Shown: piece by piece, positions 1-64,000 of the stretch | Layout: every line of letters begins with the position of its first letter | Position numbering within the stretch: position 1 is the first letter of the stretch | Source of the DNA: Candidatus Nanoarchaeia archaeon | GTDB taxonomy: Archaea > Nanobdellota > Nanobdellia > Woesearchaeales > JACPBV01 | Assembly: GCA_028279655.1 (NCBI GenBank) | Contig: JANQNH010000008.1 | Location: forward strand, 5,012-69,011 | Direction of reading: 5' to 3' | Length of the DNA: 64,000 nt | The notes under the pieces: generated by a model | Database searches by the model: none | What the model was told of the DNA's origin: nothing | What the model saw: the letters and a program-made list of their open reading frames with translations, nothing else | Position numbers and translations under genes: made by a program

Positions 1-7
1 ACCGAAG

Positions 8-1720
8 ATGCCAAATAAAAAGAATAAGCAAAAAAAGGTTTTATCAAAACAAAGATTAATGAAAAATGGCAATCTATCCCAAGATAGCAATAAGACCAGC
101 AAATTAGATGCACTTAAGAACAGGATAGGGGGATCTGTTGAGAAAGAAGAATTTATTGTAAAAAAAGAGGTCAAATCTGAACAAACGGATAAGGATTCCA
201 GCAAGGTAAAAGAGATCGACAGATATACTGTCGAGGCTGAGGGTGTTAAGGTAGATGTTAATATTATTGGCAAAAAAGGGATGACCAAGACATATAAAGT
301 AATTGTCCCGGAATTGAGCAAACCTACATTAGCCCTGGTAGATGAGATAAAACATCAACTGATAGCAGAGGTCAAGGTCAGTGCTGCTGAGATATTGGAT
401 CCTAAGATCATGAACAAACTGAAACAAAAATTCAGAGATAAATCAGGAGAGTTACTACAAGAGAAGCTGCCCACTATAACCGAGGAAACAAAAGACTTTC
501 TGACCGGGATTCTGCTGCATGATATGCTTGGATTTGGGGATATTGAGTTTCTTTTGAATGATGGAGAACTTGAGGAAATCGTGGTGAATTCTGCAAGCGA
601 GCCTGTCAGAGTCTACCATAAGAGGTTCGGATGGCTTATCACTGATATTACCATTGAAACTGAAGACCAGATACAGAATTTTTGCAACATGATCGCTAGA
701 AGGGTTGGAAGACAGATAACTGTTCTAAATCCATTACTAGATGCACACCTTGTTACAGGAGACAGAGCGAATGCTGTATTCTATCCAATCTCAAACAAAG
801 GGAATACAATAACAATAAGGAAGTTTGCTAGGGACCCCTGGACAGTCACTGATTTTATCTCAAACAAAACTTCGGACTCAAACATATTCTCATTGATATG
901 GCTTGCCATACAATTTGAGATGAATGTTTTGATAAGTGGAGGTACGGGTTCTGGAAAGACCTCCTTTTTGAATGTATGCACCCCCTTCATCCCCCCGAAC
1001 CACAGACTCATCAGCCTGGAGGATACCAGGGAACTTCAGCTCCCAAAATTCCTCTATTGGTGCCCCCTTACAACCAGGCAGCCAAATCCAGAAGGCAAGG
1101 GGGAAGTAAATATGCTTGATCTTCTTGTAAATTCTCTGAGGATGAGGCCTGATCGAATAATCCTTGGTGAAATGAGGAGAAAGAAGGAAGCAGAGGTATT
1201 GTTTGAGGCTATGCATACCGGACACAGCGTCTATGCCACTGTCCATGCTGATTCCATAAACGAGACTATCCAAAGGCTAGTCAACCCCCCAATAGAGGTT
1301 CCTGCAAACCTTTTGGGAGCGGTAAACCTAAATGTTGTGATGTTCAGGGACAGGAGAAGGGGGCTAAGAAGGACTTATCAGCTGGGGGAGTTTGTCACCT
1401 CTGAGGAATCTGGTAAGATAACAGTCAAGCCAAATATACTATACAGATGGAAGCCATCTACTGATACAATGGTCCAACATTCTCCTTCAATGAGGCTATT
1501 TGAAGACCTGAGCAGACATACAGGCTTAAGCCATAACGAGATATTAAAAGAGCTTAAGATAAAAAAGAGCATACTTGATTATCTTGTAAAGAATAAAATG
1601 AGAACCCTGAATGAGGTTGGAGCAGTTATGAATAAATATTACCTGGATCCTGACTTTGTAGTAGAAAGGATTAATAAGAACTCAAAGCCTGAACAGTTAT
1701 TGGAAGGCTCAAGATTGTGA
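8..1720 (+). CDS. Type IV pilus/archaellum-family assembly ATPase (CpaF/VirB11/FlaI-like)
   Basis: Walker A GGTGSGKT, Asp box LEDTREL, LRMRPDRIILGEMR, His box MHTGH..ATVH; followed by two TadC-like genes. Confidence 0.93.
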   Translation: MPNKKNKQKKVLSKQRLMKNGNLSQDSNKTSKLDALKNRIGGSVEKEEFIVKKEVKSEQTDKDSSKVKEIDRYTVEAEGVKVDVNIIGKKGMTKTYKVIVPELSKPTLALVDEIKHQLIAEVKVSAAEILDPKIMNKLKQKFRDKSGELLQEKLPTITEETKDFLTGILLHDMLGFGDIEFLLNDGELEEIVVNSASEPVRVYHKRFGWLITDITIETEDQIQNFCNMIARRVGRQITVLNPLLDAHLVTGDRANAVFYPISNKGNTITIRKFARDPWTVTDFISNKTSDSNIFSLIWLAIQFEMNVLISGGTGSGKTSFLNVCTPFIPPNHRLISLEDTRELQLPKFLYWCPLTTRQPNPEGKGEVNMLDLLVNSLRMRPDRIILGEMRRKKEAEVLFEAMHTGHSVYATVHADSINETIQRLVNPPIEVPANLLGAVNLNVVMFRDRRRGLRRTYQLGEFVTSEESGKITVKPNILYRWKPSTDTMVQHSPSMRLFEDLSRHTGLSHNEILKELKIKKSILDYLVKNKMRTLNEVGAVMNKYYLDPDFVVERINKNSKPEQLLEGSRL

Positions 1721-2616
1721 TTTTTATGTTTAAAATACCCTATTCCTTGTTGCCCATGAATGTTTTGAGAGATGCATCATCAGCTTTTATGGGTACAGGG
1801 GAAGTGCTTCAGGATTTGTTCCCTTTCTTAAGATTGTACCTGAAGCAGGCAGAATCTGACCTCTCGGTTAAGGAATACCTAAGTATGTGCTTTTTGTCCT
1901 GCTTATTGTTCTTTGGTTTTTTCAGTATCTTCTTTATTTTGATCTTGAGTTCTGTAGGTATCGACAATCCTTTTTTGTTTGGCCTGGTAATATCGTTAGT
2001 CGTTGTTTTTTTTGTTTTTTTTCAACAGCTATTCTATCCAAAGGTATATGCGCATAGAAGGATACGTAGCATAGAGAAAAACCTGCTGTCTGTCCTACAG
2101 AATGTATTAATTGAGCTTAATTCAGGGGTTCCTCTATTTGACATCCTAGTTAACATATCTCAAGGAGAGTATGGAGAGGTATCCAAGGAGTTTACTAAAG
2201 TTGTTAGAGAGATAAATGCCGGAAGACCTCAGATAGATGCACTAGAGGATATGGCTGCTGTGAACCCTTCCCTGTTCTTCAGAAGGGCTGTTTGGCAGCT
2301 TGTGAATGGTATGAAATCAGGCGCTAATATGTCCAATGTCGTTAATGAGATAATCAACTCCCTATCTGAGGAGCAGGTCCTGCAGATACAGAAGTATGGG
2401 GGACAGCTTAATCCATTGGCGATGTTCTATATGCTTGTAGTGGTCATAGCTCCATCCCTGGGTATGACCTTTCTTATAATACTATCTTCATTTATCTCAT
2501 TGTCTAACTTCGCAACAAAAATGATATTCTGGAGCCTTTATGGAATTGTGATTTTTTTCCAGATGATGTTTATGGGTATAATAAAAAGCAGAAGACCGAA
2601 TCTGCTGAGAGACTAA
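1717..2616 (+). CDS. Type II secretion system F-family (TadB/TadC-like) platform membrane protein
   Basis: Multi-pass TM pattern, ELNSGVP..YGEVSKEF...EINAG motif, overlaps ATPase stop. Confidence 0.88.
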   Translation: MIFMFKIPYSLLPMNVLRDASSAFMGTGEVLQDLFPFLRLYLKQAESDLSVKEYLSMCFLSCLLFFGFFSIFFILILSSVGIDNPFLFGLVISLVVVFFVFFQQLFYPKVYAHRRIRSIEKNLLSVLQNVLIELNSGVPLFDILVNISQGEYGEVSKEFTKVVREINAGRPQIDALEDMAAVNPSLFFRRAVWQLVNGMKSGANMSNVVNEIINSLSEEQVLQIQKYGGQLNPLAMFYMLVVVIAPSLGMTFLIILSSFISLSNFATKMIFWSLYGIVIFFQMMFMGIIKSRRPNLLRD

Positions 2617-2617
2617 A

Positions 2618-3589
2618 ATGTATAGATTTTTAGCAAGGGCTTATCCAAAAAAGATAAGAAAGGATTATGTGGAGCTATTGAAATACTCAGGAGTTAGGAT
2701 AGAAGCTGAGAAATTCGTCGGATTTATGCTTGTTTTTGACTTTCTCCTTTCTGTGGCATTGTCTTTTTATCTTGGTGCATTCTTTGACTTATCTGTCTTA
2801 CTGTCCTTCATCGGGATATTCTTCATTATCCAGATCCTGATCTATTTTATCCTTGTGTTGAGAGCTGATGCAAAAGCAAGATTTGTAGAGGACATACTTC
2901 CGGATGTATTGCAGTTGATGTCTTCCAACCTTAGGGCAGGATTGACCACAGACAAGGCATTATTGCTCTCTGCAAGGCCTGAGTTCGGGCCATTTCAGGA
3001 CGAGATAAATAATGTTGGTAAGGAGATTACAATGGGCAAGAATATCAGCGAGGCATTAGTGGATATGACCAAACAGATAAAAAGTGAGCGTTTGAGCAAA
3101 ACCATGACCCTCATAGTATCGGGATTGAGGTCAGGAGGAGAACTTGCTTCGTTACTTGACCAGACAGCAAGGAACCTAAGACAGGAAAAATTAGTTGACA
3201 GCAGGATAAGGGCCAATGTCATGATGTATGTTATATTTATCTTCGTAGCTGTGTGTTTTGGTGCCCCGCTATTATTTGGATTGAGCTCTTTTTTGGTAGA
3301 GGTTCTTACGGAGAACCTAGCCTCTATAGAAATGCCTGAAACGCAGATGGGTGATATGCCCATAAACTTTTCAGAGGTCAGTATCACTGTCAATTTTGTG
3401 ATAATGTTCTCTATAGTTTTCTTGGTAACCTCCTCTATTTTGGGATCTTTGATCCTGGGTTTGATATCCAAAGGAAGAGAAAGAGAAGGAATAAAGTTCA
3501 TGCCTGCACTGATAGGTCTGAGCCTTGGTATGTTCTTCCTGGTAAGATTTACAATAAAGACTTTATTGGGCGGACTTTTTGGGTTTTAA
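2618..3589 (+). CDS. Second T2SS F-family (TadC-like) membrane protein
   Basis: LPDVLQLMSSNLRAG, ARPEFGP, SGGELASLL motifs; operon context. Confidence 0.9.
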   Translation: MYRFLARAYPKKIRKDYVELLKYSGVRIEAEKFVGFMLVFDFLLSVALSFYLGAFFDLSVLLSFIGIFFIIQILIYFILVLRADAKARFVEDILPDVLQLMSSNLRAGLTTDKALLLSARPEFGPFQDEINNVGKEITMGKNISEALVDMTKQIKSERLSKTMTLIVSGLRSGGELASLLDQTARNLRQEKLVDSRIRANVMMYVIFIFVAVCFGAPLLFGLSSFLVEVLTENLASIEMPETQMGDMPINFSEVSITVNFVIMFSIVFLVTSSILGSLILGLISKGREREGIKFMPALIGLSLGMFFLVRFTIKTLLGGLFGF

Positions 3590-4029
3590 CGGTTCTTCTT
3601 TGATTTTCTCTTCATAACCCTTGCAATCTCTTTTGCCTGTTTTTCAAAACCAAACTCTTTTCCCATGGTAAATATCTGATAGGCTGTTACCACAAATATG
3701 AGGAAAGCCAGTGTTATGAACAGATAGCTTGGATAAAGCATAAACTCGTTAAGGGTTTCTCTCCAACCCAACAGTTTCGAAAGGGTGTGCCATACTGCAA
3801 ACAATAATATAAAGATGAGGCAAAACAAGAAGTGGGTGGTATGTTTTTTAAGGGCAGAACCTCCTGATAGAGAAGTTATAGCCATGGAGGTCCATAATAT
3901 GGCCAGCAGCCCAAAAGATATTGTGATAAATCCTATCGCTATCTCTGTATCATCAACTATCCTAAATATGGCCAGCAGGCCTCCAACAATCGCCAGAAGA
4001 CCAATTATTGTGCCTAAACCTCTTTTCAT
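3586..4029 (-). CDS. Uncharacterised integral membrane protein (4-5 TM)
   Basis: 147-aa hydrophobic ORF preceded by SD GAGGTG. Confidence 0.7.
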   Translation of the reverse strand: MKRGLGTIIGLLAIVGGLLAIFRIVDDTEIAIGFITISFGLLAILWTSMAITSLSGGSALKKHTTHFLFCLIFILLFAVWHTLSKLLGWRETLNEFMLYPSYLFITLAFLIFVVTAYQIFTMGKEFGFEKQAKEIARVMKRKSKKNR

Positions 4030-4044
4030 TTTACACCTCTTTTT

Positions 4045-4605
4045 TTAAAAATTTAATGTCCCATCACAGATCTGCATGAGTTCATTTATCAATTCTTCAT
4101 CCTTGTCCTTCCTTAGTGAAACGATTATTCCTTTGACTTTCCATACCCTCATCTTTCCGGTCAAGAAATGGATAAACCTGGCAACTGTAGATATATCATT
4201 ATAAACCAATAGGGTTGAAAGTGAATCGAAAAAAACAAACCTGCTTTTTGAAGGCAGTGCTTTTACAGCCTGATCCATTGCAATCGAGATATCGCTTAGG
4301 TTATCCGGTGCTCCTATGAACAGACACTTATCGGTTTTTTCAGCATTTCCCCCTGCTGTCTTGGTAACTGCATCAATGAATATAATCATCCTTGAATCTA
4401 TCTTCTCTCTCTTAAAGGTGGCAGAAAGCGTTTCGAATGGTTTATTCAGGGTTACATAGACTCCAGGAATATTTTCATCCACAGTCAGATGCTTCAAAAT
4501 CTTCAGATTTATCCTGTTATAATTCTTAGCTTCAACACTAGCTATAGCTACGTATTGTTTTAGGTTTTTGAGCTTTGCTTTGAATTCCTTTTTTATCTCG
4601 GCCAT
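4045..4605 (-). CDS. KaiC/RecA-fold protein lacking a Walker A motif (probably inactive ATPase)
   Basis: GVYVTLNKP, IFIDAVT and FFDSLSTLLVYN motifs; no GxxGxGKT. Confidence 0.7.
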   Translation of the reverse strand: MAEIKKEFKAKLKNLKQYVAIASVEAKNYNRINLKILKHLTVDENIPGVYVTLNKPFETLSATFKREKIDSRMIIFIDAVTKTAGGNAEKTDKCLFIGAPDNLSDISIAMDQAVKALPSKSRFVFFDSLSTLLVYNDISTVARFIHFLTGKMRVWKVKGIIVSLRKDKDEELINELMQICDGTLNF

Positions 4606-4606
4606 T

Positions 4607-5089
4607 CTACCCGAAGATTATTGTCTGGTATTTTTTCGCCTTTGACAATAGCTGCTTCACGTTTTTTGCCAGATGAAGTATCTTCCTTTCCTCATTCAAC
4701 ATAGATTCGGACAATTTTTCTACTTCTACTATATTATTGACCAGTTTCGACCCCAGGGCTTTTACACTAGGATTTATCCTTAGCATAGACTGTCCTTCCT
4801 CTATCTGTTTTATATAGCCATCCAAGTACACAATGTTCTCCAGTAGTTCCTGCAATTTATGTTCAAAGTGCCTTATTGCCATCAGTTCTGCTTCTTCCTC
4901 TTTCTCAACCTTCTTGATCCTCTTAAAATCCTCTACCAAAAGCTTTCTTTCTTGTTCTGACAATTCGTGTAGCTTCTTAATCTCTGCTCCCAAGTCAAGA
5001 TGTTCGTGGTGTTGTCCAAGATCTATCACATGTCCTTTTCCTTTCTTAGATTTATTCTTAGATTTGATTGGTTTTTTTGCTTTAGCCAT
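4607..5089 (-). CDS. Coiled-coil hypothetical protein
   Basis: 160-aa charged helical ORF, co-oriented with the next two genes; SD GGAG and TATA upstream. Confidence 0.65.
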   Translation of the reverse strand: MAKAKKPIKSKNKSKKGKGHVIDLGQHHEHLDLGAEIKKLHELSEQERKLLVEDFKRIKKVEKEEEAELMAIRHFEHKLQELLENIVYLDGYIKQIEEGQSMLRINPSVKALGSKLVNNIVEVEKLSESMLNEERKILHLAKNVKQLLSKAKKYQTIIFG

Positions 5090-5140
5090 ACTCTAGTACT
5101 TGATTCAACTCCTATATAAATTTTTTGCATTAGTCTCAAT

Positions 5141-5307
5141 CGGCTCCGTTCAAAATCTAGCTACGCTAGGGTTAGCAGATTCAAAGTTCTCGATGTTAGT
5201 ATTTATAGCTGACATTCCCCGTAAGGGACCTCCCCCTTGTCAGCTACATCTAAATTATTTATAGAACTTTGACCTTGGGCTGCTAACCTACATTTTGAAC
5301 GGAACCG
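5141..5307. repeat. Long nested palindromic intergenic element
   Basis: Arms CGGCTCCGTTCAAAAT/ATTTTGAACGGAACCG, GGTTAGCAG/CTGCTAACC, TCAAAGTTCT/AGAACTTTGA, TAGCTGACA/TGTCAGCTA; apical CCCCGTAAGGG. Confidence 0.85.
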
Positions 5308-5359
5308 TTTCAATCATAAAGTTTATATACCAATTAGTAGGAGTAGGGTAATAGAAAGG

Positions 5360-6085
5360 GTGATTGGAATGACTAAAAAAATGAAAACATACATTGCTGG
5401 TCTAGATGAAATATTGAAGGGAGGATTTCGAGAAGGAACCTCTGCGCTGCTTACGGGCCCTCCGGGAACTGGAAAGACGATACTGGGTATCCAGTTCATC
5501 TATGAAGGGGCTAAGAAAGGGGAAGCAGGGATATATATAACCTCCGAGGAGACCGTAGAGGATATCAGGGAGTATGCAGAAGCCCTGGGCATGGACCTCA
5601 GGGAGTATGAGAAAAAAGGGATTGTAACCTTGATCAAACAGACCATCTCTGCCAAGAAATTGATGAGTATAGCAGCCCCATTAAGCATAATACAATCTAA
5701 GAAGGTTAAGAGGGTTGTTCTTGACAGTATCACCCTATTTGAATATGTGCATGTTTCTGGGGAGATGGATTACAGGAAAGAGGTCTTGGATTTTGTCCTT
5801 AAGATGAAGGAATCAAAGGTGAATCTGATTGCAATGTCTGAGAAATCCATATCTTCTATCGATGATATTAATTATGAACCAGAGGATTTCCTGTTTGATG
5901 GTGTGATAATTTTACTGAAAGTAAGAAAGGGTTCCTCTTTTGAGCATTGCATCATGGTCGAGAAGATGAGGGGGCAGGATCACCTAATAGACATATTCCC
6001 CTTCACCATTGGAAAAGGGGGTCTAAAGATATTTCCAAAGGAGCTTCCATTTTCACTCATAGAAAAGGATTCAAAGAAGTTTTAG
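5360..6085 (+). CDS. KaiC-like/RAD55-family ATPase (single domain)
   Basis: GLDEILKGG, GPPGTGKT, ITSEE, VLDS and EKMRG motifs. Confidence 0.9.
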   Translation: MIGMTKKMKTYIAGLDEILKGGFREGTSALLTGPPGTGKTILGIQFIYEGAKKGEAGIYITSEETVEDIREYAEALGMDLREYEKKGIVTLIKQTISAKKLMSIAAPLSIIQSKKVKRVVLDSITLFEYVHVSGEMDYRKEVLDFVLKMKESKVNLIAMSEKSISSIDDINYEPEDFLFDGVIILLKVRKGSSFEHCIMVEKMRGQDHLIDIFPFTIGKGGLKIFPKELPFSLIEKDSKKF

Positions 6086-6092
6086 AATTAAA

Positions 6093-6788
6093 ATGGTGAT
6101 AAAAAGAGTATCTACAGGAATTGCTGGACTTGATCCCCTTATATCCGGCGGCTTCAAGGCCAATAGCGTTAATCTGGTAGGGGGCGGTGCTGGTAGCGGG
6201 AAAAGCATATTTGCCACACAGTTTATAGTCGAAGGCCTAAAGAAGAATGAGCCTGGTATATACATAACCTTTGAAGAGAAAAAAGAGAAAGTATATGAGG
6301 ATATGCTTCAGTTTGGGTGGGATCTTAAGAAATATGAAGATAAAGGAATATTCGTTTTTTTGGAATATAGCCCTGAACAGGTGAAGAAAATCCTGACAGA
6401 AGGTGGGGGGATAGTCGAGTCTATAATAGAGAAGATCAAGGCTAAAAGGCTGGTAATAGACTCCATAACCTCTTTCTCGCTTTTATATGAGGATGAACTA
6501 ACCAAGAAGGAGGCTGCCCTGGCATTATTCGAGCTGATAGACAAGTGGAACTGTACAGGGATATTAACATCCGAGGACGAATCGAGAGATTCACACACCA
6601 TAACCGCTGCAATGGAATTTGAGGTTGATGGTATAGTACTAATATATCATGTCAAGAAGAAGGGAGTGAGGCATAGGGCAATGGAGATCCTGAAGATGAG
6701 AGGTACCAAGATACCTGAGAAGACAATCTCAATGGAGATAACATCCAAAGGGATTAAGATAAATCCTAAGAAGATAATTGAGTTTTAG
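6093..6788 (+). CDS. KaiC-like/RAD55-family ATPase (single domain)
   Basis: STGIAGLD, GGAGSGKS, ITFEE, VIDS and LKMRGT motifs. Confidence 0.92.
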   Translation: MVIKRVSTGIAGLDPLISGGFKANSVNLVGGGAGSGKSIFATQFIVEGLKKNEPGIYITFEEKKEKVYEDMLQFGWDLKKYEDKGIFVFLEYSPEQVKKILTEGGGIVESIIEKIKAKRLVIDSITSFSLLYEDELTKKEAALALFELIDKWNCTGILTSEDESRDSHTITAAMEFEVDGIVLIYHVKKKGVRHRAMEILKMRGTKIPEKTISMEITSKGIKINPKKIIEF

Positions 6789-6893
6789 ATCTAGTAAAAA
6801 CCGATAAGAATATAAATAAGTTCTTTTAGAATCTTTAGATAGATATAGGGTGGTGGAATTATCCATTAACTCAATAATATAGAGGTGAAAACG

Positions 6894-7133
6894 ATGGGAT
6901 CAGTGGTATGTAAATGCGGAATAAAGAGAGAGACAGGTTATCTCTACTTTGTTGACAAGAAAGGCAATGCCGCAAGAGTCAACATGAAAAGACCTGGAAA
7001 GAAATATAAGAAAAAGGTAGAGACTATGCACAAGTGCGGCATTAAGAGAGAAGCAGGATACTTATATTATATTGACAAGAAAGGTAATGTAAGTTCTGCA
7101 AAGATGAAGAGAGGAAGAAAGAAAAAGAAGTGA
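6894..7133 (+). CDS. Small basic protein with internal duplication, probable chromatin protein (CC1-like)
   Basis: Two copies of KCGIKRE.GYLY..DKKGN; Lys-rich; strong SD GAGGTGA and oligo-T terminator. Confidence 0.6.
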   Translation: MGSVVCKCGIKRETGYLYFVDKKGNAARVNMKRPGKKYKKKVETMHKCGIKREAGYLYYIDKKGNVSSAKMKRGRKKKK

Positions 7134-7167
7134 TTCTTTTTTCTTATTTTTTTCTTGAATTTTTATC

Positions 7168-7326
7168 ATGTCAAGAACCCCTGGTCAGAGATCAGTGGAA
7201 TGAAGCGAAGGATTCATCTCGAAGTTGAAGGACCAGTAGTTCTTGAGCATGCTCAGGAATTTTCTAAAATCCAAATAAGGTTGACTTTCAGTCACCAGTT
7301 TTAAACTGGTGGAAAATTCCTGACAT
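7168..7326. repeat. Double-hairpin palindromic element
   Basis: Ends ATGTCAAGAA...TTCCTGACAT with central palindrome TGAGCATGCTCA; each half folds on itself. Confidence 0.75.
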
Positions 7327-7368
7327 TTTATGGAAAGATTTATATAATTATTTTTGAAGTACCACCAT

Positions 7369-7593
7369 ATGTTAAATAAAGGGATAACATGGTACAAGGT
7401 GGTTCAGTTAGTAATCCTTTTATTTGCTATGTCTCTGATGCTTTCGAAGTATTATACATTCTTTAACAGAATTTTTTCAGTCTTTTATGAGACACATTTT
7501 TCGGTAATATCCGTGATTGTGGGATTATTTTCCATCTTTCATGGGTTATATATGTTTATGAAATCTTTTGGTAAGCAATATGAAAACACATGA
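7369..7593 (+). CDS. Small membrane protein (2 TM)
   Basis: Two hydrophobic stretches; start codon uncertain. Confidence 0.5.
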   Translation: MLNKGITWYKVVQLVILLFAMSLMLSKYYTFFNRIFSVFYETHFSVISVIVGLFSIFHGLYMFMKSFGKQYENT

Positions 7594-7789
7594 ACTAGTA
7601 GAGGCGGTGATAATAATCGCATGCGGGCTTATTCTGCTGAGCCCTGAGTTTAATACAATATTCCATGTCCCATTCTTATCATTCATGGAGGCTCTTCCTG
7701 AATGGTTGGTAAGCCATCTGGCTGTTGGTTTGCTTCCTATAATTGTTGTTTATTCTATCGATATAGTCCATAAGGGCAGGACAGATTGA
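7580..7789 (+). CDS. Small membrane protein (2 TM)
   Basis: Two hydrophobic stretches, overlaps upstream stop. Confidence 0.55.
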   Translation: MKTHELVEAVIIIACGLILLSPEFNTIFHVPFLSFMEALPEWLVSHLAVGLLPIIVVYSIDIVHKGRTD

Positions 7790-7839
7790 ATAAATTTAAA
7801 TATTAGTATGCCTTATCTGAGATATTGGGGTGAGATTCA

Positions 7840-8106
7840 ATGGCTGAAGAATCTGAGAATCCAGGTGAAGAGATAGGTAAGGTTACGCACTATTTTACCA
7901 ACATAGGCGTAGCTGTGATCAAGTTGAGTGGAGATTTGAAGGTTGGTGATAAGATAAAGGTGAAAGGAGCTACGAGTGATTTTACGCAGGATGTTGACTC
8001 CATGCAGATAGAGCATGACAAGATCGAAGAGGCAAAGGCAGGGCAGGATATCGGTATGAAGGTCAAGGATCATGCTCGAGAAGGAGATATAGTGTATAAG
8101 ATATAG
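7840..8106 (+). CDS. Small translation-factor-type beta-barrel protein (EF-Tu domain 2 / U32 C-terminal-like)
   Basis: IGKVTHYF..IGVAVI.L...LKVGD.I...G...AGQDIG pattern. Confidence 0.8.
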   Translation: MAEESENPGEEIGKVTHYFTNIGVAVIKLSGDLKVGDKIKVKGATSDFTQDVDSMQIEHDKIEEAKAGQDIGMKVKDHAREGDIVYKI

Positions 8107-8107
8107 A

Positions 8108-8773
8108 TCATTTACTTAGGATAATTGTTATTTCACCTTTGATGTTCTTGTTTTGTAGTTCTTGGTATAACTGTAAGGGAGTTCCCCTAATAAATTCTTC
8201 AAACTTCTTTGTTAGTTCTCTTGCGATGCAGACCTGTTTGTTTGGGAATATGTCTTGCATTGCTTTTATGGTTTTTAGTAACCTATAAGGGCTTTCATAA
8301 AGGATTGTTGTTTTTTGTTCTTGTTTTATCTTTTTGAATAGGTCCTTTTTTGCCTTTTCCTTTTTTGGTAGGAAGCCATAGAATTGGAACTCGTCTGTTG
8401 GGAAGCCTGATGCTATTAGGGCTGTAATGGATGCTGTAGGACCTGGAATAGGTATGATTTTTATGTTATCTTTTATTGCTTCTCTTATCAGATAGAATCC
8501 TGGATCAGATACCCCTGGAGTTCCAGAGTCTGAGACTAAAGAAATTTGTTTATCCTGTTTTAATTCCTGGATTATTGTAGGTGTCTTCTTTTCCTTGTTG
8601 TTGTCGTTGAATGATGTTAATTGCTTATTGGTTATTTTGTAGCGGTTTAGTAAGATAGAAGTTCTCCTTGTGTCTTCTGCCAGAATAAGATCTGAACGCT
8701 GTAGGGTTTCTATTGCCCTTAAGGTTATATCTTTGAGATTTCCTATTGGGGTTGAGATTATGTAGAGAGGCAT
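8108..8773 (-). CDS. rsmI: 16S rRNA (cytidine1402-2'-O)-methyltransferase
   Basis: LYIISTPIGNLKDITLRA, AEDTR, VSDSGTPGVSDPG, YESPYR, ARELTKKFEE. Confidence 0.93.
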   Translation of the reverse strand: MPLYIISTPIGNLKDITLRAIETLQRSDLILAEDTRRTSILLNRYKITNKQLTSFNDNNKEKKTPTIIQELKQDKQISLVSDSGTPGVSDPGFYLIREAIKDNIKIIPIPGPTASITALIASGFPTDEFQFYGFLPKKEKAKKDLFKKIKQEQKTTILYESPYRLLKTIKAMQDIFPNKQVCIARELTKKFEEFIRGTPLQLYQELQNKNIKGEITIILSK

Positions 8774-8774
8774 T

Positions 8775-10538
8775 TTATTCTAGAACAGCTTTTATCCTTC
8801 TTACACCAGCTGCAGAGCTTTGCTCTTTCTTTATCCTGAAATGACCAAGCTCTTTTGTGTTCTTTATGTGGGGACCTCCACAGATCTCTATGCTTTTGCC
8901 CCCTATTGTATAAACAAAGACCTTATCTCCATATTTATGTTCAAAGACTCCCTGGGCTCCTCTCTTTTTTGCCTCTTCCACTGTGAGTTCTTCCCTCTTT
9001 ACTTCCAGTTCTTCCTTGATTATCCCGTTGACCCAGTCCTCTACCTTTTTAAGCTCATCTTTTTCCAACTTTCTGTCGAAGTTGAAGTCAAACCTCAGAC
9101 GCTCCGGGGTTATGTTAGACCCCCTTTGGAATATATCTGGTTTCTTTAGAACTACCCTTAGGGCCTGATTTAGCAGATGGGTTGCTGTGTGAAGCTTGGT
9201 GGTTTCTTCGGAATGATCTCCAAGTCCTCCTTTGAATCGTTTTTCTGCTCCTACCCTTGACAGCTCCTGGTGTTTCTTGAATTCTTTTTCAAATCCTTCT
9301 TTGTCTACCTTTATGTTCGTTTCTTTTGCCAGCTCTTCTGTCATCTCTAGAGGAAAGCCGTAGGACTGAAATAAGAGGAATGCTTCAGTCCCTGATATTT
9401 TCTTGTTTTGAGACATCCTTTCAAACTTATGGAGGCCTTTTTCTAATGTTTTTCTGAACTTTTCGTCTTCTTTCTTCAGCTCTGTGATTATGAAGTCCTT
9501 GTTTCTATCCAATTCTTTGTAGTCTTCTTTGTGGAGCTTTATTACTATCTTTGCCAGCTCTGAAAGGAATTCCTTTTCTATGCCTAATGATTTTCCATGC
9601 CTTATGGAGCGCCTGATGAATCTTCTGAGGATATATCCCTGATCCAGGTTTGATGGGGTAATTCCAAGATTATCTCCCAGGATGAATGTTGATGCTCTTA
9701 CGTGGTCTGTTATTATGCGTATTGATAGTTCCTGTTCTTGGTTAGGGTTTTGTATTTGTGATAATTCTTTGATCTTTTCAATTATTGGTGTGAATATCTC
9801 TATATCATATACTGTTTTTTTACCCTGAAGCATGGCTGCTGTCCTCTCTAACCCCATCCCTGTATCTACGTTCTTCTGCTTTAGTTTTTCAAACTGTCCT
9901 TCTGCCACCTTGTTGTATTCCATAAATACGTCATTCCATACCTCAAAGTATTTTCCACAACCGCATCCTGGCCTGCAATCTTTGCTGCAAGGTTTGATCT
10001 TTGTATCAATGAACATCTCAGTGCATGGACCGCAAGGGCCTGTCTTTCCAGCTGGACCCCACCAATTGTCCTCTTTTGGAAGATAGTATATCCTTTCTTC
10101 TGGAATACCTAAGGATTTCCATTTTTCTGCTGATTCGGTGTCTTTTGGTGCATCCTTATCTCCCTTAAAAACAGTAACTGAAAGATCGTCTGGATTGAAT
10201 TTTAGTATCTTTGTAAGGAATTCATAGCTCCAGTCTATGGCCTCTTTCTTGAAATAATCTCCAAGAGACCAGTTACCAAGCATCTCAAAGAAGGTCAGAT
10301 GGGACGGGTCTCCTACAGCATCTATGTCCCCTGTTCTTATGCATTTTTGGACATCTACCAACCTATTTCCCTGAGGATGAGGCTGGCCCATCAGGAAAGG
10401 GACTAAGGGGTGCATACCTGCTGTAGTGAATAGAACTGTTGGATCGTGCTCTGGAATAAGAGAAGAGGAGTTGATTATCTTGTGCTGCTTTTCTTTGAAA
10501 AATTCCAAATACAGTTTTTTTAGTTGTTTTGTTTGCAT
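8775..10538 (-). CDS. alaS: Alanine--tRNA ligase, short form without C-Ala domain
   Basis: DPTVLFTTAGM, QKCIRTGDI, FEMLGNWS, DTGMGLER, editing motifs HTATH and CGGPH; ends GVRRIKAVLE. Confidence 0.96.
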   Translation of the reverse strand: MQTKQLKKLYLEFFKEKQHKIINSSSLIPEHDPTVLFTTAGMHPLVPFLMGQPHPQGNRLVDVQKCIRTGDIDAVGDPSHLTFFEMLGNWSLGDYFKKEAIDWSYEFLTKILKFNPDDLSVTVFKGDKDAPKDTESAEKWKSLGIPEERIYYLPKEDNWWGPAGKTGPCGPCTEMFIDTKIKPCSKDCRPGCGCGKYFEVWNDVFMEYNKVAEGQFEKLKQKNVDTGMGLERTAAMLQGKKTVYDIEIFTPIIEKIKELSQIQNPNQEQELSIRIITDHVRASTFILGDNLGITPSNLDQGYILRRFIRRSIRHGKSLGIEKEFLSELAKIVIKLHKEDYKELDRNKDFIITELKKEDEKFRKTLEKGLHKFERMSQNKKISGTEAFLLFQSYGFPLEMTEELAKETNIKVDKEGFEKEFKKHQELSRVGAEKRFKGGLGDHSEETTKLHTATHLLNQALRVVLKKPDIFQRGSNITPERLRFDFNFDRKLEKDELKKVEDWVNGIIKEELEVKREELTVEEAKKRGAQGVFEHKYGDKVFVYTIGGKSIEICGGPHIKNTKELGHFRIKKEQSSAAGVRRIKAVLE

Positions 10539-10600
10539 AGGGATTGTTGGTTTATGGTTATTTAAATAGTTTTTCTTTGGATTTTGTTATTTGTTATATT

Positions 10601-10708
10601 AAAAACCAACAACAACATAGGCACCTACGGACAAAGCTTCGCTTTGTCCTACTCGGCACCCCGTAGGGGGCAACCCCCTCCTCGTCAGTGCCAATGTTGG
10701 TGGTTTTT
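10601..10708. repeat. Palindromic intergenic element (family member)
   Basis: Terminal arms AAAAACCA..AACA/TGTTGGTGGTTTTT; hairpin GGACAAAGC-TTC-GCTTTGTCC; 27-nt block identical to 55649-55675. Confidence 0.85.
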
Positions 10709-10749
10709 TTACTGTATAATTTAAAAACAGGAGATGATTATTTGGAGAT

Positions 10750-11649
10750 ATGAACTTCAAAAACAAGATAATATTGGCTCCAATGGTTAGTGTCAACAAT
10801 ATTGCCTTTAGAAAACTATGTAGTGATTATGGGGCAGATATTGTCTATTCCCAGATGATCGATAGTGTAGGTTTTGTCAGAGGGAGCAGAAGATTGGTAG
10901 ATTTCTATGATGAGAAGAATCTTATCTCGCAGTTTCTTGGTAATGATCCTAAATCTATTGTTGAGAGCGCTTTGGGCGTCGCTGATAAGGTTATCGGGAT
11001 AGATTTGAATCTTGGATGCCCCCACAGCAACGTTGTCGGAAGGAAATGTGGATCCTATCTTATGAAGTTTCCTAAGAGGATAGGTGATGTAGTGAAGGGG
11101 CTTGTCAAGAATGTTGATCTTCCGATCACTGTGAAGATAAGGGCTGGTTATGATAAGGGGCATATCAATGCAGTGTCTATAGCTAAGTTATGTGATGGGG
11201 AAGGTGTTAGTGCTATTGGTGTGCATGGTAGGGCACGTACTGTAAATTATATGACCCCTGTAGATTATTCGATTATTAAGAAAGTAAAGGAGAGTGTTGG
11301 GGTTCCTGTTATTGGAAATGGAGATATTTTTGATGGTGAGAGTGCCAAGAAGATGTTTGACAGTACTGGTTGTGATTCTGTTATGATAGGCAGAGGTGCA
11401 ATGGGTAATCCATGCATATTTGATGAGATTAAGATTTATCTAAAGGGGAAAAATTCCAAGAAGGTTGATAAGAAGAGGATGTTTCTTAGATATCTTAGGT
11501 ACTGTAAAAGATATGAGGTAGCTTTTGTTGAGATAAAGAAACAAGCACAGTGGTTTACCAAAGGCATGGTTGGAGGGGGGGAGTTTAGATTAAGGATGAA
11601 TGATGCTAAGAGTGTTGATGAGTTGAAGGAGATCTATTCTGAGATTTGA
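10750..11649 (+). CDS. dus: tRNA-dihydrouridine synthase
   Basis: ILAPM, DLNLGCP, ITVKIRAG, VHGR, IGNGDI, VMIGRGAMGNP. Confidence 0.95.
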   Translation: MNFKNKIILAPMVSVNNIAFRKLCSDYGADIVYSQMIDSVGFVRGSRRLVDFYDEKNLISQFLGNDPKSIVESALGVADKVIGIDLNLGCPHSNVVGRKCGSYLMKFPKRIGDVVKGLVKNVDLPITVKIRAGYDKGHINAVSIAKLCDGEGVSAIGVHGRARTVNYMTPVDYSIIKKVKESVGVPVIGNGDIFDGESAKKMFDSTGCDSVMIGRGAMGNPCIFDEIKIYLKGKNSKKVDKKRMFLRYLRYCKRYEVAFVEIKKQAQWFTKGMVGGGEFRLRMNDAKSVDELKEIYSEI

Positions 11650-11731
11650 AACAAAAGTTTTGAGGAATAAGGGATTTCTAAAGCGTGTGAAATCACAAAG
11701 TTTTTATAGTAATAATTTAAAAAAAATAGGC

Positions 11732-12139
11732 ATGGACCTGGTTTATGAGCAAGTGTTGAAATTATTATTGGCTGTGGTTTTAGGCGGCCTTATTGGTTTT
11801 GAAAGAGAGAGGAGCCATAAGCCAGCCGGATTGAGAACACATATGCTTGTATGTCTTGGGGCTTCTTTGATTACTATCGTCTCAATTAATTATTTTGTGA
11901 ATGATTATGCAAGGATAATATCCGGGATAGTAAGCGGGATAGGTTTTATTGGGGCAGGAACGATAATTGCACAAGGTAACAAAGGCATACATGGATTGAC
12001 TACTGCAGCAAGTTTATGGGCTGTTGCTACAATAGGGATAACTGTCGGAATAGGGTGGTATGCCCTGGCTTCAATGGCCACTGCCTTGATAATGTTGGTC
12101 CTATTTATGGCTAAATTGGAACATATGTCATTGAAATAA
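11732..12139 (+). CDS. MgtC/SapB family membrane protein
   Basis: GGLIGFERE, AGLRTH, GIGFIGAG, GLTTAASLW. Confidence 0.93.
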   Translation: MDLVYEQVLKLLLAVVLGGLIGFERERSHKPAGLRTHMLVCLGASLITIVSINYFVNDYARIISGIVSGIGFIGAGTIIAQGNKGIHGLTTAASLWAVATIGITVGIGWYALASMATALIMLVLFMAKLEHMSLK

Positions 12140-12168
12140 AAAATCCATGCAGGATTTTATTTTTCCTG

Positions 12169-12918
12169 CTAGGAGAACAATCTTTCCAGGATATCCAGCG
12201 TATATAGGATGGTGGCTTGTGTCTGTTGTTTTGTTGGATAAAAGGCTTGTTTCTTCTTATGGACTGAAAAGATCCTTACCTGATTTATAAGATGGATCTG
12301 GTTTGTAATTGCCGGGTCTAACTGAGTGTTCTTGTCCTTTAGCTTTGCAATTACGTTTCCTAATCCTATCCCAGGGGATTTTTCCAAAAGGTCATTGTTT
12401 GTCAGCTCGTAGTATTTTCTGTGTAAGGCGGTTTCAAGGATTCTTCCGCATAGTATTATGGATGACCTGTAGCACTGATTGTTAAAGCACCTGTTGAGTT
12501 CCTCTATGTCTGCCTTTATGTCTGAGCTTATCTGGTCCGGTATGTTGGTTGGTATGTCAAAGGTCTTTTCAGGCTCAATTTTTGGAAGAACCAGCTGTTT
12601 TGAGATTAGTAGCAGTTTTTTAACTGTCTTTTCGAGGTTTTGAAGGTTTTTGTTCTCCAGTTCTGGTATTATCTCCAGGATCTGATTTAGGTAAGGCTGG
12701 TTCCTTATGTCGTGTTTTGCCAGCTGCGGGAGAGAAAGGGCATCTGATTTAACAAGCTTAAGGTTTGATTTAAGGGTGTTGTAGTGATAGATCTTCTGTT
12801 TTTCTTTAAAATCGTAGAGGGCTTTTTCGTTGTCTAGGTTTTTATTAAGATCGATGTTGTTCTTTTGAGCTAGAGAGATCGCGTTTTGTAGGTTTAATAG
12901 GGATTTATTGAAGGTCAT
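12169..12918 (-). CDS. DUF4145/HEPN-like domain protein
   Basis: C-terminal DIEEL.RCF...CYRSSIILCGRILE and R...VH motif. Confidence 0.6.
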   Translation of the reverse strand: MTFNKSLLNLQNAISLAQKNNIDLNKNLDNEKALYDFKEKQKIYHYNTLKSNLKLVKSDALSLPQLAKHDIRNQPYLNQILEIIPELENKNLQNLEKTVKKLLLISKQLVLPKIEPEKTFDIPTNIPDQISSDIKADIEELNRCFNNQCYRSSIILCGRILETALHRKYYELTNNDLLEKSPGIGLGNVIAKLKDKNTQLDPAITNQIHLINQVRIFSVHKKKQAFYPTKQQTQATILYTLDILERLFS

Positions 12919-12919
12919 T

Positions 12920-14089
12920 TTATGTGTAAGCTGTCAGTTTCTTCTGGGTTCTTAATTGTCTTAGTAAGATGCTCTGATTTAATAAGGTTTCTACGTTGTA
13001 GCTGAATTTCTTTTTTACAAGGTGTTTTATATATTTTAGCATTAGTTCTTTTGATGAGAATTTAAGCGGTTTTTGATTTAAGGCGTTTCTTGCGCTTTCT
13101 CGTGTCACCCATACCCCTAAGGGTGTATTGTACTCAGGAGTTATGAAACGGAGGGCTAATGCTGAGGCTTGTCTTTTCATCTGCCTTAGCTTATCTCCTA
13201 TCGCTAATCTTACGGTGTAATAGCCTCCTTCACAGGTAAATGAATAATTTTTTCTTCCTGAGTACGATTCAAAGTCTGTAGAGTAGCTATTTGTATTTTT
13301 TAATGACATTTCAAATAGTTCATAGCTCCAGATCTCTGGGAATAATAAGATTATATAGTAATTTCCAAGGTATCCTCCAAAGTATACATCGTATGTATCT
13401 ATAGTGCTGTTGTCTTTTATCTCAGATATGCGCTTTTTGCCAAGCATGTCATCGGTAGCTGTAATCCCCCACCTAGTTGGAACTAGTTTTCTGTTGTATT
13501 TTATCCCAACGGCTCCAACACTTAGAATCTGAGAAAGATGATTTTCGTCTATGCCTCTGTCATAGAGGTATGTTATTGCTTGTTGCGCTTTAAGGTCTGT
13601 ATCTGAGAATACTTTCTCTACCTTGGTGTTGACCTTTGGATTAGAGGTTATCTTTGCTTTTTTCAGGTCTGCATTTGGCCCTGTTGGAGTTGCATGTGAA
13701 TAGGTGTTCAACCTAAAATGGGGCTTGTCCTTTAGGTTAACCTCTACCTCTACCGGTCTTGATGCTAAACCTACCTCTTGAGCTAACTGGTTTAGCTTTT
13801 CTTGTTTTGTGTAGATATTCGATCTGAACCTTGAGTTTATCAGCGTGCTTCTGATGTTCACTATTTCATTGATGTTTTTTTGTTCTTTGCTCCATAGTTT
13901 TGGATTATCCAACTCTTCTTTGTTACTGTAGTCTATGGCTGAGAGTATACCCACGTTGACATTAGGGTAGCCGTATCTTCCTATGAATGGCATTGGAGAG
14001 TCTCCGAAGAAATCATTCTTAAAATCCAGTTTCCGGGATATTATTCTTATGTTATTGTCAATTATCTCTGATATTTTCTTAGGAAGCAT
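12920..14089 (-). CDS. nreA: Nre-family DNA repair protein
   Basis: FIGRYGYPNVNVG, RKLVPTRWGITATDD, GGYY, PLGVWVTRE; C-terminal PIP-like QKKLTAY. Confidence 0.9.
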   Translation of the reverse strand: MLPKKISEIIDNNIRIISRKLDFKNDFFGDSPMPFIGRYGYPNVNVGILSAIDYSNKEELDNPKLWSKEQKNINEIVNIRSTLINSRFRSNIYTKQEKLNQLAQEVGLASRPVEVEVNLKDKPHFRLNTYSHATPTGPNADLKKAKITSNPKVNTKVEKVFSDTDLKAQQAITYLYDRGIDENHLSQILSVGAVGIKYNRKLVPTRWGITATDDMLGKKRISEIKDNSTIDTYDVYFGGYLGNYYIILLFPEIWSYELFEMSLKNTNSYSTDFESYSGRKNYSFTCEGGYYTVRLAIGDKLRQMKRQASALALRFITPEYNTPLGVWVTRESARNALNQKPLKFSSKELMLKYIKHLVKKKFSYNVETLLNQSILLRQLRTQKKLTAYT

Positions 14090-14202
14090 GTAGTGGGGGT
14101 GTTCTGGGTAGTTAAATAGTTTTCTAGTTTTTTCTTAATACCAAAAACTTATATACTAGTGGGTAAGTTTTATAATTGATATATGTTTTTTTATGTGGAA
14201 AG

Positions 14203-15234
14203 ATGTTAAGCGACAAAGATGTTAAAAAAATAAGGGAGGAGCTGGATAATTGCCAGAATCCTTTGTTCTTTTTCCATGATGATCCTGATGGCCTGTGCAG
14301 TTTCTTGTTGTTGTACAGGTATATAAGGGAAGGCCATGGGATTGTTTTCAAGTCAAAACCTGGGTTAGGGGTAAGGTTTTTACGGAAGGTTGAGGAGTAT
14401 ACCCCTGATAAGGTGTTTATACTTGATATACCGATTGTTGACCAGGAGTTTATCGATAATGTAAAGGTGCCGGTGATATGGATTGATCATCATACACCTT
14501 TGGAGAGGAACAAGGTAAAGTATTTCAATCCTCGTCTTAATGATAGATCGGATGGTACTCCTGTTACCAGGATATGCTATGAAGTAGCCAAACAGGATAT
14601 GTGGATAGCTGCTGTGGGGTGTGTCGGTGATTGGGTGGTGCCGGATTTTTTTGATGAGTTTAAGGGAAGGTATAAGGGATTTGTTGATGGTAAGGTAAAA
14701 GATCCAGGGAAGATATATTTTGAGAGTAAATTAGGGGAACTAATCAGGATATTCTCATATATATTGAAGGGAAAGACAAGCGACGCAATAAAATGTTTCA
14801 AGATACTTACAAGGATAGATGATCCAAGAGAGATACTTGATGGGAGTTCGGCAAGAGGCAAGTTTATCTATTCTAGATTTGAGAAGATAAATAACGAGTA
14901 TGTTAAACTGCTGGAGGAGGCTGTGAAGCATGCCAGCAAGGATGGGCTGCTTATCTTTATCTATGATGAAAAGAAGATGAGCTTTACAGGAGATCTTTCT
15001 AATGAGCTGATCCATAGATACCCAGACAAGATTGTTGTTGTTGGGAGGGAGAAGAACGGAGAGATTCGAATGAGTCTTCGTAGTACTAAGGTTAAGTTGC
15101 CTGCTGTTATCGAGAAGGCCTTGATTGGTGTTGAAGGCTATGGTGGCGGGCATGAGTATGCATGCGGAGCTAATGTAAAAAAGGAAGATTTTGATAGGTT
15201 TATTTACAGTATTAGGGAAGAGATTATCCAATAA
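14203..15234 (+). CDS. DHH/DHHA1 phosphoesterase (RecJ/NrnA-like)
   Basis: HDDPDG, ILD, IDHH and GGGH motifs. Confidence 0.9.
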   Translation: MLSDKDVKKIREELDNCQNPLFFFHDDPDGLCSFLLLYRYIREGHGIVFKSKPGLGVRFLRKVEEYTPDKVFILDIPIVDQEFIDNVKVPVIWIDHHTPLERNKVKYFNPRLNDRSDGTPVTRICYEVAKQDMWIAAVGCVGDWVVPDFFDEFKGRYKGFVDGKVKDPGKIYFESKLGELIRIFSYILKGKTSDAIKCFKILTRIDDPREILDGSSARGKFIYSRFEKINNEYVKLLEEAVKHASKDGLLIFIYDEKKMSFTGDLSNELIHRYPDKIVVVGREKNGEIRMSLRSTKVKLPAVIEKALIGVEGYGGGHEYACGANVKKEDFDRFIYSIREEIIQ

Positions 15235-15259
15235 TCTTAAATAATCTATTATTCTAGGT

Positions 15260-16105
15260 ATGTATATGGTTGGAAGATTTATCAAAAGCTTTGATGGGAA
15301 CAGGATATATTATGATATCTGCCGTAAGAGGGGAAGTTTTTTGGTTTTCTTGCATGGGTGGCCGCACAACCATACTGTTTGGAAGAAGGAGTTGAGGTAT
15401 TTCCAGAAAAAAGGCTATTCGACTGTTGCTGTTGATCTTAGAGGGCATGGCAAGTCAGATAAGCCTTCTAGGTTGAAGGATTATACGTTTGACAGATTTG
15501 CAAAGGATATCAATCTTATTATCAATAGGGAGAAGATCCAGGACTTTATTTTGATTGGACATTCCTTAGGTGGGATGATAGGGCTAGAGATGTACTCTTT
15601 GTTTCCTAAGGGGATTAAGGCTTTGGTATTAGTCGATACTATCTATGAGAATCCACTTAAGCATTTTTCGTTCATCAGACATTTACATCTGACTCCACTT
15701 ACTGAGCATGTGCTGAAGTTTATATTAGAAAGCGATAAGATCAGGAAGAAGCATTTTCCCTATGTGGATTTCAGCAAATTCAAGGATCACTCTGATTTTT
15801 TCTATTGGATGAAGGGAGCTAAGGAAACTCCTATGAAGAGTGTCTTATCGTGTCTTGAGGAGATGGTAGAGTTTAACAGAAAAGATGTTTTAAAGAAGAT
15901 AGAGGTGCCTACTTTGATAATCGAGGGGGAAAAGGACAGGAGGATTCCCCTGGATTCTGCAAAGGTTATGGCTAAGAAGATAAAGGGTGCTGAGTTGAAG
16001 ATTATTAAAGGAGCAAGCCATGATGTGGATATTAGAAGGCCTAATGAAGTGGAGCACACAATACTGGATTTTCTTGATCAGATAGATTCAAGGAAAGGTT
16101 TTTAA
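15260..16105 (+). CDS. Alpha/beta hydrolase
   Basis: FLHGW, DLRGHGKS, GHSLGG nucleophile elbow, GEKD, ASH. Confidence 0.92.
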   Translation: MYMVGRFIKSFDGNRIYYDICRKRGSFLVFLHGWPHNHTVWKKELRYFQKKGYSTVAVDLRGHGKSDKPSRLKDYTFDRFAKDINLIINREKIQDFILIGHSLGGMIGLEMYSLFPKGIKALVLVDTIYENPLKHFSFIRHLHLTPLTEHVLKFILESDKIRKKHFPYVDFSKFKDHSDFFYWMKGAKETPMKSVLSCLEEMVEFNRKDVLKKIEVPTLIIEGEKDRRIPLDSAKVMAKKIKGAELKIIKGASHDVDIRRPNEVEHTILDFLDQIDSRKGF

Positions 16106-16128
16106 AAGGCTTTCTGTTACCCAAATCT

Positions 16129-17025
16129 ATGAAGAAGATTGGGATACCCAAGACACTATTCTATTACAAACATCCTGTTTTGTGGGAGAGCTTTTTTAGG
16201 GAATTGGGTTATGAGGTTGTGCTCTCTGATGATACAAACAGAAAGATACTGGATGAATCCCTTAGATTGAGCGATAGTGAGTCTTGTTTGGCTGTAAAGC
16301 TTCTTGCAGGACATATCAAGGACCTAAGTGATAAGTGTGATTTAATTTTTGTGCCAAAACTAGCATCTAACAAAAGAAAATATTTTTCCTGTCCAAAATT
16401 CCTTGTTCTTCCTTATCTGGCTAGATTGTTCAGCGATTATAAAAAAAAGGTCATTATCTCAAACTTTAATGTGAATTATTCACCTAAGATAGTATCTTTA
16501 TTCCTACTTGGTTTTAAACTAAGCAAGAATCCTTTTAAGGTATTGGGGGCTGCCTTTATGGCTCTGAAGGAAGATGAAAAGGAGAAGGAGGGAAAATTAG
16601 CGTCCTTTTCTGAAAAGATCAAAAAGCCAGGGATAAAACTTCTAATAATATCTCACCCTTATATCATAAATGATAGGTTTATGAGCTTTAATATATTCAA
16701 AAGATTAGAGGAATTAGGTGCGGTTTCGTTGATAATTGATGAGGTCCCTTATGAAGATAAGGATACGGAGGTTAAGTGGGATTTTGCAAATGAATTCCTT
16801 AATTCGCTGGACTATATACTTGAGAAAAATATTAAGATAGACGGAGTAATACAGATCTCTAATTTTAGCTGTGGTATTGACTCTATCATGGTAGACTTGG
16901 TAAAGGAAAAGATAAGGGAAAGCGATATGAATTATCTGAACCTTATAGTAGATGAGCATACAGGCGAGGCAGGAATTGTCACAAGACTAGAGGCTTTTGT
17001 CGATTCTATCAAAGGTGCAAAATGA
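16129..17025 (+). CDS. Acyl-CoA dehydratase activase-related protein (DUF2229-like)
   Basis: KIGIPK.L, SCLAVK...GH, CPKF, FSCG.D, DEHTGEAGIVTRLEAF. Confidence 0.85.
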   Translation: MKKIGIPKTLFYYKHPVLWESFFRELGYEVVLSDDTNRKILDESLRLSDSESCLAVKLLAGHIKDLSDKCDLIFVPKLASNKRKYFSCPKFLVLPYLARLFSDYKKKVIISNFNVNYSPKIVSLFLLGFKLSKNPFKVLGAAFMALKEDEKEKEGKLASFSEKIKKPGIKLLIISHPYIINDRFMSFNIFKRLEELGAVSLIIDEVPYEDKDTEVKWDFANEFLNSLDYILEKNIKIDGVIQISNFSCGIDSIMVDLVKEKIRESDMNYLNLIVDEHTGEAGIVTRLEAFVDSIKGAK

Positions 17026-18092
17026 ATAAAAGATATACTTTTCCTTATATGGGGGATTATACCTCTGTATTCAAGGATGTTTTTGGGAAGGAACTAGACT
17101 ATGTATTGACAAAACCAAACAAGGAAACCATTGAGCTTGGCGGAAAATATTCTCCAGAATGCATGTGTTTCCCCTTTAAGGTCACTCTTGGGAATATAAT
17201 GGAAAACATCAATAAAGGAGCTACGGATGCATTTATGGTTGAGATGCATGTAAGAAGTGATGAAGGGGAGTGCAGGTTAGGATACTACCCTATGCTTCAA
17301 GAGATTATCCTGAAAAATGCAGGGCATGAGGTTAACCTGAATAGTGTGCTGATAGAAAAACCTATAAGTTCTATTAGGAGGGCAATGCCCGGGATTAGCA
17401 CATGGAGTATACTCAAGGGGCTTTCTTTGTTCTTTATGAAAACATATCTAGTTGATTATCTTAATGACATCTTTTATAAGATTAAGGCAAGGGCAGATAA
17501 AAAAGAGGTCGATGATCTAAAGAAAAAGCTGCTATTGGAGATTGAAAAGACGGATAATGTTTTTGGATTAGTTAAGTTGAAAGGAAGGATAAAGAGGTCC
17601 TTTAGTGGGGTAAAGACTAGCAATAGGGATGTACTTAGGGTAGGCATATTTGGAGAGATATACATTGTTAATGAGCTATCAATAAACAATGATGTTGCTG
17701 ATTTCCTGAATAAAAGAGGTATTGAGGTAACTATATTTACTACGCTATCTGATGTCCTTAAGTATAGGTATATCACAAAGAGATTAAAGATCAGAAAATA
17801 CAATAAGATTGCAGGCAGATATGTCAAAGGACATCTAGGAGGGCATGGGCTGGAGTCTGCAGTCCATCTAATCGAGGCAAGTGATTATGATGGAGTAATC
17901 CACCTTTCTCCATTTGGATGCATGCCTGAGGTTAGTGTAAGGCCTATCCTTAACAGAATAGCAAAAGATAAAAAGATCAATTTTTTAAGTCTTTCATTGG
18001 ATGAACAGACAGGAAAAGCAGGACTTGAAACAAGGCTGGAGGCATTTGTAGATATGATCAGACAGCAAAAGAAAGGTGAGGTACATGGATGA
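17022..18092 (+). CDS. 2-hydroxyacyl-CoA dehydratase-related protein
   Basis: FPYMG, SPE..CFPFK..LG, CRLGYY, GEIY, PFGCMPE, DEQTGKAGLETRLEAF. Confidence 0.85.
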   Translation: MNKRYTFPYMGDYTSVFKDVFGKELDYVLTKPNKETIELGGKYSPECMCFPFKVTLGNIMENINKGATDAFMVEMHVRSDEGECRLGYYPMLQEIILKNAGHEVNLNSVLIEKPISSIRRAMPGISTWSILKGLSLFFMKTYLVDYLNDIFYKIKARADKKEVDDLKKKLLLEIEKTDNVFGLVKLKGRIKRSFSGVKTSNRDVLRVGIFGEIYIVNELSINNDVADFLNKRGIEVTIFTTLSDVLKYRYITKRLKIRKYNKIAGRYVKGHLGGHGLESAVHLIEASDYDGVIHLSPFGCMPEVSVRPILNRIAKDKKINFLSLSLDEQTGKAGLETRLEAFVDMIRQQKKGEVHG

Positions 18093-19029
18093 ATTTTTCC
18101 TTGGGATTGACGTTGGGAGCATTTCAACTAATCTTGTGCTTTTGGATAAGGAGAAGAAGGTTAGATATAGTTCCTATATAAGGACTGATGGAAATCCCAT
18201 TAAGGCTGTCAAGTGTGGACTTAGGCAGATAAAAGAGAAATTTCCCTCCCTATTGATTAAAGGTGTTGGGACAACTGGAAGTGCAAGAAATCTTATTGGA
18301 ACGATTGTTGGCGCTGATCTGGTGAAGAATGAGATCACTGCGCATGCAACTGCATCATCCTTTTTTTCTCCTGAGGTTCAGACAATATTGGAGATTGGAG
18401 GGCAGGACAGTAAGCTGATCATATTAAGGAACGTTGTTGTTGTTGATTTTGCGATGAATTCTGTATGTGCTGCAGGGACAGGAAGTTTTTTGGATAGCCA
18501 GTCAAGCAGGCTTAAGATACCTGTTGAAGAGTTTGGAGACCTTGCACTAAAGTCAAAAGAGGATGTTAATATTGCTGGCAGGTGTACTGTGTTTGCAGAG
18601 AGTGATATGATCCATAAGCAGCAGGTAGGGCACAGCAATGAGGATATCATATATGGTCTTTGCAATTCCCTTGTTAGGAATTACCTCAATAATCTAGGCA
18701 GGGGAAAGGAGCTTCTTGGGCCAATCATGTTTCAAGGTGGAGTAAGTGAGAACAAAGGAATGATAAAGGCATTTGAAGAAGCGCTGGGTGAGAAATTGAT
18801 AGTACCTGAGCATAACAAGGTGATGGGTGCAATAGGCATAGCATTGTTGGTTTCCAGGAATGTTCCTGAGAAGACTAAGTTTAGGGGATTTGAGCTGTCG
18901 GATAAAGAGATTTTTACTAAGAGCTTCAATTGTGAGGGTTGTCCGAACAGGTGTGAGGTTATTGAAGCGTATATTGAAGAAGAGCTACTTTCTAGATGGA
19001 ATGATAGGTGCGGTAAGTGGCAAGTTTAG
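18085..19029 (+). CDS. 2-hydroxyacyl-CoA dehydratase activase (BadF/BadG/BcrA/BcrD ATPase)
   Basis: LGIDVGS, TTGS.R, NEITAH, EIGGQDSK, CAAGTG, CTVFAES, C..C.N.C. Confidence 0.93.
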   Translation: MDEFFLGIDVGSISTNLVLLDKEKKVRYSSYIRTDGNPIKAVKCGLRQIKEKFPSLLIKGVGTTGSARNLIGTIVGADLVKNEITAHATASSFFSPEVQTILEIGGQDSKLIILRNVVVVDFAMNSVCAAGTGSFLDSQSSRLKIPVEEFGDLALKSKEDVNIAGRCTVFAESDMIHKQQVGHSNEDIIYGLCNSLVRNYLNNLGRGKELLGPIMFQGGVSENKGMIKAFEEALGEKLIVPEHNKVMGAIGIALLVSRNVPEKTKFRGFELSDKEIFTKSFNCEGCPNRCEVIEAYIEEELLSRWNDRCGKWQV

Positions 19030-19048
19030 TTCTTATTTGTTTATTATT

Positions 19049-19163
19049 AAATTTTTAACAACAATAATGACGGGAGACGGCCATTTTGCATAGCAAAATT
19101 TCCTACGGGGGGTTTCCTACGGAACAACCCTCCCCCCGTCTCCGCCATTGTTGTTAAAATTTT
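19049..19163. repeat. Palindromic intergenic element (family member)
   Basis: Arms TTTTAACAACAAT/ATTGTTGTTAAAA, GGAGACGG/CCGTCTCC, internal G/C-run hairpins. Confidence 0.85.
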
Positions 19164-19206
19164 TCAGTTAATTTTATAAAGGTTTGATTGATTCTAAAGA
19201 GGTATT

Positions 19207-19320
19207 GCGCTGTGCTGGTGGTCTTAACAGCACTAGGGGTTTCACCCGATAGACCCCCATGGACGATTAGTCCTATTTCGCTGCGCTCAATAGGACGAAT
19301 GGGCCGTCTTTAGAATAAGC
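19207..19320 (+). other. Structured leader/element upstream of tRNA-Gly
   Basis: Begins with partial copies of the tRNA 5' end (GCGCTG; GCTGGTGGTCT), then hairpins GTGCTG/CAGCAC, GGGGT/ACCCC, GTCCTATT/AATAGGAC; TATA TTTTATAAA at 19172-19180. Confidence 0.6.
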
Positions 19321-19324
19321 CTAT

Positions 19325-19420
19325 GCGCTGGTGGTCTAATGGCTACAACCTTCATAGGGTTGCCATAAATGACTCGAGCCTTCCAAGCTCGGTATCCGGG
19401 TTCGAATCCCGGCCGGCGCA
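19325..19420 (+). tRNA. tRNA-Gly(TCC) with 24-nt D-loop intron (19345-19368)
   Basis: Acceptor GCGCTGG/CCGGCGC-A, anticodon arm CGAGC-CTTCCAA-GCTCG, T-loop TTCGAAT; BHB: ATGG/CCAT helix with CTA and AAA bulges. Confidence 0.95.
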
Positions 19421-19429
19421 TTTTTTCTT

Positions 19430-22400
19430 TTAAACCTTCAGACTAACAACCTTAGAAATACCATCTTCATTCATAGAAACCCCGTATAAGGTTGAGGCTG
19501 TCGATATAACCCCGTCGTTATGGGAGATTATTATGTACTGGGCTTTTTCTGAGTATTTTGCCACCAGCTTGGCAAGTTTTTCTGAGTTTCTCTTGTCTAA
19601 GGCTGCATCTACCTCATCAAGGACGTAGAAGGAAGCAGGTTCATGCTCCTGAATCGAAAATATGAATGCTAGGGCTGTCAAGGTCTTTTCTCCTCCTGAT
19701 AATGAGCGTATGTCCAGGAATTTCTGTCCTGTTATACGTACTTTAACACCAAGGCCGCCTTCAAAGGGATTTTGTTTGTTTTCTAATTCTAAGGTGGCTT
19801 CTCCTTTAGTGGTTAATTGTGAGAAGATGCTCTTGAATCCGTTGTTGACTACCTCAAAGTTCTTCATGAAAAGGTCTTTTTTCTTTTCCTCTATCTCTTC
19901 CATCATCTTCACTACATCGTCTTTTTCTCCCACCAATGTTTCTTTCTTTTCCAATAAGGTGCCATATTCTCTTTCTACATTGTCATATATTTCCAGGGCC
20001 CTCATGTTTACTGTTCCTATCTCAGACTTCATCTTTTCGAATTTGTTTATCTCGTATCTAAGCTGCTCTTCTGTCCTGTTTGCCAATAATTGGACTCCTT
20101 CGTACTGCTGGAATTCCTGCTGGAGGCCAGCTAGCTCTGATGCGCTCTCTGCATGTTTTAGAGTTAAGGTGTTCTGTCTAATCTCTATCTTTCTGCTGTC
20201 ATCTATCCTATTTGAGATTGTGTTTTCGTTCTTTGATATCTCTTCACTAATATTAGATCTCTTTTCAAATAAGGCCTTGAATTTGGAATGAAAATCTTTT
20301 GCTATTTCTTCCTTCTTCTTCAGCTGTTGCTTCTTTTCCTCTGTCTCTTTTTGGATGTATTCGATCTCTGTCTTGAATTCGTCTTCTTCTTTTTCTATCT
20401 GTTTCAGGATCTGATGTACCTTTTCCTGTTCTTTTAGATGGATTGTGTTTATCTGAAGATCTATGTTTTTCAACTCACCATTCATCTTTGCAAGGTCTTC
20501 ATTTATCTGGTTTCTCTTTTCTTCAAAGGCTGCTAACTCTGCCAGAAGCTCTGGGTCCCTAAGTTGAGCTGTTTTGCTCTTTAGGGTTTGTTTTTCTATC
20601 CTGTTATTAGCAAGTTCCTTGTTCTTTTCTGAGATAGTAGTTATTATCTCGTCTATCTGTTTTTCCAGCTTTTTTGAGTTAGAGGCTAGTTCCTGCTTCT
20701 TTGTCTTGGACATCTCCAGGTCTGTGGGTTCAAGATGCAGGGTTTTTTCTACCTTAAGGATATCTCCTTCTAGGTTTGCTTTATCCTGCCTCAGTTTTGT
20801 AATATTTTCTTCGTTTTCCTTTCTTCTGTTTTCAAGGACCTGTACTGTGTTTTCAAGCTCTGCTATCTCTTCTTCGCATTTATCCAGGTCTGCTGTTACC
20901 TCTTTTTCTGTAAAACCTAATCCTTGTCTTTTTTTCCTGTAGCCTCCGTGCATCACTCCTGAGATCTCTGCCATATCTCCATCTAAGGTAACCATCCTTG
21001 ATTTTCCAATACCTAATCTTCTTGCTACATCTATATTATCTATTATCAAGGTATTAGTGAAAACGTATTGAAATGCTTTTTTGAACTTTGGATTGAATTC
21101 GACTAAGTCTATAGCCAGGCCATGACACCCTTTTGCTTTTGAAAGCTTTTTTGCATCCTCTGATAAGGGTTTTGTGTTTATCTTGCTTAAGGGAATGAAT
21201 GATGCTGTTCCCAACCTATTTTGTTTTAGGTAGTTTATCTGCTCTGCCGCTATCTTCTCATTCTCCACTACAATACTTTTTATCCTGTTCCCTGCTGCTA
21301 TCTCTAATGCCAGCGAGTATTTTGAGTTTACTTCCCCTAGATCTGAGATCGTACCATATATCCCCGGACTTTTTTTGTCCAGGATCTTCTTAATGGCAGT
21401 GTCTGATTTTGTTGTTTCTCTTATTGTGGTGTGTCTTGCCTGGAGTTTTGCCAGTTCTTCTCTTGATTGTGATAATTTGGTCCTTTTTGTATCTATCTGT
21501 ACTGCTAAAGAGGAATCTTCATTGAGAGATTTGTTCAGTTCCAGGGTTGTTTTCTTGAACTGGTCTCTTCTTGATTTTAACTGTTCAATCTCCTTCTTAT
21601 GCTCTTTTTCTACCTCTTCTACTTTCTTTATCTGATCATCTATGGTGTTTGCCTGGTGCTCCAGGAGGTCTTTTTGTCTGATAAGGTTGTGCTGCTCTTC
21701 TCTCAGGCTGTGAATCTCTTTTTGAAGTTCTTCTGCAGTCTTGTCAATCTCTTCGATATTCTTCTCTACATCTGCAAGTTCCTGGAGCTTGTTTTTGTCT
21801 CTGAAGATTGAGATCTTTTCTGTAAGTTCTTGTTTCTGTTTTTCTGTATCCTGCTTCTTTTTTTCTGTCTCTTGTTTTTCTTCCTTCAAGGCCTGGATCT
21901 TTTGGTCTGTGTCTTTCAGTGAGGTGTTAAGGTCCTGTCTTCTTTTTTCAATCTTATTTAACTCTGAGGTTAATGTTTCTATCCTAGAATGCTTTTTTGT
22001 AAGGTCTATCTTTAGGGTCTCTATGTCTTTGTTTAACGTAACTTGCTCAACTTCTCCTTTTTCCTCAATCTCTGTTGAGATGTTTTCTATTTCCTGCTTT
22101 TTCTCTATGTTCTGCTGTTTAAGCTGATTTATCTTATCATTAATTTTTCTTAGCTCTTCTTTTGTCTTTTCTAGATTCGAGTTTAGCTCTTGTTTTTCCT
22201 TCTCTTTTTTGTCTATCTGTATCTTTAACAATGAGGCTTTGCTCTGGGATATCTTGTCTCCTGTCTCTTTGAACCTTTTGGCCTGGTCGTGATCCTTCTT
22301 TAGCTCTTTAAGGTATGTCTTTCTCTCTGCCAGCACTATTTCTGCTTCCTTTAATCTTTCTTCTACTTTTTCTAGCTGATTTATGGCTTTCTGCTTCTTT

Positions 22401-22918
22401 TCTTCGTATATTGAAATGCCAGATACCTCTTCTATCAGCTGTCTTCTTTCTACGGGGTGCATCTCTACGAATTTTGTAATATCTCCCTGCAGGATTATGT
22501 TATATCCGTCGGGTTCTATCTTTGCCAAGCTTAATAGATCAAGGATTTCCTGCCTTGTTCTTGTCTTATCATTGATCTTGTATATGGATTGTCCATTTTG
22601 GCGGACGATTCTTGTTATTTTTACCTCTGCATCCTCTGTAGGGAATCGTTTGCTCTGATTGTCGAAGTATATGGAGACTTCGCCTTCTTTTGCTGGTTTC
22701 TTGGCTTTTCCTCCGTTGTAGATTAGGTTGGAGGATTTCTCTGCACGCATTGATTTTGCAGATGATTTTCCAAGAACAAAGCATAAGCTGTCCAGAACAT
22801 TAGATTTTCCTGAGCCATTCGGACCTAAAACACAGTTGAAGTCAGTTCCAAAGGTCAACTCTGTGTGCTTAGCGAAGCTCTTAAAGCCACGCATAACCAT
22901 CTTATTTATTCTAGTAAC
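19430..22918 (-). CDS. smc: Chromosome segregation protein SMC (first ATG at 22900; conserved frame extends to 22918)
   Basis: GFKSF, GPNGSGKSN, Q-loop LQG, hinge GIYG/VTLDG, LSGGEK, LDEVDAALD, long coiled coils. Confidence 0.97.
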   Translation of the reverse strand, partial: VTRINKMVMRGFKSFAKHTELTFGTDFNCVLGPNGSGKSNVLDSLCFVLGKSSAKSMRAEKSSNLIYNGGKAKKPAKEGEVSIYFDNQSKRFPTEDAEVKITRIVRQNGQSIYKINDKTRTRQEILDLLSLAKIEPDGYNIILQGDITKFVEMHPVERRQLIEEVSGISIYEEKKQKAINQLEKVEERLKEAEIVLAERKTYLKELKKDHDQAKRFKETGDKISQSKASLLKIQIDKKEKEKQELNSNLEKTKEELRKINDKINQLKQQNIEKKQEIENISTEIEEKGEVEQVTLNKDIETLKIDLTKKHSRIETLTSELNKIEKRRQDLNTSLKDTDQKIQALKEEKQETEKKKQDTEKQKQELTEKISIFRDKNKLQELADVEKNIEEIDKTAEELQKEIHSLREEQHNLIRQKDLLEHQANTIDDQIKKVEEVEKEHKKEIEQLKSRRDQFKKTTLELNKSLNEDSSLAVQIDTKRTKLSQSREELAKLQARHTTIRETTKSDTAIKKILDKKSPGIYGTISDLGEVNSKYSLALEIAAGNRIKSIVVENEKIAAEQINYLKQNRLGTASFIPLSKINTKPLSEDAKKLSKAKGCHGLAIDLVEFNPKFKKAFQYVFTNTLIIDNIDVARRLGIGKSRMVTLDGDMAEISGVMHGGYRKKRQGLGFTEKEVTADLDKCEEEIAELENTVQVLENRRKENEENITKLRQDKANLEGDILKVEKTLHLEPTDLEMSKTKKQELASNSKKLEKQIDEIITTISEKNKELANNRIEKQTLKSKTAQLRDPELLAELAAFEEKRNQINEDLAKMNGELKNIDLQINTIHLKEQEKVHQILKQIEKEEDEFKTEIEYIQKETEEKKQQLKKKEEIAKDFHSKFKALFEKRSNISEEISKNENTISNRIDDSRKIEIRQNTLTLKHAESASELAGLQQEFQQYEGVQLLANRTEEQLRYEINKFEKMKSEIGTVNMRALEIYDNVEREYGTLLEKKETLVGEKDDVVKMMEEIEEKKKDLFMKNFEVVNNGFKSIFSQLTTKGEATLELENKQNPFEGGLGVKVRITGQKFLDIRSLSGGEKTLTALAFIFSIQEHEPASFYVLDEVDAALDKRNSEKLAKLVAKYSEKAQYIIISHNDGVISTASTLYGVSMNEDGISKVVSLKV

Positions 22919-23020
22919 TTAAATCACCTTTTTTCGCTTGTTTTTACATATAGTCCCGAGGTTTATTAATAAAGATTTTGTTTTGATCTGTGAGATTTTT
23001 ATTACTGTATATTGACTATT

Positions 23021-23413
23021 TTATTCTTCTCCAAGGTACACAATATTCTTTAAAGTTTTGAAATGTGGATCTCCGCTGATTATCTTGCATTTCAATTCCT
23101 TTTGTTTTGAGACTAAGATTGCATCAATGAGACCGAAGTGGGCAATCTTTTTTCTTAGCTCAAACCTAATTTTTGCTGCTTCCATCCAATTTTTTGCCAT
23201 TACTGGGAAAATGACAGAATTTCCCTTTATAAGTTCATATGCTTCCTGAAAGTTATGGTTATCTTTAAGACAAAATCCAAATAATTCAGATAAACAACAT
23301 TCTAGAGTTATAAATTTATTTTTTTGGTCATCCAGTAGATTCTTGAATATTGTGGCTTTTTTGCTTCCTTTAATATATTCTATCCATGCATAGGTGTCTA
23401 CTATGAATATCAT
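23021..23413 (-). CDS. vapC: PIN-domain toxin (VapC)
   Basis: IVDTYAWIEY, E, GLIDAIL, ISGDPHF. Confidence 0.9.
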   Translation of the reverse strand: MIFIVDTYAWIEYIKGSKKATIFKNLLDDQKNKFITLECCLSELFGFCLKDNHNFQEAYELIKGNSVIFPVMAKNWMEAAKIRFELRKKIAHFGLIDAILVSKQKELKCKIISGDPHFKTLKNIVYLGEE

Positions 23414-23620
23414 TTACCAGAACTCCTCATGCCCTATCTCTTCTTCTTCGAACTTCTTAGCATGTTTCCACATTCCAAAGCCATCTATTCGCTTTGATTT
23501 AATTATATCAATCTTTATAATTTCTCCTTTATGAATATCTACGTGCTTTGCTATTTCCCTAGGTATTATTATTCCTAATGAGTTTCCCCATTCCTTAACC
23601 TTTACTTCTGCCATTGTCAT
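23414..23620 (-). CDS. vapB: AbrB/MazE-type antitoxin
   Basis: VKEWGNSLGIIIPREI; directly upstream of the PIN gene. Confidence 0.88.
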   Translation of the reverse strand: MTMAEVKVKEWGNSLGIIIPREIAKHVDIHKGEIIKIDIIKSKRIDGFGMWKHAKKFEEEEIGHEEFW

Positions 23621-23684
23621 AGTATCACCTATTTAGTATAACTAATTATACAGAAATGTATAACTTATATATAAGTTTTTTGTT

Positions 23685-24434
23685 TTATTGCTTGATTATT
23701 TTGGCTTTTTTCCAGATAGCCTCATAGTAATATTTAAGTGCATTTGTTAGCTCCTTGCTTTGAATAAAGATATTTGTCCTATCTAGCAAATCCTTTTGGC
23801 TGACAAGCATTTGTATAGATTCTTCATCATCCTTTATGAAGATCCTAATCTCCTGAACCGGATAATACCTTATGCTAAATCCCAGTTTCTTAAGGTTATT
23901 TAGTAATCCTGGGTTGTTTTTTGTTGTAATTATTATCCTAAGTTTAACATTGTTCTGCTGTGCTTTTATCAATAATCTTTGTGATACTGGTGATAGTGTT
24001 TCACATGTAAACATGATATCTAATGATCTTTTTGCTGTTCTGTATATATACTGCACGATAGATGAAGCATTTTTCTTCCCCCTGAGTACAGTTATTCTTT
24101 CGTCTGTTTCTTGGTCTTTTAATTCTAATTTTTTTAGTTCGTTTATTTGATCCGGCAGTTCTTTTTCTATCTCTTCTAGTCTCTCTTTTTCGTTTGAAAT
24201 TATGTGGGGAATGCAAATGGAGGGGTTGACTGCCTTGAAAAGCTTAGGACTAGCATCAATAAGAGATACAAATCCTTTTTCATTCAATCTATTAGCAATA
24301 TGATACACCTTGCCTTGAGGGATATTACTTAATCTGCTTAGTTTAAGTCCATTTAAGGACCCATATCTGATCAAAGTGAGATAACACTTAATCTCGTAGT
24401 CTGTAAGACCTAATTCTCTTAGTTTTCTCTCCAT
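23685..24434 (-). CDS. TrmB-family transcriptional regulator
   Basis: LRELGLTDYEIKCYLTL, IPQGKVY...L.EKGFV; C-terminal PLD-like effector domain. Confidence 0.9.
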   Translation of the reverse strand: MERKLRELGLTDYEIKCYLTLIRYGSLNGLKLSRLSNIPQGKVYHIANRLNEKGFVSLIDASPKLFKAVNPSICIPHIISNEKERLEEIEKELPDQINELKKLELKDQETDERITVLRGKKNASSIVQYIYRTAKRSLDIMFTCETLSPVSQRLLIKAQQNNVKLRIIITTKNNPGLLNNLKKLGFSIRYYPVQEIRIFIKDDEESIQMLVSQKDLLDRTNIFIQSKELTNALKYYYEAIWKKAKIIKQ

Positions 24435-24514
24435 TTTAACTAAACTTAGTTTTAACAACCACTAATAGTTGTTCATCTTATTTAAAAGTTTCTATTTGAC
24501 TACCATATAATGGG

Positions 24515-25597
24515 ATGGTAATTAAGACACTAAGTAAGACATTAACAAGGGATATGTCTCTGATTGCAATGGAATGTTGGTATAGAGGCAAAACTTCTCT
24601 TTTCAAGGAGTTTTTTGATTTTCATCATCCAAAAAGCGTTCTTTTGTTTAGAGATGGTGCAGTTGAGTTCTATACTGATAAAGAGGAATACAATACATAC
24701 TTACCAAGAAAGCTTGCTGATTGGCTAAATAAAAATAAAGAGGATGTAGGATTAGTGCACCAATATATGAAAGATGGCTTGAAATTATTTAGTGAGATTG
24801 GGAATTCTGAAAAAAGGGGTGTGAATGTACTTTTAGAGGATCTTCAGAGAGTTATAGGTGCTTTTACCCACGGTTATCTTGGAGTTTTTATTTCACATCA
24901 TCTCCCTATTTTCAATGAAGAATTTATTCAAAAAGGGGAGAGACTATGTGGTGAAAATATGATTAACAAAATAATCAAATGGAGAGAGGCAGAAGGTAAT
25001 ATACTCTTTAACGAAGGAAATGATATGATTTACTCTTTGTTAAATGAAATTGCTGAGAAGATGGGATGGGAGAAAGGATTATTGAAGTTTATTACATTTG
25101 AAGAATTAAAGAGGTGTATTAAAGAAAAGAAGGAGTTTCCATTAGGTATACTTAAGAAAAGGAGGGATTCTTATTTTGCTTATTTTAACTATAAGATTTT
25201 TTATGAGTACGAGATTAATGGGGTGTTGGGGGGTGAAGGATATATGATTAAGATGGAAGAAGTATCTCAGGATATAAAGGAGATTAAAGGTAATAGTGCT
25301 AATATAGGCCATGCAGTAGGGTCTGCAAAGCTTGTGTTTAACAGAGAAGAACTGGATAAGGTTGGGTATGGTGATATACTTGTTGCACCAATGACCTCTC
25401 CTTATCATATAACTGCAATTGAGAAAGCTTCTGCAATTGTGACAGATGAAGGAGGAATTACTTGTCATGCTGCTATAATCTCAAGAGAGATGAACAAACC
25501 TTGTGTAGTTGCAACTAAAATAGCAACAAAGGTTTTTAAGGATGGTGATAGGATAGCTGTTGATGCGGATAAAGGTATTGTAAGAAAAATCACTTGA
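24515..25597 (+). CDS. Protein with C-terminal PEP-utilising phosphohistidine (mobile) domain
   Basis: GDILVAPMTSP, AIVTDEGGITCHAAIISRE, VDADKGIV; no ATP-grasp domain seen. Confidence 0.85.
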   Translation: MVIKTLSKTLTRDMSLIAMECWYRGKTSLFKEFFDFHHPKSVLLFRDGAVEFYTDKEEYNTYLPRKLADWLNKNKEDVGLVHQYMKDGLKLFSEIGNSEKRGVNVLLEDLQRVIGAFTHGYLGVFISHHLPIFNEEFIQKGERLCGENMINKIIKWREAEGNILFNEGNDMIYSLLNEIAEKMGWEKGLLKFITFEELKRCIKEKKEFPLGILKKRRDSYFAYFNYKIFYEYEINGVLGGEGYMIKMEEVSQDIKEIKGNSANIGHAVGSAKLVFNREELDKVGYGDILVAPMTSPYHITAIEKASAIVTDEGGITCHAAIISREMNKPCVVATKIATKVFKDGDRIAVDADKGIVRKIT

Positions 25598-26255
25598 TGA
25601 ATTTCTCAAAACTATCCAATTTGCTCTGAAACTTAGCATCTTTATGTTTTCTGTATGATGACCAGGTGTGTCTGAAGATCTCTGGGTGTTTTTCCCAGTT
25701 TTGTTCCAGGAATTTCTGTGTGATCTCGTTTGATGGATAGCCTGGGCCTGTGTTGCCGTATTTCTTCTGTATCTTTTCCATCTCATTATCTCTGGTTACT
25801 TTTGCAAGGATTGAAGCTGCCCCTGATTCAAGGTATTTGACGTCTGCTTTGTGCTCCACTATCAATTTTGTCTTTGTTTTGATGAGATTTTCCACATAGG
25901 ACTTGTATGCTTTTGTGTTGTTGCTAGGGCAGTCTAGGATTGCCTTGTCTGGCTTTAGCTTGTTTATTATCTCTGCTGATTTATGTGCTTCCAACCAGTT
26001 AAGGTTAAGATCATCTGAGGTTAGGGCATTGTCTATCTCCTTTGGGGAGATTATTATTATTTTGTGTGCTTTTACTGTCTTTTTTATCTTGTTGAACAAT
26101 GCTTCTCTCTGTTGTTTTGTCAATAGTTTAGAGTCTTTTACGCCCATAGCTTTCAATTTAGGTATGTATGATTCTTCTATCAGTACTCCTGCCATTACCA
26201 TTGGGCCGATTACAGGTCCGCGTCCAGCTTCATCTATTCCGCATATTAGGGTCAT
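25590..26255 (-). CDS. rnhB: Ribonuclease HII
   Basis: GIDEAGRGPVIGP, GVKDSK, EHKAD, AASILAKV.RD, GYPS; PIP-like QSKLDSF. Confidence 0.96.
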   Translation of the reverse strand: MTLICGIDEAGRGPVIGPMVMAGVLIEESYIPKLKAMGVKDSKLLTKQQREALFNKIKKTVKAHKIIIISPKEIDNALTSDDLNLNWLEAHKSAEIINKLKPDKAILDCPSNNTKAYKSYVENLIKTKTKLIVEHKADVKYLESGAASILAKVTRDNEMEKIQKKYGNTGPGYPSNEITQKFLEQNWEKHPEIFRHTWSSYRKHKDAKFQSKLDSFEKFIK

Positions 26256-27118
26256 CTTAGCTTAACAACCTCACAGTTTACAATAAAGTTTGATACACAT
26301 TTTGCATCTGGTGATATTTTTTCTTCCTTAATCCATTCTTTCAGATCTTTAACTATTTTTTGATATTTTTCATCATCCACAGTAAACATTGAAGACCAAC
26401 ATTTTAGTTCTACTATTTTCATAAAATCTCTGATCTTGAATGTTTTTTTCCATTTTATTGTGAAATCATTGACTGAATCAAGATTCTTTTCTTTTTTTAG
26501 ATTAGCTATAAGTTCTGGATGTCCTAACCCCCATCTTATGCCTACTTGTGAATCCCTGGCGTTTTCTATGTTATGTTTGTTTCTTAATTCAATGTATTTT
26601 GTCCAGAATTTTTCCATCAGGTCTCTTTTTTTGCTTTTTTTATATCCCAGACCAATATCATACATATCTCCAGCTTCACTTATTAGGATTAAGAATCCTG
26701 CTCTTTTTGTTACTCTTATTATCTCTCCTAAGATCTCTCTCCAATTTTTCATTGAATGGAGTACAGAACTTATTAAGGAGAAATCGAAATGGTTTTCATC
26801 ATAATCAATTTTTGATAGATCGCTGTTGATTGCCTTGTAATTTCCTATGTTATTGTCTTTAATTCTCTTTTTGAGTATGCTTAACATCTCTTCTGACTTG
26901 TCTATTCCAACAATCTTTAGATTAGGATATTTCTTTGATATAGGTAAAGTTACCCTTCCATTGCCGCAGCCAGCATCCAGCAAGGCCTTATTATCGTAGT
27001 CTGTTTTTATTATTTCACTTATCTTTTCAAATAATGTTATGGCTAATTCTGCATCCAATGGCCTTCCTAATTCGTAGTTTTGGGCAATTTGCTTTTTGCT
27101 CCATCCTTCTTTTTTCAT
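26252..27118 (-). CDS. Class I SAM-dependent methyltransferase
   Basis: LLDAGCGNG, VGIDKSEEML, FD....SVLH. Confidence 0.88.
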   Translation of the reverse strand: MKKEGWSKKQIAQNYELGRPLDAELAITLFEKISEIIKTDYDNKALLDAGCGNGRVTLPISKKYPNLKIVGIDKSEEMLSILKKRIKDNNIGNYKAINSDLSKIDYDENHFDFSLISSVLHSMKNWREILGEIIRVTKRAGFLILISEAGDMYDIGLGYKKSKKRDLMEKFWTKYIELRNKHNIENARDSQVGIRWGLGHPELIANLKKEKNLDSVNDFTIKWKKTFKIRDFMKIVELKCWSSMFTVDDEKYQKIVKDLKEWIKEEKISPDAKCVSNFIVNCEVVKLR

Positions 27119-27164
27119 AGGTAATCCATAAAATATATAAACTAGGTTGCTTTTAAAGTTTTTC

Positions 27165-27467
27165 ATGGAAGAGATACAGATAATTGGTATAGACGAGATC
27201 GGTGATGATGATAAGATTATTGTCAATAAGCTGGCAAATGACTATTATTCTAAGATCAAGAGAGCGTTGAAGAACGAGGTTTCTGTCAAATTACATGTGA
27301 AGCAGCACAGCAAGACTGGAAAACAGCATAAGTCTGACATAAGGGTTAAGGTTGTTGCTCCTACAAAGGTTTTTGAGAGCCAGGAATCTGATTGGGACCT
27401 GGCAAGGACACTACATAAGGTGTTTAAGAATGTTCTGAGGCAGTTAGAGCATAGGATTAGGGATTGA
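27165..27467 (+). CDS. HPF/RaiA-like ribosome-associated protein (putative)
   Basis: ~100 aa, pattern KI.R......KLHVK.....G...K..I......WDL..TLH.VF..V.RQL. Confidence 0.6.
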   Translation: MEEIQIIGIDEIGDDDKIIVNKLANDYYSKIKRALKNEVSVKLHVKQHSKTGKQHKSDIRVKVVAPTKVFESQESDWDLARTLHKVFKNVLRQLEHRIRD

Positions 27468-27558
27468 AGTTATTCTTAGAATTATTAGTAGAGAACTATA
27501 CCTTAGATTAGGTGAAAATATTTCTAATCTATAAAGGAATTTATTTTAGAATAAGTAA

Positions 27559-28773
27559 TTAAAGTTTGTTGTGGTCGAGGATAGTGGTGGGGTTTTTAAT
27601 CCTATAGAATTTTCTTTTGAATTTATCAACATCCGCAACTTCAATTTTATTTTGTTGGATTAACCTTCTTAGTGTATCACGAATTGTAGGTGGTTTAATT
27701 TTTAGTTCCCTAGCTATCTCATTTCTGTAACTTTTTCCTTTAAGGTCTAGAAATTTGATAATTCTCTCTTCGTTTTTCTTTGGATTGGTTCTTAAACTGG
27801 TGTTTTTTACTTTATCTTTTAAGGATAAAGCAACTTTATATCCCTGGTCTGTTAAATAATATTTTCTTTTTTCTTTCATTAAGAATCTTTTATTGATTAA
27901 TTTCCTTAATCTTTGATAGATTGTCCATGTACCAATATAGGGAAATATTCTTTTAAGTTCTGAAGCATTGAATGCATTTTTATCTAAATTAAAGATTTCA
28001 ACTAAAGTAATCTCCCATGCTTTGTTCTTGAAAGAACCCACTATTTCTTCTAGTCTTTGTTGGTGAGATTGTAATGCAAACCCAATTTCCATAAATTTGA
28101 TTATATTCTCTTTATCTTGAAAATACAAGAAATATTTCCATCCATATCCTTTTATGTAATATTTATGAATTTTTGATGTAATATCAAACTTGTTTTTCAA
28201 TAAATTCTTTAAATCTCGCATATATTGTAAATCGGTGCTGTGAAACTTCACTTCGTTTGCCCTTAAGTAAGAACTAACTGACCCTTCCATTGCAAAAGCG
28301 TATCTAAGGTATTCTATTATCACTGATCGAGGAGATTTCCAAATCCAATATGGAATTCTAGCTTTTTCATCTGATTTGTGGATATTTAGACAGTGATAAA
28401 GAAAAGAAACGAAAGCTTTTCTGGAATAACTTATTTCGTGCGTTCCACTACCTTTATGGATTGAAAAACTATCATTAATACTGAACCTTCTCTTGATTAT
28501 ATTGGAGAATTCTGTCACTTTACTTTTGTCCTTCTTTTGAGCAAAACTGCACCGCATAAGATTTTTTGATACACTTCCATCCAAAATCATGGCAGCAATT
28601 TTGGCCAATTCTTCATTTAGGTATAATGGAAAATTAATCTTGAATGGAAGTGCTTTTGAATCCTTTAAATAGATTGTATCTCCTACAATTTCAAAAATAG
28701 CTGGGAGATCTTTTTCTGAAATTATGATATATGCGCTATTTTGTTTTCCTTGGATATTTTTTGTTGAGTTCAT
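27559..28773 (-). CDS. Stand-alone LAGLIDADG-like endonuclease with C-terminal winged-HTH domains
   Basis: Two LAGLIDADG-like helices (LAKIAAMILDGSV, YLRYAFAMEGSV); C-terminal YYLTDQG and EIARELKIKPPTIRDTLRRL; AT-rich. Confidence 0.72.
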   Translation of the reverse strand: MNSTKNIQGKQNSAYIIISEKDLPAIFEIVGDTIYLKDSKALPFKINFPLYLNEELAKIAAMILDGSVSKNLMRCSFAQKKDKSKVTEFSNIIKRRFSINDSFSIHKGSGTHEISYSRKAFVSFLYHCLNIHKSDEKARIPYWIWKSPRSVIIEYLRYAFAMEGSVSSYLRANEVKFHSTDLQYMRDLKNLLKNKFDITSKIHKYYIKGYGWKYFLYFQDKENIIKFMEIGFALQSHQQRLEEIVGSFKNKAWEITLVEIFNLDKNAFNASELKRIFPYIGTWTIYQRLRKLINKRFLMKEKRKYYLTDQGYKVALSLKDKVKNTSLRTNPKKNEERIIKFLDLKGKSYRNEIARELKIKPPTIRDTLRRLIQQNKIEVADVDKFKRKFYRIKNPTTILDHNKL

Positions 28774-28867
28774 TTGAAATCACCAAATGATGATTCTTAT
28801 TTGGATTTCAAATTAATGAAAACAAAAATTCAAAGGAAAAAGTGATTTATATATCCTACGGGGGCGG

Positions 28868-28961
28868 TTGGCAAGTGGCAAGTGTGGTGCCCAAAACGGC
28901 TATAATGGCAAAATTTCTAGTGTAGAAGGCTTCTCTTCACTTGCCAAAAGTTTGGCAAGTG
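28868..28961. repeat. Cluster of four TGGCAAGTG motifs including an 11-bp perfect inverted repeat
   Basis: TTGGCAAGTGGCAAGTG at 28868-28884; CACTTGCCAAA-AG-TTTGGCAAGTG at 28938-28961. Confidence 0.8.
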
Positions 28962-29006
28962 GAAAGGTTTGTTGTCAATATTAGAAGTTGACCAATTTTT
29001 TGGAAG

Positions 29007-29043
29007 AAAACTGCTTGAAAGGAAAATCATCCTTCCAAGCAGC
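29007..29043 (-). terminator. Hairpin plus T-run downstream of tRNA-iMet
   Basis: Minus strand CTGCTTGGAAGGA-TGATTT-TCCTTTCAAGCAG-TTTT. Confidence 0.55.
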
Positions 29044-29055
29044 AAAATTTTATCA

Positions 29056-29130
29056 TAGCGGAGGGTGGATTTGAACCACCGACCTATGGGTTATGAGCCC
29101 ATCGGGCACTCCTGACTGCCCTACTCCGCT
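29056..29130 (-). tRNA. Initiator tRNA-Met(CAT)
   Basis: AGCGGAG...CTCCGCT-A with A1:U72, anticodon stem ATGGG/CCCAT (three G:C pairs), loop CTCATAA; TATA ~25 nt upstream. Confidence 0.97.
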
Positions 29131-29206
29131 ATAAGTCTAGAGAAAATAGATATTCTTTATAAAGATGTCGGAAAGTTCGGGTTTTAGACGTGCAGAAAAA
29201 AATAAA

Positions 29207-29214
29207 AAACGCCG
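29207..29214 (+). repeat. Left attachment core AAACGCCG
   Basis: Matches the tRNA-Ser 3' end; preceded by an A-rich run that reads TTTTTTATTTTTTT on the minus strand (original tRNA terminator). Confidence 0.75.
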
Positions 29215-29347
29215 ATACTGGGATTCTACCTCACGAATTAGATCTAATCATCTTCATAGATGCCCAAATTGTCAGGGCGCTGGATGTAAGTCATGTTATT
29301 TCAATGGATATGTCACACTCAGGAAACTGAGAGGATTGGTAGAATAA
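29207..29347 (+). pseudogene. Orphaned C-terminal Zn-finger half of the att-split regulator
   Basis: KRR-YWDSTSRIRSNHLHRCPNCQGAGCKSCYFNG...; in frame with 52224-52387 across the att core. Confidence 0.68.
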
Positions 29348-29387
29348 AGGGGCTGAGAGATGGTTCCTCCTTATCTTGGCCCTTTTT

Positions 29388-29540
29388 ATGATTATGTTGT
29401 TGAGAGATGCAACGGAAGAAGAAGCCATAAAATATGGGGATAGGCACTATTTGAGGCCAGTGGTCCGGAGAAGATACAATAAGATCACAGATGAGTTCAT
29501 GGGATTTGAGGTGTTTGAAGGTTACGATTTAGGGCAGTAA
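29388..29540 (+). CDS. Hypothetical 50-aa protein (not in ORF track)
   Basis: MIMLLRDATEEEAIKYGDRHYLRPVVRRRYNKITDEFMGFEVFEGYDLGQ fills the gap before the integrase. Confidence 0.45.
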   Translation: MIMLLRDATEEEAIKYGDRHYLRPVVRRRYNKITDEFMGFEVFEGYDLGQ

Positions 29541-29686
29541 GGCTCAGAGCATACACAGGGGGTGATGGGGCTGGTAGGCCTAATTAATTAAGCTGGTTCT
29601 TTTTTGTAGATTTTGGAATAATCACTTACAAATAGTTAAATTTATATAAAATGCTTAATTATAGCATATATTCGGGGGGGTACTAA

Positions 29687-30373
29687 TTGGGCTTTAAACA
29701 GGAATTGAGACTTAATCTACTAGCTGAAAGCCATGCTATACCCTTTGAGAAGGTGAGGGAAGCCATTGACTTCATGGGGTATGGATCACCTGAGAGGGTT
29801 ATGTTTGAGATGCTTATTCTTACAGGATGCAGAATAACTGAGCTTGACAGGATGGTGATCTCTAAGATCTATGGATCCATACTTTATTGGGGCCTTGGGA
29901 AGAATCAAAAGAGCTTTAGAAAAGAGGCCTTGACTGTGAGTTATTTGAAGGAATTGAAGTATTACAGGGATCATCATAGAGTTTATGGGAATAAGATCTT
30001 TGGGATCCACAGCCATACGTTCAGAAGATACTTCAACAGGGATGTTAGGCCTAATCTTAGCAAGGAATGGCAAGAAAAGACCTTATTCCAGAAGAAGGGG
30101 GCCTTAGTTCCTGAATATGTCTATCAGCTTAAAGGATTGAGAAAGAACTTCCAGACATTGGAATTCAAGAAGGAACTTGAGAAGTGGAAGGATTCAGGTG
30201 TGGCCCTGGAATTTACAAGCAAGAAGATGAAGCATAGCTCCAAGCACATCACAGCTTATCATTACCTTGTTAACTTTGATACTCTTGGGATCAATAACTT
30301 ATCTGAGCTTGAACCGTCAGATCTTCTAAAGAAAACGAGACAGACAAGGCTTATGGATTTCCAAAATGTTTAA
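29687..30373 (+). CDS. int: Tyrosine recombinase/integrase (catalytic domain only)
   Basis: MLILTGCRITEL (Arg I), LKGLRKNF (KxLR), MKHSS..ITAYHY (His, Tyr); adjacent to att site. Confidence 0.88.
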   Translation: MGFKQELRLNLLAESHAIPFEKVREAIDFMGYGSPERVMFEMLILTGCRITELDRMVISKIYGSILYWGLGKNQKSFRKEALTVSYLKELKYYRDHHRVYGNKIFGIHSHTFRRYFNRDVRPNLSKEWQEKTLFQKKGALVPEYVYQLKGLRKNFQTLEFKKELEKWKDSGVALEFTSKKMKHSSKHITAYHYLVNFDTLGINNLSELEPSDLLKKTRQTRLMDFQNV

Positions 30374-30410
30374 ATACTCCAAGACGAGAAAACTGAATAA
30401 GGTGATATGA

Positions 30411-30839
30411 ATGTTTTGTAAACACTGCGGAAAGAAAATTTTAAAAGAGAGTGATTTCTGCCCCAAGTGTGGGGGTAAGATTAAAGAGGCTGAGGAAGTT
30501 GAGAAGAAGCCTAAGATCAACAGCTTTATCTTATTTGGGATTATAGCTGTTGTGATGGTTATTGTTATCCTGTTGGCTCTGAGATACCTTGGAATTAACC
30601 TAATCCAGGAGATGGAATACAATCCGAACACAGGGGAGTATGAAGGGGAGATCGAACCACTAAGTGATGAGCCACCTTCTTGTAAGATAAAGCTCGATTG
30701 CATAAGGTTCTTTCAGATACATAAAATTCCCATGACTGCTGAATCTATGGGTTGGGTGAAATGTGTTGACGGAAAATGCAAGGTTGATGAGCCAGAGACA
30801 AGGGATTCAGGTCCAGTGGAAGAAGAAGTTGCCCCTTAA
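30411..30839 (+). CDS. Zinc-ribbon, single-TM membrane protein
   Basis: MFCKHCG...FCPKCG, one TM, C-terminal 4-Cys domain similar to 34382-34621. Confidence 0.85.
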   Translation: MFCKHCGKKILKESDFCPKCGGKIKEAEEVEKKPKINSFILFGIIAVVMVIVILLALRYLGINLIQEMEYNPNTGEYEGEIEPLSDEPPSCKIKLDCIRFFQIHKIPMTAESMGWVKCVDGKCKVDEPETRDSGPVEEEVAP

Positions 30840-31105
30840 CTTATCCAGGGGATCTTTAAGGATCCACTTATAATGGCTATGATCAGCAAGAATGTCAGCA
30901 AAGAGATCAACAAGAAGAACATTGGAACAACAAACAACCCCCAAAAACTTATCTCATCTTTCTTCATATAGCAATAGAGAGCAAAGAGCATGGTTAGGGT
31001 TATGATCACAGCAAAACCTATCAGAGTGATTTTCCAGTTAGTTGACATAAATTCAATCAGTCCTGGGATTTTTCCAAGGGTTCCAGCAATCATTTCATCA
31101 ATCAT
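30836..31105 (-). CDS. Small membrane protein (2 TM)
   Basis: Two hydrophobic helices. Confidence 0.6.
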   Translation of the reverse strand: MIDEMIAGTLGKIPGLIEFMSTNWKITLIGFAVIITLTMLFALYCYMKKDEISFWGLFVVPMFFLLISLLTFLLIIAIISGSLKIPWIS

Positions 31106-31227
31106 ATTGCATACCGCACTTTGGACAGAAAAATCTTTTTTGTCCTACTGTAACCACCCCTTTTTTTCTTGTTGGAATTCTGCAACATCTACAAAGAGGA
31201 TTATGATTTCTGAGCTTATGCAATGCC

Positions 31228-31854
31228 CTACTCATTTGAACCAAACATCTTGTTTCCGAAGATCTTGAGGAAGCTGATGATACTCAGTAAGGATATTATT
31301 GCCAATGGAAGCAATGCTGATTCAGTTGAATCAAGAACGCTGTTTCTTGCTTCTATTACTGCATCCTTTGACATTCCCAGGCCTTCACCCCCAAGGATCA
31401 TAGCCTGATACCACAAGATATGCCACAGGATCCATGCTCCAAGGATAAATATCACATAGAGGATAATTGTGTATAGGATCCCCATAAATCCGTTATCTTC
31501 ATAACTGAATGTTCCATGGAATAGGTGAGTGATCATCAATACAATCAGAATTGCTATTGCAATGGGGATCAGATCTTCCCATCCTGGCAGTGGAATATCC
31601 TCAATCATGAATACATATTTTGCATCCTCTCTGTCCGTAAAGGGTAGCCACTCATTTCTGTAAGCTGGAACATTGAGGTTTAATCCCTCTGCAAATAGAA
31701 ACAAGCTGACACTGGTATTCTTTGGGCTTTCTATTGTTTGATTCTTGATCTCTTTAATGCCAATCCCTGATTCCTGGAAACCAGCGTATAGTCCACCAGC
31801 CATAAATCCCAATAACACAAATATCATAACTTTATCTAAGAATGACAATGCCAT
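31228..31854 (-). CDS. Multi-pass membrane protein
   Basis: 208 aa, about 4 TM segments. Confidence 0.75.
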   Translation of the reverse strand: MALSFLDKVMIFVLLGFMAGGLYAGFQESGIGIKEIKNQTIESPKNTSVSLFLFAEGLNLNVPAYRNEWLPFTDREDAKYVFMIEDIPLPGWEDLIPIAIAILIVLMITHLFHGTFSYEDNGFMGILYTIILYVIFILGAWILWHILWYQAMILGGEGLGMSKDAVIEARNSVLDSTESALLPLAIISLLSIISFLKIFGNKMFGSNE

Positions 31855-32037
31855 AGCAACCCATCATCATTTGTGATTTTTATTTGTGTTTGACATCCGT
31901 AGGTTATCTGTTCCTCATTCGATTGCGTATACAGATGTATAATTGATGTGGAACATTTGTTGAATGGATATTTAAATCAAGTTCACCATCACCATTGAAA
32001 ACAGCCGATTCAGGCAAAAAAACATGAGGTGGTTTTA

Positions 32038-33015
32038 ATGAAGCTGAGGAAAATTACTCGTTCTGACAAGGGACAGATGGAATGGGGTATTCTGTTTGCT
32101 GGAATCCTTGTTGTTGGTTTGATACTGGTGTTTGGTGGAGTATACTTATTGAAGGGCAAGGATGGATTCAAGAACATAGCCGGAGAATCCGGAGATTTTG
32201 ACTACACTGGAAAGAATGTTGATTATAAGCTGGACTTCAAAGGGTTCTATAACGGAACAAACATTAATCCAGTCTGTTATCTCTACAACGAACAACCGGC
32301 TGACTGGGAGAATGGCCGTGTTGATATTGTTGAGGGATATGAGGATTCTGAGACTGCAAGTTCTGGACAGATTGAATATAGCAACAAGCCTGGGGATTAT
32401 TATGCTAGGTGTCAGTTGTCAGGCTATTATGATGGATTTGGAACTTTCAAAATTCCATCAAGCGGTGATGTGAGCCTTTCTGAATACAATGATGGCGGAG
32501 AACTAAGCACTAAGATCAGGATGAGGCCAAAGCAAACGCTTTCAACCTCTAATTTGGATCTAGGTGTTTCTTCAACAGCCAATGCTTCTGCAACTACATT
32601 GACAGGAACCAAGAACTTTGCCGTATCTGACAATTATGGTTATTGCTTGAGTGAGGTAAGGCTGTCAGTTGATTCAACTTATGACTTTACCACAACTCTG
32701 ACCAATGGTGATTCAGAGGAAGGAGTTGACAGGTTGAAGATGACTATTGAAGGAGTTACCAAAACACTATGGGACAAGGATGCTGGAACTGATGAGTTTG
32801 GTGCTGACAATGAATACAGATGGGAATTCAATGGCAAGAAAGGTATAATGATTGAGGAGAATGACTTTGTTGACATAAGCGCTGAGTTCAAAGGAAACAC
32901 CAGCACAGTTGCCGCAGATGCAGATGGATCTCTTGGAAACGCTGAGGATCTAATTGATGATATTGTATTCTATGACTGTGACGGAACAACTGCAACATTA
33001 CATCTAGTTGGATAA
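32038..33015 (+). CDS. Class III (pilin-type) signal peptide protein; candidate major structural protein of the element
   Basis: MKLRKITRSDKG|QMEW followed by a hydrophobic helix; acidic beta-rich body; first in operon with SD GAGGTG and followed by hairpin + T-run. Confidence 0.75.
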   Translation: MKLRKITRSDKGQMEWGILFAGILVVGLILVFGGVYLLKGKDGFKNIAGESGDFDYTGKNVDYKLDFKGFYNGTNINPVCYLYNEQPADWENGRVDIVEGYEDSETASSGQIEYSNKPGDYYARCQLSGYYDGFGTFKIPSSGDVSLSEYNDGGELSTKIRMRPKQTLSTSNLDLGVSSTANASATTLTGTKNFAVSDNYGYCLSEVRLSVDSTYDFTTTLTNGDSEEGVDRLKMTIEGVTKTLWDKDAGTDEFGADNEYRWEFNGKKGIMIEENDFVDISAEFKGNTSTVAADADGSLGNAEDLIDDIVFYDCDGTTATLHLVG

Positions 33016-33041
33016 GATCCAACTAACTTTTTTTTATTTTT
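33006..33041 (+). terminator. Hairpin plus long T-tract after the candidate major protein gene
   Basis: AGTTGGAT-AAG-ATCCAACT then TTTTTTTTATTTTT. Confidence 0.65.
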
Positions 33042-33053
33042 GAGGTGATTTAG

Positions 33054-33896
33054 ATTGCCGAAGAATTCAACAAGAAATTCAACCTTAGTTTAAGCTCTAT
33101 TACATTCATATACTTCATAGCCTGGGGGTTTTTTCTCCTGGTGAAGTATGCAAACCCAATCTATAACAGTAACTACATAGCAATTAACCTTGGAATCTGT
33201 GTGTTTGCAGTGATGTTGAGCTTTATTGCTCTGTTGGTTAACATATACAAGTATCTTGGTGACAGTGAGATTGGACAACTGATGTTCACATCAACATCAG
33301 ATGATTCAAGGCCATTAAGCAATAACCTTTGGCTGAGGTTGGCTGTGGTTATATTCCTTACAGGGTTTGTAATCGTGGCATTGACATTCAACTTTCAGAT
33401 CTATCCGATTGTTGAGCCTTTTGCACAAAGCTCAACTGGTACACAGGCAGAAAGATTGGCCATGATCACATCTGTTGGCCCAGGTGAGGATTATCTGTTC
33501 AATCTGATGCTTCCAAACATTATTATCCTTACTATTTGGGGATTGGTATATCTGATCTTCAAGTATGACATCAAGGAGAATATGGCAATTTTTTTGATTG
33601 TCATATTGATTGCTTCATTCATGAGTTCGTTTAGTATTGGGCTATTGCCCTCATTCAGTGAAGCACATAAAGGGGCTTACCAGGATTGTCAACCGTGTTA
33701 TATCAGCGCTGGAATATTTAACTTTTTTATGTCTGTTGGCCAACAGTTGACAGGGATGTTCTTCTTTGGCATTCCTCACATGGCGAATAACTTCCTGGTT
33801 GCTGTTGGTTACATGGTTGCGTATAATATCGCAATACTGGGATTGTGTTGTTTGATCCCCAATAGAAAAAAGCGAGGTGATCTTAATGGATACTGA
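33054..33896 (+). CDS. CPBP/Abi (Rce1-like) intramembrane protease-like protein; probable ATT start
   Basis: Multi-TM; motifs GPGEDYLF, FSEAH, HMANN; frame open from ATT 33054, 5 nt after GAGGTGA. Confidence 0.65.
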   Translation: MAEEFNKKFNLSLSSITFIYFIAWGFFLLVKYANPIYNSNYIAINLGICVFAVMLSFIALLVNIYKYLGDSEIGQLMFTSTSDDSRPLSNNLWLRLAVVIFLTGFVIVALTFNFQIYPIVEPFAQSSTGTQAERLAMITSVGPGEDYLFNLMLPNIIILTIWGLVYLIFKYDIKENMAIFLIVILIASFMSSFSIGLLPSFSEAHKGAYQDCQPCYISAGIFNFFMSVGQQLTGMFFFGIPHMANNFLVAVGYMVAYNIAILGLCCLIPNRKKRGDLNGY

Positions 33897-34170
33897 ACCT
33901 AAGACTGTTATCCAGTTGGTGTTTGGGGTTGTTCTTACCATAGTGGCAATGATGATGACAGGCTTATTGCACGGCGTGGCATACATCTCAACATTTATTG
34001 TGATGGCCATTGTCGGTGTTGTGACACTATTCATCCTGGACATAATTGACGGTGATGTTGACAGGCCTTGGATTAATTCCATCCTACTTGGATTTATCCT
34101 TGTTGGAATGATACAGATAGTGACAGTAGGGATTAATTGGGTTGTAACAAATCTGTTCAGGGGTGCTTAA
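33886..34170 (+). CDS. Small membrane protein (3 TM)
   Basis: Hydrophobic 94 aa, SD GAGGTGA. Confidence 0.7.
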   Translation: MDTEPKTVIQLVFGVVLTIVAMMMTGLLHGVAYISTFIVMAIVGVVTLFILDIIDGDVDRPWINSILLGFILVGMIQIVTVGINWVVTNLFRGA

Positions 34171-34172
34171 AC

Positions 34173-34385
34173 ATGGGTGCTGGAACAACTTTTATTGTTA
34201 TTTTTTTGGCTCTTCTTTATTTGAGCCTGACAGCAATAGATCTTGGCCTGAACATCCTTCAAGTCATCCCTTTTGTCGGAACAGGCCTTGAAACTTTAAG
34301 CGAGGCGATCATAGAGGGATTACAGGCTATTATGGTTATGGTTGGTGCTGTTGTAATTGCGAAGTGGGGGAATGAAGTATCATGA
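34173..34385 (+). CDS. Small hydrophobic two-helix protein
   Basis: 70 aa MGAGTTFIVIFLALLYL...IPFVG...; tightly packed in operon. Confidence 0.7.
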   Translation: MGAGTTFIVIFLALLYLSLTAIDLGLNILQVIPFVGTGLETLSEAIIEGLQAIMVMVGAVVIAKWGNEVS

Positions 34386-34621
34386 AAAAAAAGATTATGT
34401 TTGCAATTTTGTTGTTGGTTCTCCTCAGTGGATGTTCCTCTGAGTTTTGGAGTATCTCTTTGGGTGATAGTTGTGACACCAAACAAGATTGCCTGGATTC
34501 TATCGAATCAAAAGGGATTGAGATTCAGGATCCTTCCCTGGTGAAGTGTGAGATGAATAAATGTATACTTGATGATCCTGTTGATCTAAACTCAGGTGAG
34601 GAAGTGGTGAATGAACAATGA
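34382..34621 (+). CDS. Small lipoprotein
   Basis: MKKK + hydrophobic + lipobox LLSGC; 4-Cys domain. Confidence 0.78.
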   Translation: MKKKIMFAILLLVLLSGCSSEFWSISLGDSCDTKQDCLDSIESKGIEIQDPSLVKCEMNKCILDDPVDLNSGEEVVNEQ

Positions 34622-36201
34622 GAAAAACGATTCTTCTTTCTTTGTTGGCCTGTTTGTTTCTAGTTCCAATTATCAGCGCTGTATCTTTCACTCCTATCTT
34701 CTGCAATGATTATGAGTTCACTTGTTGCAATTCTTATAAATACTTTGATGAGACAAGAACTAAGAATCAAGCTCAAGCCATGGTTTGCAGTGAGACAGCC
34801 ATCTATTGCGAGGTTGAGAACATTGTTGCTGATGGTCTTACACTAAGCAACTATGGATATTATGTTGGATCTCAAAATTGTGGCTTAGATGATGCCTGGT
34901 ATAATTCCCCTCATTATGAATGCGGTGACGAGAGAAAGGAGTATTCAACAAGTATAAGGTTGGAACCAGGAGAGAGAATTTATTTTGGATGGCGTGGCAT
35001 TGGAAAATATACAATGACCTATCGCTTCAAGGCTTACAGTAGTAAGTTAACATTCTGTGGTGGAAGCGGTTGCACTTCCGGTGTTGCTGTTGCTGGTGCT
35101 GATAAATGCACGTTCAGGCCTGATGGAAATACAGTCTATACTTCAACAAGTGCATTGAGTGGGAAGAAAACAGCCTATTCCTATACTGTCCCATACCAGC
35201 CACCAACTAACTGTGTACTTGCATGGCAGTCAGGCAACAGGCATGTATGCGGATATGAAGAAGAAAGTTGCAACTCTGACAGTGATTGTGGCGGCCATAC
35301 TTACGGCAATAAAGAATGCTATGGAAGAACCCTTCAAACTTATGGGTGCAGATCCTATGGGAATACATTAAATGGTTATGACAGGGGGCCATTCAATAGT
35401 GGATGGGGAACCGATAAATCAGAGCCAATGACAAGCGGTGGCGCTGACTTTGGAAGAAGATGCGAGATCATAAACTCAAAATCTGTTCAATGCTGTGGAG
35501 ACACGGATTGTGGATCCAACTTCTTTTGTGACACAGAAACCTTCACTTGCAAAGAAGAAGTTGAATGTTATAATGACTATGATTGTGGGGTTTCTGAGAT
35601 ATGTGATGCTTACTCAAATACTTACAAAACCGCAAGATGTGATGGCGGTGAGTGTGTGAGAGATGAAAAGGATGTTGAATGTTGCCAGGATTACAACTGT
35701 CCTGATGGTTATTACTGCAATATAGACTATGAATGCAGAGAGAGTGAGAAAGAACCTCAACCTTGCCTAAAAGAATGTTGCGTTGGGATCTCTGGCTTTA
35801 TAGACAAGCCATGCCCCTCTGATAGATCTATATGCTGTGCTGATCAAAGCTGTGCTGAATCAGAAGGTGAATGCAGTGGCGGAAATGTAGTTGAAAGCAT
35901 TGAAGCTGGAAACTGCAATGACAAAGAGGACAATGACGGTGATGGATTAGTTGATGAGAATGATCCTGATTGTGCAATCTGTGTTGTTGATGATATGGAA
36001 TACAATCTTGGCCCCAAGCAATGCTGTGAGAAGAAGGGTGGAACATGGGTTGACAAAGAGAAAAGCTCATGGTTTGGATTGAAGAAAACAGATGAGAGTT
36101 ATTGCAATAATCCTAATATCTTGCTGTATGCTGGAATCTTTATAATCATAATCCTGGTTTTGGTTCTTATAGGCTGGGGTATCTATGTATTCAACAATTA
36201 G
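34618..36201 (+). CDS. Cys-rich secreted protein with C-terminal membrane anchor
   Basis: Signal peptide, repeated C..D.DC modules, Ca-binding-like CNDKEDNDGDGLVDENDPDC, C-terminal TM. Confidence 0.85.
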   Translation: MRKTILLSLLACLFLVPIISAVSFTPIFCNDYEFTCCNSYKYFDETRTKNQAQAMVCSETAIYCEVENIVADGLTLSNYGYYVGSQNCGLDDAWYNSPHYECGDERKEYSTSIRLEPGERIYFGWRGIGKYTMTYRFKAYSSKLTFCGGSGCTSGVAVAGADKCTFRPDGNTVYTSTSALSGKKTAYSYTVPYQPPTNCVLAWQSGNRHVCGYEEESCNSDSDCGGHTYGNKECYGRTLQTYGCRSYGNTLNGYDRGPFNSGWGTDKSEPMTSGGADFGRRCEIINSKSVQCCGDTDCGSNFFCDTETFTCKEEVECYNDYDCGVSEICDAYSNTYKTARCDGGECVRDEKDVECCQDYNCPDGYYCNIDYECRESEKEPQPCLKECCVGISGFIDKPCPSDRSICCADQSCAESEGECSGGNVVESIEAGNCNDKEDNDGDGLVDENDPDCAICVVDDMEYNLGPKQCCEKKGGTWVDKEKSSWFGLKKTDESYCNNPNILLYAGIFIIIILVLVLIGWGIYVFNN

Positions 36202-38061
36202 GTGAATGGTGTGTGTTTCAAAAAAATATCAACTCTACTGATGTTTACACTTTTTCTTAGCGGATGCAATCTTCTATCAATAGGACTATGGGATGATTAC
36301 TTGATTGAAGATGACTTCATGATTGAATCTCAGGCCTTCCAGAAGCCTTTTCATGATAATCCTTCTTGTGATTATACCGCTGGAACTACAAGCTCATGGG
36401 ATTGTGATGATGGCACTTGGGCAACAAGAGGGATCTGCAATAATCTTGGATGTAGTGAGGCAGAGATCAAAGGAAATGATCTTATACTCCAAGGATCTAG
36501 TTCAGGCGGTGATGCCACTGCAACATACAAGGCCAATCTAAAGAACAAGGACATTAAGTTTAGAGTAGAGCTTCAATCCAATGGGGGTGGTGTTAATTTT
36601 GGATCCCACAATGTCCTAAGTGGCAATAGTGGATTCCATCTTATTGAATTGATCAAGGATGTTGTTGATGAGGATAAGTTCCTGGTTCTTGATAATGGTG
36701 AGGCTGTCAAAGAGATTATAGTATCTGATTCTGAGGCAAATCTTGAGTTTTACTGCAATAAGAAGGATGGCGGATATGGTGGGCCATCTGGATATATCAA
36801 GGTGGACTGGATCAAGTCAAAGCCTTATTTCTCTTGTGAAGTCAGCAATAATGAGGTTGTGATCTCTGACTTCTTTGGTGAAGGATCAACCTATGACATC
36901 CATGATCTTACCTATGAGGCCACTAAGTTCTGCCCAGTTGATTATCCGGCTGTTGTGAGGGATTATAGTGAAATTGGAATCAAGTCAGATGTCAGAGGAT
37001 CCATTATTGAGGGATTGACTAAGGGCAAGTCATTCACCGTTCCAAGTATGCAGAGCCATGAGATCAGGTATATCACAACATACAAGGATGATATGGGGGT
37101 TAGGTGTGAGATCAATGAAGTCTATGATACTCAACTAAAGGAATGTGTCTCTAAGATTTTTGAACAGGATTATATTATCCAGATGGCCACAAGCTGTGAT
37201 CAAGTTACATGCAATGAGGAATATTCTGAGTATTGCGAGATGAGAGATGATGTTCCTGTCTGTGTCAGGCCCTACAAGGTTGTTGAGAAAGTCAGGGATA
37301 AGATCATCATTAAAGTTGGGAGTGATCAGCATTCTTTTGAGAATGAGGCTGTCATTGGGAACAAACAGATAACAACTTCTATTCCTGAGTTTACATGCAA
37401 TCCTGGTGGAGAGGATCATAATGCACCTTTTCCTGATAAGGATTGCTGGAATGTTGATGTCAACTATGATGGAGAAAGCTATGAGATGAAGGAAGGTGAT
37501 AAGGTTGATCTCAATGATTATCTAAACCTGGAATTGAAATCCATCACAGCCCACTATGAGTATGATCTTGGGAAGGTTGATTCTTATTCAAATCTTATGA
37601 TCCTAACAATAGATTTTGATGGCGTTACCTCAAAGATAATTGATTCAAATTATTATGTTGTAAAGGATAGTTCCAGAGAGATGTGCTTTGATATTGAGAA
37701 TAAACTTGGTGTTGATTTCTCCAAGGATCAATCAGGTTATTCTATATTGCAGACTGTGGATCTTCAAAATATCCAGAAACCCAGGGAAATTAGAGAGAAG
37801 GACATTCCTGGTGGGAAAACCCAGTTTTGTATTCCCATAGACACTGAGATCTATGGCATATCTTTTTTTGAGATCAATCCATACTTTAAGATAGATGATG
37901 AATTATTCTTTGATGATGAAGAAATTGTGTATAATTATGAGGTTGTTGATGAGATTCCAGGGGGCTATATTGATATTATTGACACACCAGTTGATCAGAA
38001 AAGTTGTTCCGGCTGGAACTTCTTTTGTAGGATCTATTACTGGATCAAGAACCTATTTTGA
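36202..38061 (+). CDS. Large acidic lipoprotein
   Basis: Lipobox FLSGC; C-terminal amphipathic NFFCRIYYWIKNLF. Confidence 0.8.
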   Translation: MNGVCFKKISTLLMFTLFLSGCNLLSIGLWDDYLIEDDFMIESQAFQKPFHDNPSCDYTAGTTSSWDCDDGTWATRGICNNLGCSEAEIKGNDLILQGSSSGGDATATYKANLKNKDIKFRVELQSNGGGVNFGSHNVLSGNSGFHLIELIKDVVDEDKFLVLDNGEAVKEIIVSDSEANLEFYCNKKDGGYGGPSGYIKVDWIKSKPYFSCEVSNNEVVISDFFGEGSTYDIHDLTYEATKFCPVDYPAVVRDYSEIGIKSDVRGSIIEGLTKGKSFTVPSMQSHEIRYITTYKDDMGVRCEINEVYDTQLKECVSKIFEQDYIIQMATSCDQVTCNEEYSEYCEMRDDVPVCVRPYKVVEKVRDKIIIKVGSDQHSFENEAVIGNKQITTSIPEFTCNPGGEDHNAPFPDKDCWNVDVNYDGESYEMKEGDKVDLNDYLNLELKSITAHYEYDLGKVDSYSNLMILTIDFDGVTSKIIDSNYYVVKDSSREMCFDIENKLGVDFSKDQSGYSILQTVDLQNIQKPREIREKDIPGGKTQFCIPIDTEIYGISFFEINPYFKIDDELFFDDEEIVYNYEVVDEIPGGYIDIIDTPVDQKSCSGWNFFCRIYYWIKNLF

Positions 38062-38070
38062 GGTGAACAG

Positions 38071-40929
38071 ATGAATTGCATAAACAAGGGGATTATATCA
38101 CTGTTTTTCTTGATAGGTATGTGTAGCTTAGTTTATGCTGTTGATTTTTCTGACAATATCTATGATTATTATAACTTTGGTTCTGGAAAATATGGATATG
38201 ATGGTCTGAATGCCACTGATGTTGGGCCTGATGGAACTGTTGCAGTTCTTGACAATAGCATATCAACAACCGGATGGGAGAATCCTTATGCTGGATCCGT
38301 TTTTTATTCTGATATTATTGGTTATGGCAATTCCCCTCTTTCTATAACTGATGGCCAATCTGAGGGGGCCTTTAATTCTCCATTATTGAATAATGGAAGT
38401 TTTACTGGAATTATAAGAATGAGCCTATACTGTAACTCTACAAACGGACTGGCAATAAGAATAATCGAACCCAGGACTGGATCTTATCTGTATAGAATGA
38501 CGTTGGCTGGGGATATAGATGCAGAAGGATATGAATCCGATAATAGCACTTGGTTTGATGAAACTATTGGTCAAATCCCCATTTCTGATTGGTTCAATTT
38601 ATCCATAGAATTTAATGGAACTGGACCTAGTGGAATGGGTGATGTTAAATATTGTATTAATGACACACCACAAAGAATTATAACTAATGGCTATGGGGCC
38701 ATGCAGAAGATTCAGTTTGCTTTTGAAGTTGCCTCTGGATGTAAGATTGATAACTTTATGATCACTAAAAATGGGCTTGTTTTAGCTGATGAAGGTGGCG
38801 GTGAACCTGACACAACACCCCCAACATCCTCAAATTTCCAGAACAACGCCTCAACAGTCAGCAAATATGGGGATGTTGTTAATTGGAGTATAGATCTTGC
38901 TGATGAAACTGGATTAAGCGGATATATCTTTGCCCACAATCAAACTGGGACATTAACGAATGGTAGTTTTACCGAAATATCTGGAAGCCCAGCAACAGCA
39001 TCCGAGGATGAATCTTCAACAATAACAATGGCTAAGGATAACTATATCTGTGGACAGTATTGGTTTAATGACACTTCTGGAAATGTCAATCAAACAGATT
39101 TCAGTTGCTTCACAATAGCTAATTCTGTACCTACACAACCAGTAGTGAGTTATCCCTCAGATTCAACAGTATATTCAATAATAAATTATCTCAACTATAC
39201 CGGCACAGATGGTGATGGGGATTCCCTCACTTATGATATTTACATCAATGGAACTATCAATATCAGTGGGATTGGGACTAATGTTTCAAGCTGGAATGCC
39301 TCAGATGGATATTATAACATGACAGTCACCGCTACTGATGGAACCGACACATCAAGTCATAGCTCTGTTATTGCATTCAGGCTTGACAGTACAGTTCCAT
39401 TGATCTCATGGAACCTTCCTTCTGGAAATATAGGCGGTTCTTTTAGCAACTATACGTTTGATGTTGATGTTGTTGATACTTATCTGGATTGTGTGGGCCT
39501 TTATATCAACTGGACTGGAAATTCAACTGAGGCTTTCAGGAATGTCACTTGTGGTGTATCTTCTCCATACAAGGTTGTTGATAACTTTAATTTCAGCCAA
39601 TATGGTGAGGGGAACTTCTCTGTTGAGATATGCGCTAATGATACGGCAACAGCATCACCGCCTATTCCTAATTACAACGCTTCAATAGACAATGACAAGA
39701 AGGAAATGAGCTTCATAGACACCGAGTTCAAAGATCAAACTACAATGAAGATGGAAATCATAGGCCAGGATTTTAATGCAAAGGATGTTGGCCTTAGTCT
39801 CTACTCAAAGCATGATGGGGAACATCTTGAGTATGGGGCATATATTGATGAGATGAATGAGGGGGATAAGGTTAAAACAACTTACTATCCAGGGAATTTA
39901 GGCTTCACTATGAGAAATACTGATTTGCCCTGTCACTTTACTTATGGGAATAAGTATCACCACCATAAGGATCTTATCGAGGATGGCTGGACTATTGATT
40001 CATGTGAATTGAAGAAGGATGGAACTATTGAAGTTATCTCTCACAATGAGGATTATTCTAAGGCTTCCAAAGACAAGAATGGGAAGATTATCTATGATCC
40101 TATGAGTGGGCAGATCAACAGCAAGTGTGAAGTCAGATATATGTATAGGGATGTTACAGATCCAGTGATCGCAAACTTATCTTTATCTTCCTATACAATA
40201 GATCTTGGCAGTACAGTCACCATATACGCTGATGCTGGGGATGATCACAGTGTTGCTGGTGTTTATGTCAATGTCACATCACCATCATCTGATATTCAAA
40301 GGTTTAGTATGAATAAGGGAACAGGATCCCAGTATTCAAAATTATATGCACCTTCCACTGCTGGGACATATTCTTTTGGCTTTGATGTCACTGATAATGC
40401 TGGGAATGTTGCCTCAAATCAATCAACAGGCTTTTCTCTTGTTGTTTCCACATCCAGTGGAAGTTCCCCAAGCGCCTCAACAAGCAGTTCTTATGGAACA
40501 ACTTATATAATCAGTGATGGTGGTGACTGCAACATTCAGAAGGTTAAACCTTCAACTGGCAAGATCTGGCTCATGAAAGACACATCTGTTGAGATAGTGT
40601 TAAAAAATACTGACACAACTATTGACACTTTTTCATTCACCTTGATTGGGGACACTGACTGTGAGATTCAGCATAATTCAGCATCCCTTAATGGAGAATC
40701 AACCTTTACCAATTCCTTAAAGTGTACTGTTGGGGAAGATAGAAAAGAAGGAACGCTTATTGTTGAATCCTCTCAATGTGATACTTCTTTTAGCATTGTT
40801 ACAGATAACTCATTCATTGGTGGGTTATTGAGTAGGGTTGATAAGAATGTGGCTGTTGTGGGTGGGGTGTTCCTCTTTGTTGTTATAATCCTTACTATAT
40901 TTATCCTGTTCGGTGCGTTCAGTTCTTAG
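38071..40929 (+). CDS. Large surface glycoprotein with Ig-like domains and C-terminal TM (adhesin/spike candidate)
   Basis: Signal peptide, DTTPP/DSTVP/DVTDP linkers, ATDG/VTDNAGN Ig-like ends, many N-x-S/T sequons, Ser-rich linker, TM. Confidence 0.85.
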   Translation: MNCINKGIISLFFLIGMCSLVYAVDFSDNIYDYYNFGSGKYGYDGLNATDVGPDGTVAVLDNSISTTGWENPYAGSVFYSDIIGYGNSPLSITDGQSEGAFNSPLLNNGSFTGIIRMSLYCNSTNGLAIRIIEPRTGSYLYRMTLAGDIDAEGYESDNSTWFDETIGQIPISDWFNLSIEFNGTGPSGMGDVKYCINDTPQRIITNGYGAMQKIQFAFEVASGCKIDNFMITKNGLVLADEGGGEPDTTPPTSSNFQNNASTVSKYGDVVNWSIDLADETGLSGYIFAHNQTGTLTNGSFTEISGSPATASEDESSTITMAKDNYICGQYWFNDTSGNVNQTDFSCFTIANSVPTQPVVSYPSDSTVYSIINYLNYTGTDGDGDSLTYDIYINGTINISGIGTNVSSWNASDGYYNMTVTATDGTDTSSHSSVIAFRLDSTVPLISWNLPSGNIGGSFSNYTFDVDVVDTYLDCVGLYINWTGNSTEAFRNVTCGVSSPYKVVDNFNFSQYGEGNFSVEICANDTATASPPIPNYNASIDNDKKEMSFIDTEFKDQTTMKMEIIGQDFNAKDVGLSLYSKHDGEHLEYGAYIDEMNEGDKVKTTYYPGNLGFTMRNTDLPCHFTYGNKYHHHKDLIEDGWTIDSCELKKDGTIEVISHNEDYSKASKDKNGKIIYDPMSGQINSKCEVRYMYRDVTDPVIANLSLSSYTIDLGSTVTIYADAGDDHSVAGVYVNVTSPSSDIQRFSMNKGTGSQYSKLYAPSTAGTYSFGFDVTDNAGNVASNQSTGFSLVVSTSSGSSPSASTSSSYGTTYIISDGGDCNIQKVKPSTGKIWLMKDTSVEIVLKNTDTTIDTFSFTLIGDTDCEIQHNSASLNGESTFTNSLKCTVGEDRKEGTLIVESSQCDTSFSIVTDNSFIGGLLSRVDKNVAVVGGVFLFVVIILTIFILFGAFSS

Positions 40930-40984
40930 GGCTTTGGGGAGTTTGGTTTCCCCCTTTCCAGAATTCCCAAAAGCCATTCTTTTT
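40930..40984 (+). terminator. Hairpin between convergent operons
   Basis: GGCTTT.GGGAGTT.GG ... CCAGAATTCCCAAAAGCC then T-run. Confidence 0.55.
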
Positions 40985-41078
40985 GAGTATGTTATCATGG
41001 AACCTAATGTGATGGATTTTTGAATAAAGGGGAAGTAGGCTTTAGTTATACTTTATTTAAATAGGGGGCCTATCCAAG

Positions 41079-41423
41079 TTATACTTTTTCAAGAAGTTTC
41101 TTCCTTTCTTCCTTCTTCTTGGCCTCATATTTTTGTAGCTTCTTGATCTTTATAGACGATAAGAAAAAATCAAGGATCCTTGGATCCAGGTCAGGTATAA
41201 CTTTCTCTATGTTCTCAGCCTGTTTTTTGGCTAGTTTTATACTAAACTTGATAACTGATGGTATTGCCCCTCTAACCTTGGATATATCGCTTATTCCTAT
41301 GCTTCTACCAATCTCAGCTATATCCTTTAAATATTCATCATTCAAATCTATTGGGTACTTCATTATCATCCCCCTTCTAGTACAAATATAACGGATATTA
41401 TTAAGATTATGCAATAGATCCAC
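41079..41423 (-). CDS. Small basic hypothetical protein (possible RHH-like regulator)
   Basis: KYPIDLNDEYLKDI.EI...GI......PSVIKFSI pattern; own TATA-like site. Confidence 0.55.
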   Translation of the reverse strand: MDLLHNLNNIRYICTRRGMIMKYPIDLNDEYLKDIAEIGRSIGISDISKVRGAIPSVIKFSIKLAKKQAENIEKVIPDLDPRILDFFLSSIKIKKLQKYEAKKKEERKKLLEKV

Positions 41424-41488
41424 CAGTATATAAGGAAGTTGGCCAGTATTCCGGCAATTAGATCACCTATCTTCTTAATCATTATACA

Positions 41489-42220
41489 TCATTCCTCTGG
41501 AACCTTCATGAAGCACATCCAGTGCGTTTTCCCCTTCTTGTCAGATGTATGGCCAAAAAGCGGCTTAGTTTTGAATATGCTTAATATTGTTGATACTGAG
41601 ATCGAACCCTCGGACCACTTGAAAATCAATATACCAAAAGACTTCAATACCCTCATGCACTCATCAAACCCTTGTTTGATATCCAATGGCCATTGATCAG
41701 GATCTAATGTTCCATACTTATTATTTAACCAAGAGAACTTCCCATCCCTACTAAATAGGTGGGGTGGATCATATACAACTAAGTAGAAGCTCTCGTTAGG
41801 ATATTGGAGTTTCCTGAAATCTTGGACTATATCAGGATCCACATCAGACTTCATATCTGAGAAAATAACATGGGGATTCTCCTTATTAAACCAAAACATC
41901 TTATGACCACAACATACATCTAGGATATACTTTCCCCCTGGTACATTGGCCATTGTGGCCACATTTGACCTTGCCAAGGAATCATCTGACATTCTTAGAT
42001 CTTGATTAGACAGTCCCTTGGATCCAAGGGACTGTCCTTCCTGCAGGTAGGACTGTGCTTTCTTATTCCATCTTCCATCTAAGCAATTATCTTTACAGAT
42101 CCAAGTCATAGATCCTGGTTTATCTGATTCTCTAACTGGTTTGAGGAATTTCTCAAGCCTTTTCTTCCTGCACTTGGTACATTTGTGTCTTTTCATTCTC
42201 TGTGAAACTCCTGGGGGCAT
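41489..42220 (-). CDS. Phage-type amino (N6-A/N4-C) DNA methyltransferase with N-terminal Cys motif
   Basis: ILDVCCGHKMFWF, VVYDPPH, GFDECMRVLK..GILIFKWSE, PLFG, THWMCFMK; N-terminal CTKC..CKDNC. Confidence 0.88.
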   Translation of the reverse strand: MPPGVSQRMKRHKCTKCRKKRLEKFLKPVRESDKPGSMTWICKDNCLDGRWNKKAQSYLQEGQSLGSKGLSNQDLRMSDDSLARSNVATMANVPGGKYILDVCCGHKMFWFNKENPHVIFSDMKSDVDPDIVQDFRKLQYPNESFYLVVYDPPHLFSRDGKFSWLNNKYGTLDPDQWPLDIKQGFDECMRVLKSFGILIFKWSEGSISVSTILSIFKTKPLFGHTSDKKGKTHWMCFMKVPEE

Positions 42221-43413
42221 TCATAAGGGATGAACTTGAAGGTGTTCTTAAACTCATTCTGGAAGGCAAATTCCCTGATGTTCTTGTATCTGTTGAATTT
42301 AAGAGATCTCACCATGTTCATAACATACTCCCCTGAACATCTCTTGACCTCTGCTAGATCATAACCTCTCATCTCTCCAAAGATCTTCTCATTGCTGATG
42401 TCAACTATGGTTCTGTTGAGATTAGATATAGATGGGCTGTTGACATACTGGGCTATCTTCAACTTCCTTGCTCTAAGGAATGAGTTCACCATCTCACTTG
42501 AGACATACTCAATCTTCTTCTTCTCCTCACTGTCTATGGTTTGCCTTGGCATGATCCTATCCCCTTCTTCATAGAACAATGCTGGGGCCACATCATCAGG
42601 ATATTTCTTCCTGAACTTAATCACTTCCTTTTGGATCTTGCTGATCTCTACCCTGGCAAGATCAACAAAGCCATTGAAGTTTAGGAATAGGTTCTTGTTC
42701 TGTTTCAGTAGCTTAATGTAGAGGGGAACTCTCTCATCAGTCAAAGCAAATAGGTTCTTCTCAATTATGCTATAGAGATACTTCAACAAGCTCTGTTTTG
42801 TCTGTGATGGTATTGTGTCATGCTTATCATAGGGCCTCTTATATTCTTCACTATGCCTGTATGCTAAAATGCTTTCTCTGTCATTGGTTGGGAATCCTTT
42901 GATAAAATCATACAGATCTGCAAGATCATCAAAGGGACCATAGTGTTTTAGGTTCTGCTTCAAGATCATACTTGCACCCACTGGAAAACCTAATCCTCTT
43001 AGTTCATCACTGCTGTAGTTGTTTATGTTTGGAACAACCTTTGTTTCATACTTCTCAACATCTTCTGGATCTATTGATGGTGAAGGGTATGAGAAGAATA
43101 AGGCATTTGTAACAGGCCTTGGTGGTGTGTATGGTGGTAGGTTAATAGGATCCTTGTTTGCATAATAGCTGAACTTATGATCTTCCCCTTCCCAATCAAA
43201 CATAATACAAGGCCTGACCTGAGCTATGAACCAATTCAATAATCTAAAGATTACACTCTTGCCTCTGCCAGTCATTGCACCCATCACTAAGGAATCTGAG
43301 ATCCTTGGTAAGATCTTGAATATTGTTGATTCTTTTTCAGGCGCAATTCCCAATGGGATTTGCTTCTTTGATATCCAATAGTTCTTTACTTCCTTTTGCT
43401 CGAATAGTCTCAT
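42193..43413 (-). CDS. FtsK/HerA-superfamily P-loop ATPase (packaging/extrusion or VirB4-like)
   Basis: Walker A GAMTGRGKS, IMFDWEGE, Walker B LFYEEGD, Arg finger-like RARKLKI; start reassigned to ATG 43413. Confidence 0.8.
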   Translation of the reverse strand: MRLFEQKEVKNYWISKKQIPLGIAPEKESTIFKILPRISDSLVMGAMTGRGKSVIFRLLNWFIAQVRPCIMFDWEGEDHKFSYYANKDPINLPPYTPPRPVTNALFFSYPSPSIDPEDVEKYETKVVPNINNYSSDELRGLGFPVGASMILKQNLKHYGPFDDLADLYDFIKGFPTNDRESILAYRHSEEYKRPYDKHDTIPSQTKQSLLKYLYSIIEKNLFALTDERVPLYIKLLKQNKNLFLNFNGFVDLARVEISKIQKEVIKFRKKYPDDVAPALFYEEGDRIMPRQTIDSEEKKKIEYVSSEMVNSFLRARKLKIAQYVNSPSISNLNRTIVDISNEKIFGEMRGYDLAEVKRCSGEYVMNMVRSLKFNRYKNIREFAFQNEFKNTFKFIPYECPQEFHRE

Positions 43414-43415
43414 CT

Positions 43416-43547
43416 TCAACTCTGAGTATATCCAAAGATCCACATTAATATAGAATCAATAAACATTGTCCAAAATCCAGCTTTCCATTCCCACCATATC
43501 GCATCTGCAACTAAACAGAAAAATCCATATCCTAATGTTATTATCAC
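43416..43547 (-). CDS. 43-aa hydrophobic microprotein (not in ORF track)
   Basis: GTG after SD GAGGTGA; MIITLGYGFFCLVADAIWWEWKAGFWTMFIDSILMWIFGYTQS; stop 2 nt before ATPase ATG. Confidence 0.65.
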   Translation of the reverse strand: MIITLGYGFFCLVADAIWWEWKAGFWTMFIDSILMWIFGYTQS

Positions 43548-43559
43548 TTTCGCATCACC

Positions 43560-43901
43560 TCATCTCAACAATTCCCCCAGCCTTTTTTTTGAAATTACCC
43601 TATCGTTCAAAGATACTTGCCATTTGTATTGGGTGGCCTTTTTCTTGATTCCTCCATCTTCATCTATTATGTTTTTTAGCACATAGATCATTGGCATTGG
43701 TATCTGGATCATGAATGTCTCATCAACTTTCTTTAAGTTCTTAGGATCCTTGATCTGGATCATCATATATAGGATCCTTCTTCCCCTAATATCATAATTG
43801 ATGAACGCCTTCCCTACTGGAACTTGATCTTCAAACACATTTAGGCTTGATAATCTAACCTTCTTTTTTGGCTTGATCCTATCTTCATTTATTGGTATCA
43901 T
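43560..43901 (-). CDS. Hypothetical protein
   Basis: 113-aa ORF in leftward operon. Confidence 0.65.
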   Translation of the reverse strand: MIPINEDRIKPKKKVRLSSLNVFEDQVPVGKAFINYDIRGRRILYMMIQIKDPKNLKKVDETFMIQIPMPMIYVLKNIIDEDGGIKKKATQYKWQVSLNDRVISKKRLGELLR

Positions 43902-44008
43902 CTGCTGTTTTTTCCATGATTTTTTGCTAAAATTGGGTGACCGTTGGGACTTCGGAACGGCCCGGAAGTTCCTTCCTTATTATTATCATAATATAATAAA
44001 TATATACC

Positions 44009-44416
44009 TTACCCCCCCTCGGTGCTTTTTGCCTGGCTATTTCCGGCTTCTCCTGACTTATCTTTTTTCTTTTGAGACATTTCTTTCAACCTGGCAATAG
44101 GATCCTTGGACTGTTGCGCTAGAACCATCTCAATCTTTCCTAGCTCAAGCATGAGCTTCTCAAGGTTATTTTCCAGATCCCTTAAACTGTTGCTATGAGC
44201 TATAATGTAGTTGCTCCCAATGTTATGATGAAGAATCCACAGTTCCCTTTTTGCGAAGTCATGCCAGAGCTTAGCAAAGTCTGATCTGTTGATGGTCTTG
44301 TGTTCTTCCTTGCCCTTGTCAATGTAGTGGACATGTATCTTGAAGTCTTGGCTAGTTATCAATCTATTCCTTAGCTGGATGATGTTCTGCTTGATGTCTT
44401 TGATTACTTCACTCAT
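44009..44416 (-). CDS. Hypothetical protein with coiled coil
   Basis: 135-aa ORF, tight spacing. Confidence 0.7.
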   Translation of the reverse strand: MSEVIKDIKQNIIQLRNRLITSQDFKIHVHYIDKGKEEHKTINRSDFAKLWHDFAKRELWILHHNIGSNYIIAHSNSLRDLENNLEKLMLELGKIEMVLAQQSKDPIARLKEMSQKKKDKSGEAGNSQAKSTEGG

Positions 44417-44418
44417 TG

Positions 44419-45006
44419 TTATCCCTTTCCGGATGTTGCCTTGACAAAAGGCCTTGCATCCTTATAATATTGTATGAATTGATCTAGTGCTTTCTTTCCA
44501 GCATCACCAAGGTTCATTCTCAATTCTTCAAGCTCTATCAACATCTCACTATTTCTGCTTTGCAACTCCTGGCTCTTTGTTACCTCTCTGCAATACAGCT
44601 TGTGCATTGATAGTTCCAGCCTGTCAATTCCGTTGATCAGTAGGGGATAACCCTTCTTGTTCATGAATGATATGAAGTTTCCCTTCTTGACTTTGACATC
44701 AACCTTCCCAAACGGCACTTTTCTCATTGCCTGATATACCCCTGAAATTCCTGTTGGTGTCAACAATCTTTTATCTCTTGCACCGCCTGATCCTAAGTGA
44801 TGCTTTAACTTGAATACCTCAACCTTCTTGTCAGGGTTATCGAAGTTAATCATCATTGAACCAGTCTTGTTCTTGATGCCTATGTAAATTATAAAGACAA
44901 AACCACCAATGGACAGGCCTATAAAGAAAGCAAAGAACATTCCAAAGCCCAACATTCCTGTTGTTATTGGCATTTTAATCAGCCCCCCTCCTGATTTCAA
45001 TAACAA
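44419..45006 (-). CDS. Single-TM protein with C-terminal coiled coil
   Basis: N-terminal TM, heptad region; true start probably MPITTG. Confidence 0.7.
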   Translation of the reverse strand: MLLKSGGGLIKMPITTGMLGFGMFFAFFIGLSIGGFVFIIYIGIKNKTGSMMINFDNPDKKVEVFKLKHHLGSGGARDKRLLTPTGISGVYQAMRKVPFGKVDVKVKKGNFISFMNKKGYPLLINGIDRLELSMHKLYCREVTKSQELQSRNSEMLIELEELRMNLGDAGKKALDQFIQYYKDARPFVKATSGKG

Positions 45007-45835
45007 ACATAAAGATCATTAATGCTATCAGCATGGGTGTCTCTATCCATAGCACTATTGTCTTGATAACGCTGGTTATCCTCATTGTTTCATACTTCTC
45101 CTCAAGATCTTCATGGACCTTTAGATCTACAGTAAGGCTTTTGTTAACCATCTTCTCCTTTTCTGTAAGGCATTTGGTTAATAATATATTGCATTCTGTG
45201 GTTGATGTTGACACATCCCCAAGCTTGTTGCTCCAAGTCTCAAAAGAGGTTGAGTAGAATCCCCATCTCTGATCATCATCCATAAGCCTTGGAAGGTAAT
45301 CTCTGCATTTCTCATAAGCCCAGGAAACATTGAGATTTTCTTCCTCAAATCCTGGACACTTTAGGCTTATTGGAAACATGTATGAGAAATCATCAAGGTC
45401 AATAGGAAACTCCTCTGCTTCATCACCTACTTCAATCTTGATGTAGCTTCTGTTTTCTTTTTTGAATCTGTTGATCCAGACATCTACTTCCCTTGTCTCG
45501 TTATCAAGGCATTCTTTTTTGTCATATCTGCATGTAATATCAAGATCACATGAATCAGTTTCTAGATCATAGCTGTCACCAGCATCAAGATCTTTTTCAA
45601 TTACACATTTGCTGGTGGTTGCATTGCCACATCCAGAACAGTTGACATCATAATAACAAAAGCTGATATTTCCTGTCTTTGTTTCTGACGGAACCAAGCT
45701 TATGTTTAAATCTACCCTTGAACAATTTGTGTGGTTGTCTGATCTTACAGATGGAGCCAGGATCAAGAGGAATAGAATAATAATTGCAACTAGAAGGCCT
45801 GTTATTGTAAGATCCTTTATTAAGTCTTGTTTCAT
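44975..45835 (-). CDS. Cys-containing membrane glycoprotein with N- and C-terminal TM and pre-TM coiled coil
   Basis: Signal/TM, N-x-S/T sequons, about 12 Cys, helical region before the C-terminal TM. Confidence 0.75.
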   Translation of the reverse strand: MKQDLIKDLTITGLLVAIIILFLLILAPSVRSDNHTNCSRVDLNISLVPSETKTGNISFCYYDVNCSGCGNATTSKCVIEKDLDAGDSYDLETDSCDLDITCRYDKKECLDNETREVDVWINRFKKENRSYIKIEVGDEAEEFPIDLDDFSYMFPISLKCPGFEEENLNVSWAYEKCRDYLPRLMDDDQRWGFYSTSFETWSNKLGDVSTSTTECNILLTKCLTEKEKMVNKSLTVDLKVHEDLEEKYETMRITSVIKTIVLWIETPMLIALMIFMFVIEIRRGAD

Positions 45836-46038
45836 CCTGACAGCCCCTTCCAGTGTGCTGTGGAAAATTCCATCCCTTTCTCATATAGGCATCTGAAATG
45901 GACACCAGGCCTGAAAGGTATCTTGAAGATCTCTCCTCTCCTCAATTCTTTTCTTGTTATCTTATCCTTGCATATTGAACATCTCATTTTTATCATCCCC
46001 CATTGAATAACAAACTTGCAAAGCTTATTCCCAGCCAA
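45832..46038 (-). CDS. Small Zn-finger-like protein
   Basis: CSIC...HFRC; true start probably at MIKMR. Confidence 0.55.
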   Translation of the reverse strand: MAGNKLCKFVIQWGMIKMRCSICKDKITRKELRRGEIFKIPFRPGVHFRCLYEKGMEFSTAHWKGLSG

Positions 46039-46181
46039 ATAATAAACATAAGCACTACCGTCAGGAAATACGTCAACACTATACCTGGTGTTCCAGTGTC
46101 GGTGTAGCTAACTATCATCAAGCAAACGAAGTGGATAACTAAAGCAATTACAGGAGCTATGAGGAACCAGTAGGTGAACAT
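45993..46181 (-). CDS. Small membrane protein (2 TM)
   Basis: 62 aa hydrophobic; TAATG overlap with upstream gene. Confidence 0.65.
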   Translation of the reverse strand: MFTYWFLIAPVIALVIHFVCLMIVSYTDTGTPGIVLTYFLTVVLMFIIWLGISFASLLFNGG

Positions 46182-46468
46182 TATTTCTTCTCCTCATACC
46201 AGTAGTATGATCCTTTTCTGTGAATGTTTGTGGATCTTCGGTTCCTTGCTGATGTCAGTAGATTATAAACTGATGATTTCTGGAATGGGTGTTCTGTTGG
46301 CTTTAGGTTGTTATTCAATTCATCAACAATTTCAGTTGATGTGAATACGTTCTTCTTATTTTCCTTGAGGAACAAGGCAATTTTCTCAAAGGATCCCCTC
46401 CTTGTTGAGAAGCATTCTTCCTCAGCAAGGTCTTTTAATCTTACAACTTCAATTGGCATTTTTATCAT
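46181..46468 (-). CDS. Winged-HTH DNA-binding protein
   Basis: IALFLKEN...FTSTEI.......SSVYNLL......IHRKGSYYW. Confidence 0.7.
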   Translation of the reverse strand: MIKMPIEVVRLKDLAEEECFSTRRGSFEKIALFLKENKKNVFTSTEIVDELNNNLKPTEHPFQKSSVYNLLTSARNRRSTNIHRKGSYYWYEEKK

Positions 46469-46907
46469 CTCCCATAGCTATTAATAAACATTTCCTAAAG
46501 ACTGTGAGGTCTAAGGTTATTGTTTTGTCGTGCATAACTGTTAAATCACGTTCAACTCCATAGGCTATTGCTTTCTTTAGATTTCCTTCTCTCCCAATAA
46601 TACTCTTTTCCCCCTGAACTTCTGGAATGTAATAATAACCTTGCTTATCTCTTTTGTAGAAGTTTCTTGCTCTTGGTATTCTAACATTACTTACCCAATC
46701 AAAAATGGTAAACCTGTCATTTGCTGGATTTGTTTGTCTCACCAGTATTGTCATAGGGTATTTTCCATGTCCACAACAACAGGCAACCACTTCTGCATTA
46801 GGATTGAGATAATAATCTAAGTTTTCAATTAGGTTTCTTATACACTTATCTATTAGGGTGTTGCTTGTGTTATGATACTTTTTCAGTTTGCACATCTTCT
46901 TAACCAA
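46449..46907 (-). CDS. Phage-like protein with CCCGHG motif
   Basis: IDKCIRNLIENL...VVACCCGHGKYP. Confidence 0.65.
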   Translation of the reverse strand: MVKKMCKLKKYHNTSNTLIDKCIRNLIENLDYYLNPNAEVVACCCGHGKYPMTILVRQTNPANDRFTIFDWVSNVRIPRARNFYKRDKQGYYYIPEVQGEKSIIGREGNLKKAIAYGVERDLTVMHDKTITLDLTVFRKCLLIAMGDDKNAN

Positions 46908-47655
46908 CGACAGCCTCTTTTCCTTTTTGCTGGATTCCTTGTCTTATTCCTTCCTGGAACTCTGGAAGTTGAAAAGGCATTGTTACATCCAGCTTGACTG
47001 CATCAAGCCTGGCCCATGGTTGCTGTGGGCCTACAATGTGGAAGTTACTGATAAGATCATTGAGATCCCATCCAGGAAACGGAAAGAACTTATTATCAGG
47101 ATCATTCATTGAACATATTGTGAGTATTGAAAATTTTTTGTTGAATGGCTGGTTAGGGCCTAGCCTTATTAGAGAAAAAACACACCCAGCCCATTGTGTT
47201 CTGAGATCTTCCTTGAAGAAAAAAGAGAAAGGGATTCCTTTAGTCCCAATGCCATCCTGGAACTTTATGTTTGTTCCTTCTGTGTTGATTAGCTTCTTAT
47301 ACATCTTTTCCCTACACTTCATCAGGTTATGCTTAAAGAAGATATTGCCTCTCTTTGACAACATCCAAAAAGCTATCAGGATCACTGCCACTATGCAGAT
47401 GGTGATGAACAAAACAGCAAAAGATTTTCCAGCCCCCCAATGTCCAGGATAAACTTCTGTTACTTCTGTTGTTTGGATAGTTTGGTTCTTGATTATAACT
47501 TCCTTGAATGGTTTAGGAATCTTAGATCTCCAATCCGGATAAAGCCTGTTGACAAGAAACATTCCAAGTAATATTGCAACTACTATGAAGATCAAGATGA
47601 ATGCAAACAGCACCAGCTTCTTACCTTTGCTTTGCCTTGGTTGTTGTCTTGCCAT
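46900..47655 (-). CDS. Two-TM membrane protein
   Basis: 251 aa, two TM followed by a soluble domain. Confidence 0.75.
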   Translation of the reverse strand: MARQQPRQSKGKKLVLFAFILIFIVVAILLGMFLVNRLYPDWRSKIPKPFKEVIIKNQTIQTTEVTEVYPGHWGAGKSFAVLFITICIVAVILIAFWMLSKRGNIFFKHNLMKCREKMYKKLINTEGTNIKFQDGIGTKGIPFSFFFKEDLRTQWAGCVFSLIRLGPNQPFNKKFSILTICSMNDPDNKFFPFPGWDLNDLISNFHIVGPQQPWARLDAVKLDVTMPFQLPEFQEGIRQGIQQKGKEAVVG

Positions 47656-48043
47656 CCTTTCTGAATAACCTTATCCCCTGCCTTGTTATTGAGAATTGTT
47701 TCCTTGATCTGAGATGTTTTCCCTCTGGAATTATGTTAATGAATCCTTCTCTCTCAAGGATCAAGCATAAGCCATTGAAGAGCTTGTCACAGATCAATCC
47801 AAGATCATAGCCTATAACACCAACTCCACTAAGGCCCTTGATCTGATCTTCTCTTGTTAAATTTCTGATCCTTCGTGTCCATTCACTCTTGAGTTGCTTC
47901 TTGTAGATTGATAACTCTATCCTGGAAGATTTTGATAGGATCCTCTCATTCAATTCAAACAATATTTCCAGGATTATTATTCCTCTTGAATCAATGGTGA
48001 TTTTTTTTTGCTTCATTCTTAAAATAAAAAAAGCCCTCATCAT
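47621..48043 (-). CDS. Winged-HTH-like protein
   Basis: LEREGFI.......FSITRQGIRL wing motif; true start probably MKQKK. Confidence 0.6.
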   Translation of the reverse strand: MMRAFFILRMKQKKITIDSRGIIILEILFELNERILSKSSRIELSIYKKQLKSEWTRRIRNLTREDQIKGLSGVGVIGYDLGLICDKLFNGLCLILEREGFINIIPEGKHLRSRKQFSITRQGIRLFRKDGKTTTKAKQR

Positions 48044-48072
48044 AAAGCGTTGGGGCGATTCCTAATGAGGGC
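48021..48072 (-). terminator. Hairpin + T-tract inside the leftward operon
   Basis: GCCCTCAT/ATGAGGGC arms followed on the minus strand by TTTTTTTATTTT. Confidence 0.6.
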
Positions 48073-48080
48073 AGAGAATA

Positions 48081-48275
48081 TTATTGATCTTGCTTTGCGT
48101 TGGCTACCATTATCCAGCCCACAATTACTGATATGATCCCAGCAATCCACCATCCCCATATAGGATCACAATCCCAGCAAGTCAGCTTGGCCATGATCAT
48201 AAATATCACTGGCACTATGATCAATGCCCAGCCCCAAATCTTCAAACCTTTTTTTTCTTCTCCCATGGATTTCAC
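48081..48275 (-). CDS. Small membrane protein (2 TM)
   Basis: Two TM with CWDC loop; SD GAGGTGA. Confidence 0.7.
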   Translation of the reverse strand: MKSMGEEKKGLKIWGWALIIVPVIFMIMAKLTCWDCDPIWGWWIAGIISVIVGWIMVANAKQDQ

Positions 48276-48280
48276 CTCGA

Positions 48281-48934
48281 TTAATTATTTTCTCCCACCT
48301 TTACCCTATGAACTGCTATTTTTGTGGGTATAAACTCATCATGGAGAACCCTAATAACTTCTCTTTGTTGACAGTTCCTTAGTGGACATTTCCAAAGAAA
48401 ATAATCCCCCTTCTCATCAAATACTACACAACCTTGATCTATCCTCTCCTCATTCTTTAGAACTAAGTTTTTGTATGATATAGAATCACATGCTGTGCAA
48501 TTAAATGTTTCCTCGTTGTGTGTCCAAAAATATCTATACTCATCAATACAACTGAGATTAACTTTTTCTAGGCTTCTCTCGTTTACTGTTGTGAAATATC
48601 CATTGAAGTCAATATCTATGTCTGTATCCATTTGTTTCAGTAAAGAGAGGTAGACTGCTTCTTCTGGAATGTCATTACTTAATGCAAAAGCTATCTCTGG
48701 ACTTTCTGTAAGTGCAACTCCAATATTTTCTGCAACCCCTACAACACTATTTGAAAAAGCGTTGGATACTGATTTCATGAGCCACACAAAACCAAAGGAA
48801 GATATACCAATGGTTATCACTAAGCAAATTAGAATAATAGAGATTAGCTGTGTCCAGTTTATTGTCTTATAGTTATGCTCTATCTTCAACTTTTTTAACT
48901 CATGTTTTTTTTCTTTTTTCTCCATTCCAATCAA
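48281..48934 (-). CDS. Single-TM protein with Cys-containing ectodomain
   Basis: 217 aa, basic N-terminus, TM, 6 Cys in the C-terminal half. Confidence 0.7.
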   Translation of the reverse strand: MIGMEKKEKKHELKKLKIEHNYKTINWTQLISIILICLVITIGISSFGFVWLMKSVSNAFSNSVVGVAENIGVALTESPEIAFALSNDIPEEAVYLSLLKQMDTDIDIDFNGYFTTVNERSLEKVNLSCIDEYRYFWTHNEETFNCTACDSISYKNLVLKNEERIDQGCVVFDEKGDYFLWKCPLRNCQQREVIRVLHDEFIPTKIAVHRVKVGENN

Positions 48935-48941
48935 CCCCCCT

Positions 48942-49100
48942 TTAGTATTGAGTTAGGTTCTTTAACCCTAACTCTCCAATCTTCTCAAGCCGTGCCATGC
49001 AGTTCTTATGGAACAACTTATCTCTCTTTAGCTTGAGGTCATGCTCAAGCTGTATTAACTCCTTCTTCAACCGAATCCGTTCAAGTTCTGATTCTGGCAT
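48942..49100 (-). CDS. 52-aa coiled-coil microprotein (not in ORF track)
   Basis: MPESELERIRLKKELIQLEHDLKLKRDK...; SD GGAG; fills the gap. Confidence 0.65.
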   Translation of the reverse strand: MPESELERIRLKKELIQLEHDLKLKRDKLFHKNCMARLEKIGELGLKNLTQY

Positions 49101-49121
49101 TTGTATCAACTCCTTTGTTTT

Positions 49122-49244
49122 TTAGATTTTTAGATCATCACAACCCTGGTTGATCATTGCTTCCCCTCTTTTTTTCCTAGTGCATGTTCTTCTATCTATA
49201 CAAAATTCACATAAGACATCCTCAGTCTGATATGGTTCAGTCAC
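49122..49244 (-). CDS. 40-aa Cys-containing microprotein (not in ORF track)
   Basis: GTG start overlapping the upstream stop; CEFC....C...GC. Confidence 0.5.
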   Translation of the reverse strand: MTEPYQTEDVLCEFCIDRRTCTRKKRGEAMINQGCDDLKI

Positions 49245-49362
49245 TTCTTTCCAGCCTCTTTTGTTGCTTTGTTTTTCCACTGCACACATGGAATTTATTT
49301 CTCTTTTTATGACAAGTTGGACACCTTACTTTCCTGAGTTCCCTTCTCTCTGATTTTTTCAT
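49237..49362 (-). CDS. 41-aa basic Zn-finger-like microprotein (not in ORF track)
   Basis: MKKSERRELRKVRCPTCHKKRNKFHVC... Confidence 0.55.
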   Translation of the reverse strand: MKKSERRELRKVRCPTCHKKRNKFHVCSGKTKQQKRLERSD

Positions 49363-49371
49363 TCTAACAGA

Positions 49372-49674
49372 TCAATCCTCGGAGTTCTCAATCATCTTCT
49401 TTAATCTCAATATTTTACTGAATTTGACAGTTCTTACTTTTTCTTCTAGTATTTCCCAATCACAAAATATCTTTATTTGTTCAATCATAATCTCAACATC
49501 TGCCATTTCTTCTGCAAGGTCATCCCATACTCTCCCATCTTGGTTCCCCTTACGCATAACCTTATTAGTTGCTTTGATTAATTCTGCGCATTCTTCCATT
49601 AGCATACCAAATTGCAGAGGCAAACCCCACTTTCTTACAGCTTCTTTGTATAACCTTTTTATTCTTCCATCCAT
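49372..49674 (-). CDS. MazG-like all-alpha nucleotide pyrophosphohydrolase
   Basis: WG..LQ..MLMEECAELI.A..K..R....LAEEMADVEIMIEQ. Confidence 0.88.
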   Translation of the reverse strand: MDGRIKRLYKEAVRKWGLPLQFGMLMEECAELIKATNKVMRKGNQDGRVWDDLAEEMADVEIMIEQIKIFCDWEILEEKVRTVKFSKILRLKKMIENSED

Positions 49675-49680
49675 AGTTAT

Positions 49681-49917
49681 CTACCTCATCCATGAAGGTC
49701 TTGGTGTGTTAATAGGATCTTCCAAATACTCATCTTCTTCATGTTGCATATTCACCTCAAAACTATCAGCCATTATCTCATCACCATTGATAACATCATG
49801 GTCACATCTTGAACATAGATTCATATCAGTTTCTTCACCATAGTCATTGGTGAATTTATGATTATAAACTCGATCAGTCATACATCCACAACGACCACAT
49901 TCCTTGTATTCAGTCAT
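49681..49917 (-). CDS. Small acidic Zn-finger protein
   Basis: CGRC...LCSRC. Confidence 0.7.
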   Translation of the reverse strand: MTEYKECGRCGCMTDRVYNHKFTNDYGEETDMNLCSRCDHDVINGDEIMADSFEVNMQHEEDEYLEDPINTPRPSWMR

Positions 49918-50015
49918 TCTAGTAGATCAACATCCTCTTTGATTTCTTCCAGCTTTTCAAGTTCTTCAAAGGTCAGATTCTCTCTCCTAACTTGCATTCT
50001 TTGTTTTTGGTTCAT
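49914..50015 (-). CDS. 33-aa microprotein (not in ORF track)
   Basis: MNQKQRMQVRRENLTFEELEKLEEIKEDVDLLE with ATGA overlaps at both ends. Confidence 0.6.
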   Translation of the reverse strand: MNQKQRMQVRRENLTFEELEKLEEIKEDVDLLE

Positions 50016-50407
50016 TCTCTGTAAAGTTCCAGAAGCCAATCCTCAAGATCCATTGGCCTCAATTCCCTTGCCTGGTGAATAGACAAATACCTTTTTCCTG
50101 AGAGCTTCTTTGCTCTGATGAATCCATAGATGATGAATTGATCTCTGTGCCTTACCAATAAACAGATCCAGATATTCTCATTGATCTGGCGTTTTCTATT
50201 CTCTTTATTAGTGAAGTCAAACCTACCAACATGAATATTATTGGTCTTGCCTTGCTTCACTGACAATTGACAGCTTTTCACCTCTACCTTATACTTCTCT
50301 TTAATAAGAAAATCATACCAGCTATTCTCAAAAGTATACTCGATCCCCTTATCTCTCAATAGTGAGCCAAAGAAAAATTCTCCCTTCATTCCAGCTTCCT
50401 TTCCCAT
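50012..50407 (-). CDS. PD-(D/E)xK nuclease-family protein
   Basis: G..GE helix, WYDFLI....VEVKS. Confidence 0.78.
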   Translation of the reverse strand: MGKEAGMKGEFFFGSLLRDKGIEYTFENSWYDFLIKEKYKVEVKSCQLSVKQGKTNNIHVGRFDFTNKENRKRQINENIWICLLVRHRDQFIIYGFIRAKKLSGKRYLSIHQARELRPMDLEDWLLELYRE

Positions 50408-50659
50408 TTATTTTCTCTCCATCATCTTCTTTATTGAAGGCATCTTCTGATAAGCGCAGAAGAATCCTTTATTCTTCATGAAATCATCAGGCTCTACCAT
50501 GTGTGGACAACAGTCTGAACATTGCCAATACCAGTTGTGTTCTTTGTCTGCTATCTTGCAGTTTGGATTCTTGGTTGCCATGTGATCATCCCAGGAAATC
50601 ACCCAACCTTTTTTGTCTTTCAAGTAGAAGCCTATTGAATTTCCTGAATGAATGATCAA
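50408..50659 (-). CDS. Small Cys-rich hypothetical protein
   Basis: CSDCCPH..FFC; true start probably MATKNPNC overlapping the upstream stop. Confidence 0.5.
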   Translation of the reverse strand: MIIHSGNSIGFYLKDKKGWVISWDDHMATKNPNCKIADKEHNWYWQCSDCCPHMVEPDDFMKNKGFFCAYQKMPSIKKMMERK

Positions 50660-51593
50660 TACCCTTTAACACTTTGTTATGTGTTTTGATATTGACTGCA
50701 AGATTATCATATATTGATGAGTGTTGTGTGTAGCTTGTTGCAAATTGATTGAGAACCTTTGAAGTATCTGCATTAATCTTTAATGTCCCCATCACAGCTT
50801 CTTTTATTATTGTAAGTTCATTAGCAATGTCTGGAGCAATGTTATGAATTGCATAATTTGATACTGTGTTTTTGACATGTACTGGACTTTTATATTCCAC
50901 CTTCTTCTTATAGACTTTTTTGAACACAGTATCATGGATTACCATATCTTCTGGAATCTTATCAAGAAAATCCAGGCCATGAACTCCATGCTCTCCTTTA
51001 CATCTTTTCTTCAAGATCTCAAACTTTGATTTACCACCAAAATATTTTATAATCTTCTTCAAGGCTTCAATACATTGCTTATCAAGTCTTTCTGTAACTT
51101 CGTTTATCCTACATCCAATATCATCAATATCCCTTGCTGTCATTAATCTCCATTGTTTGTTGTGACTTTTATTGGTTACTTCTACCTGAGTTTTTTTGAT
51201 CACTATTCTGCAACCATAGAAATTGTTGAAGTGATGTTCAGAACCATAATTTTTGGATTGATAATCAAACCCTACTAACCGTATTTTTAGTTTTTTTAGA
51301 GTAGGGTTGTCTGATCTTGGTGGGTTGAAATTTCTTTTATCAAAATCAAAGTATAGACGATAATTATGGGGTTGCCATAGCCATTGAATCTTCTTTGATC
51401 CCTCAACCCTACCCACCATCATAGGGTTCAAACCGGTTTCCTGTAGAACCTTGTTGAAAATGGGGGTTGTTATCTCGTCTATATGTTTTTTGATATGCGC
51501 CTCATTATTCTTTGAAATTTTTCCATGAGAAATATAGGGGGGAGGGTATTGTGAACTTAGATGTTTTTGTTCCTCCCTCTTTTTTCTGTGCAT
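50586..51593 (-). CDS. Large basic hypothetical protein (replication/DNA-binding candidate)
   Basis: 335 aa, largest soluble ORF near the start of the leftward operon; no family recognised. Confidence 0.7.
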   Translation of the reverse strand: MHRKKREEQKHLSSQYPPPYISHGKISKNNEAHIKKHIDEITTPIFNKVLQETGLNPMMVGRVEGSKKIQWLWQPHNYRLYFDFDKRNFNPPRSDNPTLKKLKIRLVGFDYQSKNYGSEHHFNNFYGCRIVIKKTQVEVTNKSHNKQWRLMTARDIDDIGCRINEVTERLDKQCIEALKKIIKYFGGKSKFEILKKRCKGEHGVHGLDFLDKIPEDMVIHDTVFKKVYKKKVEYKSPVHVKNTVSNYAIHNIAPDIANELTIIKEAVMGTLKINADTSKVLNQFATSYTQHSSIYDNLAVNIKTHNKVLKGIDHSFRKFNRLLLERQKRLGDFLG

Positions 51594-51619
51594 TATTCAA
51601 CCTCTTTTCCTTATGTAGT

Positions 51620-51772
51620 TTAAGCCGTTTCTATACGGCTAATTTGATCTTTCTTGGATAATTTGATGTAAGCCCTGGCTTCAATGCTTTTGCCACAATA
51701 AGGGCATATAATTGGCTTTTCTCTGGCCCTGTTCCCTTTGGCAAATCTGCCGTTTTTCTCTCTGTCAGGCAT
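51620..51772 (-). CDS. Small basic Zn-ribbon-like protein
   Basis: MPDREKNGRFAKGN...CPYCGK. Confidence 0.65.
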   Translation of the reverse strand: MPDREKNGRFAKGNRAREKPIICPYCGKSIEARAYIKLSKKDQISRIETA

Positions 51773-51773
51773 T

Positions 51774-51905
51774 TTAAAGCTGATCAACCCCAGCATCTTG
51801 AAGCATTTGGCGATATACTTCATCATTGAGCTGGGAGTTGAGTTTATGGCGAGTATTAGAGTTATTCATCTCTAGCTGAGATTTTATAGAAGGGAGATCA
51901 TTCAT
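51774..51905 (-). CDS. 43-aa microprotein (not in ORF track)
   Basis: MNDLPSIKSQLEMNNSNTRHKL...; overlaps upstream stop and abuts the downstream start. Confidence 0.5.
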   Translation of the reverse strand: MNDLPSIKSQLEMNNSNTRHKLNSQLNDEVYRQMLQDAGVDQL

Positions 51906-52056
51906 TGGGATCGCCCTGATCTGATGGGGATATTGTGAGATCATATCCTTTATCCTTTAAGATCTGGCCATTCTTGATATAGGCCTTGTCTACAAGAAAA
52001 CAGTAGCTATTCCCAACACTCTTAATTCTTCTATCCTTTATGGTTATTGTATCCAT
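51898..52056 (-). CDS. AbrB-like 52-aa regulator (not in ORF track)
   Basis: MDTITIKDRRIKSVGNSYCFLVDKAYIKNGQILKDKGYDLTI; SD AGGTGA; first gene of the leftward operon. Confidence 0.8.
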   Translation of the reverse strand: MDTITIKDRRIKSVGNSYCFLVDKAYIKNGQILKDKGYDLTISPSDQGDPNE

Positions 52057-52111
52057 CTGCATCACCTTTTTTTGTTATTATTTAAGTTGTTATTCTTATA
52101 ATAACATAAGT

Positions 52112-52195
52112 TATATATAAACTTTACGGTATTTTGACAGGTCACTATATAGTGACAAATAGTTATAAGAAAAGTTTATATATATGTTATAACAT
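52112..52195. promoter_or_regulatory. Symmetric divergent promoter with central palindromic operator
   Basis: AAAGTTTATATATA on both strands (52112-52125 minus, 52171-52184 plus); central GTCACTATATAGTGAC (52141-52156); ATGTTATAACAT (52184-52195). Confidence 0.8.
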
Positions 52196-52223
52196 CCGTT
52201 ATTACATATATGAGGTGAGAATA

Positions 52224-52394
52224 ATGGATTTTGAAACTGAGATCGTATCCAGGGGCAATAGTTATGGATTTGCTATTCCAAAGGCCCTAGTTAGATGCAA
52301 TGTTTTAAAACAAGGCCAGAAATATAGGATAATAGTTGAAGAAGCTGAACCTGTTCCTATGGATCTTATTGAAAAGAAGAAACGCCGCGACTGA
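52224..52394 (+). CDS. AbrB-like regulator, truncated at the att site (56 aa integrated form)
   Basis: MDFETEIVSRGNSYGFAIPKALV...LKQGQKYRIIVE; SD GAGGTGA; runs through the att core and stops inside the antisense tRNA. Confidence 0.82.
   Translation: MDFETEIVSRGNSYGFAIPKALVRCNVLKQGQKYRIIVEEAEPVPMDLIEKKKRRD
52380..52387 (+). repeat. Right attachment core AAACGCCG
   Basis: Overlaps the last 5 nt of tRNA-Ser; identical to 29207-29214. Confidence 0.75.
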
Positions 52395-52506
52395 GATTTG
52401 AACTCAGAAATCCGTGAGGAAACGGGATGTTTGCACAATCTTTAGCAATCTTGCACCATAATCTTAAAGATTATGTCCGCGCAGTACCAGATTGTGCCAT
52501 CGCGGC
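52383..52506 (-). tRNA. tRNA-Ser(GCT) with two introns (52451-52476 at 29/30; 52429-52442 at 37/38)
   Basis: Acceptor GCCGCGA/TCGCGGC-G73, long variable arm, T-arm CTGAG-TTCAAAT-CTCAG; splicing gives CGGGA-TTGCTAA-TCCCG. Confidence 0.92.
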
Positions 52507-52546
52507 ATAAGAATATAAGTATTTTTATTCTGTATATAAACTTTTT

Positions 52547-52676
52547 GAAAACCCAACAATAAGGACGAAAACTGCCTGAAGAGGGAACCCCCATACTAAG
52601 TAGGGGAATTTCCTTTTGGCATAGGACTTTATGAAATAAAGTCCGTGTTTGAGTCAATTATTATTGTTGGGTTTTC
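52547..52676. repeat. Palindromic intergenic element (family member)
   Basis: Perfect 16-bp terminal inverted repeat GAAAACCCAACAATAA/TTATTGTTGGGTTTTC; internal GGACTTTAT/ATAAAGTCC. Confidence 0.88.
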
Positions 52677-52730
52677 TTACTACTGTAATAAAAAACCTTA
52701 TAAACTAATTATGAAATTATTAAGCATACT

Positions 52731-54686
52731 ATGAAAAAGAGGTTGATATTTTTAGTTTTTCTTTTGGTTTTGCCTAATGTTCTTGGTGAGGAGTGGATCT
52801 TTAACAGCGAGCATGTGGAGATGGAGCTGGAAATCTCCAGTAATGTTGAGCTGGTGCCGAAAAGCTCAAAGTATAGTGTTGATTATGTTATAGCAAACCT
52901 GTCTTTTATTCCCAGGGATGGATTTCAGGAAGAGGTGTTAAGTCTAGAAACAGAGCCATTTACTGAGGTTGAGAATGATGCTGTTATCTTTAGATGGGAT
53001 GAGCCAGAAGAGAAGAAGCTGGACTATAGCCTTAAAAGTGATATCAGGACATTCAACAAGATTGTCAGGATCAGGGACAAGGTGAGTTTCCCACTAAGGG
53101 ATGTACCTGAGGATGTTATGTATTATACAAGAGCCTCTGAGAGTATCGATTCAGATGACAAGGATGTTGTGAAGCTAGGTTCTGAGATAATCCAGGGAGA
53201 AGATGATCTTTATGCTGTTGTCTTTAAATTGGGAGAGTGGACAAAGGAGAATATAGACTATGACCTTAGTACTTTAACAGAGAGCGTATCCCAGAAGGCT
53301 TCTTGGGTATTGAGAAACAGAGAGGGTGTGTGTGATGAGTTGACTAATCTATTTATCGCTATGAACCGTGCCCTGGGGATCCCTGCTAAGTTTGTATCTG
53401 GTGTTGCTTATACCAATGCTGATGATTTTGAGGAGGGTTTTGGCCCTCATGGATGGGCTGAGGTCTATTTTCCTGATTATGGGTGGGTTCCTTTTGATGT
53501 TACCTATGGAGAGTTTGGTTTTGTTGATGCTGGACATATAAAGCTTAAGGAGAGCCTGGATGTAAGCCAGGCAAGCACCCAGTTCCAGTGGATGGGGGAG
53601 AATGTCGATATCAAGACCCGTCAGTTAGATATCAAGACAACTGTGAAGGACAAAGGAGGGAGTATTGGGAAGCTTATATCTGTTCGAGCCAGAGCTGTAA
53701 AAGGTAAGGTTGGTTTTGGAAGCTATAACCTTATTGAGGTTGATCTTGAGAACCTCAAGGACTACTACGTTGCTACAGAGCTAAGGTTGTCAAAGCCCAA
53801 GGAGATAGAGGTTATCGGAGAGGAGGAAAAGGTGATTTTACTGGAGCCTGGGGAGGAGAAGAAGATCAACTGGATAGTAAGAGTAAGTGATGATCTGGAA
53901 GGGGGTTTTGTTTATACCTTCCCATTTGTAATTAATTCTGTAAGGAATGTATCTTCATACTTTAATTTTGATGTTGTTGAAGATGGGAAGGAGTTCAGCC
54001 TAGAGGGAATGGAAACTTTGGTCAAGGAAAATGAGGAAGAAAAGAGCTTTTTGGGAAGGGTTGATCTAAGATGCGGCTCGGATAAGGAAGGCATCTATGA
54101 GTATGAGAACGCTATGGTGGAGTGTAATGTCAAGAATATAGGGAACATCTATCTGGAGGAGTTGAATGTTTGTTTGGAATCTGACTGTAGGGAACTGGAA
54201 CTGGGGATTACACAGGAGGAAGAGGTAAGCTTTAACTTTAAGCCTGTTTCTGCGGGGAGGCAGGAGATAGTGGTGAAGGCCAGCAATCCTGATGTGAGCA
54301 AGAACAGTATTTTTGATATCACTGTATATGATGAACCTTCAATAGAGATCGATGAGATAACATATCCTGAGGAGGTAAGATATAAGGAGGTTTTTGAGCT
54401 GTCCTTTATCCTGGATAAGAGATCCAAGTTTGCACCCTCTGATGTTAATATCAGGATAGCGCCTGTTGGCAAGGAGTGGGAGCTCAACCAGCTCAATGAG
54501 AACAGGAAGTTTGTATTGAAGATGTATGGAAGTGAACTAAACGTAGGGGAGAATAATTTTCAGATCCTTATCAAGTATAAGGATAAAAGAGGAAAGGACT
54601 ATTCTGTCAGTGAGGAGTTTAGCATCAGTCTGGTCGATGTTGGATTTTTCCAGAGAATCATCATATTTTTCAAGAATCTGTTTTAG
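52731..54686 (+). CDS. Secreted transglutaminase-like domain protein
   Basis: Signal peptide; GVCDEL, RALGIPAKFVSG, HGWAEVY, WVPFD catalytic triad. Confidence 0.9.
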   Translation: MKKRLIFLVFLLVLPNVLGEEWIFNSEHVEMELEISSNVELVPKSSKYSVDYVIANLSFIPRDGFQEEVLSLETEPFTEVENDAVIFRWDEPEEKKLDYSLKSDIRTFNKIVRIRDKVSFPLRDVPEDVMYYTRASESIDSDDKDVVKLGSEIIQGEDDLYAVVFKLGEWTKENIDYDLSTLTESVSQKASWVLRNREGVCDELTNLFIAMNRALGIPAKFVSGVAYTNADDFEEGFGPHGWAEVYFPDYGWVPFDVTYGEFGFVDAGHIKLKESLDVSQASTQFQWMGENVDIKTRQLDIKTTVKDKGGSIGKLISVRARAVKGKVGFGSYNLIEVDLENLKDYYVATELRLSKPKEIEVIGEEEKVILLEPGEEKKINWIVRVSDDLEGGFVYTFPFVINSVRNVSSYFNFDVVEDGKEFSLEGMETLVKENEEEKSFLGRVDLRCGSDKEGIYEYENAMVECNVKNIGNIYLEELNVCLESDCRELELGITQEEEVSFNFKPVSAGRQEIVVKASNPDVSKNSIFDITVYDEPSIEIDEITYPEEVRYKEVFELSFILDKRSKFAPSDVNIRIAPVGKEWELNQLNENRKFVLKMYGSELNVGENNFQILIKYKDKRGKDYSVSEEFSISLVDVGFFQRIIIFFKNLF

Positions 54687-54693
54687 GTGTTGA

Positions 54694-55548
54694 ATGAATA
54701 AACTTGCGAAAAAAGCAACTATCCTGGGGATAGTTGGGAATATTGTACTTTTTTTGTTGAAGACCATAGTTGGTATTGCGTATGGCAGCATAGCTGTCAT
54801 ATCGGATGCTATCAATTCTTTTACAGATATAATTGCATCAATTATCGTTTTTATCAGCGTCAAGGTATCTTCAAAAATGGCTGACGATGGGCATCCTTTC
54901 GGACATCACAGGGCTGAGCCTATTGCTGGACTGATAGTTGCTATATTTACAGGGATATTGGGGTTTGAGGTAATAATCATTGCTTTCAATAAGCTACTAA
55001 TTGGAGATGGTTTTGTCAGAGGTATTGCCCCTATTATTGTCATGGGGTTTACTCTTGTGGTAAAGTTTGGCATGTATATCTATTGTGTTAAGGTCGGGAG
55101 AGAAGTTAAGAGTACTGCAATAATGGCTAGTGCTAAAGACCATAGGAATGATGTGTTGATATCTTTGGCTGCTCTGCTCGGTGTTTCCGGAGCCTATGTG
55201 GGATATGGTTTTCTGGATCCTTTGGTTGCCCTGTTGATAGGGGGGTGGGTAATATATTCTGGGTATGAGATAGGTGTAGATAACATTAAGTTTCTGATGG
55301 GAGAGGCCCCTTCTCTGGAATTGATGGAAAAGATCAAGGATAATGCCTTGAAGTGTGGTGGGGTAAAGGGCATCAATGATGTAAGGGCACATTATGTAGG
55401 GGTGCTGTTACAGGTGGAGGTCCATATCGAAGTGGATAGGAAACTAACCATATATAGAGCGCATTCTATTGGAAAGAAGGTGCAGCATTGTATAGAGAAT
55501 ATGGAAGATGTTGACAGAGCCTTTGTGCATATAGATCCTGTTAGTTGA
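54694..55548 (+). CDS. Cation diffusion facilitator transporter (FieF-like)
   Basis: SDAINS..D, HPFGHHRAE, DHRND, VHIEV, VHIDP. Confidence 0.93.
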   Translation: MNKLAKKATILGIVGNIVLFLLKTIVGIAYGSIAVISDAINSFTDIIASIIVFISVKVSSKMADDGHPFGHHRAEPIAGLIVAIFTGILGFEVIIIAFNKLLIGDGFVRGIAPIIVMGFTLVVKFGMYIYCVKVGREVKSTAIMASAKDHRNDVLISLAALLGVSGAYVGYGFLDPLVALLIGGWVIYSGYEIGVDNIKFLMGEAPSLELMEKIKDNALKCGGVKGINDVRAHYVGVLLQVEVHIEVDRKLTIYRAHSIGKKVQHCIENMEDVDRAFVHIDPVS

Positions 55549-55590
55549 GTTCTTATTTAGTTCATAACAATATTGGATTATTATTCTTTG

Positions 55591-55701
55591 GAAAACCCAA
55601 TAATAATAATGGGCCGTCCGATTCTTCGCTTCGCTCAGAACCGGGTGGGGCACCCCGTAGGGGGCAACCCCCTCCCCACCGGCAATTATTGTTGGGTTTT
55701 C
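55591..55701. repeat. Palindromic intergenic element (family member)
   Basis: Terminal IR GAAAACCCAATAATAAT/ATTATTGTTGGGTTTTC; TTCT-TCGCTTCGCTC-AGAA hairpin; 27-nt identity with 10655-10681. Confidence 0.88.
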
Positions 55702-55736
55702 TCTTTTTCTTATTTTTTCATAAAAAAACCAAAAGA

Positions 55737-55785
55737 TTTATATATAGTATACCTAATTATAGTTAAATATACCAAGGTATACCTT
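55737..55785 (+). promoter_or_regulatory. TATA box followed by four 10-bp-phased TATA(CC/GT) boxes
   Basis: TATACC 55748, TATAGT 55758, TATACC 55768, TATACC 55778 (last within palindrome AAGGTATACCTT). Confidence 0.65.
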
Positions 55786-55787
55786 AA

Positions 55788-56378
55788 ATGGAAGAAAAGT
55801 CGACAACTATACAGATTTCTAAGGATATAGTTAGTGAGCTGGCTAAGATTAAGGTGCATCGTAGGCAACCATACGATGAGGTTATTTCTAGACTTGTTGG
55901 GCTCTATGGAAAAGAGGATTTGGAGGTGAAAACCAGAACTTTAGAGGGAGAGGGCAGCACTATAAAACTTTCCAGACCGGTTGTAGGGAAGATAGCTGAG
56001 TTGAAAGTGCATCCCCGCCAGGCTTATGAGGAGGTGATTGCTGGCCTTGTTGAGCTGTATAAGAAAAGTAATCTTATCGAGGAGGAAAGAGAGATTTATT
56101 CTGAGAAGAGAAGTATCACTACAATAAAGATTTCTAGGAAAGTTGTTAGGATTTTGAGATCTCTGAAGGTTCATCCAAGGCAAGCCTACGATGAGATCAT
56201 CCTAAAGCTGCTTGAATCTGATATAAGAACTTTAGGAGATATTGAAGAGATCTATGGTGCTGGAGAGATAACTACAATCAAGCTTTCTAGAAATGTTGTT
56301 GCCAGGTTGAGAAGATTGAAGGATCGTCCCAGGCAAGGCTATGGGGAGGTTATCTTTAGGTTATTAAAGAATGGCTAG
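55788..56378 (+). CDS. Protein of four tandem RHH/antitoxin-like DNA-binding repeats
   Basis: Four copies of (S/T)TI(K/Q)(I/L)S..(I/V)V..(L/I)..(L/I)K.(H/R)(P/R)RQ.Y.E(V/I)I..L(L/V). Confidence 0.8.
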   Translation: MEEKSTTIQISKDIVSELAKIKVHRRQPYDEVISRLVGLYGKEDLEVKTRTLEGEGSTIKLSRPVVGKIAELKVHPRQAYEEVIAGLVELYKKSNLIEEEREIYSEKRSITTIKISRKVVRILRSLKVHPRQAYDEIILKLLESDIRTLGDIEEIYGAGEITTIKLSRNVVARLRRLKDRPRQGYGEVIFRLLKNG

Positions 56379-59300
56379 ACGAAATAGAAGAGGAAAGAGA
56401 AGGATCAAGGCAGAGCGAGATATGTTTGTAAAGAACTCTCTGTTTGTAATAATTGCTGTAGTGTTTGGATTGTTGCTTATGTATAACAGTTCAATGATAC
56501 CAACCGGATTTGCAACAATCTCTGGAGAGTTTGGTTATACTGATAATGTCTCGATCTGGATAAATGAGAGCCAAAGCTATGAATGGATATTGGATAATTT
56601 TGGTGATCTGAAGTCTTTAAGGTTGGATGGAAACTCCTCCAAGAACTTTGTCGGTAAGGTATATCTAGAGAGAGATAGGATCAGTTACATCATACTGGAT
56701 AGTTCAAGGTTCGGATCAGAAGGTATAGGGGTAGTTACTGGGATGGCTGTTTTGAATGAGAGTAATGTGAATTATAATGATGTAACAGAGTTTAATGAAA
56801 GTGAAGTTAATGCAGGTGAGACAAATATAACTGAGATTAATTTAACAGAGAATAATGCAACTTCTGTTAATGAGTCCGGCTATGGTGAAGATGTAGAGAA
56901 TGCATCAGAGATTTCTGATAATAGGTCTATAAGCATAGATATCTTTGGTGGAGGAAGAAAGAGTATGGAGGAGATGTTCAGGTTTAATATAAGCAGCTTA
57001 TTCAGCTGGGATATTGATTACACAAAGATATGTACCAAATGGGATGTTGGCGAATATTCGGTCTGTTATGGCAGTTCTGACTGTTGTGATCTTGTTGGGC
57101 TTGAGAGTTACGGGGAATGGAACGATACGTTCTATCTCAGCTATGGAAGATATGATGCTGGACTTAACAATAATGTTGAGGCTCAAGTGATATATGCTAA
57201 CTATTCTGTATCTGTTGATGACCCTTACTCAGATATCCTGTATTCTGAGGTTAAGAGTACAATGGCTGAATTCTATGAAGAGAGGATTGAGTTCAGTGAT
57301 GTCTGTATTGAGACCTGCTTATTGGGTGGTTGGAATGATTCATCATATTCACTAAGGATTGAAGTCTCTGAAGGGAATCTTGCGATCAACAGCATAAGGT
57401 ACAGTGTTGAGAAGACGATCAATCTTTCTGATACAAACATTACTGTTAGTGAGGAGTTGATCAAGCCTGATGTTGTCATAAATAAGCCTGTGAAGTGGAT
57501 CAAGAGAGTAGGAGTTTCTGAGCCTGTTGTGAATCTTACAATCAATATATCATCTGATGCTCTAAATGTAACGGTAAAGGATGTAAGAAAGGATAAGATC
57601 ATTGAGGATGAGAAGGTCAGGATCAATGAAAGCGGAGAGATCAAGAGTGTTGATGAGTATGAGGCAAGTAAGAAAGATAGCAAGGTTAAGAAGAAGGGTG
57701 TTAGATTACTAGCAGTAGGGAAGAAGGAAAAGGAGAAGAAAAAGGATATAGGTATTTTGATAGAAGAGGCTGTTGACTCTATAGAGGTTGAGTATTATAC
57801 CGAGGCACCTATCTCTAAGGAGACTGCAATTAAGAGAGGGAAGAGGGTAGTGGTAAGCTCTGATGTTCATTATGAGGATATATTGGCCTATACATACCTG
57901 GATGATGTTTCCAGGGAAGACATCAGGCTGTACTGGGTTGTCAATGACAGCAAGAGGATGATAGGATTTGATGGTTATGATCAAAATGAGGATGGACTGA
58001 TCGACTATATCGAATGGATAGTACCTTCATTGTCTAACCAGACCTACGAGGTTATTATAGAGATAACAAAAGCAGAGCATTTAGACTCCAATAGGGTACT
58101 TATTGAGGATATATATGATTATGTTAGCGTCAAAGACTATAACTGGAGCCCTATTGTGGAGAATAATGAGTATGTGAGGGTTACGTTTGAACAGGCACTT
58201 GACAGTTCAAGGGATATAACAATATATGCCCGCTCTTTCAGTTCTGCTTCCATAGAGGTATATACAGAAGATAGTGATGTTCTGATAAGCACATTTGAGA
58301 ATGTTGGACTTGAGGGATGGTATAAGATATATCTTACCTCTTTGAACGGCAGCCATGAGGTGTTTGATCTTAGGTCAATAGGGATAGTAGAGTATGACTA
58401 TATCGTAGATCCTATGGTTGGTGTCTCTGGCAATATCAGTCTTGTGGATCCTACCCCTTACAATGACAGTATCCAAGCTACAGATTATGTTGAGGTTAAC
58501 ATTAGCATTGTAGCTAACCTAAGTGAAGCCAAGTTTAACTGGAATGGGACCAATTACACATTATATAATGATTCCTTGGTACTTATGTATAACTTTGATA
58601 ATATTTCTGCTCTCGGTGAGGACTATAATAATACAGAGAACTATACTGTTTTTGATGCTTCGGTTTATGGGAACAATGGTACTGTAAGTGGCAATGGTAG
58701 CTCCATCACAGGTGCTTTGTGGAATGTATCTGGGAGATTTGGGGGGGGATTTGAGTTTGATGGTGTAGATGATTATATACATATACCTGCATCTGATGAC
58801 CTTTCATTTGGAACTGGTAATTTCAGCCTTGCAGCATGGGTAAAAACAGGTTCAAATTCAACCCAGTATGTGATTGACAGGTGGGATTATCCAAATGGGA
58901 AGGATTCTGAATATGCCATATTTGTGCAAGACGGTTATCCTAATTTCCTAATTAGGGAAACGTTGGATGAGGAGAATGACTATGCTCTTGCTGTTTCAAC
59001 TTTAAGGATAAATGATAGTGACTGGCACTATTTAGTTGGGGTTAGGAAGAATATCACAGTATATGTCTATGTGGATGGAATTGAAATGGGGAGTGCTGAC
59101 GCTTCATCTGTTGGTGCATTAGTAACTACAGGGCAGACTAATATTGGTGTACATGCTCATAGGATTTATTACTACAATTCTTTAAATTACTTCAATGGTT
59201 CTATTGATGAAGTTAGGGTATGGAACAGGTCATTATCCAAGGAAGAGGTGTATCAGCAGTACGTATCGAACCTGAATAGGTATTCTAATGATGTATGGTA

Positions 59301-61383
59301 TCTATATATCAACCAATCTTTGAATGGTAGCGATGGTTTATCAGATGGGGATTACACTTATTCTGGCTATGTGAGGGATAGTGCAGGGAATGAAAACAGC
59401 ACAGAGAACAGGAGGATAACTGTTGAGAGCATCTACCCATCGATTGAATTTACTGGACCCACTCCTGCAACAGGCACCAGCACTACAAATACATCTATTG
59501 AGGTCAATATAACTATAACGGAAAGTGATCTTGATGAAGTCAGGTTCAATTGGAACAAAACTAACTATACTCACTACAATGATTCTTTAGTGCTGTTCAT
59601 GAACTTTGATAATGTATCCAGTTTAGGTGAGGGCTACAATAACTCTTTATCGGCTAATGAGACGGTTGTTGACCTATCAAATGCTGGGAATAATGGGACT
59701 ACTGTCACAAATACAACAAATGATGGTCCTATCTGGAACAAAACAGGCGGCAGATATGGAGGGGCATTTGAGTTTGATGGTGTTGATGATTTTATTGATG
59801 CTGGTAACGACAAATCTCTACAGATTACAGGGGCTGTTACGCTGGGTGCTTGGGTAAAGATAAATTCCTCCTACACTGGAGGTATTGTATGCAAGCAGAG
59901 CAATGCTCAAGGAGGGTATGATCTTGGCTTTGGAAACCTTAATGTTGGAAAGCCAATATTGAATATCTATGTTTCAGGTGTATGGTATAGGGCTGAGGCA
60001 GATGATACATATAACGATGGGGAATGGCACCATATAGTGGGGGTTGCAAATGGTAGCACTGTGAGCATCTATGTTGATGGTGTTGGGAAGGAGGGAGATA
60101 CATATTCAGGAAGCATAGCTGACAATACCGGCTCTTTAACTATCGGCACCAGGATAAATGACGGCACAAATCCATTCAATGGCACAATCGATAATGTTAT
60201 GGTATGGAATACCTCTTTGTCTTCTGAAGAGATATATCAGTTGTATATATCTAATCTACGTAAGTATGATGTAGATAAATGGAATCTTTACCTGAATCAG
60301 TCTTTAAATGCTACTGACGGTCTTGTTGATGGAAGTTATGGGTATTCTGGCTATGCTAAGGATAATGCAGGTAATGAGAATAGTACTGAACTAAGAAGCG
60401 TAACTGTGGATAGGGTAGGGCCGTCTACTAATTTCACTGGACTCACTCCTGCCAATGGAAGCTCTCAGACTGAGGGTCATGTAAGGATAAATGTATCCAT
60501 AGATGAATCCTCTCTAGGAGAGGTTAAGTTCAACTGGAACGGAACTAACTATACTTACTATAACAATAGCTGTGTGTTGATCTTTAATTTTGACAATGTC
60601 AGTTCATTGGGGGAGCAGACTTCTGGTCCAGGGAACAAAACAGTAGATGTATCTGGATATGGAAATAACGGCACTATCTATGGTCCTTTTTGGAACAATA
60701 CTGGAAGGTATGGGGGCGCATTTGAGTTTGACGGTATTGACGATTATATCAATGTCAGCGATAGTGATGAGCTGGATGCTAATAGATTAAGCATAGAGTT
60801 CTGGTTCAAGCCTGCTTCAACGTATAACGCAAGCACCAGTTATGTCAGCTTTGTATATCATGATAATTATGAGATCGCCATCAGGGATGGCAATATGGTG
60901 TTCCAGTATGGAGAGAATAACCTAAGTTCAGTGATTGACAGCTGGAACAAGGGGCAGTGGTATCATGTGCTGGCTACATATGATGGTACGACACAGATGT
61001 TGTATCTGACAGGGGCGGATGAGGCAAGCGCTCTTGTATCTGCTCCATTTGTAGTGATGAACAGCAATAGTGAAAGGACTGCATCGTTCTTTGATTCTGG
61101 AGACATAATACTTATGGGCTCTGTTAGTTCTGGAAGCTGTGAGCATCCAGGGGATGATGCATTCATTGTTCAAGATATCACAGGAGATACAGTCGCCTAT
61201 GTTAACAGTACAGGTGATATGTGCACAGAGGATTCTGATACCGTGTACAGTCATGCTAGTTGCGATAATCCTGGTGATGGTTCGTTTATTGTAAAGGACA
61301 GCAGCGATTCAATCGTTTCATACATCAATGCAACCGGAGATCTATGCTTGAGAGGTACTTTAACTGAAAATGGAAATCCATAG
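56371..61383 (+). CDS. Giant surface glycoprotein with three LamG-like jelly-roll repeats
   Basis: N-terminal TM + TGFA motif; three repeats NFDN(I/V)S.LGE...GNNGT...GR(F/Y)GG.FEFDG.DD...W.H; many sequons. Confidence 0.9.
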   Translation: MARRNRRGKRRIKAERDMFVKNSLFVIIAVVFGLLLMYNSSMIPTGFATISGEFGYTDNVSIWINESQSYEWILDNFGDLKSLRLDGNSSKNFVGKVYLERDRISYIILDSSRFGSEGIGVVTGMAVLNESNVNYNDVTEFNESEVNAGETNITEINLTENNATSVNESGYGEDVENASEISDNRSISIDIFGGGRKSMEEMFRFNISSLFSWDIDYTKICTKWDVGEYSVCYGSSDCCDLVGLESYGEWNDTFYLSYGRYDAGLNNNVEAQVIYANYSVSVDDPYSDILYSEVKSTMAEFYEERIEFSDVCIETCLLGGWNDSSYSLRIEVSEGNLAINSIRYSVEKTINLSDTNITVSEELIKPDVVINKPVKWIKRVGVSEPVVNLTINISSDALNVTVKDVRKDKIIEDEKVRINESGEIKSVDEYEASKKDSKVKKKGVRLLAVGKKEKEKKKDIGILIEEAVDSIEVEYYTEAPISKETAIKRGKRVVVSSDVHYEDILAYTYLDDVSREDIRLYWVVNDSKRMIGFDGYDQNEDGLIDYIEWIVPSLSNQTYEVIIEITKAEHLDSNRVLIEDIYDYVSVKDYNWSPIVENNEYVRVTFEQALDSSRDITIYARSFSSASIEVYTEDSDVLISTFENVGLEGWYKIYLTSLNGSHEVFDLRSIGIVEYDYIVDPMVGVSGNISLVDPTPYNDSIQATDYVEVNISIVANLSEAKFNWNGTNYTLYNDSLVLMYNFDNISALGEDYNNTENYTVFDASVYGNNGTVSGNGSSITGALWNVSGRFGGGFEFDGVDDYIHIPASDDLSFGTGNFSLAAWVKTGSNSTQYVIDRWDYPNGKDSEYAIFVQDGYPNFLIRETLDEENDYALAVSTLRINDSDWHYLVGVRKNITVYVYVDGIEMGSADASSVGALVTTGQTNIGVHAHRIYYYNSLNYFNGSIDEVRVWNRSLSKEEVYQQYVSNLNRYSNDVWYLYINQSLNGSDGLSDGDYTYSGYVRDSAGNENSTENRRITVESIYPSIEFTGPTPATGTSTTNTSIEVNITITESDLDEVRFNWNKTNYTHYNDSLVLFMNFDNVSSLGEGYNNSLSANETVVDLSNAGNNGTTVTNTTNDGPIWNKTGGRYGGAFEFDGVDDFIDAGNDKSLQITGAVTLGAWVKINSSYTGGIVCKQSNAQGGYDLGFGNLNVGKPILNIYVSGVWYRAEADDTYNDGEWHHIVGVANGSTVSIYVDGVGKEGDTYSGSIADNTGSLTIGTRINDGTNPFNGTIDNVMVWNTSLSSEEIYQLYISNLRKYDVDKWNLYLNQSLNATDGLVDGSYGYSGYAKDNAGNENSTELRSVTVDRVGPSTNFTGLTPANGSSQTEGHVRINVSIDESSLGEVKFNWNGTNYTYYNNSCVLIFNFDNVSSLGEQTSGPGNKTVDVSGYGNNGTIYGPFWNNTGRYGGAFEFDGIDDYINVSDSDELDANRLSIEFWFKPASTYNASTSYVSFVYHDNYEIAIRDGNMVFQYGENNLSSVIDSWNKGQWYHVLATYDGTTQMLYLTGADEASALVSAPFVVMNSNSERTASFFDSGDIILMGSVSSGSCEHPGDDAFIVQDITGDTVAYVNSTGDMCTEDSDTVYSHASCDNPGDGSFIVKDSSDSIVSYINATGDLCLRGTLTENGNP

Positions 61384-61437
61384 ATGTGGGAATCAAATAT
61401 CCCTAACAAACGAAAAGCAGGTTTTTGAGGTGAAAAA

Positions 61438-64000
61438 ATGAGATTAGGCAACTTTTTGAAAAAAACCAGAGGCAGATTGTCTCTGAACAAAATAGGAGGT
61501 GAAAAAGAAATGAAAGAAGAAGTGATAGAAAGGAAAGCGACAGAGGAGATAAGAAAAACTGAAGCAACCAAGGGGAGAAAATTTACTTCAGTTTGGAGTA
61601 TGTTCGCTCTAGTCGCTCTTTATTTGCCTTTCGTCACTTCAATTTTTGATATTCACCTAGCGAGAGCTCTAAACTTCTGGAAGAAGTCGGGGAAGGTTGC
61701 TCTGGTAGTTGCTGTTTTTGTTCTTGGATGTTCTGCTGTTTTGGCAGGAAATGTCATAGTCAAAGGAGGGGAACTGAACGTTACTGACAAAGCTTATATG
61801 GGCTCTGATCTGTTGTTTACTAATGCCAGTAATGTTGGTATTGGGACAAAAACACCTGGACAGAGACTCAGCATAGAAGGGTTTGGAACAGTTAATGAGG
61901 ATGTGTTAAGAGTCAACAATCAAGGTGACTTTTCATCAAGGATATGGTTGCGTAATCAAGGTAGATCATCATACATTGTACAGTCTGGTGGTACTCCAGA
62001 TACTTTAGCAACAGGGATTCTTGCACAAAGCCTGTCTATTGGAATAAATTCTGCTGAGGCAATACAGTTCTGGAATGGGGCTACTGCTGCTGTAAGGATG
62101 ACTATTGGAAGCCTTGGGAATGTAGGTATAGGAACTGCAACACCTGTCCATAAACTAGAAGTAGCTGGTTCTATGAATGTTTCTGGAGATTTGAATGTTA
62201 GTGGCGTGATTACTGGTGATGGATCAGGGATTACTGGTATAGATGCACAAGGCGGCGGTTGGAGTAATAACTCTAAAAACACAAATACATCACTAAATGT
62301 GGAGGTGTTTGGCAATCTTACTGTGAATAACTCAGTATTTTTTGTTAACAGAGACAGCGGTAAAATCGGGATTGGGACCATCAGTCCTATTGTCAGTCTG
62401 GTCATCAACAGCACAAACAACGATCCACTGCATCTGCACACTAACAGAAGCGAGAACTATATCAATCTATATGAAAATGGGGTAAGAACTTGGGCTTTCG
62501 GACACGATGCTGGACTTGCACCTGATTCGTTCTTGATCTACGACAGTGCTGCAGGCAAGACCCCATTTAAGATCCGGCTTTCCAGTGAGGAGAATACATT
62601 AGTATTGGATGGAGGACTAGCTGGTATCGGAACGGGCAGTCCATCATCTACCTTACATATTAACAGTTCTGATGTTGATGGTGCTTTGAGAGTTACAAAT
62701 ACTTCTGGGAGTGCAATATTCCTGGTTAATGGAAGTAATGGTAGAGTTGGGATCGGGACTTCAAGTCCTAATGCAAGATTACAGATTGACAGAGATGATT
62801 CAGGAGCAGTAAACTTAAAGCTTAATGCACCATCTACAGGAAATCAAGATCCTATTGCACAATGGGAAGTTGAAGGGGCAGAAAAATTAAAGATATATGT
62901 AGATGAAAGTGATGGAAACAAAACAAAATTCAGAGTCAATAACACCATAATGGCACTAGCTATTGATAAAGCAGGCAACATGGGGATAGGGACTACTGCT
63001 CCTGCACATAAACTTGAGGTAGCTGGTTCTATGAATGTCAGTGGAGATCTGAATGTATCTGGGATGATAACAGGAGATGGGTCTGGACTTAGCAACCTAG
63101 CAGGGTCTATGATTAATGGTACAGATATTAACCAAACAAGAATCCGTGCTGGAATGATTGAAGCCTATGGATCGTTTAATCATAGTCTTGACAATAATAC
63201 CTTGTTTGTTGATTCAATTAACAATAGAATTGGTGTTGGGACTACTTCGCCTTCAACATTATTCCATGTACTTGGAGATGATACTTCAGGAGATTCTGAA
63301 GGGGGATTTTGGTTAACAGGAGCAAATCACCCTGATTTTAGGATTATTGATGGAAACAGCGGGAATACTGCAGCTGTGCTAAAGGATGCTCAGGGAGCAG
63401 GTGCTTCTGGTGGAATAATGGAGTTGTGGTATAACGATGTTCCCATGGCTCAGATCACCTATATTGGAGATAGTTATCTTACTGGAGGGGATCTTGGAAT
63501 TGGAACAAAGATTCCTGGTTCTCTATTGCATATCAATGGAACAGGTAATCTATTGAATATCAGTAATTCTACAGATACCTTCTTGTTTGTTAATGGAACT
63601 AATGGTAGGATTGGAATCGGAACTGCGACCCCTAGTTATGGTTTGCATATAGCTGGTAGAGTTGGCCCTTATGAATTAGGGATTGGATCTATTGCGGATG
63701 ATGGTGGTTTGGCCCTCCTTAATGCTAGTGGGATTGATAAGGCAGGGATTCGATCCGATGCCTCTGGAGGATTAACATTCCATACGGGTAGAGCTGATCA
63801 AGCTTCAGAAAGGATGGTAATTGACAACTCTGGCAATGTAGGTATAGGGGATACTGCACCGGTTCATGCTCTTGACATAACAGGGAGCATCCTAGCTAGC
63901 GGAGATATAAATGCTACTGGGAAATTCTATGGAGATGGCTCTGAGCTAACTGGGATAACTGCTAGTGGAGATGGCACTGGTGGTTGGACCAATACTTCTA
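61438..64000 (+). CDS. Large membrane-anchored protein with tail-fibre-like G(N/R)VGIGT repeats (runs off window; not in ORF track)
   Basis: ATG after GAGGTGA; hydrophobic N-terminal segments; ten xGIG(T/D)/GVGT repeats between 61831 and 63853; no in-frame stop noticed. Confidence 0.85.
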   Translation, partial: MRLGNFLKKTRGRLSLNKIGGEKEMKEEVIERKATEEIRKTEATKGRKFTSVWSMFALVALYLPFVTSIFDIHLARALNFWKKSGKVALVVAVFVLGCSAVLAGNVIVKGGELNVTDKAYMGSDLLFTNASNVGIGTKTPGQRLSIEGFGTVNEDVLRVNNQGDFSSRIWLRNQGRSSYIVQSGGTPDTLATGILAQSLSIGINSAEAIQFWNGATAAVRMTIGSLGNVGIGTATPVHKLEVAGSMNVSGDLNVSGVITGDGSGITGIDAQGGGWSNNSKNTNTSLNVEVFGNLTVNNSVFFVNRDSGKIGIGTISPIVSLVINSTNNDPLHLHTNRSENYINLYENGVRTWAFGHDAGLAPDSFLIYDSAAGKTPFKIRLSSEENTLVLDGGLAGIGTGSPSSTLHINSSDVDGALRVTNTSGSAIFLVNGSNGRVGIGTSSPNARLQIDRDDSGAVNLKLNAPSTGNQDPIAQWEVEGAEKLKIYVDESDGNKTKFRVNNTIMALAIDKAGNMGIGTTAPAHKLEVAGSMNVSGDLNVSGMITGDGSGLSNLAGSMINGTDINQTRIRAGMIEAYGSFNHSLDNNTLFVDSINNRIGVGTTSPSTLFHVLGDDTSGDSEGGFWLTGANHPDFRIIDGNSGNTAAVLKDAQGAGASGGIMELWYNDVPMAQITYIGDSYLTGGDLGIGTKIPGSLLHINGTGNLLNISNSTDTFLFVNGTNGRIGIGTATPSYGLHIAGRVGPYELGIGSIADDGGLALLNASGIDKAGIRSDASGGLTFHTGRADQASERMVIDNSGNVGIGDTAPVHALDITGSILASGDINATGKFYGDGSELTGITASGDGTGGWTNTS

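Follow-up and report, generated by a model that had tools for sequence, protein, structure and literature searches.

Two small divergent genes for proteins that appear to be remote paralogues of the AbrB/MazE superfamily flank a 167-bp control region on an integrated archaeal element, and the rightward gene ends inside one of the element's attachment-like repeats. Our tentative reading, to which we give slightly less than an even chance, is that the spacer is a divergent-promoter hub and the AbrB pair a two-state switch coupled to integration. The analysis covered a stretch of 64,000 nucleotides (the window), and all positions refer to it.

Organization of the locus

The leftward gene, AbrB-L (51898-52056, minus strand), encodes 52 amino acids, contains IKSVGNSYCFLVDKAYI and is represented in the database by P0002. 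The rightward gene, AbrB-R (52224-52394, plus strand), encodes 56 amino acids, contains IVSRGNSYGFAIPKALV and is represented by P0001. By position AbrB-L would be cro-like and AbrB-R repressor-like. An initial sequence-only reading had described a 52-residue minus-strand ORF diverging from a plus-strand ORF that ends at 52394, and both are found in the sequence and the ORF list. The most likely start of AbrB-R is the ATG at 52224, which matches the 56-residue database copy. GGTGA stands 5 nt ahead of the ATG in both genes (ATG at 52056 in AbrB-L).

The control region between them (52057-52223) has a GC content of 23% and holds eight copies of GTTAT/ATAAC. AbrB-L is the first gene of a leftward array of ∼11 kb on the minus strand (41079-52056 in the ORF map), which includes a DNA methyltransferase (phrog_954, E=5.2e-60), a MazG-like pyrophosphohydrolase (phrog_2245, E=6.9e-24) and a DUF87/HerA-like ATPase (E=9.9e-4, under the Pfam cutoff). 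Downstream of AbrB-L lies a 68-residue zinc-ribbon-like ORF, and downstream of AbrB-R a tRNA-Ser-like gene. Elsewhere the element carries ORFs of 527, 619 and 952 amino acids, many membrane-type ORFs and a 335-residue protein for which scans of Pfam, PHROGs and NCBIfam returned no family.

Assignment of the two proteins to the AbrB/MazE superfamily

Direct searches with AbrB-L and AbrB-R gave no matches in Pfam (hmmscan, E≤0.1, including PF04014), PHROGs or NCBIfam. Single-sequence PDB searches found nothing significant for either protein, and a word-index homologue search returned only the two proteins themselves. A profile built from both proteins had 141 matches at E≤1e-3 among 1.84 billion representatives, both queries included, and 6 of 65 aligned relatives matched PF04014. 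For profile-profile comparison we used a PF04014-positive family (PF04014 in 17 of its 18 members). Against this family hhalign gave 97.8% (E=1.1e-12) for the plus-like family and 96.0% (E=4.3e-9) for the minus-like family, and the two subfamilies matched one another at 98.4%, which supports the original proposal of two divergent AbrB/MazE paralogues. The nearest Atlas cluster to AbrB-R scored 0.90, with PF04014 on 50% of the cluster members, and one further family profile (A3) matched the 'Addiction module antidote' 9vyb at E=5.6e-4. The N-terminal motif, hydrophobic-x-K/R-x-G-N-S-x-x-hydrophobic-x-I-P-K, is that of AbrB/MazE/VapB-type antitoxins. We regard AbrB-L and AbrB-R as probable remote paralogues and accept their membership at the level of the superfamily only.

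An alignment-based monomer model of AbrB-L reached a pLDDT of 86.4, with strands at residues 11-14 and 17-20 and a helix at 24-28; in Foldseek all of its matches had E>3, and MazE (1ub4_C) was matched with a TM score of 0.49. The single-sequence model of AbrB-R was all-beta and had no fold match at E≤0.001. We took neither fold search as an argument in either direction. Modelling hints weakly at an AbrB-L/AbrB-R heterodimer.

Predicted promoters, central palindrome and candidate operators

The same 14-mer, AAAGTTTATATATA, occurs on each strand of the spacer as an exact copy, as had been noticed: at 52112-52125 (minus), where it is the predicted BRE/TATA of the leftward promoter, and at 52171-52184 (plus), where it is that of the rightward promoter. 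A third near-copy lies at 52531-52544 (minus), ahead of the tRNA-Ser-like gene. The 12-mer core of this sequence, AAAGTTTATATA, is present 24 times in the 2.07-Mb genome, compared with an estimated ∼2 copies expected from base composition. For 11 of the 24 copies, an ORF of 100 amino acids or more starts 22-37 nt further on, as measured by the longest downstream ORF. The promoter symmetry originally described is borne out as a pair of outward-facing, near-consensus BRE/TATA elements that share an axis with a palindrome; with 24 core copies in the genome the 14-mer is not specific to a switch, and it is predicted to be the consensus promoter of this host.

Between the two boxes, 30-31 bp from each TATA centre, is a perfect 16-bp palindrome of the form GTCAC-N6-GTGAC (GTCACTATATAGTGAC, 52141-52156). 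Its axis (52148.5) lies less than 1 bp from that of the paired 14-mers (52148.0), in agreement with the earlier observation. Even when three mismatches were allowed this was the sole match in the window (0.10 expected), and GTCAC-N4-8-GTGAC occurs twice in the genome and at this one position in the element. The genome contains 56 perfect 16-bp palindromes, or one per 37 kb, so chance alone is unlikely to have put the centre of one within 0.5 bp of the axis of the promoters. A repeat search extended the mirrored arms to 20 nt (52106-52125 and 52171-52190, 90% complementary). The two spacers that separate box from palindrome, 15 and 14 nt long, do not mirror each other, and the symmetry is thus not that of one big duplicated palindrome. 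The palindrome is ∼30 bp upstream of both TATA centres and upstream of both BRE elements. Archaeal repressors do not usually act ∼30 bp upstream of the TATA centre.

Two inverted repeats lie closer to the boxes. TGTTATT-N5-AATAACA (52088-52106) is directly downstream of the leftward TATA box, and the 12-bp palindrome ATGTTATAACAT (52184-52195) abuts the rightward one. TGTTAT-N0-8-ATAACA is found nine times in the genome and within the element only at 52088-52106; TGTTATAACA likewise occurs nine times, and in the element only at 52184-52195. Judged by sequence and position, these TGTTAT inverted repeats are better candidate operators than the central palindrome. The proposal that ATGTTAT follows each TATA box was right as to its presence on both sides but not as to register: on the plus side (52184-52190) it overlaps the final base of the box, whereas on the minus side (52107-52101) it lies 4 nt past the box, 5 nt out of register with its counterpart.

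The short motif itself is strongly enriched. The eight GTTAT/ATAAC copies in the spacer, six of them on one strand, compare with 0.85 expected; no shuffle out of 5000 and no AT-rich genome window out of 1667 contained eight. Nowhere else in the element is GTTAT as dense: 170 nt here contain 9 copies, and the maximum outside this spot is 4.

Boundaries of the element and its tRNA target

The element, a provirus or integrative plasmid of ∼23.2 kb (29198-52411) in a host that is probably a DPANN-type archaeon, is missing from a genome of the same family (G117), in which the flanking homologues are contiguous. There the homologues of 25590-26255 and 27147-27467, the left tRNA, the tRNA-Ser gene and a 651-residue gene adjoin, and the tRNA-Ser gene is inverted in orientation relative to the one in the window. 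The 11-kb leftward operon of the initial description persists as a long leftward array, but it is part of an element of ∼23 kb with the integrase at its far end.

The integration target is a tRNA-Ser(GCU)-like gene with two introns (52383-52510, minus strand) that is homologous to a tRNA of G117. Neither default ARAGORN nor Rfam called this gene; it was found at a relaxed threshold, and tRNA-Ser(gct) was called after removal in silico of 26 and 14 nt. The right att-like repeat (52371-52411, plus strand; core AAACGCCG at 52380-52387) is situated at the 3' end of the tRNA-Ser-like gene, and the left att-like repeat (29198-29238, plus strand) has its core at 29207-29214. Compared with 29198-29225, the right repeat gave 22 ungapped matches out of 28; the best of 300 shuffles scored 19 and the best of 200 real-sequence controls 20. 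The exact core measures 8 nt and the repeat is otherwise degenerate, being detected only by targeted ungapped comparison. BLAST found no second copy of the tRNA 3' end of at least 14 nt in the genome.

A tyrosine recombinase (29687-30373, plus strand) is encoded near the left repeat. It matched phrog_216 (E=3.8e-4) and phrog_1 (E=1.2e-3) and had no Pfam match; its nearest Atlas cluster scored 0.97, with PF00589 on 98% of members. In contigs over this stretch from the probable source run we saw no joint, skipped element or circular junction, but contigs drop rare forms, which makes them uninformative on excision.

The attachment repeat and a probable split of the AbrB-R gene

The final eight codons of AbrB-R lie within the right att repeat and overlap the tRNA 3' end. 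That the gene is cut by the attachment site had been proposed from the sequence, and two observations bear this out: the 22/28 repeat spans its last codons, and the reading frame continues in phase after the left repeat. The would-be continuation in an excised circle (29204-29347, plus strand) extends 43 codons past the repeat core and contains CPNC...CKSC. A run of 45 open codons would arise by chance with a probability of 0.027. On the upstream side of the left repeat just 16 codons are open (stop-to-stop ORF 29150-29347). The left-end frame also has an ATG at 29165 and could be a separate small gene. Going by the repeats, AbrB-R of the circular form would be a protein of ∼98 amino acids with an AbrB domain followed by a four-cysteine knuckle. 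The integrase would be co-oriented with AbrB-R in the circle, 340 nt past the stop of the continued frame, and has its own TATA-like box.

The CxxC...CxxC tail matched no known family and had no homologue among longer proteins, and none of the 141 relatives contained two CxxC motifs. Searching 400 genomes of the phylum with the tail gave three matches at E=0.004-0.008, which we regard as chance-level; the one ORF examined among them, at locus L049, lacks an AbrB-like N-terminus.

Related loci

Homologues of AbrB-L with 43-52% identity were found in seven metagenome loci. At one of these (L036) the homologue heads a syntenic array, and AbrB-L relatives head long arrays rather than two-gene modules. 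Conservation of the layout in related elements had been named as a check. A divergent AbrB partner was present in none of the five related loci for which 900 nt or more of upstream sequence was available, and the loci compared included none for a plus-like relative. One of the five, L037, has a tandem AbrB partner instead of a divergent one.

The family profile matched in 62 of 400 genomes of the phylum, mostly to antitoxin-like KKWGNS...IPK proteins. The loci inspected from those 62 genomes held antitoxin-like or other AbrB proteins outside both subfamilies. A viral contig (L001, a bacterial phage) carries an AbrB-like gene overlapping a 120-residue ORF, a pair that is MazE/MazF-like by eye and not orthologous. 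Two further viral scans gave no related loci, and one genome-contig match proved false, being an alternative frame of a bacterial gene. In three genomes (G107, G131 and G217) an AbrB-like gene adjoins tRNA-Met and is accompanied by a divergent small ORF that by eye is winged-helix-like. At first sight this resembled the present locus, but the 20 kb covered there contained no integrase. The arrangement is probably either a conserved neighbourhood of the chromosome or a small island and was not counted as support.

Proposed mechanism and alternative explanations

In the mechanism that we propose, the spacer would be the single divergent-promoter hub of the element, with one BRE/TATA box directing transcription leftward into AbrB-L and the 11-kb array and the other rightward into AbrB-R. 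Dimers of both paralogues would bind the TGTTAT inverted repeats beside the TATA boxes, and perhaps the central palindrome, and the bound repeats would occlude TBP/TFB or RNA polymerase. In the excised circle the rightward promoter would be followed by the ∼98-residue AbrB-R and then by the integrase and plus-strand genes. Integration would cut AbrB-R down to the bare AbrB domain and separate it from the integrase and those genes. In this integrated state AbrB-R would keep the leftward array off, and AbrB-L would counteract it. A stronger version, which we think unlikely as it stands, would make this an archaeal integration-dependent immunity built wholly on the AbrB fold, with an attP-spanning repressor, AbrB-L as counter-regulator, possibly mixed dimers, and recombination setting the switch. 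The circular and integrated forms of AbrB-R would then be unlike each other in their oligomeric state, their stability or their binding to DNA.

The same features could belong to a replication origin or copy-control region. The AT-rich spacer, with its iteron-like GTTAT copies and palindrome, would then be the origin, and the AbrB proteins would be a plain autoregulated pair that tunes copy number or early transcription; there would be no bistable switch, and the att overlap would have no function. This account is credible, if on the unlikely side. A spacer of 23% GC with eight GTTAT copies (six on one strand) and a unique palindrome is what it would lead one to expect, and the lack of conservation of the pair in relatives fits it as well. 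In the available text on two other archaeal elements, pT26-2 has a SpoVT/AbrB gene beside a putative origin and shares the hydrophobic-rich half and large proteins (PMC2926602), and C68 of pSSVx binds between divergent promoters with unknown effect (PMC5569661). The GTTAT copies, however, are short and irregularly spaced (15, 21, 52, 24 and 12 nt), unlike typical iterons, and the element has no recognisable initiator, its 335-residue protein being without a family. Moreover, the two inverted repeats lie between the TATA box and the expected start, where archaeal repressors act, and an ORF that continues in phase over the att site would be coincidental.

It is improbable, in our estimate, that the symmetry has no regulatory meaning and that two back-to-back consensus promoters merely flank an unrelated palindrome, such as a host-protein or methyltransferase site, while the proteins act elsewhere. 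Such an arrangement would account for a 14-mer that matches the consensus of the genome and is also used by the adjacent tRNA-like gene, for the asymmetric box-palindrome spacers and for the 5-nt register shift of ATGTTAT. It would leave to chance a unique 16-bp palindrome within 0.5 bp of the promoter axis, a GTTAT excess of at least eightfold and the presence in 110 bp of two TGTTAT inverted repeats whose motifs are rare, at nine copies each in 2.07 Mb. We consider it highly improbable that both genes encode orphan antitoxins of the AbrB/MazE type, left over from toxin-antitoxin modules, instead of switch proteins. Their nearest solved relatives are indeed 'Addiction module antidote' chains, the family profile finds mostly KKWGNS...IPK antitoxin-like proteins in the 400 genomes (with 17 of 18 PF04014-positive), and in L001 the stop of the AbrB-like gene overlaps the start of the 120-residue ORF. 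Yet the C-terminal toxin-binding extension is absent from both proteins, neither has a toxin-like neighbour (the zinc-ribbon-like ORF follows AbrB-L and the tRNA follows AbrB-R), and AbrB-L relatives lead long arrays.

Next to nothing has been learned of how the mobile elements of small-genome (DPANN-type) archaea decide between staying integrated and replicating, and archaeal genetic switches that have been worked out in detail, whatever their kind, are few. The locus offers a testable module of ∼500 bp with two tiny proteins, three to four candidate operators, two consensus promoters and an att site in a regulator gene. If the integration-coupled reading is true, such a switch arose independently in archaea with a different DNA-binding fold, which would bear on the idea that circuits of this integration-dependent sort are a simple solution that keeps recurring (PMC3694055). 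If it is false, the locus still gives a clean example, in an archaeal element, of an AbrB-type control region to compare with that of pSSVx C68.

Comparison with known systems

The lambda cI/cro switch consists of the divergent promoters PRM and PR and the helix-turn-helix proteins cI and Cro, which share a tripartite operator, OR1-3. The present locus resembles it in having divergent promoters, two small DNA-binding-type proteins and one arm that leads into a long array. It differs in the AbrB fold of its proteins, in its archaeal transcription machinery and in the att site inside a regulator gene. A lambda-type cI/cro switch, as first suggested for this locus, does not fit the spacer, which has two differing TGTTAT inverted repeats and an unrelated palindrome rather than three related sites. 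With the AbrB/MazE/VapB antitoxins (PF04014) the two proteins share the N-terminal motif and profile homology, but they have no toxin partner and no C-terminal toxin-binding tail.

Among archaeal elements, the available text on pT26-2 describes a SpoVT/AbrB gene beside a putative origin, for which copy-number control was suggested, in a family of integrative plasmids of Thermococcales and Methanococcales that have a hydrophobic-protein-rich half and two large proteins (PMC2926602). The present element is similarly integrative, with an AbrB-type gene at an intergenic region, a hydrophobic-rich half and large proteins; it is set beside pT26-2 on these features, without a protein match to that family. 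In pT26-2, as far as that text goes, there is one AbrB gene and not a divergent pair, and no split regulator is described.

The C68 protein of the Sulfolobus plasmid-virus pSSVx is a small AbrB-like swapped-hairpin factor without a C-terminal domain that, in the part of the source available, binds the C68/orf60 control region between its own promoter and a divergent one, with one site over its own BRE and another equidistant between the promoters, and with unknown effect (PMC5569661). In pSSVx all other genes run in the direction opposite to that of the regulator gene. In the integrated copy of the present element AbrB-R likewise stands alone against the 11-kb minus-strand array, and the central palindrome lies exactly midway, like the equidistant C68 site. 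The divergent partner in pSSVx is, however, a CopG protein (ribbon-helix-helix) and not a second AbrB paralogue, and the available text describes no att link. The C68 motif TATG(C/GG)TTTTC is unrelated to the motifs of this locus, and neither profile matched C68 (pdb 3o27) in the PDB at E≤10.

By analogy, the closest bacterial counterpart would be integration-dependent immunity rather than lambda cI/cro. A literature search found no paper joining 'integration-dependent immunity' with 'archaea'. The mycobacteriophages BPs, Brujita and Charlie carry an int-rep-cro cassette that confers such immunity; attP lies inside the regulator coding sequence, and the viral and prophage forms of the regulator differ at the C-terminus, according to the available text (PMC3694055). 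Set against that account, the differences are that our host is archaeal, with TBP/TFB promoters, that both regulators have the AbrB fold in place of a helix-turn-helix, that the part removed here would be a four-cysteine knuckle and not a recognised degradation tag (in the BPs type integration takes away a proteolysis tag, and the shortened protein is the active repressor), and that int has its own TATA-like box and is located 340 nt downstream. The likenesses concern the layout. Regulator and int are co-oriented there and would be so in the circular form of this element. The att site falls within the regulator coding sequence, here as judged from the repeats alone, and the repeat of this element sits at a tRNA 3' end. 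The 12-bp operator of BPs may be compared with our candidate 12-bp palindrome and 7-N5-7 inverted repeat. Finally, the cro-like gene of the BPs-type phages lies divergently beyond a control region of ∼200 bp whose promoters stand back to back, and AbrB-L, by its position across 167 bp, would take the corresponding place in this element.

A divergent gene pair flanks a mirror-symmetric spacer

The two divergent small ORFs that a sequence-only reading had described at 51898-52394 are present. AbrB-L, on the minus strand (51898-52056), has 52 aa and matches its database copy P0002, and AbrB-R, on the plus strand (52224-52394), has 56 aa from the ATG at 52224, most likely its start in agreement with the database copy P0001. 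In both, GGTGA is read 5 nt ahead of the ATG. The spacer between them (52057-52223) measures 167 bp at 23% GC. The 14-mer AAAGTTTATATATA, claimed on both strands, occurs in exact copies at 52112-52125 (minus) and 52171-52184 (plus), and a repeat search showed the mirror around them to reach 20-nt arms with 90% complementarity. The palindrome GTCACTATATAGTGAC at 52141-52156 occurs once in the window; it is centred at 52148.5 and the two boxes have their axis at 52148.0, an offset of 0.5 bp, inside the 1 bp proposed. As only 56 perfect 16-bp palindromes exist in the 2.07-Mb genome, chance would not be expected to produce this coincidence. The box-to-palindrome spacers (15 and 14 nt) are not mirror images of each other, and the symmetry therefore involves separate elements and not one inverted duplication. 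The initial observation was confirmed, and the anatomy is richer than first seen.

The 12-mer core of the 14-mer has 24 copies in the genome, against ~2 expected by an estimate from base composition. For 11 of the 24, a longest-downstream-ORF measure finds an ORF of 100 aa or more that starts 22-37 nt downstream. This placement supports both boxes as probable archaeal BRE/TATA elements. A third near-copy of the 14-mer (52531-52544, minus) precedes the neighbouring tRNA-like gene. The 14-mer appears to be the host's consensus promoter, and the identity of the two boxes therefore has no special meaning. With TATA centres at 52117.5 and 52178.5 and the usual archaeal TATA-to-start distance of ~26 nt, transcripts are predicted to start near 52091 and 52205.

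Eight copies of GTTAT/ATAAC were counted in the spacer against 0.85 expected, a number matched by 0 of 5000 shuffles and 0 of 1667 AT-rich genome windows. Two inverted repeats share a TGTTAT half-site and are candidate operators: TGTTATT-N5-AATAACA (52088-52106), just downstream of the leftward TATA box, and the 12-bp palindrome ATGTTATAACAT (52184-52195), which abuts the rightward one. The ATGTTAT thought to follow each TATA box is indeed part of these repeats; its positions on the two sides are 5 nt out of register. Each repeat motif type occurs nine times in the genome, and the only copies in the mobile element to which the pair belongs (~29198-52411) are those in the spacer. GTCAC-N4-8-GTGAC occurs twice in the genome, and within the element at the spacer palindrome only. 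Archaeal repressors usually act at sites between TATA box and start point; the central palindrome lies ~30 bp upstream of each TATA centre.

Both proteins are probable distant AbrB/MazE relatives

Neither protein matched in direct family scans (Pfam, PHROGs, NCBIfam), and single-sequence PDB searches found nothing significant. In a single comparison they share 29% identity over 41 residues (E=1e-4). A profile built from both was run against 1.84 billion representatives and retrieved 141 proteins at E<=1e-3, a count that includes the two queries. These divide into relatives of AbrB-R (plus-like, GNSYxFxIPKALVxCxVL) and of AbrB-L (minus-like, GxSxGFIVDKAYIxNGQ). The AbrB/MazE family PF04014 was matched by 6 of 65 aligned relatives, and A3, a profile made from the relatives, matches PDB 9vyb, 'Addiction module antidote' (E=5.6e-4).

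The yardstick was an alignment of 18 antitoxin-like proteins encoded by genomes of this phylum, of which 17 are PF04014-positive. Against it, hhalign scored the plus-like family at 97.8% (E=1.1e-12) and the minus-like family at 96.0% (E=4.3e-9); the yardstick members were found via A3, which makes the comparison not fully independent, while their Pfam assignment is independent. Compared with each other, the two families gave 98.4%. The nearest cluster in Atlas, a protein cluster resource, scored 0.90, with PF04014 present on 50% of the members. An alignment-based monomer model of AbrB-L (pLDDT 86.4) shows a hairpin and helix, then an extended chain; fold searches with the models of both proteins gave no significant match. 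We accept both as probable members of the AbrB/MazE superfamily, at which level the proposed AbrB paralogy holds on these profile comparisons. They are the sole two family copies in the genome.

Co-prediction of the AbrB-L and AbrB-R domains scored 0.46, against 0.00 for the best of three controls, with contact agreement of at least 95% and partner pLDDT of at least 75. Of 80 solved complexes 58 passed this mark, as did 2 among 110 mismatched pairs; passes at <=0.60 comprised 7 of the 80 and both mismatches. Because AbrB-type homodimers have been solved, the pass may reflect likeness only. It weakly suggests a mixed dimer, which we do not claim.

A probable att site of a 23-kb element lies within AbrB-R

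G117 belongs to the same family, and in its genome homologues of 25590-26255 and 27147-27467, two tRNAs and a 651-aa gene (52731-54686 in the window, right of the element) are all adjacent. The tRNAs, ~110 nt apart, are counterparts of 29055-29131 and 52383-52510, so that from about 29.2 to 52.4 kb the window contains inserted DNA. The original reading gave an 11-kb leftward operon; the element as a whole is ~23 kb long and apparently integrated. G244, of the same genus, has a homologue of the 651-aa gene (60% identity), and the 11.5 kb upstream of it held no match to window ORFs of at least 90 aa from the element or left flank.

The ORF at 29687-30373 had no Pfam match and is a tyrosine recombinase by phrog_216 (E=3.8e-4) and Atlas (0.97, PF00589 on 98% of members). 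A comparison of 40 nt around the tRNA 3' end with the 555 nt between left tRNA and integrase yielded a direct repeat (29198-29225 and 52371-52398) identical at 22 of 28 positions, with the exact core AAACGCCG. No shuffle of 300 (maximum 19) and no real-sequence control of 200 (maximum 20) reached 22 matches; the inverted orientation gave 15. On the tRNA strand of the left junction, six T come straight after CGGCG, as in the native trailer of the G117 tRNA, which fits a displaced host side of attB at this junction. The element also encodes a DNA methyltransferase (phrog_954, 5.2e-60), a MazG-like pyrophosphohydrolase (phrog_2245, 6.9e-24), a weakly matched DUF87/HerA-like ATPase and many membrane or secreted ORFs. 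Its GC content does not differ from that of the flanks (0.386 vs 0.384).

The right repeat spans the final codons of AbrB-R (...E K K K R R D stop), bearing out its description as an att-split gene. This phase continues at the left repeat (AAA CGC CG.) and stays open for 43 codons past the shared residues, through CPNC...CKSC to a stop at 29345-29347; the chance of 45 open codons in sequence of such composition is 0.027. This left-end frame, which has an ATG inside it at 29165, might be a separate gene. It is open for only 16 codons ahead of the left repeat, as expected for a 3' gene fragment joined to host DNA. If the frame is such a fragment, AbrB-R in the excised circle would encode a protein of ~98 aa in which a four-cysteine knuckle follows the AbrB domain. 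Next would come a small ORF, then the integrase and the plus-strand genes as far as 40929, and all genes would be transcribed away from one control region, converging near 41.0 kb. No homologue of the four-cysteine tail was detected in protein, family and genome searches, 400 phylum genomes included, and none of the 141 relatives carries two CxxC motifs. The C-terminal tails of plus-like relatives are mutually unrelated, which is compatible with frequent fusion to junction sequence.

Several further features were noted in and around the element. Its methyltransferase gene contains a 28-bp perfect palindrome with GGATCC (42009-42036). The bounding tRNA on the left adjoins a 404-aa protein (27559-28773, minus) that combines a LAGLIDADG_3 domain (E=5e-9) with a TrmB-like winged helix. 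The tRNA-Ser(GCU)-like gene at 52383-52510 (minus), missed by default ARAGORN and by Rfam, has two apparent introns, ~26 nt in the 5' strand of the anticodon stem and ~14 nt past the anticodon loop. Its G117 homologue, inverted relative to it, has extra segments elsewhere, one in the D-loop, and is called 'Ile' with a 74-nt intron by ARAGORN. Segments 52547-52676 and 55591-55702 share 16-17-nt terminal inverted repeats (GAAAACCCAACAATAA / TTATTGTTGGGTTTTC) around mutually unrelated, GC-richer interiors of ~95 nt, with no third such pair in the genome; they may represent MITE-like elements or cassettes of structured RNA. The assembly has 2.07 Mb at 89.9% completeness, against 1.3 Mb for the genus and family genomes (n=2) and 0.7-1.9 Mb across the listed 400 genomes of the phylum; this bin could be unusually large or contain extra material.

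The divergent arrangement in related loci

Minus-like relatives were found at seven metagenome loci (43-52% identity). In L036 the AbrB-L homologue comes first in an array, followed by a small Cys-rich ORF and a homologue of 50586-51593; the position of AbrB-L as array leader appears conserved. Conservation of the divergent layout was not borne out: at the five loci where 900 nt or more of upstream sequence could be read, such an AbrB-like partner is absent (L033 and L039, with <60 nt, were left out), which so far leaves the pairing specific to this element. L037 has a tandem AbrB-like gene ~575 nt upstream.

Leaders upstream of the AbrB-L homologues share a conserved stretch (L035 3425-3625, L037 1047-1247, L038 1645-1845) with a GC-rich hairpin (CAGGGGTAGGCATTTGGTGATGTCTGCCC in L035) between TATA-like box and start codon, which may act as a regulatory RNA or bind a protein. 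By eye, L036 has a TnpB-like (IS200/IS605) 390-aa ORF directly upstream of the homologue's promoter (2718-3890) and an HNH-like insert (HKDGNPRNN...H) in its homologue of 50586-51593 (4490-5662).

G107, G131 and G217, three genomes from the same order, each carry an AbrB-like gene with a tail that looks coiled-coil-like; the gene is convergent with tRNA-Met (L006 1276-2000, L007/L046 957-2013, L025/L045 1568-2185), overlapping it by 19 nt (G107) or 33 nt (G131) or ending 27 nt away (G217). Divergent from the start of this gene is a small ORF that looks winged-helix-like, and no integrase was seen in the 20 kb read at the G131 and G217 loci.

Comparison with known systems

Reading the locus as a switch is plausible. 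We tentatively favour a regulatory switch coupled to integration, at a little under an even chance. Symmetry of the spacer without regulatory meaning would fit boxes that merely repeat a host consensus; set against the coincidence of palindrome and promoter axis, it is improbable. That these relatives of antitoxin-like proteins are orphan antitoxins is very improbable. Lambda cI/cro resembles the present locus in general topology only.

A plain autoregulatory, copy-control or origin region is a somewhat unlikely account, and AbrB-like genes of other archaeal elements bear on it. According to PMC5569661, every pSSVx gene except that of the AbrB-like C68 has the opposite orientation; C68 binds at its own BRE and midway between two divergent promoters, and a CopG homologue is its divergent partner. 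In pT26-2, PMC2926602 places a SpoVT/AbrB gene next to the putative origin.

For a switch coupled to integration, the closest likeness is the integration-dependent immunity of mycobacteriophages, in which, according to PMC3694055, integration removes a degradation tag to give active repressor. The gene topology described there is the same as here: a regulator spanning attP, a co-oriented int, a short operator and a divergent small gene across ~200 bp. Our literature search did not find 'integration-dependent immunity' together with 'archaea'. The locus is not a new principle; what is new is that two AbrB paralogues are combined with archaeal promoters and with an att site inside one of the regulators.

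Follow-up and report, generated by a model that had tools for sequence, protein, structure and literature searches.

The element and its insertion site

Within the window, the whole stretch of 64,000 nucleotides that we analysed, a 23-kb mobile element lies at the end of a serine tRNA gene, and synteny confirms it as an insertion between positions 29175 and 52372. The insertion and its host surroundings comprise the following features.

29055-29131, minus strand: tRNA-Met(CAT) of the host, flanking the insertion on the left (ARAGORN; Rfam RF00005, 64.4 bits)
29132-29206, no strand assigned: host intergenic DNA, homologous to G003, G004 and G009 up to 29166-29174
29215-52379, no strand assigned: element body, 23173 bp counting one core, missing between the same flanks in G003, G004 and G009
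52383-52506, minus strand: tRNA-Ser(GCU) with two introns, from alignment with the tRNA-Ser(gct) of relatives

In those three relatives the empty site can be read directly, with tRNA-Met, tRNA-Ser and a transglutaminase gene adjacent to one another, and the tRNA-Met that adjoins the site is kept in each. These empty sites bear out the first-pass annotation, which had delimited the element by two attachment sites, and by sequence comparison the region is an integrated element bounded by attL and attR. The host intergenic DNA holds the TATA-like box of the tRNA-Met, TTTATAAA, and a fortuitous ATG at 29165, followed by an A-rich stretch. That stretch, before 29206, looks on the minus strand like the old tRNA-Ser trailer and resembles the T-rich tRNA-Ser trailers of G001 to G004. 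No circular junction was seen in the contigs of one run (X1, possibly the source of this DNA), but rare variants get lost in contigs and the absence does not count against a circle. A 37.7-kb contig of that run spans 49000-55000, attR included, with zero differences and with no joint or loose end at 52380.

The identity of the target tRNA deserves care. Its introns, of about 26 nt near position 29/30 and of 14 nt at 37/38, became apparent by exon-by-exon alignment with the intron-less tRNA-Ser(gct) genes that ARAGORN calls in G002, G003 and G004; the G001 copy also has two. Both ARAGORN and Rfam, the latter even at a permissive threshold, missed the two-intron gene. In relaxed mode ARAGORN proposed a one-intron tRNA-Leu(aag) instead, which we discarded on the basis of the relatives' alignment, where the gene is a Ser(GCU) with two introns.

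The integrase and the body of the element

Just inside attL lies the gene for a short integrase. It starts 480 bp from the core, downstream of the regulator described below and on the same strand.

29600-29649, plus strand: terminator-like T6 tract (29600-29605) and TATA-like box TTTATATAA (29641-29649) before the integrase, from reading of the sequence
29687-30373, plus strand: tyrosine integrase, 228 aa, full length, from homologues and conserved catalytic residues
41489-42220, minus strand: DNA methyltransferase (element body annotation)
42193-43443, minus strand: HerA-like ATPase (element body annotation)

The integrase's own Pfam scan gave nothing at E ≤ 0.01, and its assignment comes from its homologues: 115 proteins at E ≤ 0.001, itself included, among which 11 carry PF00589 and 14 are named integrase by their source. 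The best of them, also of 228 aa, is 68% identical over 99% of the length. R49, K72, R152, H183 and Y193 are invariant in 25 sequences, and we take them to be the catalytic R..K..R..H..Y of tyrosine recombinases. Judged by these homologues and this conservation, the protein is a member of the tyrosine recombinase (PF00589) family. Matches occur in 4 of 401 genomes of the order, G000 included, only one of which is a real relative, at the start of a contig. An alignment of the family found three loci in the genome contigs, none of them (0/3) with an AbrB-like or Cys-rich ORF upstream and none with a called tRNA, and viral contigs scanned with the integrase, the integrase alignment and the ATPase gave no relative. 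The relatives of the integrase suggest that the host, an archaeon with a small genome, is probably DPANN- or Woesearchaeota-like, and this short integrase family is spread through archaea of that kind.

The T6 tract would act as a terminator and the TTTATATAA box, of a type compared with the upstream regions of this genome's tRNAs, as the promoter of the integrase. This tract and this separate box weaken the proposal that excision puts the integrase under the regulator's promoter.

Elsewhere in the body, the plus strand encodes large Cys-rich and membrane proteins, and the minus strand carries many orphan ORFs in addition to the methyltransferase and the ATPase. ORFs of 416-952 aa are open. 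Scans of the body returned phrog_954 at 5.2e-60, DUF87 at 0.00099 (below its cut-off) and nothing else.

A small regulator that runs into the tRNA gene

At the right-hand end of the element stand two small divergent genes separated by a short control region.

51898-52065, minus strand: second AbrB-like small regulator, a paralogue divergent from the first (family profile, E 2.2e-4)
52066-52223, no strand assigned: control region between both regulators, 158 bp, with inverted repeats I1, I4 and I7
52224-52394, plus strand: AbrB/MazE-like regulator gene, 56 aa when integrated (translation, homologues, PDB profile, model)

As first read, 52224-52394 is a 56-aa ORF ending in ...DLIEKKKRRD-stop, whose Lys codons give TTTCTTCTTTTC on the other strand. 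The final Asp codon and the stop, a TGA at 52392-52394, fall inside the minus-strand tRNA gene, so the earlier statement that an antisense tRNA supplies the stop stands, with the tRNA now identified as the two-intron tRNA-Ser(GCU).

The name "AbrB-like" has moderate support. Pfam finds no match in the regulator itself even at E ≤ 10, and PF04014 is recognized in 6 of 18 family members (best E 6.1e-4). The regulator profile matches an AbrB/MazE/SpoVT protein in the PDB (7d2n_E, E 0.015, over 20 residues only), and the predicted model (pLDDT 84.4) places MazE, VapB, the RIFT fold and C56 at the top of the Foldseek list. The other domain name proposed in the first-pass annotation, a Zn-finger, found no support beyond a pattern of Cys residues.

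What the regulator shares with its 17 homologues is the N-terminal 45 residues. The tails are unconserved and run to 5-50 aa, family-typical protein lengths are 61-64 aa, and none of the 17 has a Cys-rich or CxxC tail. The nearest of them, at 60% identity, is 64 aa long, ends at a stop of its own and shows translational coupling to ORFs for membrane proteins. A word-index search with the regulator returned only the 56-aa protein itself; its alignment found no relative in viral contigs or genome contigs, and in metagenomes a single contig, L061, of 1623 bp.

Among 29 other loci of the order, two have an AbrB-like ORF that runs antisense into a tRNA 3' end. One of them belongs to an island of G019 whose att repeats are exact over 31 nt; there, too, circularisation would change the tail, in this case by adding 21 residues with no evident domain. 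The suggestion that homologue tails are antisense tRNA in general was rejected: at the DNA level the cases are G000, G019 and G382 only, and the DNA of P0002 has no tRNA. The tail of P0012, which may be antisense tRNA to judge by a peptide motif, was left out of the count.

The paralogy of the two regulators is backed by hhalign at a probability of 93.8% (E 1.8e-7, 42 columns). An AGGTGA-like ribosome-binding motif precedes both genes. Between them, BRE/TATA-like boxes mirror each other at 52106-52125 and 52171-52190, a 16-bp palindrome without mismatch, GTCACTATATAGTGAC, occupies 52141-52156, and there are half sites of the GTTATAAC type; 52169-52205 is 89% identical to the DNA upstream of the closest regulator homologue in L061. 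From their likeness to the boxes upstream of tRNA genes, the mirrored boxes are candidate promoters, and the palindrome and half sites are putative operators.

The attachment sites and the frames they would join

Three further features bring the two ends of the element together.

29199-29238, plus strand: attL, an imperfect tRNA-like direct repeat (repeat D5), with the identical block AAACGCCG at 29207-29214
52372-52411, plus strand: attR, the direct repeat with the identical block at 52380-52387 (repeat search, shuffles, genome-wide match)
29207-29347, plus strand: 46-codon Cys/His/Arg-rich open frame with the motif CPNCQGAGCKSC (translation)

The two copies of D5 align without gaps over 40 nt at a spacing of 23173, with 30 of 40 positions identical. 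As the repeat search returns no fewer than 60 repeat families of comparable quality, it is worth noting how this one was singled out. The junction zones had been fixed independently by synteny, and when they were shuffled 500 times with their dinucleotides preserved, no shuffle reached 30/40 (an exact 8-mer was shared by chance in 89 of the 500). Moreover, attL matches the 3' end of the tRNA-Ser at 24 of 32 positions, the best non-self match for either copy in the 2.07-Mb genome; the runners-up, at 23 and 22, are real tRNAs. The longest identical block between the copies is the 8 nt of AAACGCCG, of which, at attR, 3 belong to the trailer and the other 5 are the final bases of the tRNA; the next longest is 4 nt.

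The first-pass annotation had placed this core on a codon boundary at both ends, and the sequence agrees. AAACGCCG opens a codon at 52380, codon 53 of the regulator, and again at 29207, in the frame that ends at 29347. The spacing of 23173 is 1 mod 3, which sets the frames in register, and the join yields 52 + 46 = 98 codons in a circle of 23173 bp. This anatomy, both the att geometry and the frame join, is confirmed. Because AAACGCCG is the only identical block long enough for the overlap of a tyrosine recombinase, excision from the present sequences must join both frames.

The present sequences may of course have changed since the element arrived. It could be that att identity once covered about 32 nt or more of the 3' part of the tRNA, that the regulator was of 56 aa in both states and that the element is now fixed. 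The left copy would then be the displaced host tRNA end, and the free form would have carried a tRNA-like segment including the TGA. Such a history would suit a repeat that comprises exactly the acceptor 3' strand and T arm plus 4 nt, the usual extent of att in tRNA genes, and of which the G019 island has a 31-nt exact example. It would also suit the low identity of the tRNA-like arm of attL to the tRNA, the host-like T-rich trailer that follows the left copy, and the single change between TGA on the right and TGG on the left. However, 8 changes in 24 nt, none of them an indel, point to a long period of neutral decay, at odds with the intact look of an element that has a full-length integrase, a perfect palindrome, mirrored boxes and long open ORFs, and the 8-nt block is untouched amid 30% divergence. 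We consider a decayed core improbable, and continue with exchange in the 8-nt block.

Is the Cys-rich frame a protein domain?

If exchange does occur in AAACGCCG, the value of the resulting 98-codon gene depends on what the 46-codon extension is. Its Cys residues follow the pattern C-x2-C-x4-C-x2-C, and the first-pass annotation had taken it for half of a two-domain protein. That the 98-aa product is a real two-domain protein is not supported: the CxxC tail is missing from the homologues, no homologue of the extension turned up, and in codon usage it resembles frames open by chance. A word-index search returned nothing for the extension; across 401 genomes of the order no small ORF matched it, weak matches falling inside large frames only; and it gave no significant Pfam family (the best, Zn_ribbon_Dof at E 0.018, is below its cut-off). 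True frames have a codon-usage score of 14.7 +/- 6.1, whereas the extension scores -2.86; this is lower than in all 204 true-frame windows and also lower than in 83% of 86 chance-open wrong-frame windows.

These results suit a reading in which the geometry is real and functionless. Under it, att abuts the end of the regulator by accident, the N-terminal 45 residues do the work and any tail is tolerated; the 46 codons would serve as attP arm or spacer and lack stops by accident, or else be left over from a former neighbouring gene, and integration would alter the 3' end of a transcript at most. Unconserved tails of any length are what one would then see in the 17 homologues, whose typical 61-64 aa are close to the 56 aa of the integrated form, and the domain-free 21 residues gained by the circular form in G019 fit as well. 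An open frame of this length has a chance of 19% at random plus-strand positions of the element, and of 0.05 by composition, a figure that also counts for the fusion. On the other side, the four-Cys motif arises in only 164 of 200000 random open frames (0.08%), a figure to be read with the knowledge that the pattern was picked after being seen. In the protein atlas the frame scores as slightly protein-like: its recognition score of 2322 is barely over a threshold that 91% of real and 9% of shuffled proteins pass, its first match stands at 0.92, and the nearest named cluster, Anti-TRAP at 0.82, is a lead only. The frame also lacks a start of its own, as expected of a fusion, and the layout of regulator, attP and integrase with a divergent partner is that of mycobacteriophage BPs, considered below. 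We regard a functionless tail as a possibility to be taken seriously, though we doubt it.

The matter of the start needs qualification. The first-pass annotation had described the left ORF as having no credible start, and this is correct for its element-derived part, which has no in-frame ATG or GTG and whose sole TTG lies four codons before the stop. The host DNA, on the other hand, supplies the ATG at 29165, so that in the integrated state the 46 codons belong to a 60-aa hybrid ORF (29165-29347). The Cys-rich frame might thus be translated alone, from this ATG when integrated or, in the free form, from the in-frame ATG at 52359-52361, which is regulator codon 46. Yet the ATG at 29165 touches the TATA-like box of the tRNA-Met and lies in host DNA shared with the element-free G003; neither ATG, unlike both regulator genes, is preceded by an AGGTGA-like motif; and the 60-aa ORF is missing from the protein collection (word-index search). 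Its AlphaFold model is uninformative (pLDDT 50.7). Separate translation therefore seems to us very improbable.

One more small frame lies beyond the extension.

29376-29540, plus strand: small ORF that begins with TTG and encodes 54 aa, located after the Cys-rich frame and before the T-tract (ORF list)

It has a weak positive codon score (5.65) and no Pfam family.

Comparison with known systems

Integration-dependent immunity is the property of mycobacteriophage BPs and its relatives in clusters G, N and P, and of Gordonia phages. In BPs-type systems, the long free form of the repressor is inactivated by a C-terminal degradation tag. To our knowledge, archaea lack an ssrA system, and the extension here is a Cys-rich segment ending in ...LRGLVE with no apparent ssrA-like tag. 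In BPs, attP lies inside the repressor gene, whose products are of 103 and 136 aa, the shorter being the active prophage form (PMC4557955). At our locus, attP would likewise lie in the 3' end of a regulator gene and the integrated form would be the shorter (56 against 98 aa), if exchange takes place in the 8-nt block. The wider layout matches beyond what had first been noted: a whole tyrosine integrase stands downstream of the regulator on the same strand, and a divergent gene, a paralogue by profile, faces the regulator across a palindrome-rich intergenic region. The differences are an archaeal host, an integrase that apparently has its own promoter behind a T-tract, and an AbrB/MazE-like regulator, set apart from the gp33 family by fold assignment. 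Given that assignment, homology to BPs gp33 is unlikely.

The first-pass annotation had also invoked SSV1. In the SSV-type "suicidal" integrases of hyperthermophilic archaea, as described in two papers (PMC7253208, PMC8371274), an ORF that spans attP is split on integration into a tRNA gene. Our element similarly has an ORF that spans attP and is changed on integration into a tRNA gene, but the split ORF is a small regulator, and the integrase stays whole, as in elements of the pNOB8 type. The SSV1 precedent is inapplicable because the integrase, which aligns with its 228-aa homologue over nearly its entire length, is not split. The word "AbrB" does not occur in the review PMC8371274, whose passages considered here place att sites only inside integrase genes.

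In its own right, the regulator resembles the AbrB/MazE/SpoVT proteins that archaeal viruses and plasmids encode, pSSVi C56 (PDB 7xi6) among them: it is small, with a GNS-x3-IPK motif and a predicted beta-hairpin N-terminal domain. Proteins that fuse a Zn-ribbon to AbrB (about 110 aa) are common in the same archaeal order and, like the 98-codon join, have a Cys4 module and an AbrB-like domain in one chain. Unlike at this locus, their Cys4 ribbon is N-terminal, with the usual long spacing and an unrelated sequence, and each is encoded by one fixed ORF that owes nothing to recombination and has no called tRNA in the surrounding 1.5 kb or so.

A possible integration-coupled switch

Taking these comparisons together, we tentatively favour an integrative element with attP in the 3' end of a regulator gene, in which, by analogy with BPs, the state of integration would set the regulator's C-terminus. 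The proposed sequence of events is as follows. A 23.2-kb virus- or plasmid-like element has inserted at the very 3' terminus of the tRNA-Ser(GCU) gene with its two introns, and its attP would lie where the small gene for the AbrB/MazE-like regulator ends. In the integrated state the regulator is 56 aa: the DNA-binding domain, a short basic tail, and an Asp and a stop that the antisense tRNA provides. An exchange of strands in AAACGCCG would fuse the gene in frame to the 46-codon Cys/His/Arg-rich frame, so that the junction is followed by that frame, the small ORF, the T-tract and, behind a promoter of its own, the integrase. In the free form this would yield a 98-aa regulator and a longer transcription unit, and the change of C-terminus could affect stability, oligomeric state or operator occupancy.

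We infer that excision still takes place, that the free element makes the 98-aa protein and that this protein differs in behaviour from the 56-aa one. That recombination acts as a switch of the regulator is plausible but unproven, and on balance rather unlikely. The strongest version, which we consider unlikely, is that this would be the first archaeal integration-dependent immunity, in which recombination at tRNA-Ser of a DPANN-type archaeon adds or removes a zinc-binding module and the free or integrated state is read as regulator architecture.

Lysogeny control in archaeal viruses is poorly understood. In the main texts of the literature we found nothing on integration-dependent immunity in archaea, nor on an AbrB gene with attP in an archaeal provirus, and we found nothing on lysogeny control for the mobile elements of DPANN archaea.

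Even with a functionless tail, few integrated elements of this lineage are mapped and this one has sharp limits: it can be compared precisely with empty sites, its integrase belongs to a family of short ones, and its target is a tRNA gene with two introns. If the proposal is true, the other cases in the order of AbrB-like ORFs reaching into the end of a tRNA would point to a general design of these elements. Should the switch be real, two small proteins and a 158-bp control region would provide a testable handle on a 23-kb element composed almost entirely of orphan genes. Integration-coupled regulation of the BPs kind, so far known to us from actinobacteriophages, would then have arisen independently in archaea, on a different protein fold.

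Insertion Borders and Target Gene

Synteny borders and repeat statistics together establish that the insertion and its ends are real. In G003, G004 and G009, all of the same family as the genome under study (G000), sequence homologous to window 25.6-27.5 kb, tRNA-Met, tRNA-Ser and a transglutaminase-like gene (window 52731-54686) adjoin (loci L011, L010 and L012), and host homology with these genomes finds its left limit at 29166-29174 and restarts on the right at 52373. The best ungapped 40-mer in the junction zones pairs 29199-29238 with 52372-52411 at 30 matches, a value reached by 0 of 500 dinucleotide shuffles of these zones (mean 20.2, maximum 27). Over the whole genome and both strands, the best non-self match of each att copy is the other copy (24/32), genuine tRNA paralogues match them at only 23 and 22, and the 23-kb element contains no closer copy of the tRNA end. 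Taken alone, the att repeat is unimpressive: an exact 8-mer repeat arises in 89/500 shuffles, and a repeat search returns at least 60 families of comparable quality in 26 kb.

The repeat comprises the last 5 nt of the acceptor stem with the discriminator, the T arm, 4 further nt and an A-rich trailer. Beyond the left copy, the tRNA strand runs into a long T-rich trailer resembling those of tRNA-Ser in G001-G004. The sequencing data covering the stretch are one run, present as contigs only and possibly the source of this assembly; a 37.7-kb contig of that run is identical to 49000-55000, spans attR and carries the core without a joint or loose end. This confirms the integrated junction, on what are possibly the same data as the assembly, and bears on the integrated state alone.

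Features of the element and its target gene (window coordinates)
29199-29238, attL
29207-29347, plus strand, 46-codon Cys-rich frame (the extension)
29600-29605, plus strand, T6 tract preceding the integrase
29641-29649, plus strand, TATA-like box preceding the integrase
29687-30373, plus strand, tyrosine integrase, 228 aa; 114 relatives at E <= 0.001
52106-52125 and 52171-52190, no strand assigned, mirrored boxes AAAGTTTATATATA between the two regulator genes, 90% complementary
52141-52156, no strand assigned, perfect palindrome GTCACTATATAGTGAC between the two regulator genes
52224-52394, plus strand, putative regulator, 56 aa
52372-52411, attR
52383-52506, minus strand, tRNA-Ser(GCU), 124 nt, delimited by exon-by-exon alignment with the 86-87-nt tRNA-Ser(gct) genes called by ARAGORN in G002, G003 and G004

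The target gene, tRNA-Ser(GCU) at 52383-52506, is missed by ARAGORN (default) and by Rfam at the gathering threshold, which call only tRNA-Ala and tRNA-Met in the window. Intron-bearing tRNA genes are numerous in the assembly (2.07 Mb, 39 contigs, ~38% G+C), and this one has two introns, one of ~26 nt near position 29/30 (5' strand of the anticodon stem) and one of 14 nt at 37/38. A two-intron tRNA-Ser also occurs in G001, an unpublished genome, in a different neighbourhood beside a GatE-like gene; tRNA-Ser(gct) is intron-less in G002 (also unpublished), G003 and G004. A relaxed ARAGORN call of tRNA-Leu(aag) was rejected in favour of the two-intron tRNA-Ser(GCU). In the genus-mates G001 and G002, tRNA-Ser lies in altogether other neighbourhoods.

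Relative to the same flanks (tRNA-Met and the transglutaminase-like gene) in G003, G004 and G009, tRNA-Ser and its promoter are inverted in G000 (window 52373-52550 against L010, L011 and L012). Because the attL remnant has the G000 orientation, this inversion should be older than the integration.

The surroundings hold other repeated or possibly mobile DNA. G003, G004 and G009 have the same flanks but lack window 27488-29054 (~1.5 kb). Its 404-aa ORF on the minus strand (27559-28773) contains a LAGLIDADG_3 domain (5e-09), has winged-helix matches and lies beside tRNA-Met; it may be a mobile gene of homing-endonuclease-like type. Two stretches of ~120-130 bp (52548-52680 and 28845-28965) flank the tRNA-Met/tRNA-Ser locus, one per side. 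Both are present in multiple copies, at 75-87% identity, in G000 (contigs C10, C25, C30 and C35) as well as in G003, G004 and G009; they may be MITE-like repeats or copies of a small RNA. Window 57000-64000 matches many other places in C27 (the contig of the window, which occupies 5012-69011 of it) and C10 at 68-85% identity, suggesting that repeated genes or domains form a large family here.

Integrase, Regulator Pair, and Putative Control Region

The integrase is whole, at 228 aa, so the SSV-type arrangement, in which the integrase is split, does not apply, and the SSV1 precedent proposed in the first-pass annotation falls away. Residues R49, K72, R152, H183 and Y193, which we take to be the catalytic residues of the tyrosine recombinase family, are invariant in an alignment of 25. 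The 114 relatives measure 156-394 aa, mostly 215-250; PF00589 is found in 11, the name "integrase" in 14, and the named sources are MAGs of Woesearchaeota and Nanoarchaeota. The element also encodes a DNA methyltransferase (phrog_954, 5.2e-60), a HerA-like ATPase (a weak match), large Cys-rich proteins and membrane proteins; the remainder is mostly orphan, with no further match of its ORFs to Pfam or PHROGs.

An AbrB-like domain had been assigned to the 56-aa protein. The protein itself has no Pfam match, but PF04014 (MazE_antitoxin) is touched by 6 of 18 family members (best E 6.1e-4), and a comparison of the family profile with PDB gave a single match, to an AbrB/MazE/SpoVT protein (E 0.015, 20 residues); "AbrB-like" fits best and has moderate support. 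When 1.84 billion representatives were scanned in full with HMMER (E <= 0.001), 17 relatives of 49-102 aa emerged, which share the first ~45 residues (GNSY-x3-IPKAL...Y) and nothing beyond. The closest, P0002 (60% identity, 64 aa), has a stop that overlaps the ATG opening the ORF behind it; downstream lie ORFs for membrane proteins and, on the opposite strand, an unrelated fragment of a tyrosine recombinase. Ala is the C-terminal residue in 8 of the 17 (P0002-P0018). In metagenome contig L061 (447-450) this end reads GCATGA, with the stop overlapping the next ORF's ATG downstream of a ribosome-binding-like GTGAGG; operons with translational coupling thus seem to begin with many members of the family.

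The gene opposite the regulator (51898-52065, minus strand) is matched by the 56-aa family profile (E 2.2e-4), and hhalign gives a probability of 93.8% (E 1.8e-7, 42 columns). The space separating the two genes holds the palindrome, GTTATAAC-type repeats and the mirrored boxes; the last resemble boxes found 25-35 nt upstream of G000 tRNA genes and may be promoters. Positions 52169-52205 show 89% identity to the upstream region of the closest homologue on L061.

Reading Frames Across the Attachment Block

The proposal under study was that excision fuses the regulator to a Zn-finger, and its geometry is borne out. The regulator ORF translates to 56 residues ending DLIEKKKRRD, and the frame with a stop at 29347 ends KNKKRRYWDSTSRIRSNHLHRCPNCQGAGCKSCYFNGYVTLRKLRGLVE. 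The block AAACGCCG begins at 52380, codon 53 of the regulator, and at 29207, in frame with the extension; the spacing of 23173 is 1 mod 3, so the two frames are in register, and a join at the block gives 52 + 46 codons. In the integrated state the stop (TGA, 52392-52394) comes from the antisense strand of the tRNA gene, on whose own strand the regulator's Lys codons read TTTCTTCTTTTC.

The left frame had been described as lacking a credible start. This holds for its element-derived part, which contains neither ATG nor GTG. The ORF listing does give an ATG at 29165, opening a 60-aa ORF that includes the Cys-rich frame, but this ATG and the following ~10 bases are host DNA: G003 has the same AAAGATGTCGGAAA next to tRNA-Met, without the element. 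It falls immediately after the TATA-like box of tRNA-Met.

Tyrosine recombinases require an identical overlap of 6-8 bp. The overlap of lambda is 7 bp, according to a review of archaeal tyrosine recombinases (PMC8371274). Between the two att copies AAACGCCG is the only identical block of this size, the next longest being 4 nt; if excision still occurs, the join thus falls where the first-pass annotation placed it, and the free form must read on into the Cys-rich frame. Alternatively, a once-long identical core may have decayed, the free form having ended at the same TGA. That triplet is TGG in the left copy. Such decay would mean that the remnant diverged neutrally by ~30% without comparable damage to the integrase, to ORFs as long as 952 codons or to a perfect 16-bp palindrome; we consider this alternative improbable.

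In mycobacteriophage BPs, attP lies within repressor gene 33 and the prophage protein is shorter, stable and active, as stated in the abstract of PMC4557955. The present element appears to follow the same order: divergent partner, putative operators, regulator, attP, integrase. Given this mirrored layout, we take as the best single explanation, held at somewhat under even confidence, that integration sets the regulator's C-terminus.

Is the Joined Form a Real Protein?

Several observations favour a fusion. The continuation stays open over 46 codons, for which composition gives a chance of 0.05. It lacks a start codon of its own and carries C-x2-C-x4-C-x2-C with two His before it. Allowing 2-20 residues between the pairs, this Cys pattern, chosen after being seen, is present in 164 of 200000 random open frames of matched composition. 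A language-model atlas gives a recognition score slightly above its real-protein threshold and a first match of 0.92; among named clusters the small zinc protein Anti-TRAP comes nearest, at 0.82, and is a lead only.

Other observations speak against a real joined protein. The extension matches no significant Pfam family, and a CxxC tail is found in 0 of the 17 regulator homologues. A word-index search found no homologues of the extension. Of 401 genomes in the order, 48 (G000 among them) have a match at E <= 0.1, the best non-self matches in the match table lying inside open frames of 407-769 aa. With a codon-usage score of -2.86, the extension ranks under every one of 204 true-frame windows of element genes (mean 14.7, s.d. 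6.1) and under 83% of the 86 wrong-frame windows that are open by chance; the values for the two regulator genes are 13.3 and 11.1. A single-sequence model of the 60-aa ORF (pLDDT 50.7) is uninformative. That the geometry exists without function comes a close second to integration setting the C-terminus, and is a plausible, if less favoured, account.

Recurrence in the Order

An order-wide profile search with the regulator matched 99/401 genomes at E <= 0.01, mostly through generic AbrB proteins, and the 30 best loci were examined. In 2 of the 29 non-self loci among them (L018 in G019, L028 in G382), an AbrB-like ORF ends in the 3' end of an opposite-strand tRNA-Met, by ARAGORN calls that may miss multi-intron tRNAs. 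The G019 case is a 2243-bp island (L062 104-2377, G019:C1) at the 3' end of tRNA-Met, bounded by 31-nt exact direct repeats of the tRNA end. It holds the AbrB-like ORF antisense into the tRNA, a RelA_SpoT protein (PF04607, 6.6e-15), a wHTH protein and a 50-aa Zn-ribbon ORF, and no integrase within its 2243 bp. When the circle is simulated, the AbrB-like ORF grows from 115 to 136 residues, the added part having no evident domain. Genes spanning att sites are therefore not rare in these genomes, and an added tail need not be meaningful.

Many other matches, in several genomes of the order (L019-L030), are ~110-aa proteins with an N-terminal Cys4 zinc ribbon and a C-terminal AbrB-like domain. Both types of module are found in one chain there, in the reverse of the order that the 98-aa joined form would have. 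With about 1.5 kb of flank included on either side, these loci gave no tRNA call.

Openly accessible main texts yielded no literature joining "integration-dependent immunity" with "archaea", nor any in which AbrB, attP, archaeal and provirus occur together. "AbrB" is absent from PMC8371274, whose available portion places att sites only inside integrase genes. The switch at this locus is suggestive and unproven; the locus itself is a well-mapped integrated element.
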